DNA of 64,000 bases from Octopus sinensis. Taxonomy: Eukaryota. The stretch is from the NCBI RefSeq assembly GCF_006345805.1, contig NC_043001.1:87544001-87608000 (forward strand), written 5' to 3'. Of the stretch, positions 1-64,000 are shown one piece after another. Each line of letters opens with the position of its first letter. Positions within the stretch are counted from its first letter, which is position 1. The notes below the pieces were generated by a model. The model had not been told where the DNA came from, did not search any database, and saw only the letters and a list, made by a program, of their open reading frames with translations. A program made the position numbers and the translations under genes.

Positions 1-520
1 CAATCGATTTGAAGCTATATATGGCTATGGTATGTCCTCACTTAGAGTTTGCATCACGACTTTGGAACCCTTATTTTGCTCAGCGTATCAATCTCTGGGA
101 AACTGTTTAGAAACATGCAACAAGATGAATACCCACCATCAGACATCTACCATACTCTGAACATCTTGCTTCCTTGGTCATAAACACAGCAAAGCTCCAA
201 TGCCTAGCAAATGTCTTGGTAGACACCCCCAAAATTATCCACAATCTTTCCAACAACAACCTTAAGCACCTTTTTGAATTCTGTATGTCTAACACTCATG
301 GACATGTTTACAAAATCAAAAAACAACACAGCATCTATGATTTTTGGAAGCATTTTTCCATGCTCAGAATTGCTGAAGCATAGAGTAAACTAAACACATC
401 AATTGTTAACTATCAGGACACTGCATCCTTCAAACTTTCCTCGCTTCCTGAAATTTATTAACAGTACACCTGACGCCACCTTGATTTTCTTTTTAAATGA
501 CTCATTCACTGTTCACTTCT
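1..520 (+). mobile_element. Degenerate CR1/L2-clade LINE ORF2 C-terminal fragment (runs off window start)
   Basis: Broken translation LKLYMAMVCPHLEFASRLWNPY...TV*KHATR*IPTIRHLPYSEHL...SNTHGHVYKI follows the CR1-type pattern LYKxLVRPHLEYxxxxWxP...VQRRATKxIP...YEERL...TRGHxxKL; contains in-frame stops. Confidence 0.75.
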
Positions 521-3367
521 TGTGCATATCTGTACTGTTCATACACTTTTGGCTACTTTTTTTGGTGAGCTGTAGTTACCTAAGCACTAATAAATTCATC
601 ACTATTATTATTTACATCACTTTAAAATCCAAAGTTTGTATCAGGGAACTATGGACAGTCTCAGGTGGGTTAGTATCAGAAAAGTTAAATACAATATCAC
701 ATCACAGACATCTAGGTCTTTTGGATTTATATGTGCTTCATTACTAAGCAAAAACCATTTGAATCCACTCCAAGTTTTCATTTAACTGTGACATTCAGAT
801 ATACAAATTTTCTCCTATCTTTCTGCCTCCATATAAAAATGACATTGCAACTGGAGTGTAAACAATTTTAAACAACCAACACATTCTTCCTGCTTCTACA
901 AAATGTTGTGACACTTTGGATGTTGACAAAGAAATAACAATAATAAATAAATAAAAGAACATTGATTAAAACTAACCAGGAAAACAAGACCAACAATTAG
1001 TATTTTACAAAATAGAATATTTTATTAAAATATATATCATTGTTTTCAAAGGGATGGGAAGTTGCAACAACAAAAGTCAAGTACAATAAAAAAAAAAAAA
1101 GTATCTATCAGATTTTTAAAACCTCCCTCTACAGCTTACACTGCTGAGAGACTATTTCCATCCCCCACAACATTTATTAAAAGCATATAACAAATATGGA
1201 ACATTTGGTCCTTACAAAATTTGTTGCAGATGGACCATATGGAAGTTTAACATTTGGTGTAACTGTTATAAAACTTCAATGCCAGAGTCTAAAAAAACTA
1301 GTGATTGTCAATGTTAATACTATTGCTAAGCCCCAGATCCATCTCCATTGACTGAATAGATCTATGATCAAAGGCAAGCCATCTCTGATTATTCACATTT
1401 TCTTTTTTAGGGGGGCTAGTGTATCCAGTACTACATCATCTAATTTTTTTTTCTTTCTAAGACAGTAGGTGTAATTTGAGAGAAATTTGGTCGCTATTTC
1501 TAGAAGGTCAAGTAACCAGGTAAAGGTTCCTTTTTTTTTGGCCTAAGGAAACTAGCAGTGATCTGTAGTGGCAAAGATCAGTTTAATAAATATTAATGCT
1601 TATGTGACTTTTGCCCTTTTTGGAGAAAAGAAATAAGGATTAAGAACTCTAATTGAAATGTTAACATTTTTTTCTTCTCATGGTACATAAAAGTGTTTCA
1701 GTTTTGAAAACTTTATTAGATTACAGAAGTAAAAAGAGAGTAAAAACTAACACAGCTGTAACAGTGTCACGTTACTGAAAACTAAGTCTTTTGTTATTAA
1801 ATTCTCTCCAGAAATTTGAGTACCATTAAGTCTATTTAAAAAGGTTATTTATTCATTTAAAGCTGAAAATATAAAGACACTGCAAATGGGTGATGTCTAC
1901 TAAGTCAACCATTGCATTGTATGATAGCATGATGTCTATTTGCCAGCAAGAGGATACCAGTTTCAATCCCACTGCATGGCAATCTAAGCAAGCACCTTTT
2001 ACCATAACCATATAAAAAAAATTAGGTAATAGAAACTGTACGGAAGCCTATTAAGGAGACCATTCCTTTTCTTTCATTGTAGATCCCTACCATCTGGCCC
2101 CCTGTTTCCAACAATACAAAAAAATAAAATAAAATAAATCTTTAAAAAATTAAAATTTCTAAGGTTACAAAGTTTGGAGGCAAATGCTATCAATTTCATT
2201 GATAGAATCTTATTTTATCAACCCTGGACAATAAAGAGCTAAGTTAATCTCTGTAAAATGCAAACTCTTGAGTAAAGAGATGTAACAAGGGCACAAAATT
2301 ACAATTTTTGGTGTGTGTGTGTGTGTGTGTGTGTGAGAGGGGAAGAACAGTTGATTATGTCAATCCCACTATTTGAGTGGTTCTTATGCGAGAGCCAGCA
2401 AGATGAAATAATTGAGAAGGATTAGAGAAATATGCAAATGTTTTCCAAAACCATGTAAGGCTTTCAAGGAATGTTCCTTAGCTAATAAACCAAGTGGGAA
2501 AATAAATAGAATGCCAGTCTGTTGGTTTGATACAAACAGCTTGTCGAATTGAAGCCACATAAAATTCAGTACATAATCCAAAAGACAAGTGATGGATTTG
2601 GATTCTTGACACTTGAGCAGGTAGTTTGACACGAGATATATAGTGGTCACGTTGCTTCTATGAGGCGGGATGGGTAAGTGTTAATTATGGAACCTAAGGT
2701 TATACATGTATGTTTACGAAGGAGAAATGATGGTAGATAGAAAATTCAAAAGTAACAGAAATGTAATGCCATTAGAAGAACAGAGAAAGGGAGAGTTTAA
2801 TAGTGAAGCAGTGATTGGAGAATATTGATGAATGAAGGCTTTACTACCAAAGAAGGTATTGCAATTTTTACTCTTATCTGTATCAGATGGTACACATGAA
2901 ATGCAGCGACATAATCATAAATAGTTTTCTAGTGTAAAGGGAATATTTCGGATGTACAGGACCTGCAAATGATCCCACATTATTTCCCAAGAAATCTTGT
3001 AATACTAGCTCTGCAGAGGTGTGTGTGTGCGAAGCAAACAGGTTGGAAAAAAATACCATGAGATAGTTATTCCGGCCCTCTGCATTCTGAGTTCGAATCC
3101 CGTCGAGGTCAACTTTTCTTTTCTTCCTTTCTGGGTCAATAAACAAAATACCAGTACTTGGAGCGATTTTTCTTTCTCTATCTTTGTTGTCCCTAGATTG
3201 TACCTATAATTCAAAGGTGCAACCTTGTCATGCGGATTTCACCAAAGAATTACGTAATGGTTACATGTGTCTGTGGAATATTCAGTCATATACACTTTAA
3301 TTTCTCATTGAGGAATTCAGTTGGTTGAACAACTGAATGCATATAGTCGAGACAGAGAATCCATCAT

Positions 3368-3423
<56 letters not shown>

Positions 3424-3945
3424 TCATCATCATCATCACACACACACACACTTAACTTTACAAATAAAAGGTACAGAAATGTATGCGGGTCTTGTCTAAT
3501 TATGTATGGGATCCTTCCTAAATGCGACACACGACCTCACATAGTACAGTGTGTGTATATGAATAGCGTATGCGTGTATACACAATAGTGTTCTTGTATA
3601 CCTGTGTACATGTTACCATAAACACTAACATTTATCAGGCCAAACTGAATATTAACATTAACTATATATAAAGCTCTCCCACTCAAGCCGGATGTGGGTA
3701 CTGAATAATCCATGGGTTTTGTCTCCTCTAAGACTGGAAAAAAAAAAACACTGCATAAGAATGAATGCATATTCTTGAATATGTACAGCACATATTGTTA
3801 CTGTGTATACGTATATTTGGAAAGACTTCCTTTTGTCCGAGGGGTACAAAAGGAGTCTTGCCGTTATATTTATATGTATGAATGTAATCATACACACCTT
3901 TCTAAGTGGATACGAAAGTGAAAGAATCTTAAATACTAAATCCGC

Positions 3946-3998
<53 letters not shown>

Positions 3999-4229
3999 TA
4001 GTGTGTGTGTGTATGTAGAACAAAAATTGAATACATGATAAATCAACCCAAGAGAAGGCAAGTACTTGTTGCTGACTGGTAGACTACAAAAATACATGTT
4101 TAAAAACGAAGATAAAAACTTGAAATGATTAATTATAATTACAAAAATGAAAGAAAAATGTTCAAATACTTAAACAATTAATGAGGTATAAAAACTGTCA
4201 TGTTTACATAAATTCCATAGGTTTTGTTT

Positions 4230-5486
4230 TCAACAGAGAGGTTGTGTTTCTTGTTTAATTCCAGACACATCGGTCGTAGTTTCGGTCATTGTTGGCGTCA
4301 TGTCGCCTGGTGATGACATCTCAGCACAATTTGAATCTAGTAACTCTGGGTCGGCTTTCACGGACATTTTGCTACAACCCTGATCCGGATAGGAACTAGG
4401 ATTAGGTTCCACAGGGTCACTTGGATGTACATCGGACCTTTCATTGTCTGTCAAACTGGAGTGGACAGCGGAAGTATTTGCAACTCTGCAAGTTCGGTTG
4501 TTGTCGGAGAGAACTTGTTTCTGAAGACTGAGTACTAAAGCAACTAACTCTTCTTTCTCTAGTTGTAAAAGACTTTCTGTGGTCAGAAGTTTACCGAAGT
4601 TTGCTGGCTTGGAATGTTGCAATTCCTGGCTTTCGACTAAGCTACAAGATTCCATTCCTGACCACATTGATATATTATCAGGAAGAGTAAAACTCGTCGC
4701 GCCGTGTTCGACATTCCTTAAGTCTGAGGGGCAACCGGCTGCATACAAAGGTACCACTGCATCTGTAGAATTATCTATAGTCTCTAAACTGAAAGAACGA
4801 TTACTCAGTTTGGACGAAAAAGGTGTTTCAAAGTTGTTCGTTAACCAAGCACTTACCAATGCTGTACTTGACGTAGGGTCGGTTAAGTTCGGCTTTTCTT
4901 GAGGAGTGGATTCATTGGATACACTTCGAGTTTTATTAGATTTCAAATCAATTTTTTTCCATCTTGCTTTTCTTGCAGCCCTTTTCCTTGGAGGATTATG
5001 TTTAAATTTATTTTGTTGTTTGGAAGATTGTGCGTTTGTTGTGCGTTTATTGGCTGCTTTCAGGCGCTGCATCTTCGATCTTTTTAAAAGTTTCATTTTA
5101 TTTTTAGTAGAGGTTTTAACACCAGGTTTGGTTTTTTGGTAATTGTTGAAAGGTTTACGCAACGGAACTCTAAAATAACCAGAGTTATTGAGGGATGTAT
5201 GATGTACTGGAAGAGTAGGCGGCAATGTATTAATTATGTTTTGGTTATCCGAAGTTTGAAAACCATAATGCATCGAATGTGAAAATGAAGCGTATCCAAA
5301 TCCTATATTTTTTCCATTCCACGAATGTATATATGGACTGTTAATTCTACTGTTGGTAGAAGGTGGATGCCAATAATTAATGTTATTATTTGTGGGATAT
5401 CTTCGGACCTGGTTGGTATTATTATTGTTGTTCTCAGCGCTACTAGGAAGGACGAAGTTAAACCGATCTCCCGGACGACGATACAT
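4230..5486 (-). CDS. 418-aa single-exon ORF, uncharacterised; weak HEXIM-like similarity (basic region plus coiled coil)
   Basis: 1257-bp uninterrupted non-repetitive ORF in ~35% GC (estimated) DNA with ATG and TGA. Basic segment KHNPPRKRAARKARWKK and segment TTESLLQLEKEELVALVLSLQKQV. Coding status is well supported; the HEXIM assignment is only about 0.35. Confidence 0.8.
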   Translation of the reverse strand: MYRRPGDRFNFVLPSSAENNNNNTNQVRRYPTNNNINYWHPPSTNSRINSPYIHSWNGKNIGFGYASFSHSMHYGFQTSDNQNIINTLPPTLPVHHTSLNNSGYFRVPLRKPFNNYQKTKPGVKTSTKNKMKLLKRSKMQRLKAANKRTTNAQSSKQQNKFKHNPPRKRAARKARWKKIDLKSNKTRSVSNESTPQEKPNLTDPTSSTALVSAWLTNNFETPFSSKLSNRSFSLETIDNSTDAVVPLYAAGCPSDLRNVEHGATSFTLPDNISMWSGMESCSLVESQELQHSKPANFGKLLTTESLLQLEKEELVALVLSLQKQVLSDNNRTCRVANTSAVHSSLTDNERSDVHPSDPVEPNPSSYPDQGCSKMSVKADPELLDSNCAEMSSPGDMTPTMTETTTDVSGIKQETQPLC

Positions 5487-5860
5487 TGTACTGACAGTAC
5501 TAATTCTGCAACAAAACTATTTCGTCAGAATTTTTTATAGATCTCGTCAGTCGAATAACTTTCACTTCCCTAGAAACTTTAACTTTCACTTCAACTTTTT
5601 CTCAGTCTCACGTGTAAACTACGGAAACAACCGGAAAAGTTTCCGTAACGTTCTTCCTTTTCTTTTAAGAAATTATCGCTACTGTTTCATCTGTATTTCG
5701 CAGCGAATTCTTTATAAATTTTCTTTTTTATAGTCTGTGGATAAAATATAAGCGCATATAATGTTAGTTAAATCAACGTAGCCGCAGTGAAGTTACCCAT
5801 GATGCTGCGCGCTTGACCTTGTCAGTACTGTATTGCTACAGCTAATACATTGTACGAACC
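5487..5860. promoter_or_regulatory. Putative bidirectional promoter between the 418-aa gene (-) and IFRD1 (+)
   Basis: The two ATGs are ~500 bp apart and divergent. CpG retained and repeat-free. CACGTG at 5609, CCGGAA at 5631, Staf/ZNF143-like TTACCCATGATGCTGCGCG at 5793, Inr-like TCAGT at 5822. Confidence 0.6.
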
Positions 5861-5989
5861 ATGTGTATGTTCCTCACCAACAAAATCAACAAATTCTATT
5901 ACTTATATGAATCTGACTTCCATATACGCACGTCTGACCAATTAGTAAGATCTTTTAGCTATAGCAGGACACAACATATAGGAGAATAA
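5861..5989 (+). CDS. Upstream ORF (42 aa, MCMFLTNKINKFYYLYESDFHIRTSDQLVRSFSYSRTQHIGE*) of IFRD1
   Basis: ATG at 5861 has A at -3 (gaaccATG). Its stop TAA (5987-5989) shares its last base with the IFRD1 ATG (TAATG). Mammalian IFRD1 has a known regulatory uORF. Confidence 0.6.
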   Translation: MCMFLTNKINKFYYLYESDFHIRTSDQLVRSFSYSRTQHIGE

Positions 5990-6010
5990 TGCCCAAGGGA
6001 AAAAGAAAAA
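5989..6010 (+). CDS. IFRD1: IFRD1 coding exon 1 (MPKGKRK)
   Basis: ATG CCC AAG GGA AAA AGA AAA A|gtaagt; resembles the MPK-basic N-terminus of IFRD1; phase 1 matches exon 2. Confidence 0.8.
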
Positions 6011-9000
6011 GTAAGTTTTCTTTCGTAATTTTTGCAGGCGTGAGCATTTTGTGGCCAAAAAATGGGTGACCAGTTTGAATAATTCCTGACGTGTAAAGTC
6101 GTTCCCTGTCTTTGTGACCGCCTATGTCGGTTATTGACACCAGTTGCCGTGGCATGGCCGGCTTTGATTATTACAAATGTGGCGGGATTTCACATGATCC
6201 ACACACTCACCTCTTTCTCTCTCTCTCGCCTAAATTTCTTTTCATATTCTATTCCGTTACTACCGATACCGTTTGTCTTCACTATTTCTTATTCGTTATT
6301 TTTTTTCAAGTTACCATTGATATATATTAACACCCATGCCATATTAGTCGCTAAGAGGTTGTAATTAGTCATTAGATACACATTATCTCGGCTACATTTC
6401 TTACTGTAAATAAACAAATAAAATTATAATTGAATATATTAAATTTATTGTCCTGTAGCGAGGTATGGTTCTTAGCCATTTATCAGGTGATAATATATTT
6501 GGTGTACGTTAATCTATTTAGTGTGTGCTTAATACATTTAATGTACGAGCCAACGCGGGAGCCTCTGTGCGTTCATTCGGCTTGCTAGAAATATTAACTA
6601 AATCTTACTCAAATCGCACCCTATCGATCCATTGTCAAATTTATCCCCTGATATGCTAACAAAAAAAGATTGGTCACTCTGTAACGGTATGATCATAGGT
6701 CTACTCGATAAGGGCGGCCTGGGGCCAAACAACTGCTGTTGCGTGTAACGGATGTACGTATGCCCACCCCCGACTTATGTAAGACGTGATTATCTAATAC
6801 CGTAGAAGGTGATCCATAACTGAAAACCAACGTAATGTTTTGGTGACCCCACTCAGCTTTGTTTAGGTAGACTCAAGGTACATAGGTTAAATTATTATCA
6901 TCTAATAAAAGAAATTATATCTATGTCAAATCGGCTACAATTTCTAGCGGAGTTCTTTATGCAACCTTACGTATTCTTTATTTCTGAAATCATCCTTACA
7001 GTTAAAAAATAGAATAAAACGTATAAGTATTCTGTTCTTTATTGGTCAATCCCTTTTACTGAATGGGGGCCACGATTTCCGATGATTTAAATAAACCATG
7101 TGTCTCTGTTTGAGAGGCAATGGGGAGTTTATTGAAGGGAGAGTTTCGACCTGCGTGCTGACCAAGCTGGGCGATTGACAAAATCGTTGACACGCGTGGT
7201 CTATATTGAAAGGACTCTTGCTTAGACCCCACCTGGTCTAGGCATGGCCAACCTGTTTCGAGAAGTGGGCTGCATGAAAAATGGCTCATCATCAAGCGAT
7301 CCACACTAAAATAATTCAAAGTAATGCGGGCCGCATTTTGCCCATGACTGCTATAGACAATCTCCCAACATGTAGTGATGGACTCTTTTGATTACTATCA
7401 GTTAACTTATTGGTACACCTCTCTAGTTCCATGCTTCTGTTTTTATAATAATGTTTTTCAAGGCATCACGAACATATAAGGACATTGATTCCGTTATCTG
7501 ATCACAACCGCCCTAAGTCTTCCACCACCTACGCTGTCGCTCGCTCGGTTTAAGGACAAGCGGTCAAATTTCCTTGATTTATACCTTTCGATTTTAAAAG
7601 GGGACATATTGGCGCTTTTCGTTAATACTGCTATTCCCTCCTCTTAGAAACAGGTACAAAAAATAAAACATAGTATTTTATCCTCTGCTGTATAAATATT
7701 GACAGGTGTATTTGTAAACCAGTATATGAAACCAGGTTTCGGACTAACTATAGAATGAAATAATTTTTAGATTACCGACAGGTGACTAGAAATGCTTCAA
7801 GTACTGTACACTGGGTTCATCATAACAGTGAATGTATTTCACTGAGAAAAAGAGTGAAAAAGGTTTTCTGAATGAAAATTGAGTGTTATTTAATTATTTA
7901 TTGAAAATAGCTATCCAATATTAACATCTTTTAACTTAAATACCTGTTAAAATCCATCAAAAGCGGGTCTTATTTAAACGCAAAATTATTTGCGAAGATC
8001 CTGTTGGAATAATGGAAACGTCATCACATGGATGGCTTTAACAGTTGTTTGTTTCATAGGTGGGTGGCCTGTGAAGGTTGAGGCGGCGGCGGACAAATTG
8101 CCATGTGAAGTAAAATTAAGATCATTTTAAAACTTGTCCAACACTGACGAAGAAAGAATAACATGAGGACAATTTCTTTCTGTTTTGTTGTCACTTTCAT
8201 GACATTTCTTTAATATTGTTTTTGGGGAACGTGGAAACCACCACGTTATAGTGTCTTAGTCGGCTGTCTACTGCCCTCTACTTTCACGTTGGAAGATGAT
8301 CATTTTCTAATAATTTCGTTTTTTCTTCGCTCATGAAAGTACTAAAGAACAAAAATTTTAGATAGTAAGACTCTGCGTCCGTTGCCTTTTGCTGAAAAAG
8401 AGAAAAAAAAAAAAAAAACACGCACACGTCTAAGAATATTGGCGATGCATCTCAAGTTGTCTTTATCTGATGTCTACATTGTTGGTTAACTGAATTCCTC
8501 TGTTCCTCCCTAATAGTGCATCTACCCTAGCTAGTGCCCTTCATTAGCTGAGTGTATTTTCATTGTTCCACCCCTTTATCTCTGTTGCCCCCACCCCTGT
8601 TAACATGCGCATAGTTTTCTTAATTTTACCATTCTGGTTGATCGAACCTTCCTCTCCCAGATGGTGGTGGAAGTAGTTGACAACTCAGACTGTTGCATCA
8701 GCCCAAATGCCTACCAAGCAGTTAAAGCTATGTAACATTAACAGATGTTATCGTCAGAAATATGGCAAAACACCCAGTTTTCAGTAGCACTATATTGCCA
8801 ATAATAGTGATCTCGAAACAAGCACAAAACCACATGTGCAGTGAGTAGGATATAATCGTTTTGGCTGGCCCCTATGGACACAATAAGAAAGGAAAACAAA
8901 GTCGACCTTAGCGAGATATGAACTAGCAGTGCAAAACCATTTTAACTAAATATTGTAAGGCATTTTTTTTTTGTTGGGCGTTCTAGCAATAATAATTCTA

Positions 9001-9515
9001 ACTATAGTATAAAGGGAAGCGGCAAAGTTGATAAGGAAAATGCAGTATATAACCAATATTTATTTTTAAGGTCTTCTAACCTGGGTACCTTTATAGATCT
9101 GAAAGACGAACAACTTTTGGCAGGATTTGAATTTAGAAATCTAATATTAGTTTTCTTTTTCTTACGTCACGAAGATCTTGTATTTTAGGTGAAAGACATG
9201 GAATGTTGTGATACCCATGTAATTTCCCTCCAATGTGAGTGAAATTAGGTTCTAGGTCAGTCCTGATCGAGTAGGCTTATAGTCATAAAAGGAGTTCCAT
9301 TCAGGTTTTTTTTTTATTCAATGTATCTGATAGCATTAACCAGCACTTTCATACTTTATTTTTCGTCTTTTCCAAGGCAGTATGGTGTGATTCGCGGAAG
9401 ATTTAGCTGCTATTTCTAGAAAATTGAACGACCACGTTGGGGCATTTCACTGACTCTTTCCTGTCGTCTTGTAAAGTAGTTTCACACACACACACACACA
9501 CACATTATATATATA

Positions 9516-9563
<48 letters not shown>

Positions 9564-9731
9564 ACGAGAAGAGAGAGAAATACATAACTGCATTTAAAAA
9601 TTTTTTAATGGGAAAAAAGTTATAAAAATGGTTCAAATTTCGTGCATTGTACGGAGCTCTCAACCTTTGAGCCACTTTAACTTTCTGCCGATTAAAAAAA
9701 AGTTTAACCATGTATTGAGATTCGCCAATGC

Positions 9732-9770
<39 letters not shown>

Positions 9771-10065
9771 ACACCAAATGTAATGGCACGTCCTCGTATG
9801 GGTTAATCCAAGGCATCGGGAGTTTTTGGTGTCTATTTTAGTCAATTCCTTCTTAACCTGGCTTATTGCTTCTGGTTAATGGTGTTTCCCCACTTTATCT
9901 CCCAACACGTGACTCCCTATCTGTGACAGATGGAAACTTCATTTAAATAATTATATAATATCTAATCTAATGATTTATAAGATTCCAAAACTGCTCTCCC
10001 TGTACCGTTAAACGTATGCGAGTGTGTGTATATATATATATATACATACATACATACACTCGCGT

Positions 10066-10111
<46 letters not shown>

Positions 10112-10407
10112 ACACCAAATGTAATGGCACGTCCTCGTATGGGTTAATCCAAGGCATCGGGAGTTTTTGGTGTCTATTTTAGTCAATTCCTTCTTAACCT
10201 GGCTTATTGCTTCTGGTTAATGGTGTTTCCCCACTTTATCTCCCAACACGTGACTCCCTATCTGTGACAGATGGAAACTTCATTTAAATAATTATATAAT
10301 ATCTAATCTAATGATTTATAAGATTCCAAAACTGCTCTCCCTGTACCGTTAAACGTATGCGAGTGTGTGTATATTATATATATATACATACATACATACA
10401 CTCGCGT

Positions 10408-10441
<34 letters not shown>

Positions 10442-13400
10442 CATATACACGTGTGTGTGTGTGTGTGTATAGAAATAGAGCAATTTGGCCCACGTGTACA
10501 ATTCTTGATCACCACCACCACGACCAAAATGTCAGCTGGTTTCTTGCCTTCAGCTGCTACTTACTACCTACCCATTCATGTCTTTTATTATTTGTTGTTC
10601 TTTTTTTAAACACATTCAGCTTTCGTGGTTTTCTTTCGTTTATAGTCACGTCTAAAAATTTTTAAGGGACTGAAGACTGCACTTTGGAAGATTGAGTAGA
10701 GGTCTAAATAGCAATTTAGAAATTCCAAACAATATAGCTATTTTTCTCCATTTCGTCTCGGTTTCCTATCCGTAGCCTACATCTAACTTTTACGGTACTT
10801 TCCACTTCTGTTTGCCACTATTTGACAGGTGTATTTGTAAACCAGGTTTTACAGTACTTTCCACTTCTGTTTGCCACTATCGTTCTCATTTACAATTAGA
10901 AATTTTTTATTTTAAATAATTTAGCTTCGGCTGCATTTCGAATCTTACACTCTGCCTGCAATCATATCGTTTTACATCTTGTCCACTCTGATCACATCTG
11001 TTTATTTTTCGATTATAATTTCATCTCGCTTATTGTCTCAATTTATGTGGTAATAAACTGAGATAATAAACATTGTGTCCAGATTATTCTTTTATAATTT
11101 CACTCATTTTCGTCATGGATAAGCATGTTTGTATAGTTGAAAAGTTCGCTAGCACTTTGTTCTAAGTTCGATGTCACTGCGCAGTACTGGGTAAGTGACT
11201 TCACCTTATACGTAGAATCCGGTTGACAGGAATTTTGACGAAGCCCTTGTGTGTGAATGTGTACAGGTGTCTTTTCCTGCTCCGTAACTTAGCAGTTTCA
11301 CGAATAGAAATCGATAAAACAAAGTATCAAATTGAAATAAGTACGTTTTTGTTTGCCTTGAAATCATCATTCTGCTTACACTAACAAATGAAACGAATTA
11401 TTTTGGCGTGGCGTGAATATTGTTTAGTACCAGTCGTATATTGGTAAAAGAAAATCAGTTTCACATAAAACCAACCATGCTGGGGTACTGCTTTGAAGAG
11501 TTTTTTTTTCTTCGAAAAAATCGATCTCCTTACCTTTTTCTTTTTTAAGTCTGGTACTAGTTGTTTTTTTTTTTGTTGAACTGCCAAGTTACGGAGATGC
11601 AAACAAACCATCACCAATTGCCAAACTGTGTGGATACTCATAAACAACACACACAATGGGTTTCTATCGGTTTCTGTCTGCTAATTTCACTCGCGGATGT
11701 TTGGTCAACCTGAAGCAATTGTAGAAGGCACTTGTGGTTGGGAAGCTAACTTCCTATCACAGTCATACCTGCGTCTTTAGCATTTTTTGTGGATATTTTG
11801 ATTAATCTTTTTTGTAGGGGAAACTGTTTAAGAGGGAATAAAGTATTAGGGGTCACCACTTTGTGGTAATGGTTAGTGGTGATGGTGGTGAGTAGCAAAA
11901 TACCTCTGGTATTTAGTTGCATCACTTTACACCCTTCATTCAGAAGATGAAGAACTTAAGTTTGGGGGAAAGAAAGCTTTTGATTTCTGTTTGAAGGTTA
12001 TTCCACTTTGGGAAAGTATAAGCACCACCATGCTGTCTGTTGAGTTGAGAGAACTATTATTATTATTTGGGATTGACAAGTCAAGTATTGGGATCAAGCT
12101 AATTTATTATGCTCCTTTCCCAAGATCTAACACTGGATCTTGTCAAACCATGCAACACATTCCAGCATGGAAAACAGCTGTGAAACGATAATGATGATGA
12201 TGATTGTAATATAAATAGTAGTGCACTGCTGTCATTATAAAGCAACCAGTAGAACACTACTTACGTGGCAGATGTCATCGACACAACCATTTACATAAAG
12301 TGCTAGTCAGTTTCCTCAGTTGTACCCTCTTGAAATTGAGGATTTTTGCTAATGTATGAAATCTTTATTTTACTGTGCTTAAGTAAAAAAAAATTTTAAA
12401 CTTATTTTTAATTTAAATTGTCTTGTAAAAACCACGTTCACAATTGGGATTTATTAACCTGTCACTACTACCATTGAGTTTTATCACGTTTTCTTTATTG
12501 TGATGAGTGTAACTATTCAAATTTGTTTTGTAATTATTATAAAATAGGTCTTTATATTTTAAAGATGGATTTAAATCAGTCTGTAGAGTGGCTGTCCTCA
12601 CTGTGCAGAAAAGGAGTCCATATGAATTTCCATATAGTGTACAAGGAGTGTAGTGGAATCACATTCATATGATATGCCCGGTATAAACTATAGATGCACA
12701 AGGGATCATGGACACATTATCAGGGAAAGGTAGCTGTATATATGGCAGACATAAAGTAGTAGTAAGATATGCATGATTTTATAAATATTTGGAAGGCCCT
12801 ATCAAGTTGTAGTTGATAGCTTTCATTACCTAGGTAACTTAATTAGTAGTAGTGGTGGTGTGTGTTCTGAAAGTATTATAGCCAGAAATACAAATGTGAT
12901 GGGGAAATGTTCAGGGGATTATTACATCTGCTGGCAACAAAGAGTTTTTCTCTGAGATGGTACAAGGTGTGTGTACAAAGTGCGATATTGTATGTTAACA
13001 AGACATGAACTTAGAATGCAGGAAAGCATGAACAATGGCACAAATGAATCGTTGGGGTGGAGTTAGGGCATAAAAGTAATTGGAAGTTATGTGCTAGAAA
13101 AGATAACACTGGAGTGAACATGCCACTTGCTCCAAGTGGGTGGAACCTTGGGGGGGGGGAGATCAAGAAAGACATGGGACTAAGTGGTGAAGGCTGATGA
13201 AATGACTAGGAATAGCGACTTGTGGAAAAGTGTCGTGCTGGAGAGGACCTGTCCAATCTATGCAAGTATGGGAAGGTGGTGGTGATGAATATTGGTGTGT
13301 ATGTAACTGTTGGTTCTCTCCTGACTATTATGTATGTTCACATTTGCATCTCCATATGCTGTTCTTCCCATCCAACATCACACTAAACATGTTTGTATTC

Positions 13401-15045
13401 ACTTCCCAGTTTATCATCACTCTTTATTGTTAGCCATCTCTCTTCTATGTCATTACTCTAATTATTAACACCCCCTTTTACTATTATCCCTTTTAATGTT
13501 GTCCATCACACTCACTTCAAATACTCTATCTAGTCATTCTCTTCACTCATTTTCTTGTTCTATTCCATTACTCTTTAGTTACTCTTCCATCACACTTTTT
13601 TGAGACCACCAAGTCTAAGTGAGTGAAAGAACAGAGACCTGATAGGTTAAAGAGTTTCTTTTAGTCTTGCCAAGCTGTTACAGATTACATTCTGTAAAGT
13701 GGTTGACAAATGAACTATGACAGTGTAGAAGAGAGGGAACATTTTGGTCCTATTGCAAACATAACCTCTCCTGTACTGGTTGTACTAGTACAACAGTGTA
13801 TTACATTTAGTATTCTTTGTAAAGTTGTTGGCAAAAGGAAGGACATCCAGCCATAGTAAAACCTATTAAACATTTAGAGTCTGAGACTAGGTCTCTGTCT
13901 GACTTGGCTAGGAGGGAATTAACAATAAGAACTTGATCTTTGGTGACCTGTCCGAACCATACCAGCATAGGAAAGCAAATGTAAAGTGATGATGATGTGC
14001 CTGCCTTCATCTACTACTTGACTATTACAATTTAGTTCTGCTGTTTTTGACTTCTATAGTTATGAGTTCTCTATTAACTGCCAAATATACATGCATACAT
14101 ATATCACCCATGCCAGCAAGGACAGCATACGTTAAACGATGATGATATAAAGTGTGAGGTTGCATGGCCTAGTGGTTAAGGTATTGCACTTATGACCACA
14201 AGATTGTGGTTTCAGTTCCTAGACCATGTGGTGTATTGAGTTCTTGAGCAAAACACTTCATCTCATGTTGCTCTGCAAGCAATTTGCTGCCTGACATGTG
14301 GCACACAGTGCACATGCTCAGATAACATCAATTTGATGGAGATAGTGAGATAGTGCAGCACGAACATTTGATCACTATAAACAAATCATCTGTGCAGGTC
14401 ATTTGGCAAAAAAAGTTGAACACTCATATGTTGTCTTCAACAAGAGAGTCCATCATATATATATTAATACAGTTTTGAAAGCACCCAATGTGGGGTTTTC
14501 ACCAGAAAGTTATTGTTTCAGTTATTGGACTGTAGCCACGCAGTGGATCTTAATGGCACTCCATCAGTTATGACAACTAGGATTCCAGTTGCTCTGATCA
14601 ACGGAACAGCCTGCTCATGAAATTAACCTGTATGGGCTGAGCACTCCACAGACATGTGTGCCTTTAACGTAGTTCTCGGGGAGATTCAGCGTGACTGTGT
14701 GACAAGGTTGGCCCTTTGAAATACAGGTACTATAATTTATATATATAAATAAACATGTCCATTGGCCTGAGTTTCCATGGCTTTGAAACTACAAAGTAAT
14801 AGGTTACTACTGAATTGGCTTAAACCACTGTTACTCTGCATTTGTATGAGTATTTATAGTGCAAGTCATTACACAAGTTTGAGTGCATGCACAGACACAC
14901 ATATTTGCATGCCTGCATTCATGATACAATACTGGGTGTGAGAATCAATATAACTTTGTTTTATAATTCTGTAAAGGAATTTTAATTGTGTCTAGGCCTT
15001 TGTGTATATATTTGCATACAACCGATGTGTGTGTAATATACATAA

Positions 15046-15080
<35 letters not shown>

Positions 15081-18000
15081 ATACACACACTTAATTAGTT
15101 TTCATATAGCTTCCCTTTATCAATAAATATATTAGCATATAAATTATTTATTTTCGCTTGATGATCACATATGTCAATTTAAGCACTATAGATCTTAAAC
15201 ATATGTCTATACATAGGCCTGTCTTAATCACACACACACCTGTCTGGGTCACACACACCCCCGCATAGACTTCACTGTCTATATGCATCTCACACACTTA
15301 CATAATATAGATCATGTATGCATACATCTATGTTGAGTAGCCTGAGACATACACATGCAAACGTTTGTGTAAACAATGTATACAAAGGAGATGCATGAAG
15401 TCATCAACAGAGTCAGACCACATGTCAGCTACTTGTGTAGTGCTAGAAGTGAAGTTGTTAGTAAAATATTTCACTAATGTAGTCACTAAGATTATATTTG
15501 TTGGGTGGGGTTATCTAATGAGTTGTATATAGCTGTGAGATGATGGGCAGAGGGGATATGTATGGCTTTGCCTGGTTTAATTACTTAACTTCCCTTCCCT
15601 CTGTCATATAAACTTAGTCTTTTACCTACTCAAAACTCTAGGCATACTCTCTTCTTCCACAATTTCCATTTCACACACAAATTGTGTCTCAAACGTAACT
15701 GCTTACACTAACATATTTCTGTTGAAATATACTGCCTTTTGAAACTAATGAAGAATTTAGTAAAAGAACTTTGTAGTTATTCTTTCCTGAGCGTCCAATA
15801 ATACTATATATATACTATATTGTGTTTTTTTGTGCTTTCTTGTTTGGATTAACTTTGTAGTTATTAAACTGGTGTTAATTTAGATCACTTTAAGACTGAA
15901 AGTTTGTATCATAGAAGCATTGCAACTTGTACGTTATTGTTGAGTGTCTCAATCTAGCACTGTTTTTCATGTTCTAGTTAAATGGCCTTCTCATTACCCA
16001 AAAAAATGTAGGTATTTTGAAGAAACTTTTTTTCTTAAACAAGATATTTGGTCTGCCATTAACATCTTGATTATGAGTTGGGAACAGTACCTAGTTATCA
16101 ATCAGGAAAACTATGGTTGGCAGAACTATATACTTTGCCTATGATTACAACAGTGACTGCTCTAACATGACCATATGGTGAGATTGAACTGACAGTTTTA
16201 AACTACTAACCTCCTGTATTCTTAGTCTAGTAGCTTGAATTTGGCCCTTTATGTATATATGTGTGTGTGAATATTTATCACCAGCATTATTTTATATTTC
16301 TGTTTGTATAGTGTGCCCTCCCCTTTCTAGATCCCCACTCTTATCCATTGTTATTTTGTAAACTAGTACAATGGTCATGTAAATAATTAGAACTTTCCTG
16401 GTATACTTTGAATATTAATTAAATATTGTAGATAATGCATGACATAGTTTGACAACTATTCAAGCTGTCATTCTGGCATAAACACACACAGACACCAAGA
16501 GTTGAACTCTTTATCTACACCAACTGTAGATATGGACTTGTGAATTTTGTGGAGGTGGGAAGAAGCTAAGTGAGACTTTTCTAATAGTGCTTTGACTGGT
16601 GTTTTCAATCATGATTAGAACTGTTGCCCTTATGTCATTCTAGTTTTTATTTAGTTAGAGACACCCAGCTGTATACATGAAAGGGGAGAGAACTGAAGTC
16701 ATATTAACCAATCCCTGGCGATCTCTGTTTGTGAACACCTAGTCCATATCATTAAAATTACATAATGATGATTGGCCTCCCTCTTCAGAGCCAGAAAATA
16801 CTTCAACCCTTAATGATTACTACTGCAAAGCTTAGGTGAAACCCACAGTGTAATAATTCTCCCACATGTGGGATGGTACTGCTTACTTGCATGCACACAC
16901 CCTAGACCAGGTGTGGGCAACCTTTTATGAGAAGCATGTTGTATGCAATATAGCTCCTTGTCAGGTTGGCTGCACTGCTAAAACAATCTCAAGGTAATTT
17001 CTCATTGGACATGCCATTCAAAAAGTTCTGTGGGCCACACTTTGCCCATGACTCCTAGATCCCTGCATCCAAAGTAAAAGCCTCTTGTTTGATTGTCATG
17101 AAGTCCTCACAGTCACAATGCAATATCTGGTTCAGATATGTTTTCTCTTATCCTCCCCTTTCTCTTCTTTGGTTCCATACCTCCACTAAATGCATTGTTG
17201 TTGCTCATATTGTGTACCCTTGTTTAAGACCTTGCCCTAGCTGTTAAACTCGGTTCTTTCTCTCCAGAATGTTGGCCCTTCAAGAGGAATATTAACCCTG
17301 TCTGTTTCACTTGTCTCAGAAGGCTGGCAAAGGCTACAAGCATAGCCATGTATATCTCGTGTCAATAACCTGTCAGACAGCATTTGCTTAACAGCATTTT
17401 TTTTCTTCCTTTTTCTCTTTGTTGTCTACCAGCCTTGCCAGCTGTTATAGTCTCTTACTCTTGCTTAGGTATATATATATATATAATTTTTTTTTTTTTT
17501 GTCAAAGCAGAAGGGGCATTATTGACAATCTTTGAAGAGAAATACACACTGGCTAGAACGTGTTGCTTTTGTTCTACTTTTCAATCCTCTGTCTCCATTC
17601 TAAAATCTCAATTACCCCCATCAACCCCTGTTTATGCATTCCTAACAAACAAATACTTTAGAAATTACTTAATTTTTCTCCTTTGAAAAAGAAACAACAG
17701 AAATTTCCGGTAGCCCCTTAAGGGACAGGGCTTAACCCTAGTTTTATTTCCTTCAGATAGAGGAAAGATAAATCACCACAGATAGTTCAGAATACTAACA
17801 TATTTTAGCATTGTACAAACATAATTAAATGCCTGCAGCTGATTTGGAATTTGCAATCAGGAATTATTAGTAAATATATTAATCTCCACTTATAATATTT
17901 ATACCTACTTCATGATTTTAAGTAAAGTAATTGTGAGAATATTAAGTTGGAGCTAAGAACTCTTCTTTAAGGGCTTGGTTGGGCTACTGGAGACTTTTAG

Positions 18001-19835
18001 TGTTTTGGATGAAGATCAGGTATTTTTTAAGCTATTGTTTCTTAGGGATGCACAGATAGGGGTGGTAGGGTACTGTGTACACACATGCATGCACTCATTC
18101 ACTCCTATATTATCATAGCTTTTGGGGGGGGGATTGATGTCACTGCCTTTGTATATTCCTTTTGCACAGTAATGTGTCCAGGTGTTGGTACTTTACACAG
18201 TAGCATGTTCCAAGTGTTTAGATTTGACATCTCCATGCAAATCTCTTGTTTTATGGGCATAACTGCATGGTTCTGAAGTTTGCTTCTCAACCATGTGGTC
18301 TCAGGTTCAGTTCCACTTATGCAGTACCTTAACCATTTTGTTACCAACCCGACTGAAACTGGCTGAGTACAAATGTCTTGTCATAAGTTTTGAATTAAAA
18401 TCTTCCACCAAACCTTAGTCACAATTTATGTTCCTAACTTTAGCTGATTGATAACTAAGATTTTTTACTAAATTCTTTGTTATATTTAAAGTAATTGAAA
18501 GAAACACAGAGCATCTCAAAATAAATACAGTTAATGAAAGAGTTAAGTGGTTGTCTTCTACTCTAGCCCCAGGCTGACCAAAACCTTGTGAGTGAGTTTG
18601 GTAGATAGAAACTGAAGAAACCCATCAAGTGTGTGTGTGTGTGTTTGTGTATGTACTCTATTTCTGATATCACATGACAGTTGTAAATAAGCCTCACCAT
18701 CATTCAAGCAGTGTTTCCAGTCTTGTGTATGTTTGTCCCCCACCACTGCTTGTTAACAGGTGTTGGTGTATTTACATCCCCATAACTTAGTGTTTCAACA
18801 AAAGAGACCAATAGAATAAGTTCTGGGGTTGATTAGTCTAACTAAAATTCCTCAAAGTGGTGCACCAGTATGGTTGCTGTCTAATGACTGAAACAAGTAA
18901 AAAATAAAAGAAAGATAACAAAAAGTTATAATCTAGAATGATAATGGAAAGTTTTAATTGCAATTTAACCAAATTAAGGTTAATAGCTAAGGGCTCTAGC
19001 AAAAATGTTAATGTACCAGATATGTACTAGTAGTTAATTTAATGGTTGTAGAATCTTCTACTCTGTACCTTCCACTTTCACTTCCATTCTATGTCTGACA
19101 TTCTTTCAGCCTTTTTCTATTTGGTTCTTAATATTTTTATTTTATTAAGGCAGCAAGTTGGCAGAAACGTGAGCACACCAGGCAAAATGCTTAGCAGTAT
19201 TCCGTCTATCTTTACGTTCAGAGTTTGAATTCTATTGAGGTTCGACTTTGCCTCTCATCCTTTTGAGGTCAATAAATTAAGTACCAGTTGCATACTGGAG
19301 TCAATCTAATCGACTGGCCCCCTCCCCAAAAATTTTGAGCCTTGTGCCTAGACTAGAAAGGAATATTTCTTATTTTATTTCAGTTACCATTATATTAATA
19401 GACTTTTATTTTCTAGATATGGATTTTCTTTCCTTAGGTACACATGCACACATTTGCATTTACAAATACTAACAGAGTGATCCATATATGTTGCAAACTT
19501 ACTCTCTAAAAATCTACAGCGTTGCATATGCTCATGAAATTCCAAGTAGCCAGACAATAAACAATCTTTAAATTGTGTGTCCAACCTATGCCAGCATAGA
19601 ACATGGATGAGAAAGGATATATATATATATGTTGATTCGTTAGTTACTGCACGCATTTTTTTTCTCTCCTTCTATCTGTGTTTTTTTTTCTCTCTGTGTA
19701 TCTTTCTGTTGAAGAGCGTAGGCTCGAAACGTTAAAGACTTGTTTTATTTATATTTCCTGAGCGCCATACTAATACAATTGTTTGTTTGTTTTCCACCTG
19801 CCTTCGTCTTTTGTCTATTTTCATAAAGCTTCCTG

Positions 19836-19878
<43 letters not shown>

Positions 19879-22800
19879 TGCATATACACACATGCATACC
19901 CACCAATAAGATAACTACAAAGTACCCATGCACCCAAAGTATAGACACATACAAGACAACCATGCCTGATGATTACAGCTGCTCTCCACAAATCTGTAAT
20001 TCAAACTACCACATGTGCTCAAGTGCACACATACTTCTATAGACTACTTTTTTTTTTTTTTTGTAAAACACATGAGCCTGTACGCATGCACACACACACA
20101 AATATGTGTGTATCTTTGATCATAAAGTAGTCATTAGTCTTGAGATTCTCACTATTCAGTTTTTGTGTTGAAGGTGAGATTTTCATTGAAAGTTTATTGA
20201 CCTTAAGTATTGACTTTTATTTCTCTAACAAACTGTATTAGAGAAAAAGAGTATGTGTGTCTCTTTTTACATTTTAGCTAATTAGTTATCTCTTCTACTG
20301 AGTGACAGTCATCATAGATAATTGTTATTTGTTCCTCAACTCATAATAACTTTTATGTATCCAGATTGATAAGAGTTGCTTAAGTACAAGAAATTGGAGT
20401 CAAATCTCTTTCAAATCACATCCTACCATTTTAAATAAAGGCTGCATTAGACAGTATTGTCTCTGATATGCAGAAAGATTGAATGATGATGGCAAGAATG
20501 CTTTTGATCACGTCTTCTCAGTCAGGGTTAATTTGAGGTTAAACAACAATTTTTTATGGAGATATGTAGCTGTGTGGTTAAGAAGATTGCTTACCAGTTA
20601 TGTGGTCTCCAGTTCATTCCAACTGTGTTGCACCTTGGCCAACCAAAGCCTTATGTTTGGATCTGGTTGACAGAAACTGAAAGAAGTCTGATGTCTGTAT
20701 GTGTATATATGTGTGTATCCTTATTTAGACATCCTGTGTTGGTTGTAAATGGGTGTCATCATACAAATGAGGTTGTCCATTTTCAGTCTTCTCTGATTAA
20801 CTTGTCTGACTCTCACTTGGAAACAGGTGAGGGTTGATGACAGGAAAAAAGTCTAACTGCAGAAAATCTGCCTCTCAAAATGTCTGACCCAAGCTAGAAT
20901 AGGAATGTGAACATTAAATGATGTTGATGTTTATGCACTATCATTTCCAACCATGTCTATTGCCATAAATTATGAATTTTTATCTGTTCACCAATGCTCT
21001 GTCTTACACCAGTTCCATTATATCATTTCCCATGCAGCTCTCATGGTGTAATTCCAGATTCAGTCTTGGTGAAAACTTTTGCTCACAGTTTAGGATCTGT
21101 AAGAGAGAGTTGAAACTTGGAAGTGAGGATTTGGAATTGTTTTGGTATTTCTGTCAATGTAATGGTATTGCCACTAACTACTGAGATAATTATGTAGTTC
21201 ATAGTTCCATGGAGTATAACTGTCAGTTCATTAATTTTATATCTGTTTTCCATGTTAGTATGGGTTATAAGAATATATTATTAGGCCATTGTTTTACAGC
21301 TGGATACCCTTCCTGTTGATAACCCTTACCTGCTTTTCAAGTAAGGGATCTCTATTTCAGATGTCTTTGAAGGCACAAAGCAAGCAGATGGTTTTATTGG
21401 CAAAAGACACTGAAAGCTTGTAGCTTGTGAATGCAAATATAAACCAACACACACACACAATTATGGGCTTCTTTCACTTTCTGTCTACCAAACTCACTAT
21501 GCTTTGATCAGCCCAGGATTATAGTAGATGATACTTGTCCAAGGTACTACATGGTGGGACTGAACCTGAAACCAGGCCTGCATAGTATCTTATTTGTCAA
21601 TGTAACTATTGACTCTACCTTCACAGTATAACTTGAGCAGTAACAAACCAAATGAGCCTGCATGCACCTATAGAATTTGCAAGAAATAATAGCCAAATCT
21701 CCCTCAAATTGCACCCTAATATCTTGAATGTGGAAGGATATAATAATGTAGTCCAAAATGTGCAACAACTGAGATAAAGATGGGATGGTCCTGGCCAGAA
21801 CACTTTTGACTATTGGCCTGTTCAGTGAAGGCTGATTTGGAATAGCAGCAGTGATTTCTATTACTGGTTGATACAGGCTCTTGTTCAGATTCAACAAGTA
21901 TATGTGAGACATCTTTCTGAATAAGAAACCTTGCCCGCATGCCAACTTTGAAGCTTTTCTTCATATCTAAACAAGTGGGCAGGTTAGACTCCTTATGAGT
22001 TGTATGTTATTGTTGCTCTCAGATTTCTCTGTCAGATGTAATGCTTATTTACACATATTGTTTTGAATTAATTGTAGCTACAAGATTTTGATGATGTGAT
22101 TGTTTATTTTTACAATGACATTGTAGGATAGGTGTGAGAGGCCAGATATGGCCAGCTTAAATGCAAAAGGGGTTAAATCCAGGCCAGTCCTGATTGAGTA
22201 GACTGATGATCAAAGATATTCCAGCCATGACTTTTTTTTTTTATTGAAAACCCTATTCAATATATTTATTTAAAAATGGTTTTATGATTTGAAGATTTGA
22301 CTGCTATTTCTGGTAAACCATGTGATCATAAAGAGACCTGTCTCTCCTAGATTCGATTAGTTGTATGCCTGGAGGTAAATATCCCTATCTTTACATAATT
22401 CAACCATCACCTTTCATTCCATTGTCTTTTCAGGTTTACATCCCATCTATAGTTGATCCAGTGTTTACCTAGGGTATTTACTGTAAAATCAATATAAATA
22501 CAAAGACCCCACTCTCTACCTTGGCTGTTTACCTGGATATTCTATCTATGGCATCAACAATATGTTAGTACACTCACTATTTGTGTACTCAGTATAATAA
22601 TAGCATAATGGAATTAGCTTTCTTTCTGCTACTAATTTCTTTGTTTTCCGGTACTCTCTGGCAACATTACCAATAAACATTTAGACTATTAGTCATTATT
22701 CCACATTGTCCTTGTTCCACTCTCTTACACAGGAACCAAACGATTAACAACTCCTGTCACTACCACCACCACACCTTCCTACTGTCTCCATTAATTTACT

Positions 22801-25800
22801 TAACATTCTTTTTCTAAAATAAAATAAAAAAGAATTATTTAAGTATGAAGTGACCAACTCAGTAAAGCTACCAGACTACTATCTCAGGTGACTTATATTT
22901 CTGCTCAAGATACTTAACCGTTTTGATACCAGCCTAGCTGAAACTGCCTCCAGCTCTAGTACAAATGTCTTGTTTTCAAAAGTCTGGATTAAAATTTTCT
23001 ACCAAACCTTAGTCACAATTTATGTTTCTAACACTAGCTTAATGATAACTAAGTTATTTTACTAAATTCTTTGTTATATTTAAAATTAATTGAAAGAAAC
23101 ACAGAGTACCCCAACAAAAATATGGTAACAAAAGGGTTAATTCAGTGTGCTTCAATTTATCTTTTAGGGGATATTAAATGCAATAGACTAGTGTTCTATT
23201 CATATGGTGTGTGGTTCATTAGTGCAATGTTACACAGCTTAGAGACAAATTGCCCTATGGTAGAAGTAACATTATTGCTTTGGTAAAGTATTGGACCACC
23301 ATTTGCTCATGGATTGTAAATTCAAATAAATTCCAGGTATTGTGTTGTGTTTCTGAAGCAGTACACTTCAGTCTACATAACCTTGGGTCAATTAGTTGTC
23401 AGTAATAGATTCTTGATAATTTGCAGATGTTATCTGTGATAGACTATCCAGAGAGAGATTAACCTTATCCATTTTGTATCTTAATGCCAAAACCAAAGCA
23501 CCCTCCCTTAATCCTTTTATTACCACATTTCTATTGAAATATGCTGCCTTTTCTCAATTAATTTTTAAAATGAAGAATTTTGAAAAGTAACTTACATTTT
23601 TAAGCTGATGTTCTGGCTCCTTAAGTTTTGATTTCAAATTCCGCTGAGGTCAACTTAGCCTTTCATTCGTCTATGGTCAATAAAATAAAATAGCAGTCAA
23701 ACATGGGTTGATGGTGTGAACTAAACTCCTCCCCCTCCAAATTGCTGCCCTTGTGCCTAAATAAGAAACCATTATTAAGCTGGTTTTTGGAACATAAATT
23801 ACCATGAAATTTTAATGGTTTGTGCTAATCTAGAACACTTTAAAACAGGAAGGTTTATATCAAAGAACCAGGTACTAACTCAGACTGTTTGGTATCAAAA
23901 GCTTTTAAAAGAGCTCCTTCTCCAGGGTACATACAATATTGGTTTTTTTTCTTTTTTTTTCTTTTTTCCCAGTTGTCCTGGGAACAGTTTTATGTTAAAA
24001 CTGATCAGATCTGGCCTCTCACACCTACCCTTTGGAGATTATGAACCCAAATGCTCTATAAAATCTCTTCTCCCCACTGCCATATAATTTACTATTTGTT
24101 GTTTTGTTGTGACTTCACTGATGGTTGATCATGACATTGAGTACTTCTTAACACAAAAAAAAAATCCAATAAAGTTGAAAAAATAATTTAAGATGGATTT
24201 TCTAAATTTATATTGGCATCCTAAGTGTTTAATGTGATTTGCATGCTCAAAAAAAATGACTTTCTTATTATAATTACAATGTTTATTAATGGCATTTCCA
24301 GCTAGATATTTTTCTATGATTGTGCCTATATTGCTACCACCCCCACCTCTGAAAAATTATTCAGAACCGCTGCTGAAATGGCTTTTTGTTCTCTATTCTC
24401 TCTGTAACAGTTACTTCAAAACAGGAAGTTTATATCATAGAGCCAAGGTCAGTTACAGGTGTGTTGATCTGAAAATAGTTTGGCAATTTATTGTGTTATT
24501 GACTCAGTTGAACTTGACTACTTTGTGACATACAAAGTTTATGAGGCAAGGAGGGCATGTAGTCTCTTGCTATGAAGAATACTGGCAAAAAAAAAACTTT
24601 TAAATTTCAAACAACTGTTGCCAGTGTTTGGATTCTAAGGGAGTTGATATTGATTGAGAAAGAATGGGAAGTTTTCTGGTGTGTAGAATTCCGTCCATAT
24701 TGGAGTTGTTGAATAAACTGTTTCAAGAAGCTACAAGTTTTATATGTTAATGACTTTATTCAACAACTAATGATATGGCCTAACGTCCACCTTAAATTTC
24801 TCCATGTGCTAAATTACATGTTAAGCACTTAAGCATTTAAATCAGCCATATCCAACTCAAATATTCTACCTGTTTTATGTTAAAACTGATCAGATCTGGC
24901 CTCTCACACCTACCCTTCAGTGTCATTCACAAAATAAGCGAGCACATCATCAAAGTCTTGAAGCTCTGAGATTTTGCATGATTAATTCAAAATACTAAAT
25001 AAATATTGTATCTGATAGAGTAATCTGAATGCTGAAGGGTTAAAGAATACAGTGTCTCAGAAAGAAATTTCAAAGTTTAATTTGCTGTGTGAGCTACAGT
25101 TGCATCTCAACTATGAAAAGCATATTGCACTTCCAAATTATCTACCAAGCAAAAATTAAGCACTTCAACCACAGCCCAAGAAAGTGCATCAATAACCGAA
25201 TAGGAATGACTGGAGGTAAATTCCTGACCTGCTATCATGGTAATCTCTCCGACTTCAGAAACACTAAAAAACAGCCTGTGACCAAGCTCTCCAGTTACAT
25301 TTGCTGTAAGAAGTGGCATCTAATTTATATAAAGTTGAATATAGAAAACTCAAGGACAGAAGAAGAAAAAAAATTAAATTTCTGTATAACTGAAAAAAAG
25401 ATTAATATTGAAACACAGGAGAGGGAACTAGATTTCTTCCTTAATTTAGAATCAGAAGTCCTTGGAAAATGTAGACACAAGTGAAAATTCATTCTAAGAT
25501 CTTGAGTAGTGCTTTTACTACTAAACTTACTGGTACACCTAGGCACCTTTGTACCAATTCTGCTACCCCTGCATCAGAGTTAAGCTTTTAATACCTTCAA
25601 CCCCTCCCCACACGCATGCACACAAACACACACACAATCCAGAACTTGAGCACTCCACTCAATATTCTTTCATACCTCAGTTAAATTATATATCCTTTGG
25701 TTTATTTATATATAGATTTGTGACTGTTCCATGGCACTGAAGTATTTTTGACTTCTATTTTTAGTGATGCAGGTACTTTGTAGTACCCTCGTGTGTGTGT

Positions 25801-28800
25801 GCATATATAACCAACAATATATTCAACAACTAATGATTAGTAATCGCATCATCAAAGTCTTGCATTTCATCTAGCCACCTTAATTATTATAATTTTCACT
25901 GTACAGCTGGTATTTGCTTGCCACTAATGATGGTATTTTAATAGTACCATCATTCTTATATTTATTTATAAATATATAGATAGGTAGATACAGAAAATAA
26001 TAAGGTAGCTAGACTCAATTCAAAGTCAAAAAGGAGATAATTCACCATCACTAAACAGTGATAAAGTGTGCAGGGGTCACCAATATGGCTAGAAATAAGA
26101 ATGAAAGAACTTTTTAGCCACAGAAAGCACATTTTTTTTTTATTAACTGACAGGGGAGACAACCTCTCCACCATAATTGAGTAGCATTCGATTGGCATGC
26201 CAATTTTGCATGAAATTTGATGGTAATGTGAAAATTATAAAATAATTAAGGTGGCTAGATGCAAATCAAAAGAAATAATTCACTGTCACTAAACAATGAC
26301 TTCACTACCCACAATGGAGTAAACATCTAGACATTTTAATTATTTTATAATTTTCACATTACCATTTTGTGGAATCAGCCACTGATTCCTATGGTAAAAT
26401 CTATATATACTGACAGAGTAGAATTTAACTTAACCAGCTTCAATGCCACAATGAAGTGAGTATTACTTGTGGGCATTAAATTTCATGCGAAATTGGCATG
26501 CCAATCTAATGCCACTCAATTGTGGTGGGGGTGTTGTCTCTCCTGTCAGTAAACAGAAAATGTGCTTCCTGTAGCTAAAGAGTTCTTTGACTCTTATTTC
26601 AAGCACCCTTTGTCACTGTTTAGTGATGGTGAATTAAAGATATATATGTGAAAGACTGGAAAAATTTGGTATACTTTTTTATAACATTCACCAGAAATTT
26701 CAAATTTATGTATGCCTAATTCAAATGAAACCTCTATACATATGATAAATTTAATTACTGTGAACATGATGTGCTTCATGAGGACACAGCTTGGATTATA
26801 GCCCCTTGCACACACACACACACATGTAATATATATATGTATCCATTCTCTTATCCATCCGTTTTAACTAGCCAACCTCTGTATCTGGTGTTCCTTCGGT
26901 TAGCATTCTCAGTCCGTCTCCTTCCTTTGTTGTTGTCTTTAGTCCTCCTCTTCATCTTTATCTTTCTTTTTCTCTTGCAAATATTCTGCAGTGAAGGAAA
27001 GTAATTTCCTCAAATGAGGTAATTCAAAAATATTTAAATCTAGATATGTGATCTTAGACATAAACAAATAGATATATTTACATGTGGCTATAAAACAGAT
27101 GAGTTATGGAAAAAGTATTTGATATTCTCTTTTGCTTCTCTTACATGTAATTAATTTGTGGTTGCATTCTGGCTTAATTAAAATGTGCTATCGCTGTTCT
27201 ACTTTCATTTATCTACGCTTGTGTGAATAGGATAGCTTTTGCTAATTTGAATTTAAACATTGGGAAAATTGTTCTTAGAGACAAATGTGTAGTAAAAGAA
27301 AATTCTTAATAATGAAGGTGGTGTTCTGGCATGGCCTTAACTGTGATAAACAAGAGGTAAAATTGTCATTCTCCCATCAAGCAGCTCACCTTAAACCTGG
27401 GTTGCTCTGCACTGTCAGGATTAGTGTTTAACGTTTTCTCTTCTGTGATGTTTACTGCAATAAAACATTTTTTTGACTTTTATTTTCAATGTTTTCTTTC
27501 TTTTTAACCAACAATTTTTTTCTCTTTCTCTTTCATTGACAGCAGGTCGAAGAGGGGCTGGATCACGTCCCTCGAGTGACGATGAAATTGACACACCTGA
27601 TAACCAAAGCGTTGTCAGTTCCATATCAGATGATGGTTACTTCCATCCCATTGCTGAAGAAGGACACGGTAATTATGTGTTATTTTTGTTATTATTAAGG
27701 TAGGGAGCTGGCAGAATTATTAGAGCATTGGAAAAACTGCTTGGCAGTATTTCTTTTGGCTCTTTCTATTCCGAGTTCAGCTCCATCTGACATCAACTAC
27801 GCTTTCCATTCCCCCATGATTTATAAAATAAAGTAACAGTCAAGTACTGTGGTTGATAGTATTCACTAACCTCTTTCTCCTCAAAATTATTTTGTGTCTT
27901 AATCAGAAGCCATTATTAAGATGATGAATAGTAGATATGGTAGTGTCAGATTAAATACCTTGCAACATTTAGTTACATTAGTGTATGCTCCAAGTAGAGA
28001 TCTCTCTTTTGTTTTTTCTTTCATTCCTCTAGGATTGGTATAGTTAGTTTAGGTTATGTATCAGTGTTGGAATATTTCACTATATCGCTTAACTTTCAAT
28101 TAAAAACTTATGTTTAGTATGTCTAAGAGCTTATGAATCGACCTTGTACTAATGTAAATCATATTATTTATTTTATATTATAATGAAGGCAGTTTGACAG
28201 GGTTTTTTTTTTTTGTTAATTTGAACATAATTGTGGCATAGTGTCTTTATTTTGTTTTGTTTTTTTATTTTACAGTTGACAGGTTTTCGTATTATTAATT
28301 CAAGTGATGAAAGATGTCTTTTTTTTATTAGATAAGCATATGCTGAGTTGTATGCCCTGCTAGAGAGCTGATCATGATAACTAGTTGTAATAAAGTTTTA
28401 ACTCCTGGTCAGTCTGTGAAACATTGGTGGCTCTTAACCTGTCAGCCAGCCTGAAACAACTTTTGGTTCTGTAATGCATGCTTCTTGTTTTAAAGTGGTC
28501 TAAATGAGAACTTACAATTAAAATTTCATGTTGATTTTTCTAAGCACTAGCTTAATTATAACAGTTATTTTATTCCATTTGTCATAATTTTCAAAATTAA
28601 TTGAGGCAGAGGCAGTGTATTTCAATAGGAACATTATGGCAAAATGATTAAGTATATATTGGGTCATCCCATAAATAATGCAGTTTTTTCAATTGCATGA
28701 ACTAAAAGTCGGAGGGGGACAGGATAAATTACCGGCATCAACTTGCTATAAAAGCAGGTAGTAATTTTACTTTGTACTTATTCTTAGTGCAAATGTTGAA

Positions 28801-31800
28801 GAGTGCATTTACATTTTAACTTATTTTTTCAGAGCCATAATAGAAGTGATAAAGGAGCATATTTGACATATTTTGCTTTATGAGTTCAATAAAGGCAACA
28901 ACGGAAAGTGCAAGGAATATTAATGTATTAGATAAGGATCAGGCAATTTAGCCAGTGTCAATAGTGGTTCCAGAAATTCTGAGCTGGAAACTACAGCCCA
29001 GAAGACGAGCCTCATCCTGGAAGATTTGTAGAGCTTGACAAGGACATCCTGCAAACCCTGGTGGAACAAAATCCCATCATAACTATTGAGGAACTAGCAG
29101 AGAAGCTTAGATTTGGTTATTCAACCATTCTTCAACACCTGCATGCCATCGGATAAGTCAGCAAATTCAGTCAATGGGTTCCTCACAAACTTTCCAAGTC
29201 TCATCACAGAGTGAATGTGTGCTCTTTTTTGCTGTCACATCTCACAAATGAACCTTTTTAGGACCAAGTTGTGACTGGTGACTAGAAATGGGTTCTCTAA
29301 AAATGTCGAGCGCAGAAGACACTGGGTAGGAAAAGGAGAAACACTGGCACCCTCAGCTAAAGGTCTTCACTCTTGCAAGGTGTTGTTATCTGTTTGGTAG
29401 GACAGGAATGGTTTAATCCACTTTGAACTTCTAAGCCCAAACCAAACGATAACAAAGATCTGCAAGCAACTAGAGTGGCTTAAGTCAGCACTAGAAGGAA
29501 AATGACCATCTTTGATTTTCAAGACGTAAGGTGTTCTTCCATCAGGATAATGCTTGGACACGTACAGCGAGGATGACATTCCAAAGGCTGGAGTAGTTTG
29601 AATGGGAAACTATGCTTCACCCACCATATTTGCCAGACATTACCCCATCTGATTATCACTTATTCTGCAGTCATTTGGACAGAAAATATATGAATTCTGT
29701 AGACGAGGTCAGAACAGTACTGGAGGAGTATTTTTCATCACAGACAGGTGAATTTAGGAAGAGGAACCTTGCAAGTCTAGTAGATAGATGGAAGAGCATT
29801 GTAGAAAATGGAGAGTATATTTTAGATTAAAAAAGGAACTTTGTTTATCTTAATTTTGAAAAATAAAAGTATAAAAAAACTTTATAGAGTGACCCAATAT
29901 TTCTGTGTTCTTTTAACAGAGTAGCCTAAGTGGTCTGTTATTTGTGTCTGTACATATACACCTGCATGCACAAATAGATCCAACTTACTGTAGACCAATA
30001 GTATGTTCATGGGCACAAATGGCCAGCATTTTTGTAGGTGATTAAGAGAATTTATGAAGTGAAGCTTCAGTGAGTTACTTTGTCTATTATAAGCTGTTTT
30101 GAAACTGGAGATTTGGCTGTCAATTGCTGAAGTCTGGGTCTCCGGATTCACTTAAATTTCATTCCTCCTAATAATGTTTACTGCTTTTGAATCATTTTCA
30201 CAACAGTGAGATTTTGTGGCAGAAATAGTTTTGTCTTTGAAATGTAGAGAAAACATTTTGAGTGTGAGTTGACAGTGGTGTGCAATAATGAAACCAACAG
30301 TGGTTAGATTGCATTAAAAATAAGATTGTTTGTTTTAGATGCTGATGGAGAGGTGGATGAGTCAACAGTACAGCAGAATTTTGAGGACAACTTGAGAGAA
30401 TGTATTGATGGACTCATGGAAAAAAGGTAAGCATAGATTTACTGATCTGGTGAAAGTGGGATGGGGGTGCAGTCAGCCCTGATTTACCAGGGTTCCAACT
30501 GTAACCATCCCGTCTTTCATTGAGATATAGTGTATATAGGACTACATTACCTAATGGGCCTACTCAAATGGTATACTCCAGAGCAGCCCCTATCCTTATC
30601 AAGCAATTCAGTCTTTGAAAATACACTACTTTCATATTCCCAAGATAATCAACTTTTCTGGATCTGCTAAATACTACCAACCTAACACTTCCAACATCTC
30701 AAAGTTGATGGAGAGAAGTTGACTGTTTCCAACACCTTAAGTATTTTCCCCTTCTTCAATAACTGCTAGTATACCTTCTGTAGATCCAAATCTACTAGAG
30801 ACCTACTTTGTCACTCCTGGTCCCTTGCTCTTTGGAAGGTTAGCAAAAGTTGTGCTTATACATGATTTTAGTTCATGTTACCCACTTGACAAATTTGTTG
30901 TTACTTTTAGCACTACTCACTTTCATGCAAATGACATCACTCTTTATTTAGGGTCTTACACGACCTTTGTAGAGGATTAGCAACTGATTGCTGCTGAAGT
31001 ATGATTATAGAATTAAATATCATTATACATATGGATGCAGATATAACTGTGGTTAAGAAATTGGCTTCACAACCACAAGATTTTGAGTTCACTTCCATTG
31101 CATGTGTTCTCTATAGCCTCAGGCCAACCAAATCCTTGCGAGTGGATTTCGAGGATGGAAACAGAAGCCTGTTGTGTGTGTGTGTGTGTGCATGGTTGTG
31201 CCTCCTTGACTTGACATTGCTTGATAGTTGTAAATGAGTCTCACTACTATGCAAGTGGTGTCATTCATTTCCAATCTTCCATGAAAACATCTGGTTGTGT
31301 GGAAATATTACTTCACTTGGAAGTAAGTGAGAGTTCGTGACAGGAAGGACATCTAGCCATAGAAAAATTTGCATCAGTGAAATTCTTCTGACCCTAGCAA
31401 ACATGAAAAAGTGGGCAGTAAAATGACGACAAGATGGTTTGAATTGCTTTTATATTCATAAATGGAGGATTTAAAATTTTGAGGATTAATATAAGACTGC
31501 ATTAGATATATTGAGTATGTTGAATTTTCTTTCAAAAAAGCAGAATGCCTAGGATGTTAAGATGCTGGACTTTTGGTCACATACATAATCATGGGTTGAA
31601 ACCTAGTACTATAGCCAATGGTTGCACCTTCTTAGGAAGGCCCATAGCTTCTTTTGCAATTTTACATTTTCTTTCCCCCCTCCATACTTAAAGTTCAATT
31701 ACTATTTGTTGGAGTACAACTTTTACTGCTGGATGTCCCCCCTCTCTTGAGGTAGTAATGGGACTTGTTTTATGTCTGGAAATTTGGGTTCTCTTATTTG

Positions 31801-34800
31801 GATGCACAACACAATAGCAGTAAGGTTTTTAAATTTATGACCATCTTACTAGTCCAGCACCTTGATCAAAACAAACATTCTTTATATCAGCATCCACATG
31901 TTTAAATAATAGCCTTTAAAAATTCCACTAATTGAAATTTAGCTATAATCAATTTTTTTTTTATCTGTGATATCTGCTAAGTGTTGTGGAAATAAAAAAA
32001 CAACTCCTGTCATATCAACTGCATCATAATAGAATCATTAAAAGAACAAATATATGTAATTTTATCATAAAATAATAATAGTGATTTATAGTGAATCTAA
32101 GTGCCTCTGCTTCTATAAATGGCGATGTTTGTGGCCAAATGCTTTTCTCAAACCTATTTTTTCTTTGATTATATTCCAGTCAACAAACGCGTATCAACTG
32201 TTTAAACAACCTTATCAAAGCTCTTTCCACCAAATACATTTGTGACTTTCTCTTGAATGTGTGAGTAGATCCTCTTTCATTTCTTTCTATTTTGTTGCTG
32301 TAAACAGTTTTATTGGATAAAGATCTGGGAAATGCTACACTTTGTTTTATATAATGAAATGTACTGCAGCTCGTTTTGAGTGAGGCCAACAAAGATAGAG
32401 CTTGCTTTGATGTTTGATTGTACTTTCAATATTTTCACTAATAATTTGCATCTTTTCTTGTAGTTTACTTTATGACAGCACATAGTCTTGTGGTTAAGAT
32501 GTTTACTTTGCAATCACTATGTTCCAGGTTCAGTTTCACTTAGCATAAACTTCAGGTAGATTTAAGCTTTGTGAATGAAATTAGGTAGAGGAAAACACCA
32601 GAAAACTTTCAGATTGGCTGCTTGCTGTGATCTGAAGGTTCAATCTTGTCATATTGTGCTGTGCTGGTTCTGCTTGAATATAATTAAGGGAATAAACACC
32701 TCATTGATGTTTTGAGCTGTCTGGGATGCATTGAACTCATATTCATAAACAACACGAATTTTTGTATTCATGGGTTCATAAAAATTGATTTACTAGAGAA
32801 AACTCACAATATAATCAGACACCATGAATTGCATTTTGAAAAGTGATGATGTAACTTTTCAATGTTGTAAAACAAAGAATAGTCAGGATAAACATTAGAG
32901 TTAACGGCTGTCTAACTTGGTGCTTATTCCTAAATCAGAAACTTATTTCTAGTTCTTTCTGTTGTGGGTCCAAATCCAGTTGAGACTAACTTTTTTCCAT
33001 TCTTCTGGAGTCAATACTATTCAAGTGCTAGAGCCAATGATATCAACTAACATCTACCCTTCAGAATTGCTGGCTTTGTGCCTAATTCAGAAACTTATGG
33101 TGGCAAGCTGGCAGAATCAGTAGAATTGTATTGCTTGTTACTTTGTGAAATGTATAACTATCTCCTGTTTCTGTTCTTCCTTAAATCTGTTTTAATGCCT
33201 CCTTAAGAAATGATGATAGTGAAATCTGTACTAAAGATGAATAATATTACTGTAATTTTGTTGACATTTCCAAGTTCATATCCTAACATCCATTCCAGGC
33301 TTCAGAAAAATGCAGTGGTGGATTGGCAGTTGTTCCAACTCTCTAGTGTTCAAGTTCAAGACCTGCCACAGTCAATTTTGTCTTTCTTCATTTTAGGGTC
33401 GATAAACCGTAGTACTATTCCAGGCTGGTTATCATTTAATGTTTGTTCTCCATATTGGCATAGGTTGGATGGTTTGACAGGAGCTGGCAAGCCAGAGGTC
33501 TGCATCAAGCTCCACTATCTGTTTTGGCATTGTTTTTACTACTGGATGCCCTTTTTAATGCTAATCAATTTACAGATTGGACTGGATACTTTTTGTATGG
33601 CACCAGCACTGGGGAGGTCTGTTTTGTCATGCTTTTTATGGTTAGATGTCCTTCCTAATGCCAACCATTTTACACAGTGGACTGCAGGCTTTTTATGTGG
33701 CACCAGCATAGGCAAGGTTTGTTTCGACATGGCTTTTACAGCTGGATGCCCTTCCTAATACCAACCACTTTATAAATTGGACTGGGTACTTTTTATGTAG
33801 CACCCAGTCCACTCTGTAAACTAGTTGGCATTAGGAAAGCAAGCCTTGGACAGAATGCCTTGTATCTTTCCTAGCTATGTTTATCCTATGTTCAAATCTT
33901 TCCATCATCACTGTAAAACTGACGTATTTGTCAAAAGTTGCAACCATTGTATAATGTCAGCAATTTGAAAAACCATTGGAAACACTGTTTCTTTGATTCA
34001 TTTGGAAGATTGACTGACACCACTGTCACCAATATGAGGTTAAAAAGTATTTATTGAATTCTTTAAGACTACCTGGATCAGACTTAATCCCAGAAATTTA
34101 TCTCTTTCTTTCTCTCTCTCTCCCCAGCAAATTCACAATTGTAGAGAGTCTATTACGTCTCTTGAAGAAGGGCAAATGTGAGGAACAGGTACTGGCTGCC
34201 CATTGTGTGGGTCAACTTTTTGTCCAGCTTGGAGAAGACAGCAAAGACTTGTTTGAAGATGTGCGAGAGACGTTGATGCACCTGCTAAATGACCATGCCA
34301 GCTCTGTAAAAGCTCGTCAAAAGGTAACCATTAATTATAGGATAATTTTGACACCTGAAAAATCTTGAATTTGTTGACCATGTCATAGGTACAGCTACAT
34401 CTCGCCACTAAGCAGTGCAAGCACAGTGTAGACACAGGAGGCTTGAGTCAGAGTACTGGATATCTGTCCAAAGGGATTGGAATCAAATCCTGTCTCTACT
34501 ACTCCATTGTATCCATAACCAAGACACATGATTGTCAACAGTTCAATCCACCTAGCTGTAAGTATGTACTACACAATATTGTGAGTGCAGTATTATAATT
34601 AGCTGGGTACCACTCTGTATATAAGCAATGGCCATACTGATTTTTTCTGTCATTGATTTTGTTGTCTTACTTTGTAGTGTTGTTCACTAAATTGCACATC
34701 ATGTCTACATTATTAGTGCTTCTGTTATGACTCAAGCACTGCACACTATCAAAAGAAGTGCCACCATTATAATGTCTACTAATAAGTAACTGGACTTGGT

Positions 34801-37800
34801 CATTGACTTATGTTGCTGTTGATAGGATCAAGTTTGCCACATTTTTGTTTTAAATGTTTTATCAAACTGGATAACTTCCACAAATTAGAAAAAAAAATTT
34901 AGATTCCCAGGTTTTAAAAAAAAACAACTTATTATTATTAAAGTTATAGGTTTGGCCAAAACTTCTCATAGCCCTATAGTTTGTGTTCTTTACACTTTAG
35001 AATTATCATCTAATAATAGTTTTTAATGTTGCATTTTTTAAATTCCTCTTTAAAAGAGATGAAGAAATATTTCTCCTCGTGAGGGCTTTCCAATGTTTTT
35101 GTATTCTGACATTTAGGTGCCTCATAGACACTAGGTGGTATAGATGAAGAGGCATTCTTGGGTAGGTTTAACTTTGAGAAATATATAAATGTTTTTAAGA
35201 ATTTCATCTCCAAATTTAAGGTGAATAGTGTGAAGAATTATAGTCCTGTTTACAGCAGCTTACCATAGCAATATTATTTAGATTTTTAAGTAATAGGTTG
35301 TTCTATTTTGTGTCCATTACACAACTAATACTCTTCAATTTCGTTTCTCTCTGCAGTGTGCCGATACTTTATCCATATGTAGCTTTGTCGCTTGCCGTGA
35401 TGTGTTGGTAAGGACTTTTTGTTTTATTTACTCTACGTTTCTTTCACAGGCAGACACAGGTGGCTCGAGCCAGGGTATTGGGTAACTGTCCGCAAGGATT
35501 GAGGACAAATCCTGTCTCTACTATTTGACTGTATCCACAACCAAAACGTATGACAATCAACAGTCCAGTCCTCCTAGCTGTAAGTAGGTACCACACGATA
35601 TTGTGAGTGCATAGTACTACGATTTGCATACCCATATAATTATGTGTGCAATATTATAATCAGTTAGGTACCACTCTGTATATAAACAAGGCTGCTGCCA
35701 TTGTTTATATACACAGAAATATATGTGTGTGTGTGTGTGAGTGTGCATGCTGGGTAATATAACAGCTTGTGATGATACTTATAATGTCTAGTTATAAAAA
35801 AGTAAAGCATGGAAAATTGGAACTAGTTTCAGTGCCCTTTAGAGAGTTATGTCTATCAAACATGAGCTGCACAGCATTGAGACATAACAGAGGAAGTGCT
35901 GTATTTAAAGTAGTGATAACATTGCTGTGTTTTGTTTTGTTTTCCATAATCAAAGAACAGTGGGAAAGACTGGATTGTAAAAGTATGGAGAATTTGATGC
36001 TTATATTAAAACTACAGAATTTGCTCTGGGCCATCCTGTACTTTATCTTTTATTGAGTTCAGTCCTTGGACTGCAGCCTTGCTGGGGTACAACCATGAAG
36101 ACCTAGTCAAGCAAATTAATCCTAGTATTTATTTTTTCAAATTGGGTCTTTATTCTGTTGGTCTCTATTGGGGTGGGTAAGTACAAAGACACATACACAC
36201 GCACATATATATGACAGTCTTCCACAATTCCATCTATCAAATCCACTCATAAAGCATTGGTTGGCTTGAAACTATAGTAGAAGACACTTACCCAAGATGC
36301 TGCACAGTGGGACTGAATCCCAAAACCATGTGATTGCAAAATAAGCTTCTTAACCACACAGCCATTTCAATGTCTACAGTGATTTTTTTTTTTTTTTATC
36401 ATGATATAAAATTTTAATTAAAATACAATGCAACAAGAGAAAAATTGCAATGAAATAATGTAAAAATCAACAGTATAAAATAATACATAAAGATTAGTCC
36501 ACATTTCTCAATAAGGAGTTTAGGGCCAGTTTCTCTGGCCTATATATTTTCCTCTCTTGATAGGACACTGATCTGTTACAGGATTAATCATTTTTACCTG
36601 CTGAGTGGACTGGGGCAACATGAAATGAAGTGTTTTGCTCAAGAACACAACACATCATCCAGTCCAGGAATCAAAACTACAATCTTATGATCATGAGTCT
36701 AACCATAAAGTCATGCCCCGCTCTCCCCAAAAATGAATAATTAACTAAAAATTTAATTCCTATATACAACAACTATGGATGATATAAAAACAATCTACAT
36801 ATAAATTTACTTGGAAAGTAGCTCATTTTTGCTTATCTTGTTTTAACCCTTTAGCATTCAACTTATTTTGTTAAGTGTGATGCTTATTTATAAACATTAT
36901 TTTGAATTAATCATGTATTACCTTGTAAGTTTAAGATTTTGTTGATGCAATTGTATATTTTTAGAATGATGTTGTAGAATAGGTGTGAGAGGTTATATCT
37001 GGTCAATTTGAACATAAAACAGGTCAAATGTTTCAGCTGGATACGGCCAGCTTAAATGCTAAAGGGTCAAACAGTTTTTACTTCATTTCTTTTCCATTTG
37101 CATTGCCTGGTCAATGATGTTTTCATCACTGGAAAAGCTGTTGGACAAATAACAATTAAAAAGAATTGTTTTATCTCAACCTAATTTTTGCTATCTTGGA
37201 AACACAGATATTTACAGCATGATGTTAATCTATCTGTTTACTTAAATTTATTCTCTTTAATTTCCTACTGAAATCAGAAGTGCAATGTGTAGGTCGTCTA
37301 CAGTAAAATAGAACTCCAAGTGTAATACAAAGCAACTAAATATCTAAACCAACATATCTTTATAAGCAGTAGCACAATCATTATCAGATCACAAAATTTT
37401 GGTGGTTACCTACGTATTTTGTCATGAGGCCTACAAGGAGTAAATATTTTATAGGTTGTCATCATCATTATGCTTGCATGAGTCAGACGGAATTATTCAT
37501 TGGGGTGAGAATACTATGGCTGGATGCCCTTCCTGTTGCCAACCATTACATGTGTCCTTTCAAGGTGATATTTCTGTAAAGCCAGAGATTTTCACTGAAT
37601 ATTGGAAACAAACAGCACTATTTATATGACAGTGATGCTCCTTTACAACTAACGTGATGTTGAAACAAAGACAAATACAATGAGTTTCTTTCAGCTTGCA
37701 TCTACAAATTCACTCACAAGTCTTTAGTTGGTCTGTGTGTATAGTAGGTGACACTTATACAAATTGCCATGCATTGGAAATGCACCCAAAACTGTGTAGT

Positions 37801-40800
37801 TGAGAAGCAAACTGCTTAATCACACAGGCATGCCTGCACCTTTATTGTTATAATTATTAAGACCAGGAGAATAAGTTATGTACTTAAAAACAAGGGTTGG
37901 CATCAGGAAGAGTATCCAGCTGTAGAGTACTGTCTCAAGAATTTTTGTCTCATCAATGCTAGCATGGAAAAAGGGCAGATATAAAAGTGGCGATACTAAT
38001 ATATATCTATTGTAGAATATCAGCCCTTGCTATATTTGGAACAAACAAATTTATCCTTCATCTACAAAGAAGCAATTTTCTAGTTTTAATATTATACACC
38101 TTGGAAAGGCAGTGAGCTGGCAGAAGCATTTTCATGCCAGGCAAAATGCTTATCACTATTTTGTCTGTCTTTACATTCTGAGTTCAAAATCCACCAAGGT
38201 TGACTTTGCCTTTCATCTTTTCAAGGTTGATAAATTAAGTATCAGTTGAACACTGGGGTCAATGTGATCAACTTAGCCCCGTCCCTCGAAATTGCTGGCC
38301 TTGTGCCAAAATTTGAAATCAACATTATATTCCTTGTCTGTTTTAATTGTCTTTTGATTCATATTAGCTGGAATGCGCAAGTTCATAATTGATGATGATT
38401 ATGATGACTGTACTATTTTACCAAACGTCTGTATTTGATTTAATATTTTAATAAAATTATCCATTTATTTCAGATGATGCGTAAAATCATGGGTTCACTG
38501 GAGCAAGTATTCAAAGAATCTTACCTGAAGAACCAGAAGGCCAACACCAACCAAAATGATCCTTTCTCTAGTCTCTATTCTAGTGCTTTGTCAGCTTGGA
38601 CTTTACTACTATCAATTGCACCCAACAGCTACATAGCAGAAATGGTTGACAGGTTTGTCTTATAACTATTTACAAAATCACATGTGCATGTTCACTCACA
38701 CATTTCCTCACTGTTGGAGTCCCATGATTTTGGGACACCACACTTAAAGATAGGTTGGTCAACTTGAAATGCCAATTTATTTCATTTGATCAGTCAGAAT
38801 TAGAGAGTAAGCTGATTGTATGAACACCAAATTAGAAGTTAAAATTGTGGATTCTTCTTATAATGTTTGATGTGCTGTTTGTCATAATAACATATGTCCT
38901 GCACATCAGGACAGGCATAGATGTATGGATGAAAAAATTGCTTCCTATCCATGTTGTTTCAGATTCAATCCCATTGTATGGCACCTTGGGCAGGTATCTT
39001 CTAATGTAGCTTGGAGCCAACCATATTGTTGTGAATGAATTTGGTAGACAGAAGCTTCAAGAAGTCTGTTGTATGTGTCTTTGTTTAGATGTAGCTTGAT
39101 GGTTGTAAATGAGTGTCATTTGTTTCTAGTCTTTTGTGAAAAACGTATCTGGCCATGGGAAAATATTACTTTGCTTGGAAATTAGTGAAGTTTGGTGACA
39201 GGAAGGGCACCTATTTGTAGAAAATTGGCCTCAGCAAATTCTGACCTATTCAAGCATGGAAAAGTGGACATTAAAGCAATGAGGTCTAAAATACAACAAA
39301 AGATTTTCTGTGAACATGTAGAACAAGAGGAGTAAAAAACGAGAAGCAACTTTAACATGACTTACCTGTTTACTGTGTTTGGCTCCTCATGTCTCTTTTG
39401 TGACTTGTAGCAACATACGTTTTCTGGTAGATCTGCTGAATCACTCTGTTTTCAAACAACTCTCATCTAATCTCTCTATCTTAATTAGCATTAGAAACAT
39501 ATTTTTGTTGCAGTTGATAAGAATGATTGTTGAATGGCAAAATGCAATTTTCAAATTACATGTGTGTATGTGGCATGGCTGTGTTGTTTGGTTAAGAAGT
39601 TAGCTTTGCAACTACATGCTTTCAGGTTGAGTCCCACTGTGCAACACCCTCGATTTTCTACTATAACCTAAGGTTGACCAAAGCCTTGATAGAAGGAAAC
39701 TGAATGAAACCAATTGTGTTTACGTTTGTGTTCTGTGGAAGTTGCAAGCTATGAGCAGTGTTGTCACTTCTCTGTCAACAAAATGTTCTCTTGCTGTGTA
39801 CTTTTGAAGATGTTAAATATGACCTTTATCTGAAAAACAGGTAACGGTTACTGACAGGTGAGACATCCAGCTGTAAAACACTGTCTCAATAATATATACG
39901 TTTAAGCCATGCTAACATTGAAAAACAGCAAATTTACTAAATTTCAATCACAAGGCAATGGTCAGTCTGAGGCTTTAATAGAAGATATTTCTTCAGGTGC
40001 CATGCTGTGAAATCAAACCCAAAATCACGCGGTTACGAAGCAAACTTCTTAATTATATGGCCAAACTTGTGCTTATTGATTTTTCATGAAGCAAGAAAAC
40101 AGTTTGCTGTATGATCTAGTTCCCTCCAAATCTTTGATGTAGCATGTGATGGTGAACCTTTTAGCCATCATATTCGTTGTTGGCATTAGGAAAAGCATCC
40201 ATCCATGGAACCCATCACAAAGAAGACATTGGTACATGACCCACAATCCTTTAACTTGTCAGACCTTGTCTAACTGTCTAGATACTGATGATGATATCAC
40301 AACAGTTGTAAGAGTCCCATCTGAAAAAGTTAAGTTTAGTTTTGTTTTTTTTAATTTTTAATATGTATATTTTTATGTTGTTGACTGTAAAATTATATTT
40401 CTGGAATTTTAAAGTTAGATCATCTTGTACATGGCAAACAGAATTCGGGTGTGTACACACAAACTATTATTAAAAATTTTTTTTTTTTTGCAGCCATTTG
40501 GGTAATGTAATAAGTATGTTAGAGAGTCCAGATGTGGAACTAAGAATTGTGGCAGGAGAAACTATTGCACTGATGTATGAATTACAGCGAGGTATTGACC
40601 AGGTAAATATACTTGCCCTTTATCTCTCTTTTTCCCTCTCACTATTTCCCTAACTGCTACATTGAACTAACTGCCTTTCCATATCTAACCTGTGTTCAGA
40701 CTTTAAGTCTTGGTTTGGTCAGTTAAATAAGTTCCTATAATCTGCTGAAGTCATCTATTCAGGAGATAGAGTTCCTTCCTTTGTTTTCAACAAATCATAT

Positions 40801-43800
40801 AAATGTAAAAATGAAATATTATCTGTACAACATTTAGTTTTGCTTCTCTATATTAGCAGTTTTAATCCTTTAGTCAACTTTGCATATCATTGTTCTGCAA
40901 TTGAAGATCTAAGTACAAGTCCTGTACAAGTGTTTGGTTTTTCATCTATACTCCACCCTTTGTTATAATCTAAGAAATCCTTGTAATTACAAAGAAATCT
41001 ACAGGCTAGCTTTTGACAGTCAATTGAAGTAAAAATTATTTTGTTTAATATTCCTTTAATGATAAGAAAACCATGAACAACATACATTTTCAAGCCACTA
41101 CTTTAAATATTAATGAAAATGATTTCTAACATGAGGATAAAACCACATGCTTTTAGGGGTGGATGTACTTTACTAGATCAACCTTATACTTCATTGATGC
41201 ATCTTTTAACAACCTTGGAAGAGTAGCTGTCAGTATATCAGTTTCTTTCTGATTTAACATTAAAGTCTTGCTTTTTATCCTAAAGCTAATAAAATAAGTA
41301 CAAACAATATACCCCTCCTCTATAAAATGTGAAAATGTAAGAAATCTTTAAAGATAGTTGAGTACTCATCTAAATATCTTGCTTAATGCTGAGTTCAAAC
41401 ATTGCTGTCAGCTTGGTCATTCATTCTTCTGTTCCCAATGAAATAAGTACCAGTCACTCTACTAAACTCCTTTGTCACTTCTCTAAAATTTGTAGTTTCA
41501 GACCTACTTTAGAGATTATTAAAATCCTTTTTTTTTTTTTTGTATAATTATTACTAATCCACTTTTTTTGTGTGTGTGTCTCATTAGGATTTTGAAGGTG
41601 ATGATATTGTAAGTTTATGTGAGATGTTAAAACAGCTGGCTACTGATGGCAGTAAACATCGTGCCAAAAAGGATCGGCGGCAGCAAAGATCTACCTTCAG
41701 AGGGATATTGAAGTTTATAGAGGTTAGTATTGTTATTACTGTTCATTACAATATAACTTTTTGCATTCTATTGTCATCTCTTTTGTGAAATTTGGCATCC
41801 TAAGATTAGCTTTCACCACTTCTGCCATGTCTTTCTTAGTCATTCTCTCCCACATCTCCCATTTGAATCTCTTGGCACTTCTTTACCCAGCTGCCATCAT
41901 CATCATCTATATGCAATACATCTCCATAGCAGTGCTGTCTTCTTTCTTGTACACAGCATATGAGTAGGACTGGTGATGGCTTTCCTTTTATACATAGTTT
42001 TTCTCGTTTTTTACAGCTTGCATCACCTTAACTTTGCTTTAGCCTCTCAACACCATCATTGTTTAATGTCATCATCATCATCATCGTTTAACGTCCGCTT
42101 ACCATGCTGGCATGGGTTGGACGGTTTGACTGAGGACTGGCGAGTCAGATGGCTGCACCAGGCTCCAATTTTGATCTGGCAGAGTTTCTACAGCTGGATG
42201 CCTTTCTTATCGCCAACCACTCTGAGAGTGTAGTGGGTGCTTTTTATGTGCCACCGGCACAAGGGCCAGTCAAGCGGTACTAGCGACGGCCACGCTCAAA
42301 TGGTGTTTTTTATGTGCCACCTGCACAGGAGCCAGTCCAGCGGCACTGGCAACGACCTCACTCGGATGGTGCTTTAACATTCCACTGGCATGGGTGCCAG
42401 TCAGGCAGTGCTGTCATCGGCCATGTCAGCGATTTTGATTGTGATTTCACTTGCCTCAACAGTTCTTCTCAAGCAAAGTTTAGTGTCCAATGAAAGAAAG
42501 GTACACATTAGCATGGAAAAAGGACGTTAAACGATGATGATGATGATGAAGTAGGCTTGTTACACAGCTGGCATGGCCACAGGTTATGGTCTCACTTGGC
42601 TTGCTTGGTCTTCTCAAGCACAGCATATTTCCAATGGTCTCGGTCACTAGTCATTGCCTCAGCGAGGCCCAATGTTCGAAGGTCATGCATCACCACCTCA
42701 TCCACAGATTCCCTCAACTGCTAGGGTGTGACACTTTTTCACACAGTTGTCCTCACCCATTCACACCACATGACCATACAGCGCAGTCATCTCACTTGCA
42801 CACCACATCTGATGCTTCTTAAGTCCAACTTTTCTCTCAAGGGGCTTACACTGTCGTGTATGCACACTGACATTACACATCCAGCGGAGCATACTGGCTT
42901 CATTCCTTGCAAGTTTACATATGTCCTCAGCAGTCACAGCCCATGTTTCACTACCATGTAGCATCGCTGTTCATATACATGCGTCATACAGTTTATCTTT
43001 TACTCTGAGCAAGAAGCCTTTTGTTACCAGCAGAGGTAGGAGCTCTCTGAACTTTGCCCAGCAGCTACACTTTCGGAGCATCCACGCCCTCTACTGACTT
43101 TGTCACCCAGGTAACGGAAGCTGTCAACTACTTCTAGTTTTTTCCCTGGAATGTGACAGAAGTTGTTCTCTGCACATTTCCAGTGTTTATTGCTCCTATC
43201 TTCCCAGTTAGCATTCCTTTGATATTGCTTGCAACTCTTATGTGTCCATAACTTGCACTGGGTACATCTTATAGAGTTTCTACCTACACCTTTTCTACAG
43301 ATCGAGTAGGGCCATCTACCTGATTGTGGTTTGTCTGCCTTCCTACTTATTAAGACTTTGGTTTTACCTAGGTTGACTCTAAGGCCCTTCAATTCTAATC
43401 CTTGCTTCCACACCTGAAACTTCTCTCTAGTTCTGATAGTAACTCAGCAATAAGAGCAAGGTCATCAGCATAGAGGAGTTCCCAGGGGCATCCTGTCTTG
43501 AATCCCTCTGTTATTGCCAGGAGGACTATGATAATTAGGAGGGGGCTGAGGACTGGACCTTGGTGGACCCCTACCTCTACATGGAATTCTTCACTACTTG
43601 TTACCAAACCTCACGTTACTGACAGCATGCCTGTACATGGCTTGCACAGCTCTCAGTAACCATTCATCTAGCCCTAGTTTCCTCATTGACCACCAGATAA
43701 GGGATCGGGGGACCCTGTTAAAGATTTTCTCCATGTCAACAAAAGCCAGGTACAGGGGTTTATCTTTGGCTAGGTATTTCTCCTGCATCTGTGTTAACAG

Positions 43801-46800
43801 AAATATAACATCAGTTGTGCTTTTCCCTGGCACAAACCTAAACTGCATCTCATCTAGACCTCCATGAATTTCATTACCTGATCCAAGAGCTTGATACCTC
43901 TGTAATTATTTGTATCTAATGCATCACCTTTACCTTTGTAGCAGTTGACTATGGTGCTGCTACGCCAGTCATTGAGTATGACTGATGTATCCTGTGCTTT
44001 TGTTGTGCCATTTGATCTCCTGCATGTTTTAGCCCTGTTCATTTATACACACTTGTGTTTTAGGTATCAACTGATGTACCCATTATTTCAGTGATGTGAT
44101 TATATATATATATATATATACTAGCAGTATCGCCCGGCGTTGCTCGGGTTGTAAGGGAAATAACTATATAAGCATTTTTAGAGAGTTATAGCCAAAAAAT
44201 AGCAAAAAAATGCATTAAAAATTGGAAAAAAATTAAGGTAAATTTTTTTTTTTAATTGTTGACACATCGTAGGTATTTTTAGAGAGTTACTTCCCTTATA
44301 TAAAAGCAAAAAAATGCATTAAAATGGAAAAATATGATGGTAAATTTTTTTTAAATCGTAGACGCGCGCTAATACCCAGAAGGGCTCGATATGAATCACG
44401 ACTATAAGATACCCGCTTTTGGTTAAACTGCACCGCAAAATGTGGGAGTAGTTACGAATCTAAATCGTAGGAGACAGACACAACTTCACTCTTATATAAA
44501 GATGCTTTTTTTTTTCAGTCATAGAGTTAGATTTATGAAGGTCTTCAGTAGAAAATCCTTTGAATTCTGAATCGCTGCTTGATATAATGAAATTCGTATC
44601 CATTTTTTGTCAGAATTACAAATTTTGAAAACACAATAGGAACAAATTTCGGAAAAAAATCTCCCATAATTCACGGAATTAAAATTACACTTCGATTTTT
44701 GTACAAAACTGTATTTGAAGTGTTTACGAAGTATAATACGTGTTTTCACGAATATACTAAAGAGATTTACTCTGATATTCTCATTTAAATATGAATAGGT
44801 AAATTCGGGCGGTTTGGTAATGAAAGGGTTAAACGGATGCATACATTTATTAATAACTATATATAAGTGTCATCTGTTTATACATAAACACTGTTTCATA
44901 CTTTCAGTTTAGTCTTCCTCAAATCACTCTGTCGCTATTTACTCTCTTCCAAGAACATTTTCACTCACTCTTATCTCTTAGCTTGCCATAGTTTAGTCTT
45001 CCTCAAATCACTCTGTCGCTATTTACTCTCTTCCAAGAACATTTTCACTCACTCTTATCTCTTAGCTTGCCATACATTTTACTCATGTATCTATCAGCGT
45101 GATAGACAGAAACAAATATTACATCGCCATCGCATTCTATTGTCTACCTGTCAACAAAGACACAGTGAATTAGTTTCACTTTATTCGTTGCACACTCTGT
45201 GTGTGTGTGCGTTTGCGTGTGCTGTAAACCAGACTAAGAAAAGCATTTGACATACACACCAGAATGTGAGTTTTCTGTAAATTTTGCTTAATTGGAGTTT
45301 AAATTTTAAAAACTGGACCTGGCATGATCCGATGCATTCTACTCTTAAAAATGCTAGGTAAATTGTAATTGAAGAAATCCTATATTGTAGATTTCTATAA
45401 GTGACAAAGGGAGGCAGATAAAATCTGCCTTTTATAATAAGAGATATATATATACACACTAGCACTATAACCCAGCAATGCCGGGTCATAGTGCTAGTGC
45501 ATGCATATACAGCTGCGTGCGTGCGCACATACACGCGAGTACTGTCCATATCTCCGACCAATCACATACAGCTGGCTGGCATTCAATTGGCTTATCAAGT
45601 TTTGGGCATTTTGATAGGGTTTTGGATAGAAAATTCACAAAAATATCACGTCTATTGATTTTTTTAATGGCTTTGCGAGGCGACTGAGGAAATGTAAAGA
45701 TGTGCACGACCACCCTTGGACGGTTTTGAATGACCATAGAAAGTATGAGCCCTCTAACTGAAAAATTGTGAATTTGTATTAAGGACACGCACACACACAG
45801 ACCGAAATTTTGCCGTTTATATATATAGAGATAACTGTATTATCACTAGACATCCTCTAATCTCAAGTTTGATGTCCCTATTGTAATGTTTTAATATGTA
45901 TGTTTGTGTATCTATTCTTGTAGGATTTGGAGAGTCCTGCTGACATGATCAAATTTGGACCAGAGTGCCTTTACCTAGACAGCTGGGCGAGGAAGAAACA
46001 GTACGATAGCTTCTGTCAAGTTCTTGGGTCAGGTACTCCTCAACATTTTCAGGTAAATTCAACAATTTTAAGCCCTTCACCTCATTTTCACAATGTAATT
46101 CCTACTTTACTACCTCACGTGTGTATTTAAGTGTATGCATTGTATATGAATACTTTTAATTTTTTCACTGATTTCAGTCGTTTTACCATATCTATGTTGG
46201 GGGTTCAAAACCTTAGTCAAATATATCTGCCTCATCCAGTGTGGTTACTCGTTCTATTTTCCTTTATTTACCGAATGCCTGGGTTTAACTTAACTTGCCT
46301 TTACTACTAAGGAGTTATCTCTCCTTACGAAGTAAAATTGTTCAATCTCATCTAACGTGTGCAAAGCTTAAATAAGTTGAGTTGAGATGGAATATACAAT
46401 GAAACATTTTACATTGTTAAAAGAATAAACATTACACATTTCTAATGTATTGAGTCCTTTATTGAAGTATAGTCTTCGAACGCTAGCAATGTATGGGTTA
46501 ATGATTTTATTTATAATTAATACTTCTGCCTTGATGTTTATAATATTTTTGATTTTGTTCATTTATTCATTTGTCGATTTTCTTTGTATAAAGAAAATTC
46601 TGCTCTAAGTTAAGTGTCAACTGTTTCCACCAATTATAAAGATCTTTTGTTTGCTTGTTTTTTTATTTCATAATTTGTCTCTTCTTTCAGGCCAACTATT
46701 TGTTGAGGGATGTCTTTGACCTTGGTGCTCCTTTACTTGAACTAGATGGCTTCAATCATAGACCAAAGAAAATGACGAAGGGAGAACGGGTAAGTTTATT

Positions 46801-49800
46801 AAATGTTGTGCACCTGGCTGCAAGATTTGTACATTTAACTAATTACTGTCTTGTGGCTTTTGTTTCTTAATACAAGTTTGTTGCAGTTGATATCCAACCT
46901 GAATAACTGCAAGTCAGTGTCTGCTGCTAAAATCTGGACTAGATATTTAAGCTCCGGGTGGCTGTGTTATACCTATCACTTATGTGATAATCTCTTTTGA
47001 AATATTTGTATGTATGACATAGCAAATTCACACTATTGAGGTTGTTCTACTTGAGTTTCTGTTGGTCAATATCTGTAGAAAAACTGAACAATTGTTGCAG
47101 TTCTGAAAAAGAAAGATTAGTGGAAGAGTTTTGGTGAAGGAGTCACAGTAGAAAAAATAACAGTGGTACTCATCTTGTTGGTTCAGAAAAGAGGGAATAA
47201 TTATTTATGTAATGAAAGAGAAGACAGGAAGGATGCAGTTTGTCATTGAGGTGATGGTGTTGGTTGTTTCATTGCTAGACAAGTTTTCGTCTAGTAGGCT
47301 GAGATTCAAAAGCCATGTTCCTGTAAATATGCTTAATTAAGAAATACTCCATTTTCTTGTAGTATTAACTTTCAAACAACCTGGTGGCCTTAAGAAGCTA
47401 ATGGGAGAATACCATAGTACTCAACCTCTATGCACCCATCCTAATCAACTTTGAAAGGAACCTCTTCTGACCCTAATTGACATTCTTCTAATGATGGTTA
47501 TTTGACTTGATGGCATGAAGTTTAATATAACCAAACCATTGCCAGAGTTGTCACTGTACTGCTAAAGATCTAATTCTCCACTAAGTTCTATTTATAAATA
47601 GAATTTTGATGTTGCCTTTTAGGTGGGTGATGGCTGTTTTATAGCAGTTAGTCCTTTTGAAAAATGGTAGTTCTCATCATTAAAGATGTAATTTTAATTA
47701 ATTCAAATTTATTGGCTTTCTGTATGGTTCACACCCAGTCACTGGTGATGTGTTATATGTAATTCTGGTGTGCACTTTCAATAATCCCATCAAATATGAA
47801 ATGATGCATATATTGGAGATGATGAAATTGTTTTAAAGTTACTTACTTTGTTTCCTTGTTGCACATAGTATGTTCACCTGTTGCTGAAGGTATTGAATTC
47901 AGACAAGTGTCAGGAATTCAAATTAATCGTAAATTCTACATATAATGAGACTTCATGACAGCAGGTAAGGTGATTGTGTGATGAGACCAATATTTACTTA
48001 AGTTTACATTTATGTTTTTGATATCAATACACTTGAAACAACCCCTGGATATGTATGCAAAAATTGTTGCTCAACCTGTTAGGAATAGCAGTCAAATTTC
48101 ACCCACACATTGGACACTAGTCACTGATATACAAAAAAGGAAAGACAATCTATAAGGTCAGAAATGGATCTCTTTTAATAAATACTAGCAGTATCGCCCG
48201 GCATTGCTCGGGTTTGTAAGGGAAATAACTATATAAGCATTTTTAGAGATGTAAAGTATAATAGCCATCTCAATATGGTTAACCACAAAGGTGGGGGTGT
48301 TACTGTAGCTTTTTACGTTCTGAGATTTAATAATAAATTTTTAGAGAGTTACTTCCCTTATATATGCCAAAAATGCATTAAAAATGGGAAAAATTGATGG
48401 TAAATTTTTTTTTTAATCTTAGACTCATCGTAGACGCACGCTAATACCCAGAAGGGCTCGAGGTGAATCATGGCTATAAGATATCCGGTTTTGGTTAAAC
48501 TGCACTGCAAAATGTGGGAGTAGTTAGGAATCTAAATCGCAGGAGACAGACAGCACACAACCTCACTTTTATATATATAGATAAGCACACTGCCTTGCAG
48601 GTCAAGTGGTGATATAGAGTTCTCTATCTGTGTTGAATCACACTCACTATCTCTACATTCTCTTCATCTTGGTATATCAGTTGTTATTTATGGCATTCCC
48701 TCTCAGTCTATCTATATTCTATTTCAAAGTCTCCATGTGAGTGGTTGGATAGTGTTGGCAATGTAGTATCTGAAGAGCTTGATGCATTAAGCATCTCAAA
48801 GTGTGTGTGTTTCTATGTAAATATATTTATGGACATAGATATGCTTATGTATGTATTATCATCGTCGTTTAACATCTCCTTTCTATGCTGGCATGGGTTG
48901 GACGGTTTGACCGAGGACTGGCAGGCCAGGAGGCTGCACCAGGCTCCAATCTGATTTGGCAGAGTTTCTACAGCTGGATGCCCTTCCTAACACCAATCAC
49001 TGAGAGTGCTGCCAGTCAGGCAGCACTGGCATCAGTCACACTTGAATGATGGTTTTTACATGCCACCTGCATGGGTGCAGTCAGGCGGCACTGGCATTGG
49101 CCACAACTACGGTTTCTCTTGGTTCGACAGGTTTTCACAAGCACGGCATATTGCCCAACAATTGAAGGCTGCTTTTAAATGGGCCAGTTAGGTGACACTG
49201 GCATTGGCCACAGTTACAATCTCACTTGGCTTGCTGGGTCTTCTCAAGCACAGCATATCTCCAAAGGTCTCAATCGCTTGTAATCACCTCTGTGAGGCCC
49301 AATATTCAAAAGTTGTGCTTTATCACCTCATCATGTGTCTTCCTGAGTCTAACACTTCCACAAGTTCCCTCCACTGTTAGGATGTGACACTTTTTCACAC
49401 AGCTGTCCTTATCCATACACAACACATGACCATACCAGTGTAGTTGTCTCTTGCATATGACATCTGAAGCTTCTTATGTCCAACTTTTGTCTCAGTGTCC
49501 TTACACTGTCGTGTATGCACACTGATATTACACATCCAGTAGAGCATACTAGCTTCATTTCTTTCAAGCTTATGCATGTCCTCAGCAGTCACAGCCCATG
49601 TTTCACTGCTGTATAGCATGGCTGTTTGCACACAGGCATCATACAGTCTACCTTTCACTCTGAGCGAGAGGCCCTTTGTTACCAGTAGAGGTAGGAGCTC
49701 TCTGGACTTTGTCTAGGCTATTCGTATCCTATCAGCTATGCTTTCAGAGCACCCAGACCCGCTGCTGAGTTGGTTACCTAGGTAACAGAATCCATCAACT

Positions 49801-51459
49801 ACTTTTAGTTTTTTCCCCTGGCATGTGATGAAATTTGTTTTCTATACGTCTTCAGTGCTTATTGCACCTGTGCATCTGTCGCACACAAAAACTATCATCC
49901 TAGTTAACCTTCATTTGATATTGCTGCACTTATGTATCCATAGCTTATACTGTATTCATGCCTTTTCTATAGATCGAGCAGGGCCATCTACCTGAAGGGA
50001 TTTGTGATTTGTCTGCCTTCCTACTTACTAAGACTTTGGTTTTTACTAGATTGACTCTAAGGCCATTCGATTCTTGACCTTGCTTCCACATTTGAAACTT
50101 TATCTCTAGTTCTGATAGTGACTCAGCTATTAGAGCAAGGTCATCACAGAGGTACCCTGTCTTGAATTTCTCTGTTATTGCCTGGAGGACTATGATGAAC
50201 AAGAGGGGGCTGAGGACTGATCATTAGTGAACCCCCATTTTTTGAATTCTCTACTGTACTCGTTGTCAACCCTCACCTTACTGACAGCATCCTTGTACAT
50301 GTCTTGTACAGCTCTCACCAACTACTCATCTATCCCTAATCTCAGCATCGACCACCGGATAAGGGATTGGGAGACCCTGTCAAAGCCTTTCTCTATGTCA
50401 ACAAAAGCCAAGTACAAAGGTTGATCTTTGGCTAGGAATTTCTCCTGCAGCTGTCTTACTAGAAATATAGCATCAGTAGTGCTTCTCCCTGGCACAAACC
50501 CAAATTACATCTTATCTAAACTAATTCTCTCCCTAATTAGTTAGGCTATGACCTTCTCTGTGACTTTCATCACCCGATCTAACAATCTGATACCTCTGTA
50601 ATTGTTTCTATCTAATGCTTCACCTTTACTTTAGTAGCAGTTGACTGTGGTATTCTATACCAGTCATTGGATATGACTCCTTCATGTATCACTTGGTTAA
50701 CTATATGGATGACTAGACTATCGCCTACACCAAGGGGTGTAGCTAGGGTAGATGGCACCTAGGGCAAGCATCAGAATTGTCCTTCCCACAACAAAATGTG
50801 GTAACTCACATAGAAATGGCTGAATCAGAAAAATTGCGCCCCACTCAAAGTGGTGCCCTGCTTGCCCCACCCTAGCTATACCCCTGCCTACACTGCCTTT
50901 GAAAAAGTAAACTCAAATGACAGAAAAATCCACAACTTTGTGTGTAGACTATAAAAATGGTGCATGCACACAAAAAGTTGTTTGTATTCTTGCACAGAGA
51001 AGATATTTAAAATCATACTAAGACTTTTGATCTGCTGGTTTATCCATGATATTATACATATTGTATAGTTGTTATATCTGAGCATAGCTTGTCTTTAACC
51101 CTTCTGATACCAACTCATTTGAGACTGCCTCTGGCTCTGATACAAACCGTCCATCAAAGTTTCATGTTAATTTACATTCCAAACACCAACTTAACCACAA
51201 AATTATTTTTAAAATTTTCAAATAATTGATATGAAGTCTATTTCAACAGAATTTGGTAACAAAAGAGTTAAGAGCACTTTTTGCTTGACAGTAGATTATA
51301 ATAAACTAATCCATCAACTTAAATGTTTTTCCCCACACTCTAACAAATATTTTTTTTTATATATTTCAGAACTACTACAATATATCGGTGGAGAAAAAAC
51401 GTACCAAAGCTCGTGCTAAGAATCGTGACAAGAGATCTGTCACTGTGAGTTGTTACTGA
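5989..51459 (+). CDS. IFRD1: Interferon-related developmental regulator (IFRD1/IFRD2 family), 12 coding exons, 433-434 aa
   Basis: join(5989..6010,27546..27668,30339..30426,32180..32260,34128..34323,35357..35407,38474..38652,40494..40602,41588..41722,45924..46052,46691..46789,51370..51459) totals 1302 nt, all GT-AG with matching phases. Family motifs LLKKGKCEEQ, SALSAWTLLL, DVELRIVAGETIAL, LATDGSKHRAKKDRRQQRSTFR, LLRDVFDLG, RTKARAKNRDKR. Confidence 0.93.
9770..10410 (+). repeat. 341-bp-period tandem duplication
   Basis: tacaccaaatgtaatggc...cgcgttatat occurs at 9770 and 10111; the unique parts appear identical and are joined by (TA)n(TG)n. Confidence 0.92.
14540..14735 (+). repeat. Dispersed repeat core (SINE central-domain-like); inverted copy ~3200-3340
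   Basis: gagcactccacagacatgtgtgcctttaacgtagttctc...gacaaggttggccctttgaa aligns in reverse with 3200-3340. Confidence 0.55.
16908..17054. mobile_element. hAT/Charlie-like MITE (related copy at 7239..7350)
   Basis: Imperfect TIRs CAGGTGTGGGCAA / TTGCCCATGACTC flanked by ctaga; the copy at 7239-7350 shares gggcc.ca.tttgcccatgact. Confidence 0.6.
26038..26636. repeat. ~600-bp foldback (long imperfect inverted repeat), TA-bounded, in IFRD1 intron 1
   Basis: 26038-26270 is the reverse complement of 26324-26363 plus 26456-26636 (e.g. taattcaccatcactaaacagtga / tcactgtttagtgatggtgaatta). Confidence 0.85.
27546..27668 (+). CDS. IFRD1: IFRD1 exon 2 (alternative start 27543 via tandem CAGCAG acceptor)
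   Basis: Polypyrimidine tract then gacagcag|GT CGA; encodes RRGAGSRPSSDDEIDTPDNQSVVSSISDDG...EEGH; donor G|gtaatt. Confidence 0.85.
28659..29897 (+). mobile_element. Full-length dead mariner (Tc1/mariner, D34D) in IFRD1 intron 2
   Basis: TA|TTGGGTCA...TGACCCAA|TA termini. Transposase remnants HILLYEFNKG, WVPHKL, VVTGD*KW, FHQDNA, HPPYLPDITPSDYHLF with 34 residues between the 2nd and 3rd Asp; multiple stops and frameshifts. Confidence 0.93.
30339..30426 (+). CDS. IFRD1: IFRD1 exon 3
   Basis: ttttag|AT GCT...; DADGEVDESTVQQNFEDNLRECIDGLMEK; donor AG|gtaagc. Confidence 0.9.
32180..32260 (+). CDS. IFRD1: IFRD1 exon 4
   Basis: ttccag|T CAA CAA ACG CGT; SQQTRINCLNNLIKALSTKYICDFLLN; donor GT|gtgagt; fills the SAKTRQAAL-equivalent gap in phase 2/2. 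Confidence 0.88.
34128..34323 (+). CDS. IFRD1: IFRD1 exon 5
   Basis: ccccag|C AAA TTC; KFTIVESLLRLLKKGKCEEQVLAAHCVGQLFVQLG...ARQK; donor gtaacc. Confidence 0.92.
35357..35407 (+). CDS. IFRD1: IFRD1 exon 6
   Basis: ctgcag|TGT GCC; CADTLSICSFVACRDVL; donor gtaagg. Confidence 0.88.
36843..37070. mobile_element. TTAA-bounded MITE (piggyBac-like ends); related elements at ~18329-18546, 22914-23140, 51095-51271, 56089-56509
   Basis: TTAACCCTTTAGCATT ... AATGCTAAAGGGT(C)AA termini; the other copies begin TTAACC and end AAGGGTTAA or AAGAGTTAA. Confidence 0.65.
38474..38652 (+). CDS. IFRD1: IFRD1 exon 7
   Basis: ttcag|ATG ATG; MMRKIMGSLEQVFKESY...SALSAWTLLLSIAP...VD; donor AG|gtttgt. Confidence 0.92.
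40494..40602 (+). CDS. IFRD1: IFRD1 exon 8
   Basis: tttgcag|C CAT TTG; HLGNVISMLESPDVELRIVAGETIALMYELQRGIDQ; donor gtaaat. Confidence 0.93.
41588..41722 (+). CDS. IFRD1: IFRD1 exon 9
   Basis: cattag|GAT TTT; DFEGDDIVSLCEMLKQLATDGSKHRAKKDRRQQRSTFRGILKFIE; donor gttagt. Confidence 0.93.
42068..43990 (-). mobile_element. 5'-truncated RTE-clade LINE in IFRD1 intron 9
   Basis: Frameshifted RT segments NYRGIKLLDQVMK, QFRFVPGKSTTD, AFVDMEKIFNRVPR, HQGPVLSPLL, LLYADDLALI, FRYLGD; ends in a (CAT)n tail on +. Confidence 0.92.
44121..44502 (-). mobile_element. Non-autonomous Helitron
   Basis: On - strand: A|TC... 5' end, subterminal hairpin CCCGAGCAACGCCGGG, ...CTAG|T 3' end, no TSD; near-identical copy at 48185..48581. 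Confidence 0.8.
44907..45074 (+). repeat. 84-bp perfect tandem duplication
   Basis: gtttagtcttcctc...gcttgccata repeated at 44907 and 44991. Confidence 0.95.
45459..45831 (-). mobile_element. Non-autonomous Helitron (different internal sequence)
   Basis: A|TC start, hairpin ACCCGGCATTGCTGGGT near the CTAG|T end. Confidence 0.7.
45924..46052 (+). CDS. IFRD1: IFRD1 exon 10
   Basis: ttgtag|GAT TTG; DLESPADMIKFGPECLYLDSWARKKQYDSFCQVLGSGTPQHFQ; donor gtaaat. Confidence 0.93.
46691..46789 (+). CDS. IFRD1: IFRD1 exon 11
   Basis: tttcag|GCC AAC; ANYLLRDVFDLGAPLLELDGFNHRPKKMTKGER; donor gtaagt. Confidence 0.93.
48185..48581 (-). mobile_element. Non-autonomous Helitron, same family as 44121..44502
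   Basis: Same TC / hairpin / CTAG termini and a colinear internal sequence. Confidence 0.8.
48855..50725 (-). mobile_element. Second 5'-truncated, more decayed RTE-clade LINE in IFRD1 intron 11
   Basis: Colinear with the 42068-43990 copy (GRLYDACVQTAMLYSSETWAVT, DDLALIAESLSEL, NNYRGIRLLDRVMK); the YADD region is damaged. Confidence 0.88.
50732..50886. mobile_element. hAT-type MITE inserted at the 5' end of the RTE fragment
   Basis: TIRs AGGGGTGTAGCTAGGG / CCCTAGCTATACCCCT; 8-bp target duplication (g)cctacac on both sides. Confidence 0.8.
51370..51459 (+). CDS. IFRD1: IFRD1 terminal coding exon 12
   Basis: tttcag|AAC TAC; NYYNISVEKKRTKARAKNRDKRSVTVSCY*; matches the family C-terminal RTKARxKxRDKR. 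Confidence 0.9.
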   Translation, partial: NYYNISVEKKRTKARAKNRDKRSVTVSCY

Positions 51460-54400
51460 GCCTGATTATCATCCACCTGTTTCCAGTTAGGAGAATTGAT
51501 CTCGCTTATCTTCATAGCAGGGCTCACTCAACACAAGGCCTGCTTTCAATTTCTAGAAGTTGACAGTGGTGGTGGTATCAACAGCATGTAACGTTTAAGT
51601 TACCATGGTTCAATGATTTATATTTCCAATTATTAAATAGGTTTTTGTTGTTTTTTTTACTTTCAAATTGTAGGTTTTGTTTTGTTCATTCCTTTCTCCT
51701 TTCCCTGGCTCTCATCTTTCTGCTTCATCTTGCTGAGTACCTCATAAGATACAGCTTGTTAAATAATATTGAGACTGATTATGTGCTCCACACAGCATTG
51801 TAGCAATATTTTGAAGTGAGCCTCCTAATAGTTCTCCCTCCATCCAAAACTGAATTTATTTTTATTTATTACAGAATCTGGTTATGAAATTGTGGTTGTT
51901 GGTTGTGTTGCTATGGCATGTAACTTAGTTTCATCTTAACTTTTTTTATAATCCGCTGAAATTTGCATCATGGTTAAGGTCCGGTGAGATTACACACTAG
52001 TTTTATGTTGTTGGTTATACTTTTGCATCATTCGTACTTCAGTTTTTGTCATCTTAGCATCACGTTAGCTTCCTGTCAAACTAATTTCTTTCGTTAATTA
52101 CTCTATCATCGTTACTCAGCTAGTCCACATGAGCTGTTTGAATAGTTTGAGAGGAATCAGTTTAAAATCGAATAATAATTGCTTTGTGCTTTCAATAACG
52201 AATTCATCAGTACAGTGATTTTTCTGTTTGAATTTCCTCTGGATTTATGGTTATATATATATGTATATTTTTAAAGAACTCTGGAAATTTCCATTATACC
52301 ATGGTGAATTTTATACCGGAGATGTTAGGACTGACATGGTAGCTCTTGGTTAAATTACTGTTCATCTCCTGTGATGTGGTTTTAGTCAGCTTGTTGCTGC
52401 CTGTTTTTATATTTCTCATTTGATTCTGGATGAACATCTTCCTCAGGATTGTGAAAATGTTTAAAATCGACTTATTTTTATGTATTTTGCCTGAATGTTC
52501 TTCAATTTTTGTGTGGCGGGGTGTATAATTTCAAATGTTCCTTTCAACTTACCACCGGTGAGGCTAATTTAATGAACATGCCTTACATATCTGTCTTTAC
52601 TGTCCAGTGATCCTGTGGTAGCATTCGGCTGCAACCACTGATGTGATTGTCGTTTCTCCTCCCACCATTTAGACGTCCTGTTTTCTTGCCACCTACATTA
52701 ACAGTTGTATTGTGGTTGTGCTCATCCTTAAAATACATTTAGAATCCAATTATATTGCCAACCAGAAACACACAGAAATCACTATAAATTTGTTTTCATT
52801 TTCCTCTCATTTAAAATAAATTAAATATATGATATTTTTATGAGTTGTCAAAAATCTATTAAAAGCACAAAAAAAAATATTCATTATCAGTCCATTGGAT
52901 ATTGTTTGGACAGTGTGTGTGTGTGCATATATTTATATATAATATATATACACACATTTTAAATGTAAACCAAAGTGAAAAGGTAGTGTGAAAAGATTTA
53001 ATGGTTTCTTTGGTGTTACCCAAGTGTATTCTGTTTGACACTATGGTTCATTTCTAAATTGCTTCATTACTACATGGCTGGGCTTATTTAACAATTAGTC
53101 ATTTCTCACCTTGTCTTTTATCTTTTCTACATCTGTACTATCTCACTTCTCCATTCCTATGCTGATTTTTCACTGTGTTCTCCTATTGTCACATTTGTCT
53201 TCAATATATATATATATATATATATATGCACTGCCAGTGTGTATGTTTACATCTCAATGCAAAGCATTCAAGTATAAGTACATATCTGAGATAGACGAAA
53301 AAATGTGAGCTCCATGTCCTCCGTGGAATCCACCACTCACATTAGTTCTCTTGGTATTGGGGTGTGTAAAATTTTAAGGCTGTTTTGAACCCTAGCACGA
53401 ACAGTTTATATCTTACCTGTTGGGCATGATGGGAGTGCCATTGAAGAAACACGTCAGGTAGTGATCGTTACACTGAAGCCTGTGTTTCGGTGTGGTTTCT
53501 CTCATGTTTGCACTCTTGCAAGTTTAGCTTTGTTTATAAATGCAAACATCTGTTTACTGTTCAACTTCAGATTAATGATATATAAATATATGTATTGATA
53601 CATATATGATGGAGAAAGCCATGTTGAACGCCCATCTGTATCATAATATCCAAAGCACAGCAAGCTTCAATACAAAGCATAATATGTAAATCTATTGAAT
53701 TTCAGAATTAGTTTTGTCATTTCTTTCTAGTTTGACAAACTCTGATAAAGAGGATTATGATTATTGACTTGGTTATTTAGAAAGTCCTATATTTGGCAAA
53801 AAATGCTGGGATGGGGGTTGGTGGAGGTTAAGATGAATGTTCAAGGATTTCGCTGTTTTTCACATCTATAAGGTACTCATAACCCACCCATATCTCCTAT
53901 TTTCCTTTATTTATCTATTTATTTTAGGTTTTATTTTATTCTTCATAAAGATGAGTTCTTATTCCAGACGGCTAGACAGAAAATTCTTATTGGAATGGAG
54001 ATGACCAATGTTATGTGGTCTTTGCTACTTACCATCATCTTAATCCTTCATTTTTTTTTTTTTTTCTTATCCCATCTATCCATGCTGTCTATCCACCCTC
54101 ATCAGTCTCCACATCTAAATTAAGTTGCAAACCAAAGCAAAATAACAACAAAAAAATAATAAACCTTAAAGTGAATATTTTTGTAAACTTGTGCATGTGT
54201 ATATAAATAAATCCTTTGTGTGTGTATGCATAATATATATATATAATGTGGATATATATATATAAGGACACCCATACATACACAAATTTGGTTGAGAGAA
54301 ATATAACAATGTTTACTAATATTTTTATTTGTTTTATTTTCTCCCTCGTTTAAAAACTAGCATGGACATTTCTTTCTGAATAAATTAATTTCTATTTAAA

Positions 54401-56105
54401 TTTTGAGTCTGCCTGAATTTTAATTAAAGAAAAGGAAGGAAAAACATGATTTTGTCACCTGTGTTGTTTCTTTATCATACACATCTTTCATTCTGAATCC
54501 TTTATTTTTTTATATCTCATGTTTTAAATCATGTGATGTCTATGGATTTATGTTCAGAGTTCACTTTCTGGTGAGCTCAGCTTTGCTTTTCATCCTTTCA
54601 GGGTCAATGAAATAAGTACCAGTCAAGCACTGGGTGTAATCAACTACATCCTTCCCCCAAAATTTCAGGCCTTGTACCTATAGTAGAAAGGATTATAATT
54701 ATTATTAATAATAATGTGAGCTGGCAGAATTTAGTGCTTTGCTGTATTTTGTCCCTCTTTTCATCTGAGTTCAAATTCTGATGTTGACTTTGCCTTTCAT
54801 CATTTTGGCGTCAATAAAATAGGTACCAGTTGAGCACTGGGGTTGATGAAATTGACTTAGTTCCTCCCCTCAAAATTTCAGGTCTTGTGCTAGAAGGGAT
54901 TATTATTTTAAGCATAATGACCTCACTTATGCTAAATGTGTGAAACCTCAATCATCCATTGTTCTACCATTTGCTGATAAGTTTTTTCTCAACATTCAAC
55001 TTGGCCAAAAACAATTTGCAAACCAATTAAGAATCACTACAAGATTAGTCCAACATCTTTAAGCTTTCCAAAGCAAAACAGAACTTTTGCAAGGTAGCAT
55101 TTCATTAAATTTAATCTCTCAGCTGTTGGCATCATGATAAAATGCAAGTGCACTCTATAAAGCAATTGATGCAATGCAGGATACCAAACACCTTACAGCA
55201 AGGCTGGAGTGTACTTAACTCCAATGTTATGGACTGTTCTGAAGAAAAAAATCCAGCCAAAGACAGTATGGTAGTCCTTGACATGTACTTTAGATAAAGA
55301 AGCTTCATATATGATGTACATACAGTAGTATGTACTAAGTGTACATTAGAAATAGACTCTTAAATGTTTGGATGGTTCACTAGAAGTCAATAGCTTTTGT
55401 TACCTAGGATACGTTATTAACAGCAGAGATGATTGCTCTGAAAGCATAGAAGCCAATCTAAGAACATGATGTAAAAAGTTTGGTGATCTACTGCTGCTGG
55501 TAGTAGTCTTTTCCTTTGGTGTTAAGGACAGGTTAAAATTGGATATTGCATGGGAATGAAACATGCATTGAATGCAGAGGACATAAGACTGGAAAGAAAT
55601 TAAGCTCCATTTGATGTATAATGTAAGTATATACGGATGAAATAGTGCAAATGCATTGAGAAAAACTAGGCATGAGGAATCAAGATGTGCTACAAAGAAG
55701 ACTGCACTTGTGGACATGGGATGCATATGGATAAAGAAATGCTAATATACTACTAAGCAAAACAAAAAAAAAATCTCTGAATATAAATTTACTTCTTGTT
55801 TGGAGAAAGGAAACTAAAACCTCATTGGCAATCATATGACCTACAAAGAAACAGGATTTTAAGAAATTTTTTTAAAATTGTATCAACCTACCCAAAGCTC
55901 TGGTTTTATGAAACTAACTTCTTGTTTCTAAGTGATATAAATTAAGCCATTTGAGCAAAATTTCATGTTAATTTATATTCCAAAACACCAGATAAATAAT
56001 GATAAAGTGTTTGGCCAAGTTCTTTATTTTCAAAATTAATTGAAATAAAGGCAGTATATTTCATTACAAATATGGTAACAAAAAAGGATTAACCCTTTTG
56101 ATACC

Positions 56106-56313
56106 TATTTCTTTACCAAACATAGAGAGGACAGACAAACGGATTAAGTCGATTATATTGACCTCAGTGCATAACTGGTACTTAATTTATCGACCTCGAA
56201 AGGATAAAAGGCAAAGTTGATCTCGGCGGAATTTGAACTCAGAACGTAATGGCAGACGAAATACGGCTATGCATTTCGCCCCGCGTGCTAACGTTTCTGC
56301 CAGCTCGCCGTCT
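56106..56313 (-). mobile_element. tRNA-derived SINE (family with GGCGGCGAGCTGGCAGAA head) with a 15-bp TSD; other copies at ~3040-3200, 19149-19361, 38107-38320, 54715-54905 (+) and 59608-59828 (-)
   Basis: A/B-box-like head (GAGTTCAAATTCC); TSD aacccttttgatacc (56091-56105) / aacctttttgatacc (56314-56328); many dispersed copies. Confidence 0.85.
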
Positions 56314-57739
56314 AACCTTTTTGATACCAGCCTGTCTAAAACTCTGTTTCCATGATACAAACGGTGATCTAAATAAAAACCTTCCATCAAAATATGTTAT
56401 GTTCCAAACACCATCTTAATGACAGTTATTTTACTAAATTCATTATTTTCAAAATTAATTGAACCAAAAGCAGTGTATCTGAACAGAAATGTAGTAACAA
56501 TAGGGTTAACTTAGGAAACTTTGATATTCATAAGTGGGGAACAATAACAGACAAGTTTTGATTGCATTGGACTTTGTAAAACATAATGTAAACTAACTTC
56601 AATAGTTAGAAAATTTTAGATGTAGGAAAAGGGCTACAAAAAGTTTTAGACAGCAGTAATTTGCATACCAAACAACTGAGTTAATGAAAATTATCAATTA
56701 AGCAAATCTTTGATCATAGACAAATTAAAATTGAGCAAGAAACAAGTTTTGGTAAAGAGATAAAATTTATATATTAATATTTAAACTTTTTTCCATCTTA
56801 TTTTGAAAAACTAATTTCATTCTTTAAAATTCACAAGAAGTTCTTTTTGAAAAAAAAAAATGCTCCCACTGACAGAAATCACAGTATTAAGGGACCAATG
56901 TTCAATTTGTGCTGTAAACAATATATAACATCTATTGCTGCAATCTGGCAGAGTCTGTAAGGTCAACAATTGTGGATTCAGACACAGAAGTGAGTCACTT
57001 TACAAATGGCTTACTGTTCCCTTCTACTAATCAGAATGAGATAATCACTGTATAGAACACAATGGCTGTAGCAAGAGTTGAACTTATGACCACCTGAACA
57101 ACACCCCAGCACCTTAAAATTACAGCTACTTCACTGCAGTGGTGTTAATAAATTTTCTTACATAGGTGCAGGCATGGCTGTGTAGTTAAGAAGTTTGCTT
57201 CACCACCATGTAGTCACAGGTTCAGTCCCACTGCAAGCAATTTGGACAAGTGTTTTCTACTGTAGAATAAGGCTGACAAAAGCCTTGATTGCATTTGATA
57301 GATGGAAATTGAAAGAAGCCCATTGTGTGTGTACCCTTGTCTTGGTGTCATGTAATGATCATAAACAAATATACAAGTGATGTTCATTTCCAGTCTTCCT
57401 TGAAAAACATGTCTGGCCAAGGGGAAATGTTATCTTGCTTAGTAACAGGAAGGGCATCCAACCATAGAAAACTTGCCCCAACATTCCATCTGACCTATGC
57501 AAGCATGGAGGGGTGAACATTTAACAATGGTGGTTTACACACAAAGCAGAAGGAGTAGCATATTTTTTTTTTCATTGGAATAGCCAGATCAATCAGACCA
57601 TAGCCGATAATGTATAAAGGGCTAGTGGTGTAGCAAATTTGTGACTTTCCAGATACTGCACTTCTCAATACCAGCCTGTGATCTTAACAACATAAACAAA
57701 GAAGGGAATCGGAATTATCAATGGAGATTATGTTGATGT

Positions 57740-59055
57740 CTAGTATTTGATACCTTCTGATTCTGCTTCTTCTTTAATAAGAGTGGTAAGATTGACAGAG
57801 CTTATAGAATTAATGGTTTGTTCAGTTGATGTTGGTAATGTCTCTAAGTTGGTTTCAATACTAGAATCAATAACAATAGGATTGAATTCATTTTTTAATA
57901 GAGATGTTGCTGGAAGGAGTGACGTAGATGTTGCTGAAACTGATGTTGAGTAAGTATTGTTGAATAAGAGACTAGATGATAATGAATGAGGTGTTGACAT
58001 AAATAGATTTGGGTCATGCTTCCTTTTCATTTGTCGACGACCACATTCCTTGTCACTGAGATATTTACGTCGGTTCTGTAATGCTTCACCGAGTCGAATC
58101 CAAACAAACTGCTTGTGCCGACTCAACTGTGGTGCAGCGCGACAGATATAGCGAAAGAAAATTTCTTTTTTTTCTGCAGAAATCATCTTCAAAGGAGGTG
58201 CTCTGTGCCATATTTTTGCTGTTGTAGCAGCCTCTCTCAAAAGTGAGCGTCCGAGTCTCTGAGCTTCAGTCGGACGACCTCTTCGTACTTTCCTTCGAAG
58301 TAGCTCTTCAGCAGTGAATTCTTTGATTCGGCATGCACCCCAGCCATCAACAATATACACATCATTCTGAGGATAATCAACAACATCATCATCATCTTCT
58401 ATCACATGTGTCTGAACTTCTCCCTGTTGTATGAGTGTAGTGGATGTGTCTGAAGTTTTAGGAGAAGAATAAATAGCTGTATCAGAATTGACAAAATTAC
58501 TGACAGAAAGTGAGTTTGAATGCAATGAAGTTACAACTCCCACTTCTGAATCTTGCTGCTCTGTTGGAATAAAATTGTTAGTATGGAGTGGTGGGTTCTG
58601 GATATCAGTCAGTTGTGACATAGTGGTATTTGGACTGGGTTTTTTCTGTTGGTTTGAAATAATAACTAGTGGAGATGTTTTGTTGTAAGATTCCAGGTTT
58701 ACTGTTTTAGTGGGAAGAACATGTGTGACTTGGGTCAGAATGGGTTCTGGTGTGATTTTGGGAGAGGGCAAAGGTATTATAGCTTTGGGTGTTGATGTCA
58801 CAAATGTTTGTGATGGCAAAGTTATTGGTGATGAAGATAAGGATGTAGATGCTAGAACTGAGTGGGGATTTGATACAACAGAGCTGCTCACTGTTGGAGG
58901 TGCAATGGTCTTTGCTAAACGGCATGAAGAGTTGTTTGGACCATAAAGTTCTCGAAGCAATTTCCGAATTAAAAATCTATCCTTGAACACTTCAAAGATA
59001 TCTTTGAGGTCGGCATCAGTAAATTCCAGCAGCATCTCTCCTTCTACCTGGTTAT
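57740..59055 (-). CDS. Terminal exon of an uncharacterised SAM-domain protein with RGRP (AT-hook-like) motif; 5' exon(s) not located
   Basis: 1.3 kb open frame. Acceptor ttctatgtttcag|AT AAC CAG at 59055 (phase 1). Starts with the C-terminal half of a SAM fold (DNQVEGEMLLEFTDADLKDIF...RFLIRKLLREL), then an S/T/P-rich linker, KVRRGRPT and a ~110-aa helical block. Confidence 0.8.
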
Positions 59056-59164
59056 CTGAAACATAGAATATACTGTTTGTAACATATCTTTTGAATGATA
59101 CACACACATACAGAGCTATATATATTTATAGATACAGATATGGCAGACACATAGGTATGGACGT

Positions 59165-59330
59165 TTGTTCAATAGGCACAACCTAAGGGTCTCCGTTAGT
59201 TGTGTGCCCAATATGAAAAGAATATTGGTTAACACCCATGAAACCCAAGCAGAGTACAATAGCTGCCCAGTGTGTGTGCAATGCAAGGCAAGGCTAAGGG
59301 AGTCATATGTGAGGTTATGGTTGTATCCAG
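59165..59330 (+). mobile_element. Possible Penelope-like retroelement remnant
   Basis: FNRHNLRVSVSCVPNMKRIL resembles the Penelope RT/GIY-YIG linker pattern FNRNNVKVSYSCMPNMxSII; short and degenerate. Confidence 0.45.
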
Positions 59331-59844
59331 CCCTAACAAGCAGAATAATAACAGCAGCTCATCCAACATCAGTAATAACAATGGCAACAGCAGAAGTAGC
59401 AGTGACAGAGACACTGACAACTACAACTAGCACCAACACCTGCTCTACAACCAGAGATGATGGCCATGTCAGCACCAGTGAAACTTCCAGTCCCATGCCC
59501 AGACTTAACAGCACTGAAGGCACCCACAACATCACCAGCAACAGCAACTCCAAAACTGTAGCCACACGCACAAACATTTATCTATCTATCTACATATTAT
59601 ATATATATTTCTTTACTACCCACAAGGGGCTAAACACAGAGGGGACAAACAAGGATAGACAAAGGGATTAAGTCGATTATATCGACCCCAGTGCGTAACT
59701 GGTACTTAATTTATCGACCATGAAAGGCAAAGTCGACCTCGGCGGAATTTGAACTCAGAATGTAACGGCAGACGAAATACGGCTACGCATTTCGCCCGGC
59801 ATGCTAACGTGTCTGCCAGCTCGCCGCCTTTATAATCTACATAT

Positions 59845-60115
59845 TATATATAGTCTTACTGGCACCTGTGCTGGTGGTATGTGTAAAAGGATTCGACCGA
59901 GGTCGTTGCCAGTACCGCCTGACTGGCCCCGTACCGGTGGCACGTAAAAAGCACCCACAACACTCTCGGAGTGGTTGGCGTTAGGAAGGGTATCCAGCTG
60001 TAGAAACTCTGCCAAATCAAGATTGGAGCCTGGTGCAACCATCTGGTTCGCCAGCCCTCAGTCAAAATCGCCCAACCCATGCTAGCACGGAAAGCGGACG
60101 TTAAACGATGATGAT
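59845..60115 (+). mobile_element. RTE 3'-end fragment or RTE-tailed SINE; similar copy ~33448-33815 (-)
   Basis: Same 3' end as the RTE LINEs (AGCACGGAAAGCGGACGTTAAACGATGATGA). Confidence 0.75.
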
Positions 60116-60178
<63 letters not shown>

Positions 60179-61640
60179 TCTTTTGTTTTAGTCATTTGAC
60201 TACGGTCATGCTGGGGTTGCATAAATCGACACCAGGGCTTATGCTTTGTAAGCCTAGTGCACACACATCCACACACTTATATATACATGTATGTGTAAAG
60301 TAAGACACTAAGTGATGTATATATTTGAATCTTTAATGTAATGTATGTATTTATATCCTTAATCGGTACACAAATCTCCAATACAAACACATTCTAAAAT
60401 TGAACAGGGTTTTTTTTCCCTCTATATCTCAAAACCTCAATTCCTTTATACAGCTTTATCAATTTTTTAAACGAAAGATATTTTCCCCAGATGTATCACG
60501 TGCCTATTTGTTAATAATGAAGACGAACATAGCACGGTGCTGTGCCAATATTTTGACAGAAAATGTGTGAGGTAGTATAACCTACCTACTCTAAAAGCAA
60601 ATCACAGTCAATAAATATACTTATGGGAAACCAGTTAAAATTGTTAAATACACAGGAGGTAGGGAAAATTTTAAAGCGATATTTATCGGGTGGAGTCGAG
60701 TGAGGAGGATGAGAAGAGAGGGAATAACGTAGGAAATGAAAAGAAAGGGAAAGGATACAGAACACAAAGATCACGGGGAGAATACAAAGTGAAAGACAGG
60801 AAAAGACGAGAGAAGAGAACTGCAGGAGGAATGTAGAAAGAATGACAGAAAGAGAGGTTGGATTAGCAGGGAAGCTCATGAAATGATACAAGTTAATGGA
60901 TGGTGAAAGTGTGTGTGATGAATGAGAAGGGAGGGGGACAAAAGAGTAAGAGAGTGACAAAGAGGAACAGAGCAGCAGAGAGTAGTACAGAGGGTGAGAC
61001 AGACGATCAGAGAGGAGGAGAAGCAGACGAATCGAGAGAGAGATGGAAGAAACGGAGAGAGGGAGAGAAAGATAGAGATGATAAATGTAAAAGAGAATTT
61101 CAAGAGATAAAAGAATTAAATTCATTGAGTAATAAAAATGTAAGATAAAACTCCTTACAAATGTATTTAACAGACGTATTTAAATTACTTTTAAGAAAGA
61201 AGGTAAGATGTGTGTTAAAATGGATTTAATAGAAAAGAAAAAAAAAGGAAGGAAAAAATTTCGCTGCAACCACATCAATTAAAGTATAGTATGTTAAGAT
61301 TTTAATTGCTGTGCAGACAAGACACTGCACGGCTATTACTTAGTGTCTGTCTCTAGTAGTAAGCTTTTTAAAGGTAAAAATTAATCAATTAAAATATAGA
61401 AATGGTTTTTAAAAGAATCCTCGCTTATTGATTTAGCTACTGCAGGAAAGAAAATAGTAGGGAGTGAAGAGAAGAATGGTGTTGCTAGTGTCATGCGGAA
61501 GCCATCTATATGCCTGCCTGTGAGGCAAAATATCTCATACACAACAGATATTCTGAGCCATGAAAAAAAATATTTTTAAAAGGGAAATATACATATACAT
61601 GTGTACGCGCATGTATATGTATGTATATATATATATATAT

Positions 61641-62040
61641 ATTACTCTTTACTCTTTTACTTGTTTCAGTCATTTGACTGCGGCCATGCTGGAGCACCGC
61701 CTTTAGTCGAGCAAATCGACCCCGGGACTTATTCTTTGTAAGCCCAGTACTTATTCTATCGGTCTCTTTTGCCGAACCGCTAAGTGACGGGGACGTAAAC
61801 ACACCAGCATCGGTTGTCAATCAATGCTAGGGGGACAAACACACACACACACACATACACATATATATATACATATATACGACAGGCTTCTTTCAGTTTC
61901 CGTCTACCAAATCCACTCACAAGGCTTTGGTCGGCCCGGGGCTATAGCAGAAGACACTTGCCCAAGATGCCACGCAGTGGGACTGAACTCGGAACCATGT
62001 GGTTGGTAAGCAAACTACTTACCACACAGCCACTCCTGCG
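61641..62040 (-). mobile_element. tRNA-derived SINE (GCAGGAGTGGCTGTGTGGTAAG head, TAAAAGAG-repeat tail); second copy ~62432-62775; decayed copies ~20560-20915, 31045-31430, 36050-36365, 38925-39285, 39582-39920, 57167-57520
   Basis: tRNA-like head with GGTTCAGTCCC-type B box, shared body and simple-repeat tail; many homologous copies in the window. Confidence 0.85.
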
Positions 62041-62046
62041 ATACAC

Positions 62047-62216
62047 TTTATTTAAAGCAGCAGAAAATTCAACAAAACCTGTTACTCTGAGTTTCACGTT
62101 GCCGTTCATCGGACAGTTTTTGCTAGAATGGAACCGATTAGCAAAAACTGTCCGATGGACGGCAACGTGAAACTCAGAGTAACAGGTTTGTTGAATTTTC
62201 TGCTGCTTTAAATAAA
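62047..62216. repeat. Near-perfect 78-bp-arm hairpin (foldback MITE-like)
   Basis: Arms 62047-62125 and 62139-62216 differ only by one bulge and one G-T pair; 13-nt loop. Confidence 0.92.
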
Positions 62217-62282
62217 CATATTACTCTACCACTGGTAATTGAGTACTCTTTTTCCACCTTGTTTCACATTTATGTTTACTCC

Positions 62283-62331
<49 letters not shown>

Positions 62332-62769
62332 ATACATATATATATACACACATACACATATATGAATATATATATATGTACATGAATATACAATCACATA
62401 TATTGTATATGCGTGCGCGTGTATATATATATCTTTTACTTGTATCAATCATTTGACTGTGGCCATGCTGGAGCACCACATTTACTCGAGCAAATCTGAC
62501 CTCATTCTTTGCAAGCCTAGTACTTATTCTATCGGTCTTTTCTGCCGAACCGTTAAATTACGGTGACGTAAACACACCAGTATCGGTTGTCAAGCGATGT
62601 GGGGGGGGGGGGCAAACACAGACACACGAACATATAGACACATATATACGACGAGCTTCTTTCAGTTTCCGTCTACCAAATCCGCTTACAAGGCTTTGGT
62701 CGACCCGAGGCTATAGTAGAAGACACTTTCCCAAGGCGCCACGCAGTGGAACTGAACCGGTAGCCATGT

Positions 62770-62777
62770 GGTTCGTG

Positions 62778-62866
<89 letters not shown>

Positions 62867-63109
62867 ATATATATGTATGTGTGTATATATATGTGTGTGT
62901 GTATATATATATATATGTATGTATGTGTATATATATGTGTGTGTGTATATATATATGTATGTGTGTATATATATGTGTGTGTGTATAGATATATATATGT
63001 ATGTATGTGTATATATATATGTATATATATATATGTATATATATATATAGTATATATATATATATGTATATATATGTATATATATATATATAATATATGT
63101 ATATATATG

Positions 63110-63204
<95 letters not shown>

Positions 63205-63689
63205 ATATTATATATAATATATGTATGCGCAATGGCCTAGTGGTTAGGGCAGCGGACTCGCGGTCGCAGGATCGCGGTTTCGATTCTCAGACCGGGCGTT
63301 GTGTGTGTTTATTGAGCGAAAACACCTAAAAGCTCTACGAGGCTCCGGCAGGGGGTGGTGATCCCTGCCTGTACTCTTTCACCACAATGGCGGTGCCCCA
63401 GCATGGCCACAGCTCAAGAGCTGAAACTGGAAAAACAAAACAAAAAACAAAATATATATATGTATATATATGTATATATATATATATATATATATAGGAT
63501 ATATTATATATAGATATAATATATAGATATATTATATATATATGGATATATATATATATATAATATGTATATATATATGATATATATATTAATATATATA
63601 TATATATATTATGTATATATATATATAGATATATATATATATATGTATATATATATTATATATATATGTATTATATAGATATATATATG

Positions 63690-63721
<32 letters not shown>

Positions 63722-63817
63722 GTATATAATAATATATATAATATGTAATATATATATATAATATATATGTATATATATATATGTATATATATATATTATT
63801 GTGTATATATATATATG

Positions 63818-63889
<72 letters not shown>

Positions 63890-63943
63890 GTGTATTATTA
63901 TGTAATATGTATATATATATATATGTAGTATATTATATATATT

Positions 63944-63981
<38 letters not shown>

Positions 63982-64000
63982 TGTATGTATATATATATAA
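62770..64000. repeat. Long compound (TA)n/(TG)n/(TATG)n microsatellite field interrupted by a SINE
   Basis: Directly visible; shorter (TA)n/(CA)n tracts at ~3374, 3945, 9483, 15048, 19836, 60115, 62285. Confidence 0.98.
63225..63435 (+). mobile_element. tRNA-derived SINE (TGGCCTAGTGGTTAGG head); decayed relatives ~14155-14455 (+) and ~36540-36715 (-)
   Basis: A box TGGCCTAGTGG and B box GGTTTCGATTC followed by a non-tRNA body; embedded in (TA)n. Confidence 0.75.

What the first reader, a model, noticed from the sequence alone, without database searches (positions are those of the whole stretch)
4230..5486. Intronless HEXIM-like protein with the PYNT motif degenerated, head-to-head with IFRD1
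Seen: a 418-aa ORF with three motifs in HEXIM order. First, basic RKRAARKARWKK (human HEXIM1 RRRPSKKKRHWK, the 7SK-binding region). Second, DPTSSTALV about 28 aa later, where HEXIM has APYNTTQFL. Third, TTESLLQLEKEELVALVLSLQKQVLSDNNR (human HTESLQNMSKQELIKEYLELEKCL...DENNR; 10 of 23 identical by my manual alignment), with similar overall spacing. Established: PYNT is required for HEXIM to inhibit P-TEFb (CDK9/cyclin T), and HEXIM1 is intronless. Inference: this may be a lineage-specific HEXIM paralogue that binds 7SK, cyclin T or HEXIM without inhibiting CDK9, acting as a decoy or activator. It would be co-regulated with a ribosome-silencing factor. KxEL-type coiled-coil starts are common, so the similarity could be coincidental.
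Basis: partly seen in the sequence, partly recalled or inferred. Interest (0 to 1): 0.7.

Follow-up and report, generated by a model that had tools for sequence, protein, structure and literature searches.

The report
Divergent octopus HEXIM lacking its kinase-blocking motif
This intronless octopus gene is most likely a very diverged descendant of HEXIM (the brake on the transcription-elongation kinase P-TEFb): it sits where real HEXIM sits in an annelid, back-to-back with IFRD, but has lost the motif that blocks the kinase.

Summary
The 418-codon ORF (window 4230-5486, minus strand) is real and protein-coding: dN/dS is 0.22-0.30 overall and 0.06-0.18 in its core. It lies head-to-head with IFRD in Octopus and Argonauta.

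Every standard sequence test for HEXIM fails:
- Pfam gives no hit.
- An exhaustive profile search finds only octopods.
- hhalign gives 1-3% probability.

- A recognisable HEXIM (Pfam 28.3 bits) occupies the same head-to-head slot next to IFRD in the annelid Paralvinella, and in a second unidentified invertebrate contig.
- The helix 303-325 matches the HEXIM pre-coiled-coil segment better than 99.9% of composition- or heptad-preserving shuffles.

The PYNT motif is effectively gone. The top residual match is HGATSFTL, inside an invariant octopod block (p≈0.05). The acidic region and distal coiled coil are also missing.

Best reading (about 0.7): a HEXIM-derived gene at the ancestral HEXIM locus, not a demonstrated extra paralogue. 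Whether octopods also keep a canonical HEXIM elsewhere could not be tested here and is the decisive open question.

The parts
4230..5486 (-). Single-exon coding sequence of 418 aa plus stop. Proposed octopod HEXIM derivative.
   Evidence: ORF found. Orthologues exist only in octopods. dN/dS is 0.30 against an 84%-identical Octopus species and 0.22 against Argonauta. O. vulgaris has the same full 418-codon frame.
4950..5108 (-). Basic region, aa 127-179 (KNKMKLLKRSKMQRLKAANKR...PPRKRAARKARWKK). The wider aa 127-200 segment has net charge +22 over 74 aa. Predicted helical. Likely a nuclear localisation signal and/or nucleic-acid-binding segment, the counterpart of the HEXIM basic region.
   Evidence: AlphaFold2 helices at 127-160 (pLDDT 72-81) and 167-179. 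Charge count. Weak alignment to the HEXIM1 KKKHRRRPSKKKRHWK stretch. The Pro-Ser-split two-arm pattern is absent, and H, PP and W are not conserved in Argonauta.
4854..4880 (-). It is the start of a predicted helix at 204-219 and is probably not the PYNT counterpart.
   Evidence: Ranks 11-55 of about 400 positions against the HEXIM motif. Predicted helical. Argonauta reads DITPSTQLV.
4656..4763 (-). Near-invariant octopod block, aa 242-277 (DAVVPLYAAGCPSDLRNVEHGATSFTLPDNISMWSG; one I/L difference across the four sequences). It contains the best residual match to the HEXIM Cdk9-binding motif, VEHGATSFTLPD (aa 259-270, nt 4677-4712).
   Evidence: Invariant between Octopus and Argonauta apart from I272. 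Core dN/dS 0.06-0.18. BLASTP aligns it to APHNS(T/N)QFL(M/I)ED in two independent pairings. Rank 1 in the sliding-window score, p≈0.04-0.05. The motif HMM does not detect it.
4479..4634 (-). aa 285-336: ELQHSKPANFGKLLTTESLLQLEKEELVALVLSLQKQVLSDNNR. An amphipathic helix matching the HEXIM FLQRDF..Y..ESLQNMSKQELI..YLELEK..ENNR segment, which is the start of the cyclin-T-binding and dimerisation domain.
   Evidence: hhalign aligns 53 columns at 30% identity. Helix HMM scores 7.2 bits, p≈1e-3 under strict shuffles. AlphaFold2 helix 311-336 with pLDDT 64-75. HEXIM1 Tyr271 aligns to the invariant Phe297.
4233..4478 (-). aa 337-418: a fast-evolving acidic S/T/P-rich tail, predicted disordered. It replaces the distal coiled coil of HEXIM.
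   Evidence: dN/dS 0.57. pLDDT below 50 and no helix. Net charge -10.
5487..5988 (.). Intergenic region of 502 bp shared with IFRD, a putative bidirectional promoter. It has a conserved CACGTG at 5609-5614 and a GGAAAC...GTTTCC palindrome at 5623-5644.
   Evidence: Three-species alignment. Motif positions. These motifs are not found in the Paralvinella or L010 intergenic regions.
5989..6011 (+). IFRD exon 1 coding part (MPKGKRK, then a GTAAGT donor). It marks the divergent neighbour. Further IFRD exons lie at about 27542-27671, 34096-34344, 38495-38623, 40495-40599, 41588-41722, 45936-46058 and 51370-51438.
   Evidence: Pfam IFRD and IFRD_C on the orthologous gene models.

Best explanation
The ORF is the octopod descendant of HEXIM, still at the ancestral HEXIM locus, transcribed divergently from IFRD from a shared promoter of about 500 bp.

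What it keeps:
- the single-exon gene structure
- a strongly basic segment (probable nuclear import and/or RNA binding)
- the first helix of the cyclin-T-binding and dimerisation domain

What it has lost:
- a recognisable PYNT-type Cdk9-binding motif
- the acidic autoinhibitory region
- the distal coiled coil

What it has gained: a block of about 80 residues (aa 203-283) under very strong purifying selection.

Inferred mechanism: a nuclear, largely disordered adaptor that still self-associates or contacts a cyclin-T-type partner through the retained helix. It cannot plug the Cdk9 active site in the canonical way. The new invariant block is its main partner-binding surface, either for a re-shaped Cdk9 contact or for a different partner.

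Shown: coding status, selective constraint, synteny, helix similarity, and absence of the motif. Inferred: homology, nuclear localisation, and all binding partners.
For: 1. Position. In Paralvinella palmiformis the gene head-to-head with IFRD (676 bp apart) is a single-exon 310-aa protein. It scores 28.3 bits (E=2.4e-6) on Pfam HEXIM and has APHNSNQFLIED, FLQKDFEDVY and a terminal coiled coil. The same gene was recovered from an independent metagenome.

2. Second locus. Contig L010 has a HEXIM-like frame (APHNSTQFLMED; FYEQDFEEFY...TRDELIANVISM) divergent from IFRD exons. If the ORF were unrelated to HEXIM, the chance that this very family occupies the slot is roughly one in the number of gene families.

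3. Helix. It scores 7.2 bits against the HEXIM pre-coiled-coil HMM, with p≈0.0005-0.001 under segment and heptad-preserving shuffles. hhalign picks the same 40-53 columns. The hydrophobic positions line up one-to-one with HEXIM1.

4. Ranking. With a HEXIM HMM that includes the invertebrate sequences, the ORF has the best domain score of any non-HEXIM segment among 3,651 six-frame segments (8.1 bits).

5. Motif order. The best residual motif match lies between the basic region and the helix, inside the most conserved block.

6. Gene architecture. Same intronless structure and similar size. Purifying selection shows it is a functional gene.
Against: - No statistically significant whole-sequence similarity: Pfam gives 0 hits at E<=10 and hhalign gives 1.2% and 3.2% probability.
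- The exhaustive search of 1.84 billion representatives finds no HEXIM.
- BLASTP against the annelid HEXIM shows nothing collinear.
- The PYNT HMM finds nothing.
- Synteny rests on two loci. One is of unknown taxon and carries an in-frame stop, and neither is a mollusc. The bivalve and other loci did not reach the IFRD 5' end.
- Promoter motifs are not shared with the annelid.
- No expression evidence was obtainable, because the public-run contigs are genomic.
Confidence: 0.7

Rival explanations
1. The gene is an extra, lineage-specific HEXIM paralogue. A canonical PYNT-bearing HEXIM exists elsewhere in octopod genomes and does the normal job, and this copy acts as a decoy or modulator of 7SK, cyclin T or HEXIM.
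For: It shares all the homology evidence above. HEXIM is near-universal in animals, and its key residues are linked to pausing control (bioRxiv 10.1101/2023.02.19.529146). Loss of PYNT in a sole copy would therefore be drastic, which makes a second canonical copy plausible. The retained helix could heterodimerise with a canonical HEXIM.
Against: The gene occupies the ancestral slot beside IFRD, so it would be the stay-at-home copy and not a new insertion. The octopod profile found no similar protein anywhere, including in annotated octopus proteomes if these are in the library, so any duplication would have to be old.
Confidence: 0.3
2. The gene is an unrelated octopod-restricted orphan, born de novo from bidirectional-promoter transcription or of untraceable origin. 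It replaced a lost or relocated HEXIM beside IFRD, and its resemblance to HEXIM is coincidental.
For: All formal homology tests are negative. The family is found only in octopods. It is mostly predicted disordered. Coiled-coil starts of the S/T-x-x-E-L type are common. Bidirectional promoters are known cradles of new genes (my own knowledge).
Against: It requires two coincidences. First, the family guessed from sequence is the very family at the syntenic position in two other invertebrates. Second, the helix matches HEXIM at p≈1e-3 even when heptad composition is preserved. The strong constraint (omega 0.06-0.18 over 135 aa) and survival since the Octopus-Argonauta split are less typical of young de novo genes.
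Confidence: 0.2
3. The ORF is not a functional gene. It is a chance open frame, a pseudogene, or an untranslated part of an IFRD-promoter antisense transcript.
For: There is no expression data. No AATAAA or ATTAAA occurs within 830 nt after the stop. The O. vulgaris annotation calls only 280 aa.
Against: The frame is intact over 345-418 codons in four genomes. dS of 1.2-1.4 against Argonauta with dN/dS 0.22, and 36 consecutive near-invariant residues, cannot be explained without translation.
Confidence: 0.02

Closest known systems
HEXIM1/HEXIM2 (vertebrates; Pfam PF15313)
   Same: Intronless gene. The order is basic region, then linker, then conserved motif, then an amphipathic helix of the form ...ESL..(S/E)K.EL(I/V)..(Y/V)L.L.K...NNR. 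The aromatic residue at the Tyr271 position is kept as Phe297. The N-terminus is variable.
   Different: It scores 0 on PF15313, against 204 bits for human HEXIM1. There is no PYNTTQFLM. There is no Pro-Ser-split double arginine-rich motif. The segment between motif 2 and the helix has net charge -5 over 90 aa, against -16 over 65 aa in HEXIM1. It has one helix of about 30 residues where HEXIM1 has a bipartite coiled coil of about 100 residues. It has an 80-residue invariant block with no HEXIM counterpart.
PHNS-type HEXIM of Paralvinella palmiformis (L008 8392-9324) and of contig L010
   Same: Same genomic slot and orientation relative to IFRD, and a single exon of about 300-400 codons. The best residual octopod motif match (HGATSFTLPD) and the helix (ELVALVLSL against ELIANVISM) are closer to these proteins than to vertebrate HEXIM.
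   Different: These proteins keep AP-H-N-S-x-Q-F-L, FxxxDFxxxY and the distal coiled coil, and are detected by Pfam (28.3 bits). The octopod protein is not detected.
HEXIM-like sequences of non-animal eukaryotes lacking the P-TEFb-inhibiting residues (bioRxiv 10.1101/2023.02.19.529146)
   Same: A HEXIM relative without the Pro202, Thr205, Phe208 and Tyr271 set.
   Different: Those cases are interpreted as stages before the inhibitory function evolved. The octopod case would be a secondary loss inside animals.

Membership tests
HEXIM (PF15313) | Significant match to the family profile (Pfam gathering score 29 bits) | tested here: not met
   0 families at E<=10. The positive control, human HEXIM1, scores 203.8 bits. 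My own HEXIM HMM with filters off gives -1.1 bits. hhalign gives 1.2% and 3.2% probability. The exhaustive octopod-profile search finds no HEXIM.
HEXIM (PF15313) | PYNT-type Cdk9-binding motif (human 202-PYNTTQFLM-210; AP[YH]N[TS]xQFL is invariant in my alignment A4) | tested here: not met
   The motif HMM's best hit is -4.6 bits, at neither candidate site, and 40% of shuffles do as well. The best ungapped match, VEHGATSFTLPD, scores 20.6 against 52-58 for true motifs, p≈0.05. Of Pro202, Thr205 and Phe208, only Phe is kept under that alignment.
HEXIM (PF15313) | Basic RNA-binding region: two Arg/Lys stretches split by a conserved Pro-Ser (PMC12901311) | tested here: inconclusive
   A strongly basic segment is present (+22 over 74 aa). 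It aligns weakly with the HEXIM1 basic region (E=0.21). The two-arm Pro-Ser pattern is absent, and the HEXIM-like H, PP and W are not conserved in Argonauta. The annelid HEXIM also lacks the Pro-Ser.
HEXIM (PF15313) | Acidic autoinhibitory region after the motif | tested here: not met
   Net charge is -5 over 90 aa. HEXIM1 has -13 over 43 aa, or -16 over 65 aa.
HEXIM (PF15313) | Pre-coiled-coil segment F-x3-DF-x3-Y followed by a helix (cyclin-T-binding and dimerisation domain) | tested here: inconclusive
   The helix is similar at p≈1e-3, and Tyr271 aligns to the invariant Phe297. The invariant Asp-Phe is replaced by Ser-Lys. Only one helix (311-336) is predicted and the distal coiled coil is absent.
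HEXIM (PF15313) | Single-exon gene | tested here: met
   Uninterrupted ORF in four octopod genomes. The annelid HEXIM is also a single exon.
HEXIM (PF15313) | Positional orthology: the same genomic slot as a recognised HEXIM in related phyla | tested here: met
   Head-to-head with IFRD in Paralvinella and in L010. The same arrangement holds in Octopus and Argonauta. No mollusc outgroup could be reached.
HEXIM (PF15313) | Binds 7SK RNA and inhibits Cdk9/cyclin T | not testable with these tools
   Needs biochemistry. 7SK with the HEXIM-binding GAUC hairpin is reported in lophotrochozoans (PMC2995076). No 7SK lies in this window.
bZIP transcription factors (considered) | Basic region directly continuous with a leucine zipper | tested here: not met
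   The basic helix (127-179) and the hydrophobic helix (303-336) are about 125 residues apart. There is no Pfam bZIP hit.

The most novel reading that the evidence does not exclude
Octopods have no canonical HEXIM at all. Their only HEXIM descendant has lost the Cdk9-blocking motif, the acidic switch and the distal coiled coil, and has evolved a new invariant interaction block. Control of P-TEFb and of promoter-proximal pause release would then have been rewired in this lineage. In addition, IFRD and HEXIM form an ancient bidirectional gene pair conserved from annelids to cephalopods.
Probability: 0.3. Interest if true: 0.8.

Novelty: new variant of a known kind. Interest (0 to 1): 0.6.

Why it matters
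HEXIM with 7SK RNA is the main brake on P-TEFb, and so on the release of paused RNA polymerase II in animals. Its PYNT motif and Tyr271 are regarded as the key innovations behind strong pausing.

A HEXIM descendant inside animals that is under strong purifying selection but has discarded those elements would be one of two things. It could be a natural separation-of-function variant, showing what HEXIM does apart from inhibiting Cdk9. Or, if it is the only copy, it would be evidence that a large-brained invertebrate lineage regulates elongation differently.

The IFRD-HEXIM divergent pair is, as far as the searched literature shows, an unreported ancient linkage. It also gives a practical way to find HEXIM orthologues that have diverged beyond profile detection.

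The case is also a caution. All standard profile tests were negative for a gene that synteny indicates is a family member.

Tried and rejected
- PDB sequence search: nothing relevant.
- Structure prediction: mean pLDDT 40 and pTM 0.17. No fold search was run, because matches to such a model would be meaningless.
- HEXIM homology search: only vertebrate HEXIMs were listed, so no mollusc or octopus HEXIM could be extracted.
- IFRD-based search: no cephalopod IFRDs came back.
- Priapulus IFRD: not on record.
- Other IFRD loci: Tegillarca (L007), Mytilus (L012), L009 and L013 contain no HEXIM. None reaches upstream of IFRD exon 1, so they are uninformative and not negative.
- Metagenome scan for PHNS-type HEXIMs: only Paralvinella itself was returned.
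- Logan contigs for the 84% orthologue: they are genomic, so they give no evidence of transcription.
- Shared promoter motifs between octopods and the annelid or L010: none found.
- Rfam: no hits in the window.
- Literature: nothing on HEXIM in octopus or molluscs, or on HEXIM-IFRD linkage. The two invertebrate 7SK survey papers are not held.
- bZIP reading: considered and rejected because the basic and hydrophobic helices are far apart.
- LSMEM1/2: these are the vertebrate neighbours of IFRD1/2 as I recall them. Considered and dropped, because there is no transmembrane segment and no Pfam hit.

Full report
**The object.** Window 4230-5486 (minus strand) holds an ATG-to-stop ORF of 418 aa. The window is about 97.5% identical to Octopus vulgaris chromosome OX597818.1 over 15 kb, so it comes from that species complex. 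Homology search finds only three relatives, all octopod: an 84%-identical protein from public sequencing runs, the O. vulgaris protein, and a 57%-identical Argonauta hians protein named only 'uncharacterized protein LOC115211816'. The O. vulgaris protein is annotated from an internal Met as 280 aa, but the genome carries the full 418-codon frame. An exhaustive HMM search of the four-sequence profile against 1.84 billion representative proteins returns only the octopod sequences.

**It is a real gene.** dN/dS is 0.30 against the 84% orthologue and 0.22 against Argonauta, with dS about 1.2-1.4. Constraint is uneven across the protein:
- core, aa 201-335: 0.06-0.18
- N-terminus and basic region: about 0.3-0.4
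- C-terminal tail: 0.57

The alignment shows what selection protects. These are LVSAWLTNNFETPF (210-223), a near-invariant 36-residue block DAVVPLYAAGCPSDLRNVEHGATSFTLPDN(I/L)SMWSG (242-277), and the helix LLT.ESLLQLEKEELV.LVLSLQKQ.LSDNNR (300-331). AlphaFold2 on this shallow alignment gives a mostly disordered model (mean pLDDT 40). Only a basic helix at 127-160 and the 303-336 helix are confident.

**Standard tests of the HEXIM idea are negative.**
- Pfam gives no family at E<=10, although the library's HEXIM model scores 203.8 bits on human HEXIM1.
- PDB sequence search finds nothing.
- hhalign against 17 vertebrate HEXIMs gives 1.2% probability. Adding two invertebrate HEXIMs raises it to 3.2%.
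- A HEXIM HMM run with all filters off scores the whole protein at -1.1 bits. 46-80% of shuffles match that, and the reversed sequence beats it.

**Synteny reverses that conclusion.** The neighbour is indeed IFRD. The orthologous gene models carry Pfam IFRD and IFRD_C. Exon 1 (MPKGKRK, ATG at 5989) and downstream exons are identifiable in the window. I used the octopus IFRD exons to fetch IFRD loci from other invertebrates.

In the annelid Paralvinella palmiformis, the gene divergent from IFRD, 676 bp away, is a single-exon 310-aa protein flagged HEXIM. Scanned directly, it scores 28.3 bits (E=2.4e-6) on PF15313. It shows RRKTRRGKKKYR, APHNSNQFLIED, FLQKDFEDVY...REQELI and a terminal coiled coil. 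An independent metagenome contig carries the identical gene.

A second contig from an unidentified eukaryote (L010) has an IFRD closest to the annelid's (50% identity). It carries a HEXIM-like frame with APHNSTQFLMED and FYEQDFEEFYKSSREAELSNMTRDELIANVISM, again divergent from IFRD. That frame has one in-frame stop, in what appears to be a polished long-read assembly.

If the ORF were unrelated, that would be a coincidence of roughly one in the number of gene families.

**Re-examining the three motifs with the invertebrate HEXIMs in hand.**
- *Helix.* An HMM of only the FLQRDF...NNRLR segment scores the octopod proteins at 5.9-7.2 bits. That is reached by 0/1000 global shuffles, 0.05% of shuffles confined to aa 285-340, and 0.1% of shuffles that preserve heptad register. 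hhalign's alignment puts HEXIM1 Tyr271 opposite the invariant Phe297. Tyr271 is one of the four residues cited as crucial for P-TEFb inhibition (bioRxiv 10.1101/2023.02.19.529146).
- *Cdk9-binding motif.* A motif HMM detects nothing. In an ungapped BLOSUM scan against AP[HY]N[ST][TN]QFL[MI]ED, the top position in all three octopod proteins is VEHGATSFTLPD (aa 259-270; 20.6, next best 12.0). BLASTP independently aligned this same segment to the motif in the Octopus/L010 and Argonauta/Paralvinella pairings. Its significance is marginal (p≈0.04-0.05; true motifs score 52-58). So the motif is essentially lost. If a relic exists, it is HGATSFTL within the invariant block, keeping Phe208 but not Pro202 or Thr205.
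- *Basic region.* It is present and very basic (+22 over 74 aa). It lacks the Pro-Ser-split two-arm pattern (PMC12901311), and its HEXIM-like details are not conserved in Argonauta.
- *Other HEXIM parts.* The acidic region is not reproduced (net -5 over 90 aa against -16 over 65 aa). The distal coiled coil is replaced by a fast-evolving disordered tail.

**Interpretation.** The most economical reading is that this is the HEXIM gene of octopods, or the copy that stayed at the ancestral locus, and that it has diverged beyond profile detection. It retains the gene structure, the position, a basic segment and the first helix of the cyclin-T-binding and dimerisation domain. It has lost the canonical kinase-plugging motif and acquired a new, highly constrained block of about 80 residues. 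I put this at about 0.7.

I give it about 0.3. The alternative, an unrelated orphan that replaced HEXIM at the IFRD promoter, gets about 0.2. A non-functional ORF is excluded by the selection analysis. Lophotrochozoans are reported to have 7SK RNA with the HEXIM-binding hairpin (PMC2995076), so the ancestral system should have been present in this lineage.

**Limits.**
- Synteny rests on two non-mollusc loci.
- Four further IFRD loci did not extend past IFRD exon 1.
- No transcription evidence was obtainable.
- No canonical poly(A) hexamer lies within 830 nt of the stop.
- All functional statements about binding are inference.

Noticed in passing
window 5795-5991 (+): The IFRD 5' leader is about 95% identical between Octopus and Argonauta although synonymous sites are saturated. 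It contains a 42-codon upstream ORF (5861-5989, MCMFLTNKINKFYYLYESDFHIRTSDQLVRSFSYSRTQHIGE) whose TAA overlaps the IFRD ATG (TAATG). That suggests translational control by termination and reinitiation. The peptide was not found in the annelid, bivalve or other fetched IFRD loci. From memory, mammalian IFRD1 is also regulated by an upstream ORF.
   Followed up: partly
window 5609-5644: A CACGTG E-box and a 22-nt GGAAAC...GTTTCC palindrome, about 125-160 bp upstream of the ORF's ATG, are conserved between Octopus and Argonauta. They are probably core elements of the bidirectional promoter. They are absent from the Paralvinella and L010 intergenic regions.
   Followed up: partly
L008 8392-9324 (-) and L010 1648-2457 (-): Both invertebrate HEXIMs carry P-H-N-S where vertebrates have P-Y-N-T (Tyr203 to His, Thr205 to Ser). 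This may be a lophotrochozoan variant of the Cdk9-binding motif. The L010 copy has one in-frame TGA at 1975-1977 and a possibly frameshifted N-terminus.
   Followed up: partly
L002 10001-10843 (O. vulgaris OX597818.1): The deposited O. vulgaris protein (280 aa, 'Hypothetical predicted protein') starts at an internal Met. The genome has the full 418-codon frame, identical in length to the window's ORF.
   Followed up: yes
window 5989-6011 and 27542-27671 (+): IFRD has a first coding exon of only about 8 codons, followed by an intron of about 21.5 kb. The whole gene spans about 45 kb, ending near 51,440.
   Followed up: partly
window 42792-43861 and 49447-50521: An interspersed repeat of about 1.1 kb is present twice in IFRD introns (83-84% identical, locally GC-rich). 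It is also present in Argonauta locus L001 46-1065, so it is probably a transposable element family shared by octopods.
   Followed up: partly
window 57740-59107 (-): A second long ORF (455 aa, S/T/P-rich, with a charged conserved-looking segment ...RIKEFTAEELLRRKVRRGRPTEAQRLGRSLL...) has no Pfam match. It lies downstream of IFRD in a locally GC-richer stretch.
   Followed up: partly
window 3400-4229 (-): No AATAAA or ATTAAA hexamer lies within 830 nt downstream of the ORF's stop codon, despite the AT-rich sequence. (TA)n and (CA)n microsatellites lie at about 3300-4020, and more at 62768-63217.
   Followed up: no

What the first reader, a model, noticed from the sequence alone, without database searches (positions are those of the whole stretch)
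5861..6010. IFRD1 uORF whose stop codon overlaps the main start (TAATG)
Seen: a 42-codon uORF in good context (A at -3) ends in TAA whose last A is the A of the IFRD1 ATG; the first coding exon is only 22 nt before a 21.5-kb intron. Established: mammalian IFRD1 has a uORF that lowers expression and destabilises the mRNA, relieved by eIF2-alpha phosphorylation. IFRD proteins bind and silence ribosomes. TAATG stop-start overlaps are used for termination-reinitiation coupling. Inference: a cephalopod version of stress-gated IFRD1 translation, possibly by coupled reinitiation rather than leaky scanning, giving a feedback loop in which ribosome state sets the level of a ribosome-silencing factor.
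Basis: partly seen in the sequence, partly recalled or inferred. Interest (0 to 1): 0.75.

Follow-up and report, generated by a model that had tools for sequence, protein, structure and literature searches.

The report
Conserved upstream reading frame gating octopus IFRD1
The octopus IFRD1 messenger RNA carries a real, transcribed 42-codon upstream reading frame that ends on the main start codon. Its length, position and key amino acids are shared with squid, cuttlefish, abalone and oyster, so it is an old mollusc version of the translational brake known on human IFRD1.

Summary
The upstream ATG is at 5861 and is followed by 42 codons. The TAA at 5987-5989 shares its last A with the IFRD1 ATG at 5989. 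The coding part of exon 1 is 22 nt and is followed by a 21,532-nt intron.

A spliced octopus transcript contig starts at 5835 and contains the whole uORF, so 5861 lies in the mRNA. The same architecture occurs in Argonauta, two decapodiform lineages, abalone (Haliotis), an oyster and one unidentified spiralian:
- The uAUG lies 128-131 nt before the main AUG.
- The context is A at -3 and a pyrimidine at +4.
- The uORF is 41-43 codons long.
- The stop is on the main AUG or 2 nt before it.

Substitutions fall mainly on third codon positions (15 of 22, p=0.0009) and dN/dS is about 0.2. F20-H21-I22 and an Ile-Gly pair near the C-terminus are invariant. It is therefore a conserved-peptide uORF.

Peptide similarity to the vertebrate IFRD1 uORF is not significant. 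I found no TURBS motif and no stable RNA structure.

My best reading is a translated repressive uORF whose terminating ribosome covers the main AUG, with the main ORF reached mostly by leaky scanning. Stress gating and coupled reinitiation remain untested. I class it as a new variant of a known kind.

The parts
5793..5831 (+). Promoter-proximal conserved blocks (TTACCCATGAT at 5793-5803; GACCTTGTCAGTACTGT at 5815-5831) and the inferred transcription start near 5822-5835
   Evidence: These blocks are conserved between the window, Argonauta genomic DNA and a cuttlefish-like contig. Most transcript contigs begin within or just after the CAGTACTG block. L001 begins at 5835. The exact TSS is inferred, not mapped.
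5835..5860 (+). Short 5' leader ahead of the uAUG (at least 26 nt, probably about 37 nt)
   Evidence: L001 covers 5835-6010 at 99.4% identity. Folding of 5824-6010 gives -25.2 kcal/mol with z=+0.75, which is not more structured than shuffled sequence.
5861..5989 (+). uORF: 42 codons plus TAA, encoding MCMFLTNKINKFYYLYESDFHIRTSDQLVRSFSYSRTQHIGE*
   Evidence: Read. Orthologous uORFs occur in Argonauta, two decapodiform lineages, Haliotis, an oyster and L031. dN/dS is about 0.2, and 15 of 22 variable columns are third codon positions.
5861..5869 (+). uAUG (5861-5863; A at -3, U at +4) and a second in-frame AUG at codon 3 (5867-5869)
   Evidence: A at -3 and a pyrimidine at +4 are found in all 14 IFRD uORF starts examined, including frog and mammal. 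The AUG-NNN-AUG pair is also present in Argonauta, one decapodiform lineage, Haliotis and oyster.
5915..5929 (+). Codons 19-23, D-F-H-I-R: the invariant F-H-I core of the mollusc uORF peptide
   Evidence: F20, H21 and I22 are invariant in alignment A4. Synonymous variation is seen at the flanking codons: GAC/GAT, TTC/TTT and CGC/CGA/CGT. The motif always lies 19-20 residues before the last residue.
5978..5986 (+). Codons 40-42, I-G-E: the invariant Ile-Gly near the C-terminus
   Evidence: I40 and G41 are invariant in A4. ATA GGA/GGT occurs in all long mollusc forms. Vertebrate uORFs also end in ...SSIG*, but that similarity is not significant.
5987..5991 (+). Stop/start overlap TAATG (uORF TAA 5987-5989, IFRD1 ATG 5989-5991)
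   Evidence: Read. The same overlap occurs in decapodiforms, Haliotis and L031. Argonauta and oyster have TAATAATG, two tandem in-frame stops of which the second overlaps the ATG.
5907..5945 (+). Internal out-of-frame 12-codon ORF (MNLTSIYARLTN*) nested in the uORF
   Evidence: Seen and present in all cephalopod leaders. It is probably carried along by the conservation of the uORF. No independent evidence of function.
5989..6010 (+). Coding part of IFRD1 exon 1 (22 nt, MPKGKRK plus 1 nt), followed by donor GTAAGT at 6011-6016
   Evidence: The same 22-nt, phase-1 first coding exon is present in Haliotis (L117:2191-2212) and Argonauta.
6011..27542 (+). Intron 1 (21,532 nt), which contains an alternative first coding exon at 8707-8731
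   Evidence: Boundaries come from the spliced contig L001 and the protein mapping.
27543..51456 (+). IFRD1 exons 2-12. Approximate coordinates: 27543/27546-27667, 30338-30424, 32178-32261, 34129-34323, 35354-35410, 38474-38650, 40492-40602, 41588-41722, 45924-46058, 46685-46789, 51370-51456 (stop). The 3'UTR runs to at least 51639.
   Evidence: tblastn of the Octopus IFRD1 proteins and blastn of the spliced contig L001. The precomputed Pfam families on the homologues are IFRD and IFRD_C.

Best explanation
The feature is a translated, conserved-peptide upstream ORF (CPuORF) in the 5' leader of octopus IFRD1. It is orthologous to uORFs in other cephalopods, a gastropod and a bivalve. It occupies the same position as the experimentally characterised repressive uORF of vertebrate IFRD1.

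Shown:
- The uORF is in the mature mRNA.
- Its start, length (41-43 codons), reading frame, stop position (on the main AUG or 2 nt before it) and a few residues (FHI at codons 20-22, IG near the end) are preserved across molluscs.
- The substitution pattern is that of a coding sequence under purifying selection.

Inferred:
- Most scanning 43S complexes start at the uAUG, or at its twin at codon 3, and translate the peptide.
- The ribosome that terminates at UAA, possibly slowed by the nascent peptide, sits directly on the IFRD1 AUG and blocks it. The uORF therefore keeps IFRD1 synthesis low.
- IFRD1 is made mainly by the minority of complexes that leak past the uAUG, whose +4 position is a conserved weak pyrimidine. 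A smaller contribution comes from post-termination 40S subunits that re-engage the overlapping AUG.
- By analogy with human IFRD1, lowering initiation on the uORF through eIF2-alpha phosphorylation would relieve the obstruction, so that IFRD1 output is spared or raised under stress.
For: Transcription: the spliced contig L001 maps as 12 exons, with exon 1 equal to window 5835-6010 and 1 mismatch in 176 nt. More than 20 independent decapodiform transcript contigs contain the equivalent uORF.

Conservation of architecture:
- Octopus, Argonauta, Haliotis and oyster have the uAUG at -128.
- Decapodiforms and L031 have it at -131.
- The uORF is 41-43 codons long in all of them.
- The stop is TAATG or TAATAATG in all of them.

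Peptide-level selection:
- Between octopus and decapodiforms, main-CDS synonymous sites are saturated (pS 0.82). The uORF has pN 0.08-0.09, pS 0.32 and dN/dS about 0.2.
- 15 of 22 variable columns are third codon positions (p=0.0009).
- The one indel is a whole codon.
- The octopus and oyster peptides are similar at p<=0.0003.
- Octopus and Haliotis share 10 of 41 ungapped identities (p=1.4e-4).
- Synonymous codon differences occur at conserved residues.

Leakiness: A at -3 with a pyrimidine at +4 in all 14 lineages, the same context as human.

Human precedent:
- Mutating the uAUG to AUA raises a reporter 8-fold and abolishes resistance to eIF2 inhibition. A single uORF suffices, and the mechanism is not delayed reinitiation (PMC4383229).
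- TCP-seq shows leaky scanning and queuing of preinitiation complexes across the uORF (PMC7619398).
Against: - No ribosome profiling, reporter or stress data exist for any mollusc, so translation, repression, stalling and stress gating are all inferred.
- Synonymous sites in the uORF are far more conserved than in the main CDS (pS 0.32 versus 0.82). Some additional constraint at the nucleotide level therefore exists and is unexplained.
- The mollusc peptide is not significantly similar to the vertebrate one (pairwise p 0.1-0.9; hhalign P=0.07). Transfer of the human mechanism rests on position and context, not on demonstrated homology of the uORF.
- The exact overlap is broken in Argonauta and oyster.
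- Other invertebrate IFRD leaders stop the uORF 32-53 nt upstream, so occlusion of the main AUG cannot be essential to the wider family.
Confidence: 0.6

Rival explanations
1. Termination-reinitiation coupling is the main route to IFRD1. Nearly all ribosomes translate the uORF. After termination at UAA the 40S subunit stays on the mRNA and restarts at the overlapping AUG, so IFRD1 output is a fixed or regulated fraction of uORF translation.
For: The stop/start overlap UAAUG, or UAAUAAUG, is kept in every long-form mollusc leader examined. About 15 of 16 nt around it (ATAGGARAATAATGCC) are identical between octopus and abalone. UAAUG and AUGA overlaps are used for reinitiation in caliciviruses, influenza B and the SART1 element (PMC10275272). 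Tandem AUGs at codons 1 and 3 would reduce leakiness.
Against: Reinitiation efficiency falls as uORF length rises (PMC10275272), and this uORF is 42 codons. The known long-ORF cases need a structured TURBS with 18S complementarity. No UGGGA is present in 5790-6010, the fold is not significant (z=+0.75), and there is no covariation. The +4 pyrimidine at the uAUG is universally conserved, which is hard to explain if leakiness were irrelevant. Human IFRD1 shows leaky scanning by TCP-seq. Related invertebrate and vertebrate leaders work with 32-98-nt spacers.
Confidence: 0.2
2. The uORF encodes a stable micropeptide that acts in trans. Conservation then reflects the peptide's own cellular function rather than, or in addition to, control of IFRD1 in cis.
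For: The peptide-level selection is the same evidence as above. In human cells the IFRD1-uORF microprotein scored in CRISPR viability and Perturb-seq screens (PMC10032668).
Against: Only about 6 residues are invariant across molluscs, and sequences differ completely between phyla. What is preserved best is geometry relative to the main AUG, namely start at -128 and stop on the AUG, and this is a cis property. No protein in the 5.8-billion-sequence database resembles the peptide.
Confidence: 0.1
3. The conservation is due to an RNA-level element, such as a protein-binding site, a structure or an internal entry element, and the open reading frame is incidental.
For: The leader exon is the most conserved exon between two Octopus species, with 1 mismatch in 176 nt against 92-100% identity across the other eleven exons. 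uORF synonymous sites are much less diverged than main-CDS synonymous sites. A 13-bp pairing between the uAUG region and the uORF 3' end is predicted in all four cephalopod sequences folded.
Against: Substitutions show 3-nt periodicity (p=0.0009). The indel is in-frame. The ORF, its start and its stop are retained across lineages whose nucleotide sequences have otherwise diverged. The MFE is no better than shuffled sequence. There are 0 compensatory pairs, and 2 of the variable positions break the predicted helix. Rfam gives no match.
Confidence: 0.07
4. A chance ORF in an AT-rich leader, with no function.
For: 0.3% of ATGs in this window show the same TAATG plus >=40-codon configuration by chance.
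Against: The same configuration recurs in seven mollusc lineages with conserved residues and codon-periodic divergence.
Confidence: 0.01

Closest known systems
Regulatory uORF of vertebrate IFRD1 (Zhao et al. 2010; Andreev et al. 2015, PMC4383229; TCP-seq analysis PMC7619398)
   Same: It is in the orthologous gene. There is a single AUG uORF close to the 5' end after a short unstructured leader. The start context is identical (A at -3, U at +4). The length is similar (42 versus 45-53 codons). An Ile-Gly lies at or near the C-terminus. The octopus locus also has an alternative first exon (8707-8731) that would give an mRNA without this leader, as reported for one of the two human transcript variants.
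   Different: The stop overlaps the main AUG, whereas it lies 43 nt (mammal) or 98 nt (frog) upstream in vertebrates. The uAUG is at -128 rather than -199 or -235. The peptide sequence is not significantly similar. No functional data exist for the mollusc element.
Conserved-peptide uORFs that act through the nascent chain (fungal arginine attenuator peptide, hCMV gp48 uORF2, AMD1, DDIT3/CHOP, AZIN1 uCC). Named from general knowledge and from PMC9648851 and PMC10275272.
   Same: There is purifying selection on the encoded peptide, conserved residues within the last 20-22 positions that would lie in the exit tunnel at termination, and a repressive position upstream of a regulatory gene.
   Different: No stall has been demonstrated. 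There is no sequence similarity to any of these peptides. Here a stalled terminating ribosome would physically cover the main start codon, which is not the geometry of those examples.
UAAUG / AUGA termination-reinitiation with TURBS (caliciviruses, influenza B segment 7) and the SART1 retrotransposon (PMC10275272)
   Same: It has the same pentanucleotide stop/start overlap, and the downstream ORF is out of frame.
   Different: The upstream ORF is a 42-codon uORF, not a long main ORF. There is no UGGGA 18S-complementary motif, no supported upstream structure and no covariation.
Short uORFs in IFRD leaders of other invertebrates, found here in metatranscriptome contigs L026-L033, L042 and L100
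   Same: They share the uAUG position (-122 to -137) and context (A at -3, Y at +4) and lie in orthologous genes.
   Different: They are 27-30 codons long, end in ...HIPS* and stop 32-46 nt before the main AUG. Their peptide similarity to the mollusc long form is not significant.

Membership tests
Vertebrate-type IFRD1 regulatory uORF | AUG-initiated uORF in the 5' leader of an IFRD1 orthologue, present in the mature mRNA | tested here: met
   The gene is identified as IFRD1. The spliced contig L001 contains the uORF.
Vertebrate-type IFRD1 regulatory uORF | Intermediate start context (A at -3, U at +4) after a short, unstructured leader (19 nt in human) | tested here: met
   The context is cgaaccATGt and the same pattern occurs in 14 of 14 lineages. 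Contigs start 14-43 nt upstream of the uAUG. The fold z-score is +0.75. The TSS itself is not mapped.
Vertebrate-type IFRD1 regulatory uORF | uORF stop well upstream of the main AUG (43 nt in human) | tested here: not met
   The stop overlaps the main AUG by 1 nt. Mammal and frog contigs show gaps of 43 and 98 nt.
Vertebrate-type IFRD1 regulatory uORF | Peptide homologous to the vertebrate uORF peptide (MYR..SQ.FTG...RR.SKKCSSIG*) | tested here: inconclusive
   Pairwise permutation tests give p 0.1-0.9. The profile-profile comparison gives P=0.07, aligning FSYSRTQHIG with RFSKKCSSIG.
Vertebrate-type IFRD1 regulatory uORF | Represses the main ORF about 8-fold, confers resistance to eIF2-alpha phosphorylation, and sensitises the mRNA to NMD | not testable with these tools
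   These are functional properties known only for human and mouse.
Conserved-peptide uORF (CPuORF) | uORF present in orthologous genes of distant taxa with conserved amino-acid sequence | tested here: met
   Alignment A4 has F20, H21, I22, I40 and G41 invariant across cephalopods, Haliotis, oyster and L031. Permutation p<=0.0003 for octopus versus oyster and 1.4e-4 for octopus versus Haliotis.
Conserved-peptide uORF (CPuORF) | Ka/Ks below 1 and a coding-type substitution pattern | tested here: met
   dN/dS is 0.2-0.24 between octopus and decapodiforms and 0.085 between octopus and Argonauta. Third codon positions account for 15 of 22 variable columns.
Conserved-peptide uORF (CPuORF) | Not a 5' extension or alternative N-terminus of the main protein (no uORF-main ORF fusion) | tested here: met
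Conserved-peptide uORF (CPuORF) | Peptide-sequence-dependent repression of the main ORF | not testable with these tools
   This requires frameshift or missense reporter assays.
TURBS-dependent termination-reinitiation | Stop and restart codons overlapping or within about 20 nt | tested here: met
   TAATG at 5987-5991.
TURBS-dependent termination-reinitiation | Upstream motif complementary to 18S rRNA (UGGGA core) | tested here: not met
   There is no TGGGA in 5790-6010. Complementarity to the octopus 18S sequence itself was not examined.
TURBS-dependent termination-reinitiation | Conserved RNA secondary structure presenting the motif | tested here: not met
   The MFE z-score is +0.75. The alifold covariation term is +0.5 with 0 compensatory pairs. 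Rfam gives no match.
Delayed-reinitiation uORF systems (GCN4/ATF4 type) | A short permissive uORF followed by an inhibitory uORF that overlaps the main ORF | tested here: not met
   There is one long uORF. The only other upstream ATG ORF is a nested 12-codon frame at 5907-5945. Human IFRD1 was also shown not to use delayed reinitiation.

The most novel reading that the evidence does not exclude
The IFRD leader may be an ancient, spacing-coded ribosome-queuing sensor. A deliberately leaky uAUG (A at -3, pyrimidine at +4) is held about 122-138 nt, roughly four ribosome footprints, upstream of the main AUG in molluscs, other spiralians and a beetle, whatever the length of the uORF. In molluscs the nascent FHI...IG peptide would stall termination exactly on the main AUG. 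Ribosome load and collision frequency on the leader would then set the output of a factor that itself plugs idle ribosomes, giving a homeostatic loop between ribosome availability and ribosome hibernation.
Probability: 0.15. Interest if true: 0.8.

Novelty: new variant of a known kind. Interest (0 to 1): 0.55.

Why it matters
IFRD1 is one of the textbook single-uORF mRNAs that resist the integrated stress response, and how one uORF achieves this is still debated (leaky scanning, queuing or stalling). Molluscs have kept a uORF at this gene with fixed start position, length and start context, and with a stop on the main AUG. By general knowledge of the cephalopod-gastropod-bivalve split, that is roughly half a billion years. 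This gives a natural variant in which the terminating ribosome must occlude the main start. It offers a sharp test of obstruction models against reinitiation models. It also identifies a handful of residues (FHI, IG) to mutate. The finding suggests that uORF control is an ancestral property of this ribosome-silencing gene family rather than a vertebrate invention. I found no paper in the held library that describes an invertebrate IFRD uORF. However, the supplementary tables of large CPuORF catalogues could not be read, so prior listing cannot be excluded.

Tried and rejected
- **RNA structure.** Folding of 5824-6010 is no more stable than shuffled sequence. The alignment fold of four cephalopod leaders has no compensatory changes, and two substitutions break the predicted long-range helix. 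Rejected as an explanation.
- **Rfam.** The whole window gives no match at gathering score.
- **TURBS motif.** The UGGGA core is absent.
- **Peptide homology to vertebrates and to the short forms.** Pairwise permutation tests and hhalign are not significant. I therefore do not claim homology of the peptides, only the same gene, position and start context.
- **Protein database search.** A search of the 5.8-billion-protein database with the mollusc uORF alignment gave no hit at E<=10. The peptide is not annotated anywhere and is not a fragment of a known protein.
- **O. vulgaris look-up.** The exact look-up of P0001 gave no record.
- **Haliotis start.** The start of the Haliotis gene range (L117:2001) first looked like a different first exon (MEQG...). 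The real MPKNKKK start is at L117:2191, with the uORF upstream of it.
- **Literature gaps.** Zhao et al. 2010 (PMC2838277) is not held. The supplements of the ESUCA animal CPuORF catalogue are not held. Searches for IFRD1 with CPuORF, CG31694 with uORF, cephalopod with uORF, and IFRD1 with invertebrate found nothing relevant.
- **Leaders without a comparable uORF.** Several invertebrate leaders (L030, L035, L036, L038, L039, L041) show no uORF of at least 8 codons, and a sea-urchin leader has an unrelated 20-codon uORF. The feature is therefore not universal, or those contigs are truncated at the 5' end.
Full report
**1. What is in the sequence**

The window reads ...cgaaccATGtgtATGttc... from 5861. 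The frame stays open for 42 codons, MCMFLTNKINKFYYLYESDFHIRTSDQLVRSFSYSRTQHIGE. It ends with TAA at 5987-5989, and the last A of that stop is the A of ATG 5989-5991. That ATG opens MPKGKRK. After 22 nt the sequence runs into a consensus donor (A|GTAAGT, 6011).

The uAUG has A at -3 but T at +4. A second in-frame ATG lies two codons later at 5867. A 12-codon ORF in another frame is nested at 5907-5945.

Taken alone this configuration is not rare enough to mean much. In this AT-rich window (36% G+C) 8 of 2,667 ATGs are TAATGs that close an ATG-started ORF of at least 40 codons.

**2. The gene**

tblastn with a remembered human IFRD1 sequence found six clear plus-strand exons between 34 and 51.5 kb. 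A search with the concatenated exon translations then returned Octopus IFRD1 proteins. Mapping these back gives 12 exons.
- Exon 1 ends at 6010.
- Exon 2 begins at 27543, or three bases later at a tandem CAG|CAG acceptor. This explains the annotated isoforms ...KRKTGRRG... and ...KRKSRRG....
- Intron 1 is 21,532 nt.
- The window matches the O. sinensis isoform exactly where O. vulgaris differs.

**3. Is 5861 in the mRNA?**

A Logan assembly contig from run SRR3401912 (L001, 1,638 nt) encodes a 434-aa Octopus IFRD1. It aligns to the window as a fully spliced 12-exon transcript.
- Its first 176 nt equal window 5835-6010 with a single mismatch.
- The other eleven exons are 92-100% identical.
- It therefore comes from a sister Octopus species, and the leader is the best-conserved long exon.

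The contig starts 26 nt before the uAUG and carries the uORF uninterrupted up to the main AUG. There is thus no 5'UTR intron between them.

In decapodiform cephalopods more than 20 independent transcript contigs begin 14-43 nt upstream of the equivalent uAUG. Many begin within a block, GACCTTG-CAGTACTGT, that is conserved with the window at 5815-5831 and with Argonauta genomic DNA. I infer a TSS near 5822-5835. It has not been mapped.

**4. Conservation in cephalopods**

Two decapodiform lineages have main proteins only 72% identical to octopus over the full length. Both carry a 43-codon uORF in the context tgaaccATGt that ends in TAATG:
- MCIFLLASKIQKFYYLYECDFHIRTSDQLIRSFSYKRTQHIGE*
- MWMFLLASKIQNFYYLYESDFHIRTSDQLVRSFSYKRTQHIGE*

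Argonauta hians genomic DNA has the same uORF, except that its last codon GAA has become TAA. This gives ...HIG* followed by TAATAATG, that is, two in-frame stops of which the second overlaps the ATG.

Between octopus and decapodiforms the main-CDS synonymous sites are saturated (pS 0.82, pN 0.167). The uORF has pN 0.08-0.09, pS 0.32 and dN/dS about 0.2. Of 22 variable alignment columns in the uORF, 15 are third codon positions (binomial p=0.0009). The only indel is one whole codon.

This is the signature of a translated ORF under purifying selection. The low pS also shows an extra constraint at the nucleotide level that I cannot explain.

**5. Conservation beyond cephalopods**

*Haliotis rufescens.* In the genomic DNA (L117) the MPKNKKK start is preceded by a 42-codon uORF.
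- It starts at -128, exactly as in octopus, in the context ctgacaATGt.
- A second ATG lies at codon 3.
- It ends in TAATG.
- The peptide is MSMWSRQNSLDTTICYHLDFHICRFMGLGNRRTNWRFRKIGK*.
- The first coding exon is again 22 nt, phase 1.

*Oyster.* An oyster transcript (L014, main protein 87% identical to Saccostrea) has a 41-codon uORF from -128 that ends in TAATAATG: MRMEFSCDNNNLTKIYLPDFHIRRHSCLRNFKRYKSIGQLK*.

*Unidentified spiralian.* A metatranscriptome contig (L031) has a 43-codon uORF from -131 with TAATG.

*Alignment.* In the alignment of these forms M1, F20, H21, I22, I40 and G41 are invariant. The conserved residues are encoded by different synonymous codons in different lineages: GAC/GAT, TTC/TTT, TAT/TAC, CGC/CGA/CGT and GGA/GGT. 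The octopus and oyster peptides are similar at p<=0.0003 by shuffling. Octopus and Haliotis share 10 of 41 ungapped identities, p=1.4e-4.

The element is at least as old as the common ancestor of cephalopods, gastropods and bivalves.

**6. Relation to the vertebrate uORF and to other animals**

A mammalian and a frog IFRD1 transcript carry uORFs of 51 and 45 codons. They share MYR..SQ.FTG at the start and RR.SKKCSSIG* at the end. Their contexts are aaacATGt and aaaATGt, and they stop 43 and 98 nt before the main AUG. This agrees with the published description of human IFRD1.

Several unidentified spiralian leaders have 27-30-codon uORFs that start at -122 to -137 and mostly end in ...HIPS*, 32-46 nt before the main AUG. 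They are mutually similar (p<=0.005).

All 14 uORF starts have A at -3 and a pyrimidine at +4. In invertebrates the spacing from uAUG to main AUG clusters tightly at 122-138 nt, whatever the length of the uORF.

The peptides of the three groups are not significantly similar to each other. Pairwise tests give p 0.1-0.9. hhalign gives P=0.07 for mollusc against vertebrate, aligning the C-terminal ...IG segments. I therefore treat a common origin of these uORFs as plausible but unproven.

Some leaders lack a comparable uORF: several unidentified contigs and the branchiopod contigs L035 and L036. A sea urchin has an unrelated 20-codon uORF.

**7. Mechanism**

*What is established, for human only.*
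- The uORF represses about 8-fold.
- Its removal abolishes resistance to eIF2 inhibition.
- A single uORF suffices, so this is not delayed reinitiation.
- Improving +4 slightly increases repression.
- An unstructured leader ahead of the uORF is needed (PMC4383229).
- TCP-seq shows leaky scanning and queuing of preinitiation complexes inside the uORF (PMC7619398).
- An elongation stall has been suggested but not shown (PMC9648851).

*What the mollusc sequences add.*
- The weak +4 position is conserved.
- The pre-uORF leader is short and unstructured (z=+0.75).
- The peptide is under selection, and its FHI motif sits a constant 19-20 residues from the C-terminus.
- The stop is on the main AUG.

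*The most economical reading.* uORF-translating ribosomes, particularly the terminating one, occlude the IFRD1 AUG. IFRD1 is then made by complexes that leak past the uAUG when the site is free. Reduced uORF initiation under eIF2-alpha phosphorylation would then spare IFRD1 synthesis. A peptide-dependent pause at termination is an inference from the conservation pattern only.

However, the uORF is long for efficient reinitiation. The viral UAAUG systems need a structured 18S-complementary TURBS, and I find no UGGGA, no significant structure and no covariation. Argonauta and oyster tolerate a 2-nt spacer. The wider family works with 30-100-nt spacers.

*The proposed feedback through ribosome silencing.* It rests on sound literature for the protein. 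IFRD1 fills the mRNA channel of inactive Drosophila testis ribosomes and IFRD2 does the same in reticulocytes (PMC12056609). Nothing in the sequence bears on the loop itself.

**8. Novelty**

The kind is known: the IFRD1 regulatory uORF and CPuORFs in general. New here, as far as the held literature shows, are three points:
- a mollusc-wide conserved-peptide uORF exists at this gene;
- its stop-on-start geometry is conserved;
- the start context and uAUG spacing recur across invertebrate IFRD leaders.

The peptide is absent from a 5.8-billion-protein database, so it is unannotated. I could not read the supplementary tables of the ESUCA animal CPuORF catalogue, so an earlier listing is possible. 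I class it as a new variant of a known kind, of moderate interest.

Noticed in passing
window 27541-27546: There is a tandem CAG|CAG (NAGNAG) acceptor at the start of IFRD1 exon 2. The two choices give ...KRKTGRRG... and ...KRKSRRG.... Both are annotated as isoforms in O. sinensis and O. bimaculoides. Contig L001 uses the upstream acceptor.
   Followed up: yes
window 8707-8731 (donor GTAACA at 8732): An alternative first coding exon lies inside intron 1. It encodes MPTKQLKL plus 1 nt and reads ...KLCRRGAG when joined to the downstream acceptor of exon 2. It matches O. bimaculoides isoform X2 (MPTKQLKPCRRGAG). It would give an IFRD1 mRNA without the uORF leader, which parallels the report that only one of two human IFRD1 transcript variants carries the uORF.
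   Followed up: partly
window 4230-5486 (- strand); L116:1318-2307 (- strand): An intronless 418-aa ORF runs divergently from IFRD1, and its ATG lies about 340 nt from the inferred IFRD1 TSS. It has no Pfam family. It is 57% identical (E=2e-117) to the gene called at the same head-to-head position in Argonauta hians. It is therefore a real, conserved neighbour of unknown function, probably sharing a bidirectional promoter region.
   Followed up: partly
loci L014, L015, L026-L034, L040, L042, L080, L100, L102, L116, L117: In invertebrate IFRD leaders the uAUG lies 122-138 nt before the main AUG, whether the uORF is 22 or 43 codons long. Every uAUG listed has A at -3 and a pyrimidine at +4. Vertebrates keep the context but not the spacing (-199 and -235). 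This is unexplained and may reflect ribosome-queuing geometry.
   Followed up: partly
L034 and L037 (branchiopod-like metatranscriptome contigs): Two crustacean IFRD leaders share a different conserved uORF peptide (...CTDC[DE]Y..PILSLSL...), which stops 50-52 nt before the main AUG. This suggests an independent or strongly diverged CPuORF at the same gene in arthropods.
   Followed up: no
window 5835-6010 compared with L001:1-176: Between two Octopus species the leader exon has 1 mismatch in 176 nt, whereas the other eleven exons are 92-100% identical. Synonymous sites of the uORF are also far less diverged than those of the main CDS (pS 0.32 versus 0.82 against decapodiforms). A constraint at the nucleotide level on top of the peptide constraint is unexplained.
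   Followed up: partly
window 57740-59107 (- strand): A 455-aa Ser/Thr-rich ORF lies downstream of IFRD1 on the opposite strand. It has no Pfam match. It may be a single-exon gene or the large exon of a neighbouring gene.
   Followed up: no
window 43024-43413 (- strand): A 129-aa ORF inside an IFRD1 intron has a weak PHD-finger match below Pfam's cut-off (E=7e-4, 20 bits against a cut-off of 24).
   Followed up: no
window 3658-4023 and 62768-63217: There are long TG/TA-type microsatellite tracts, which read as CVCV/YIYI in translation.
   Followed up: no
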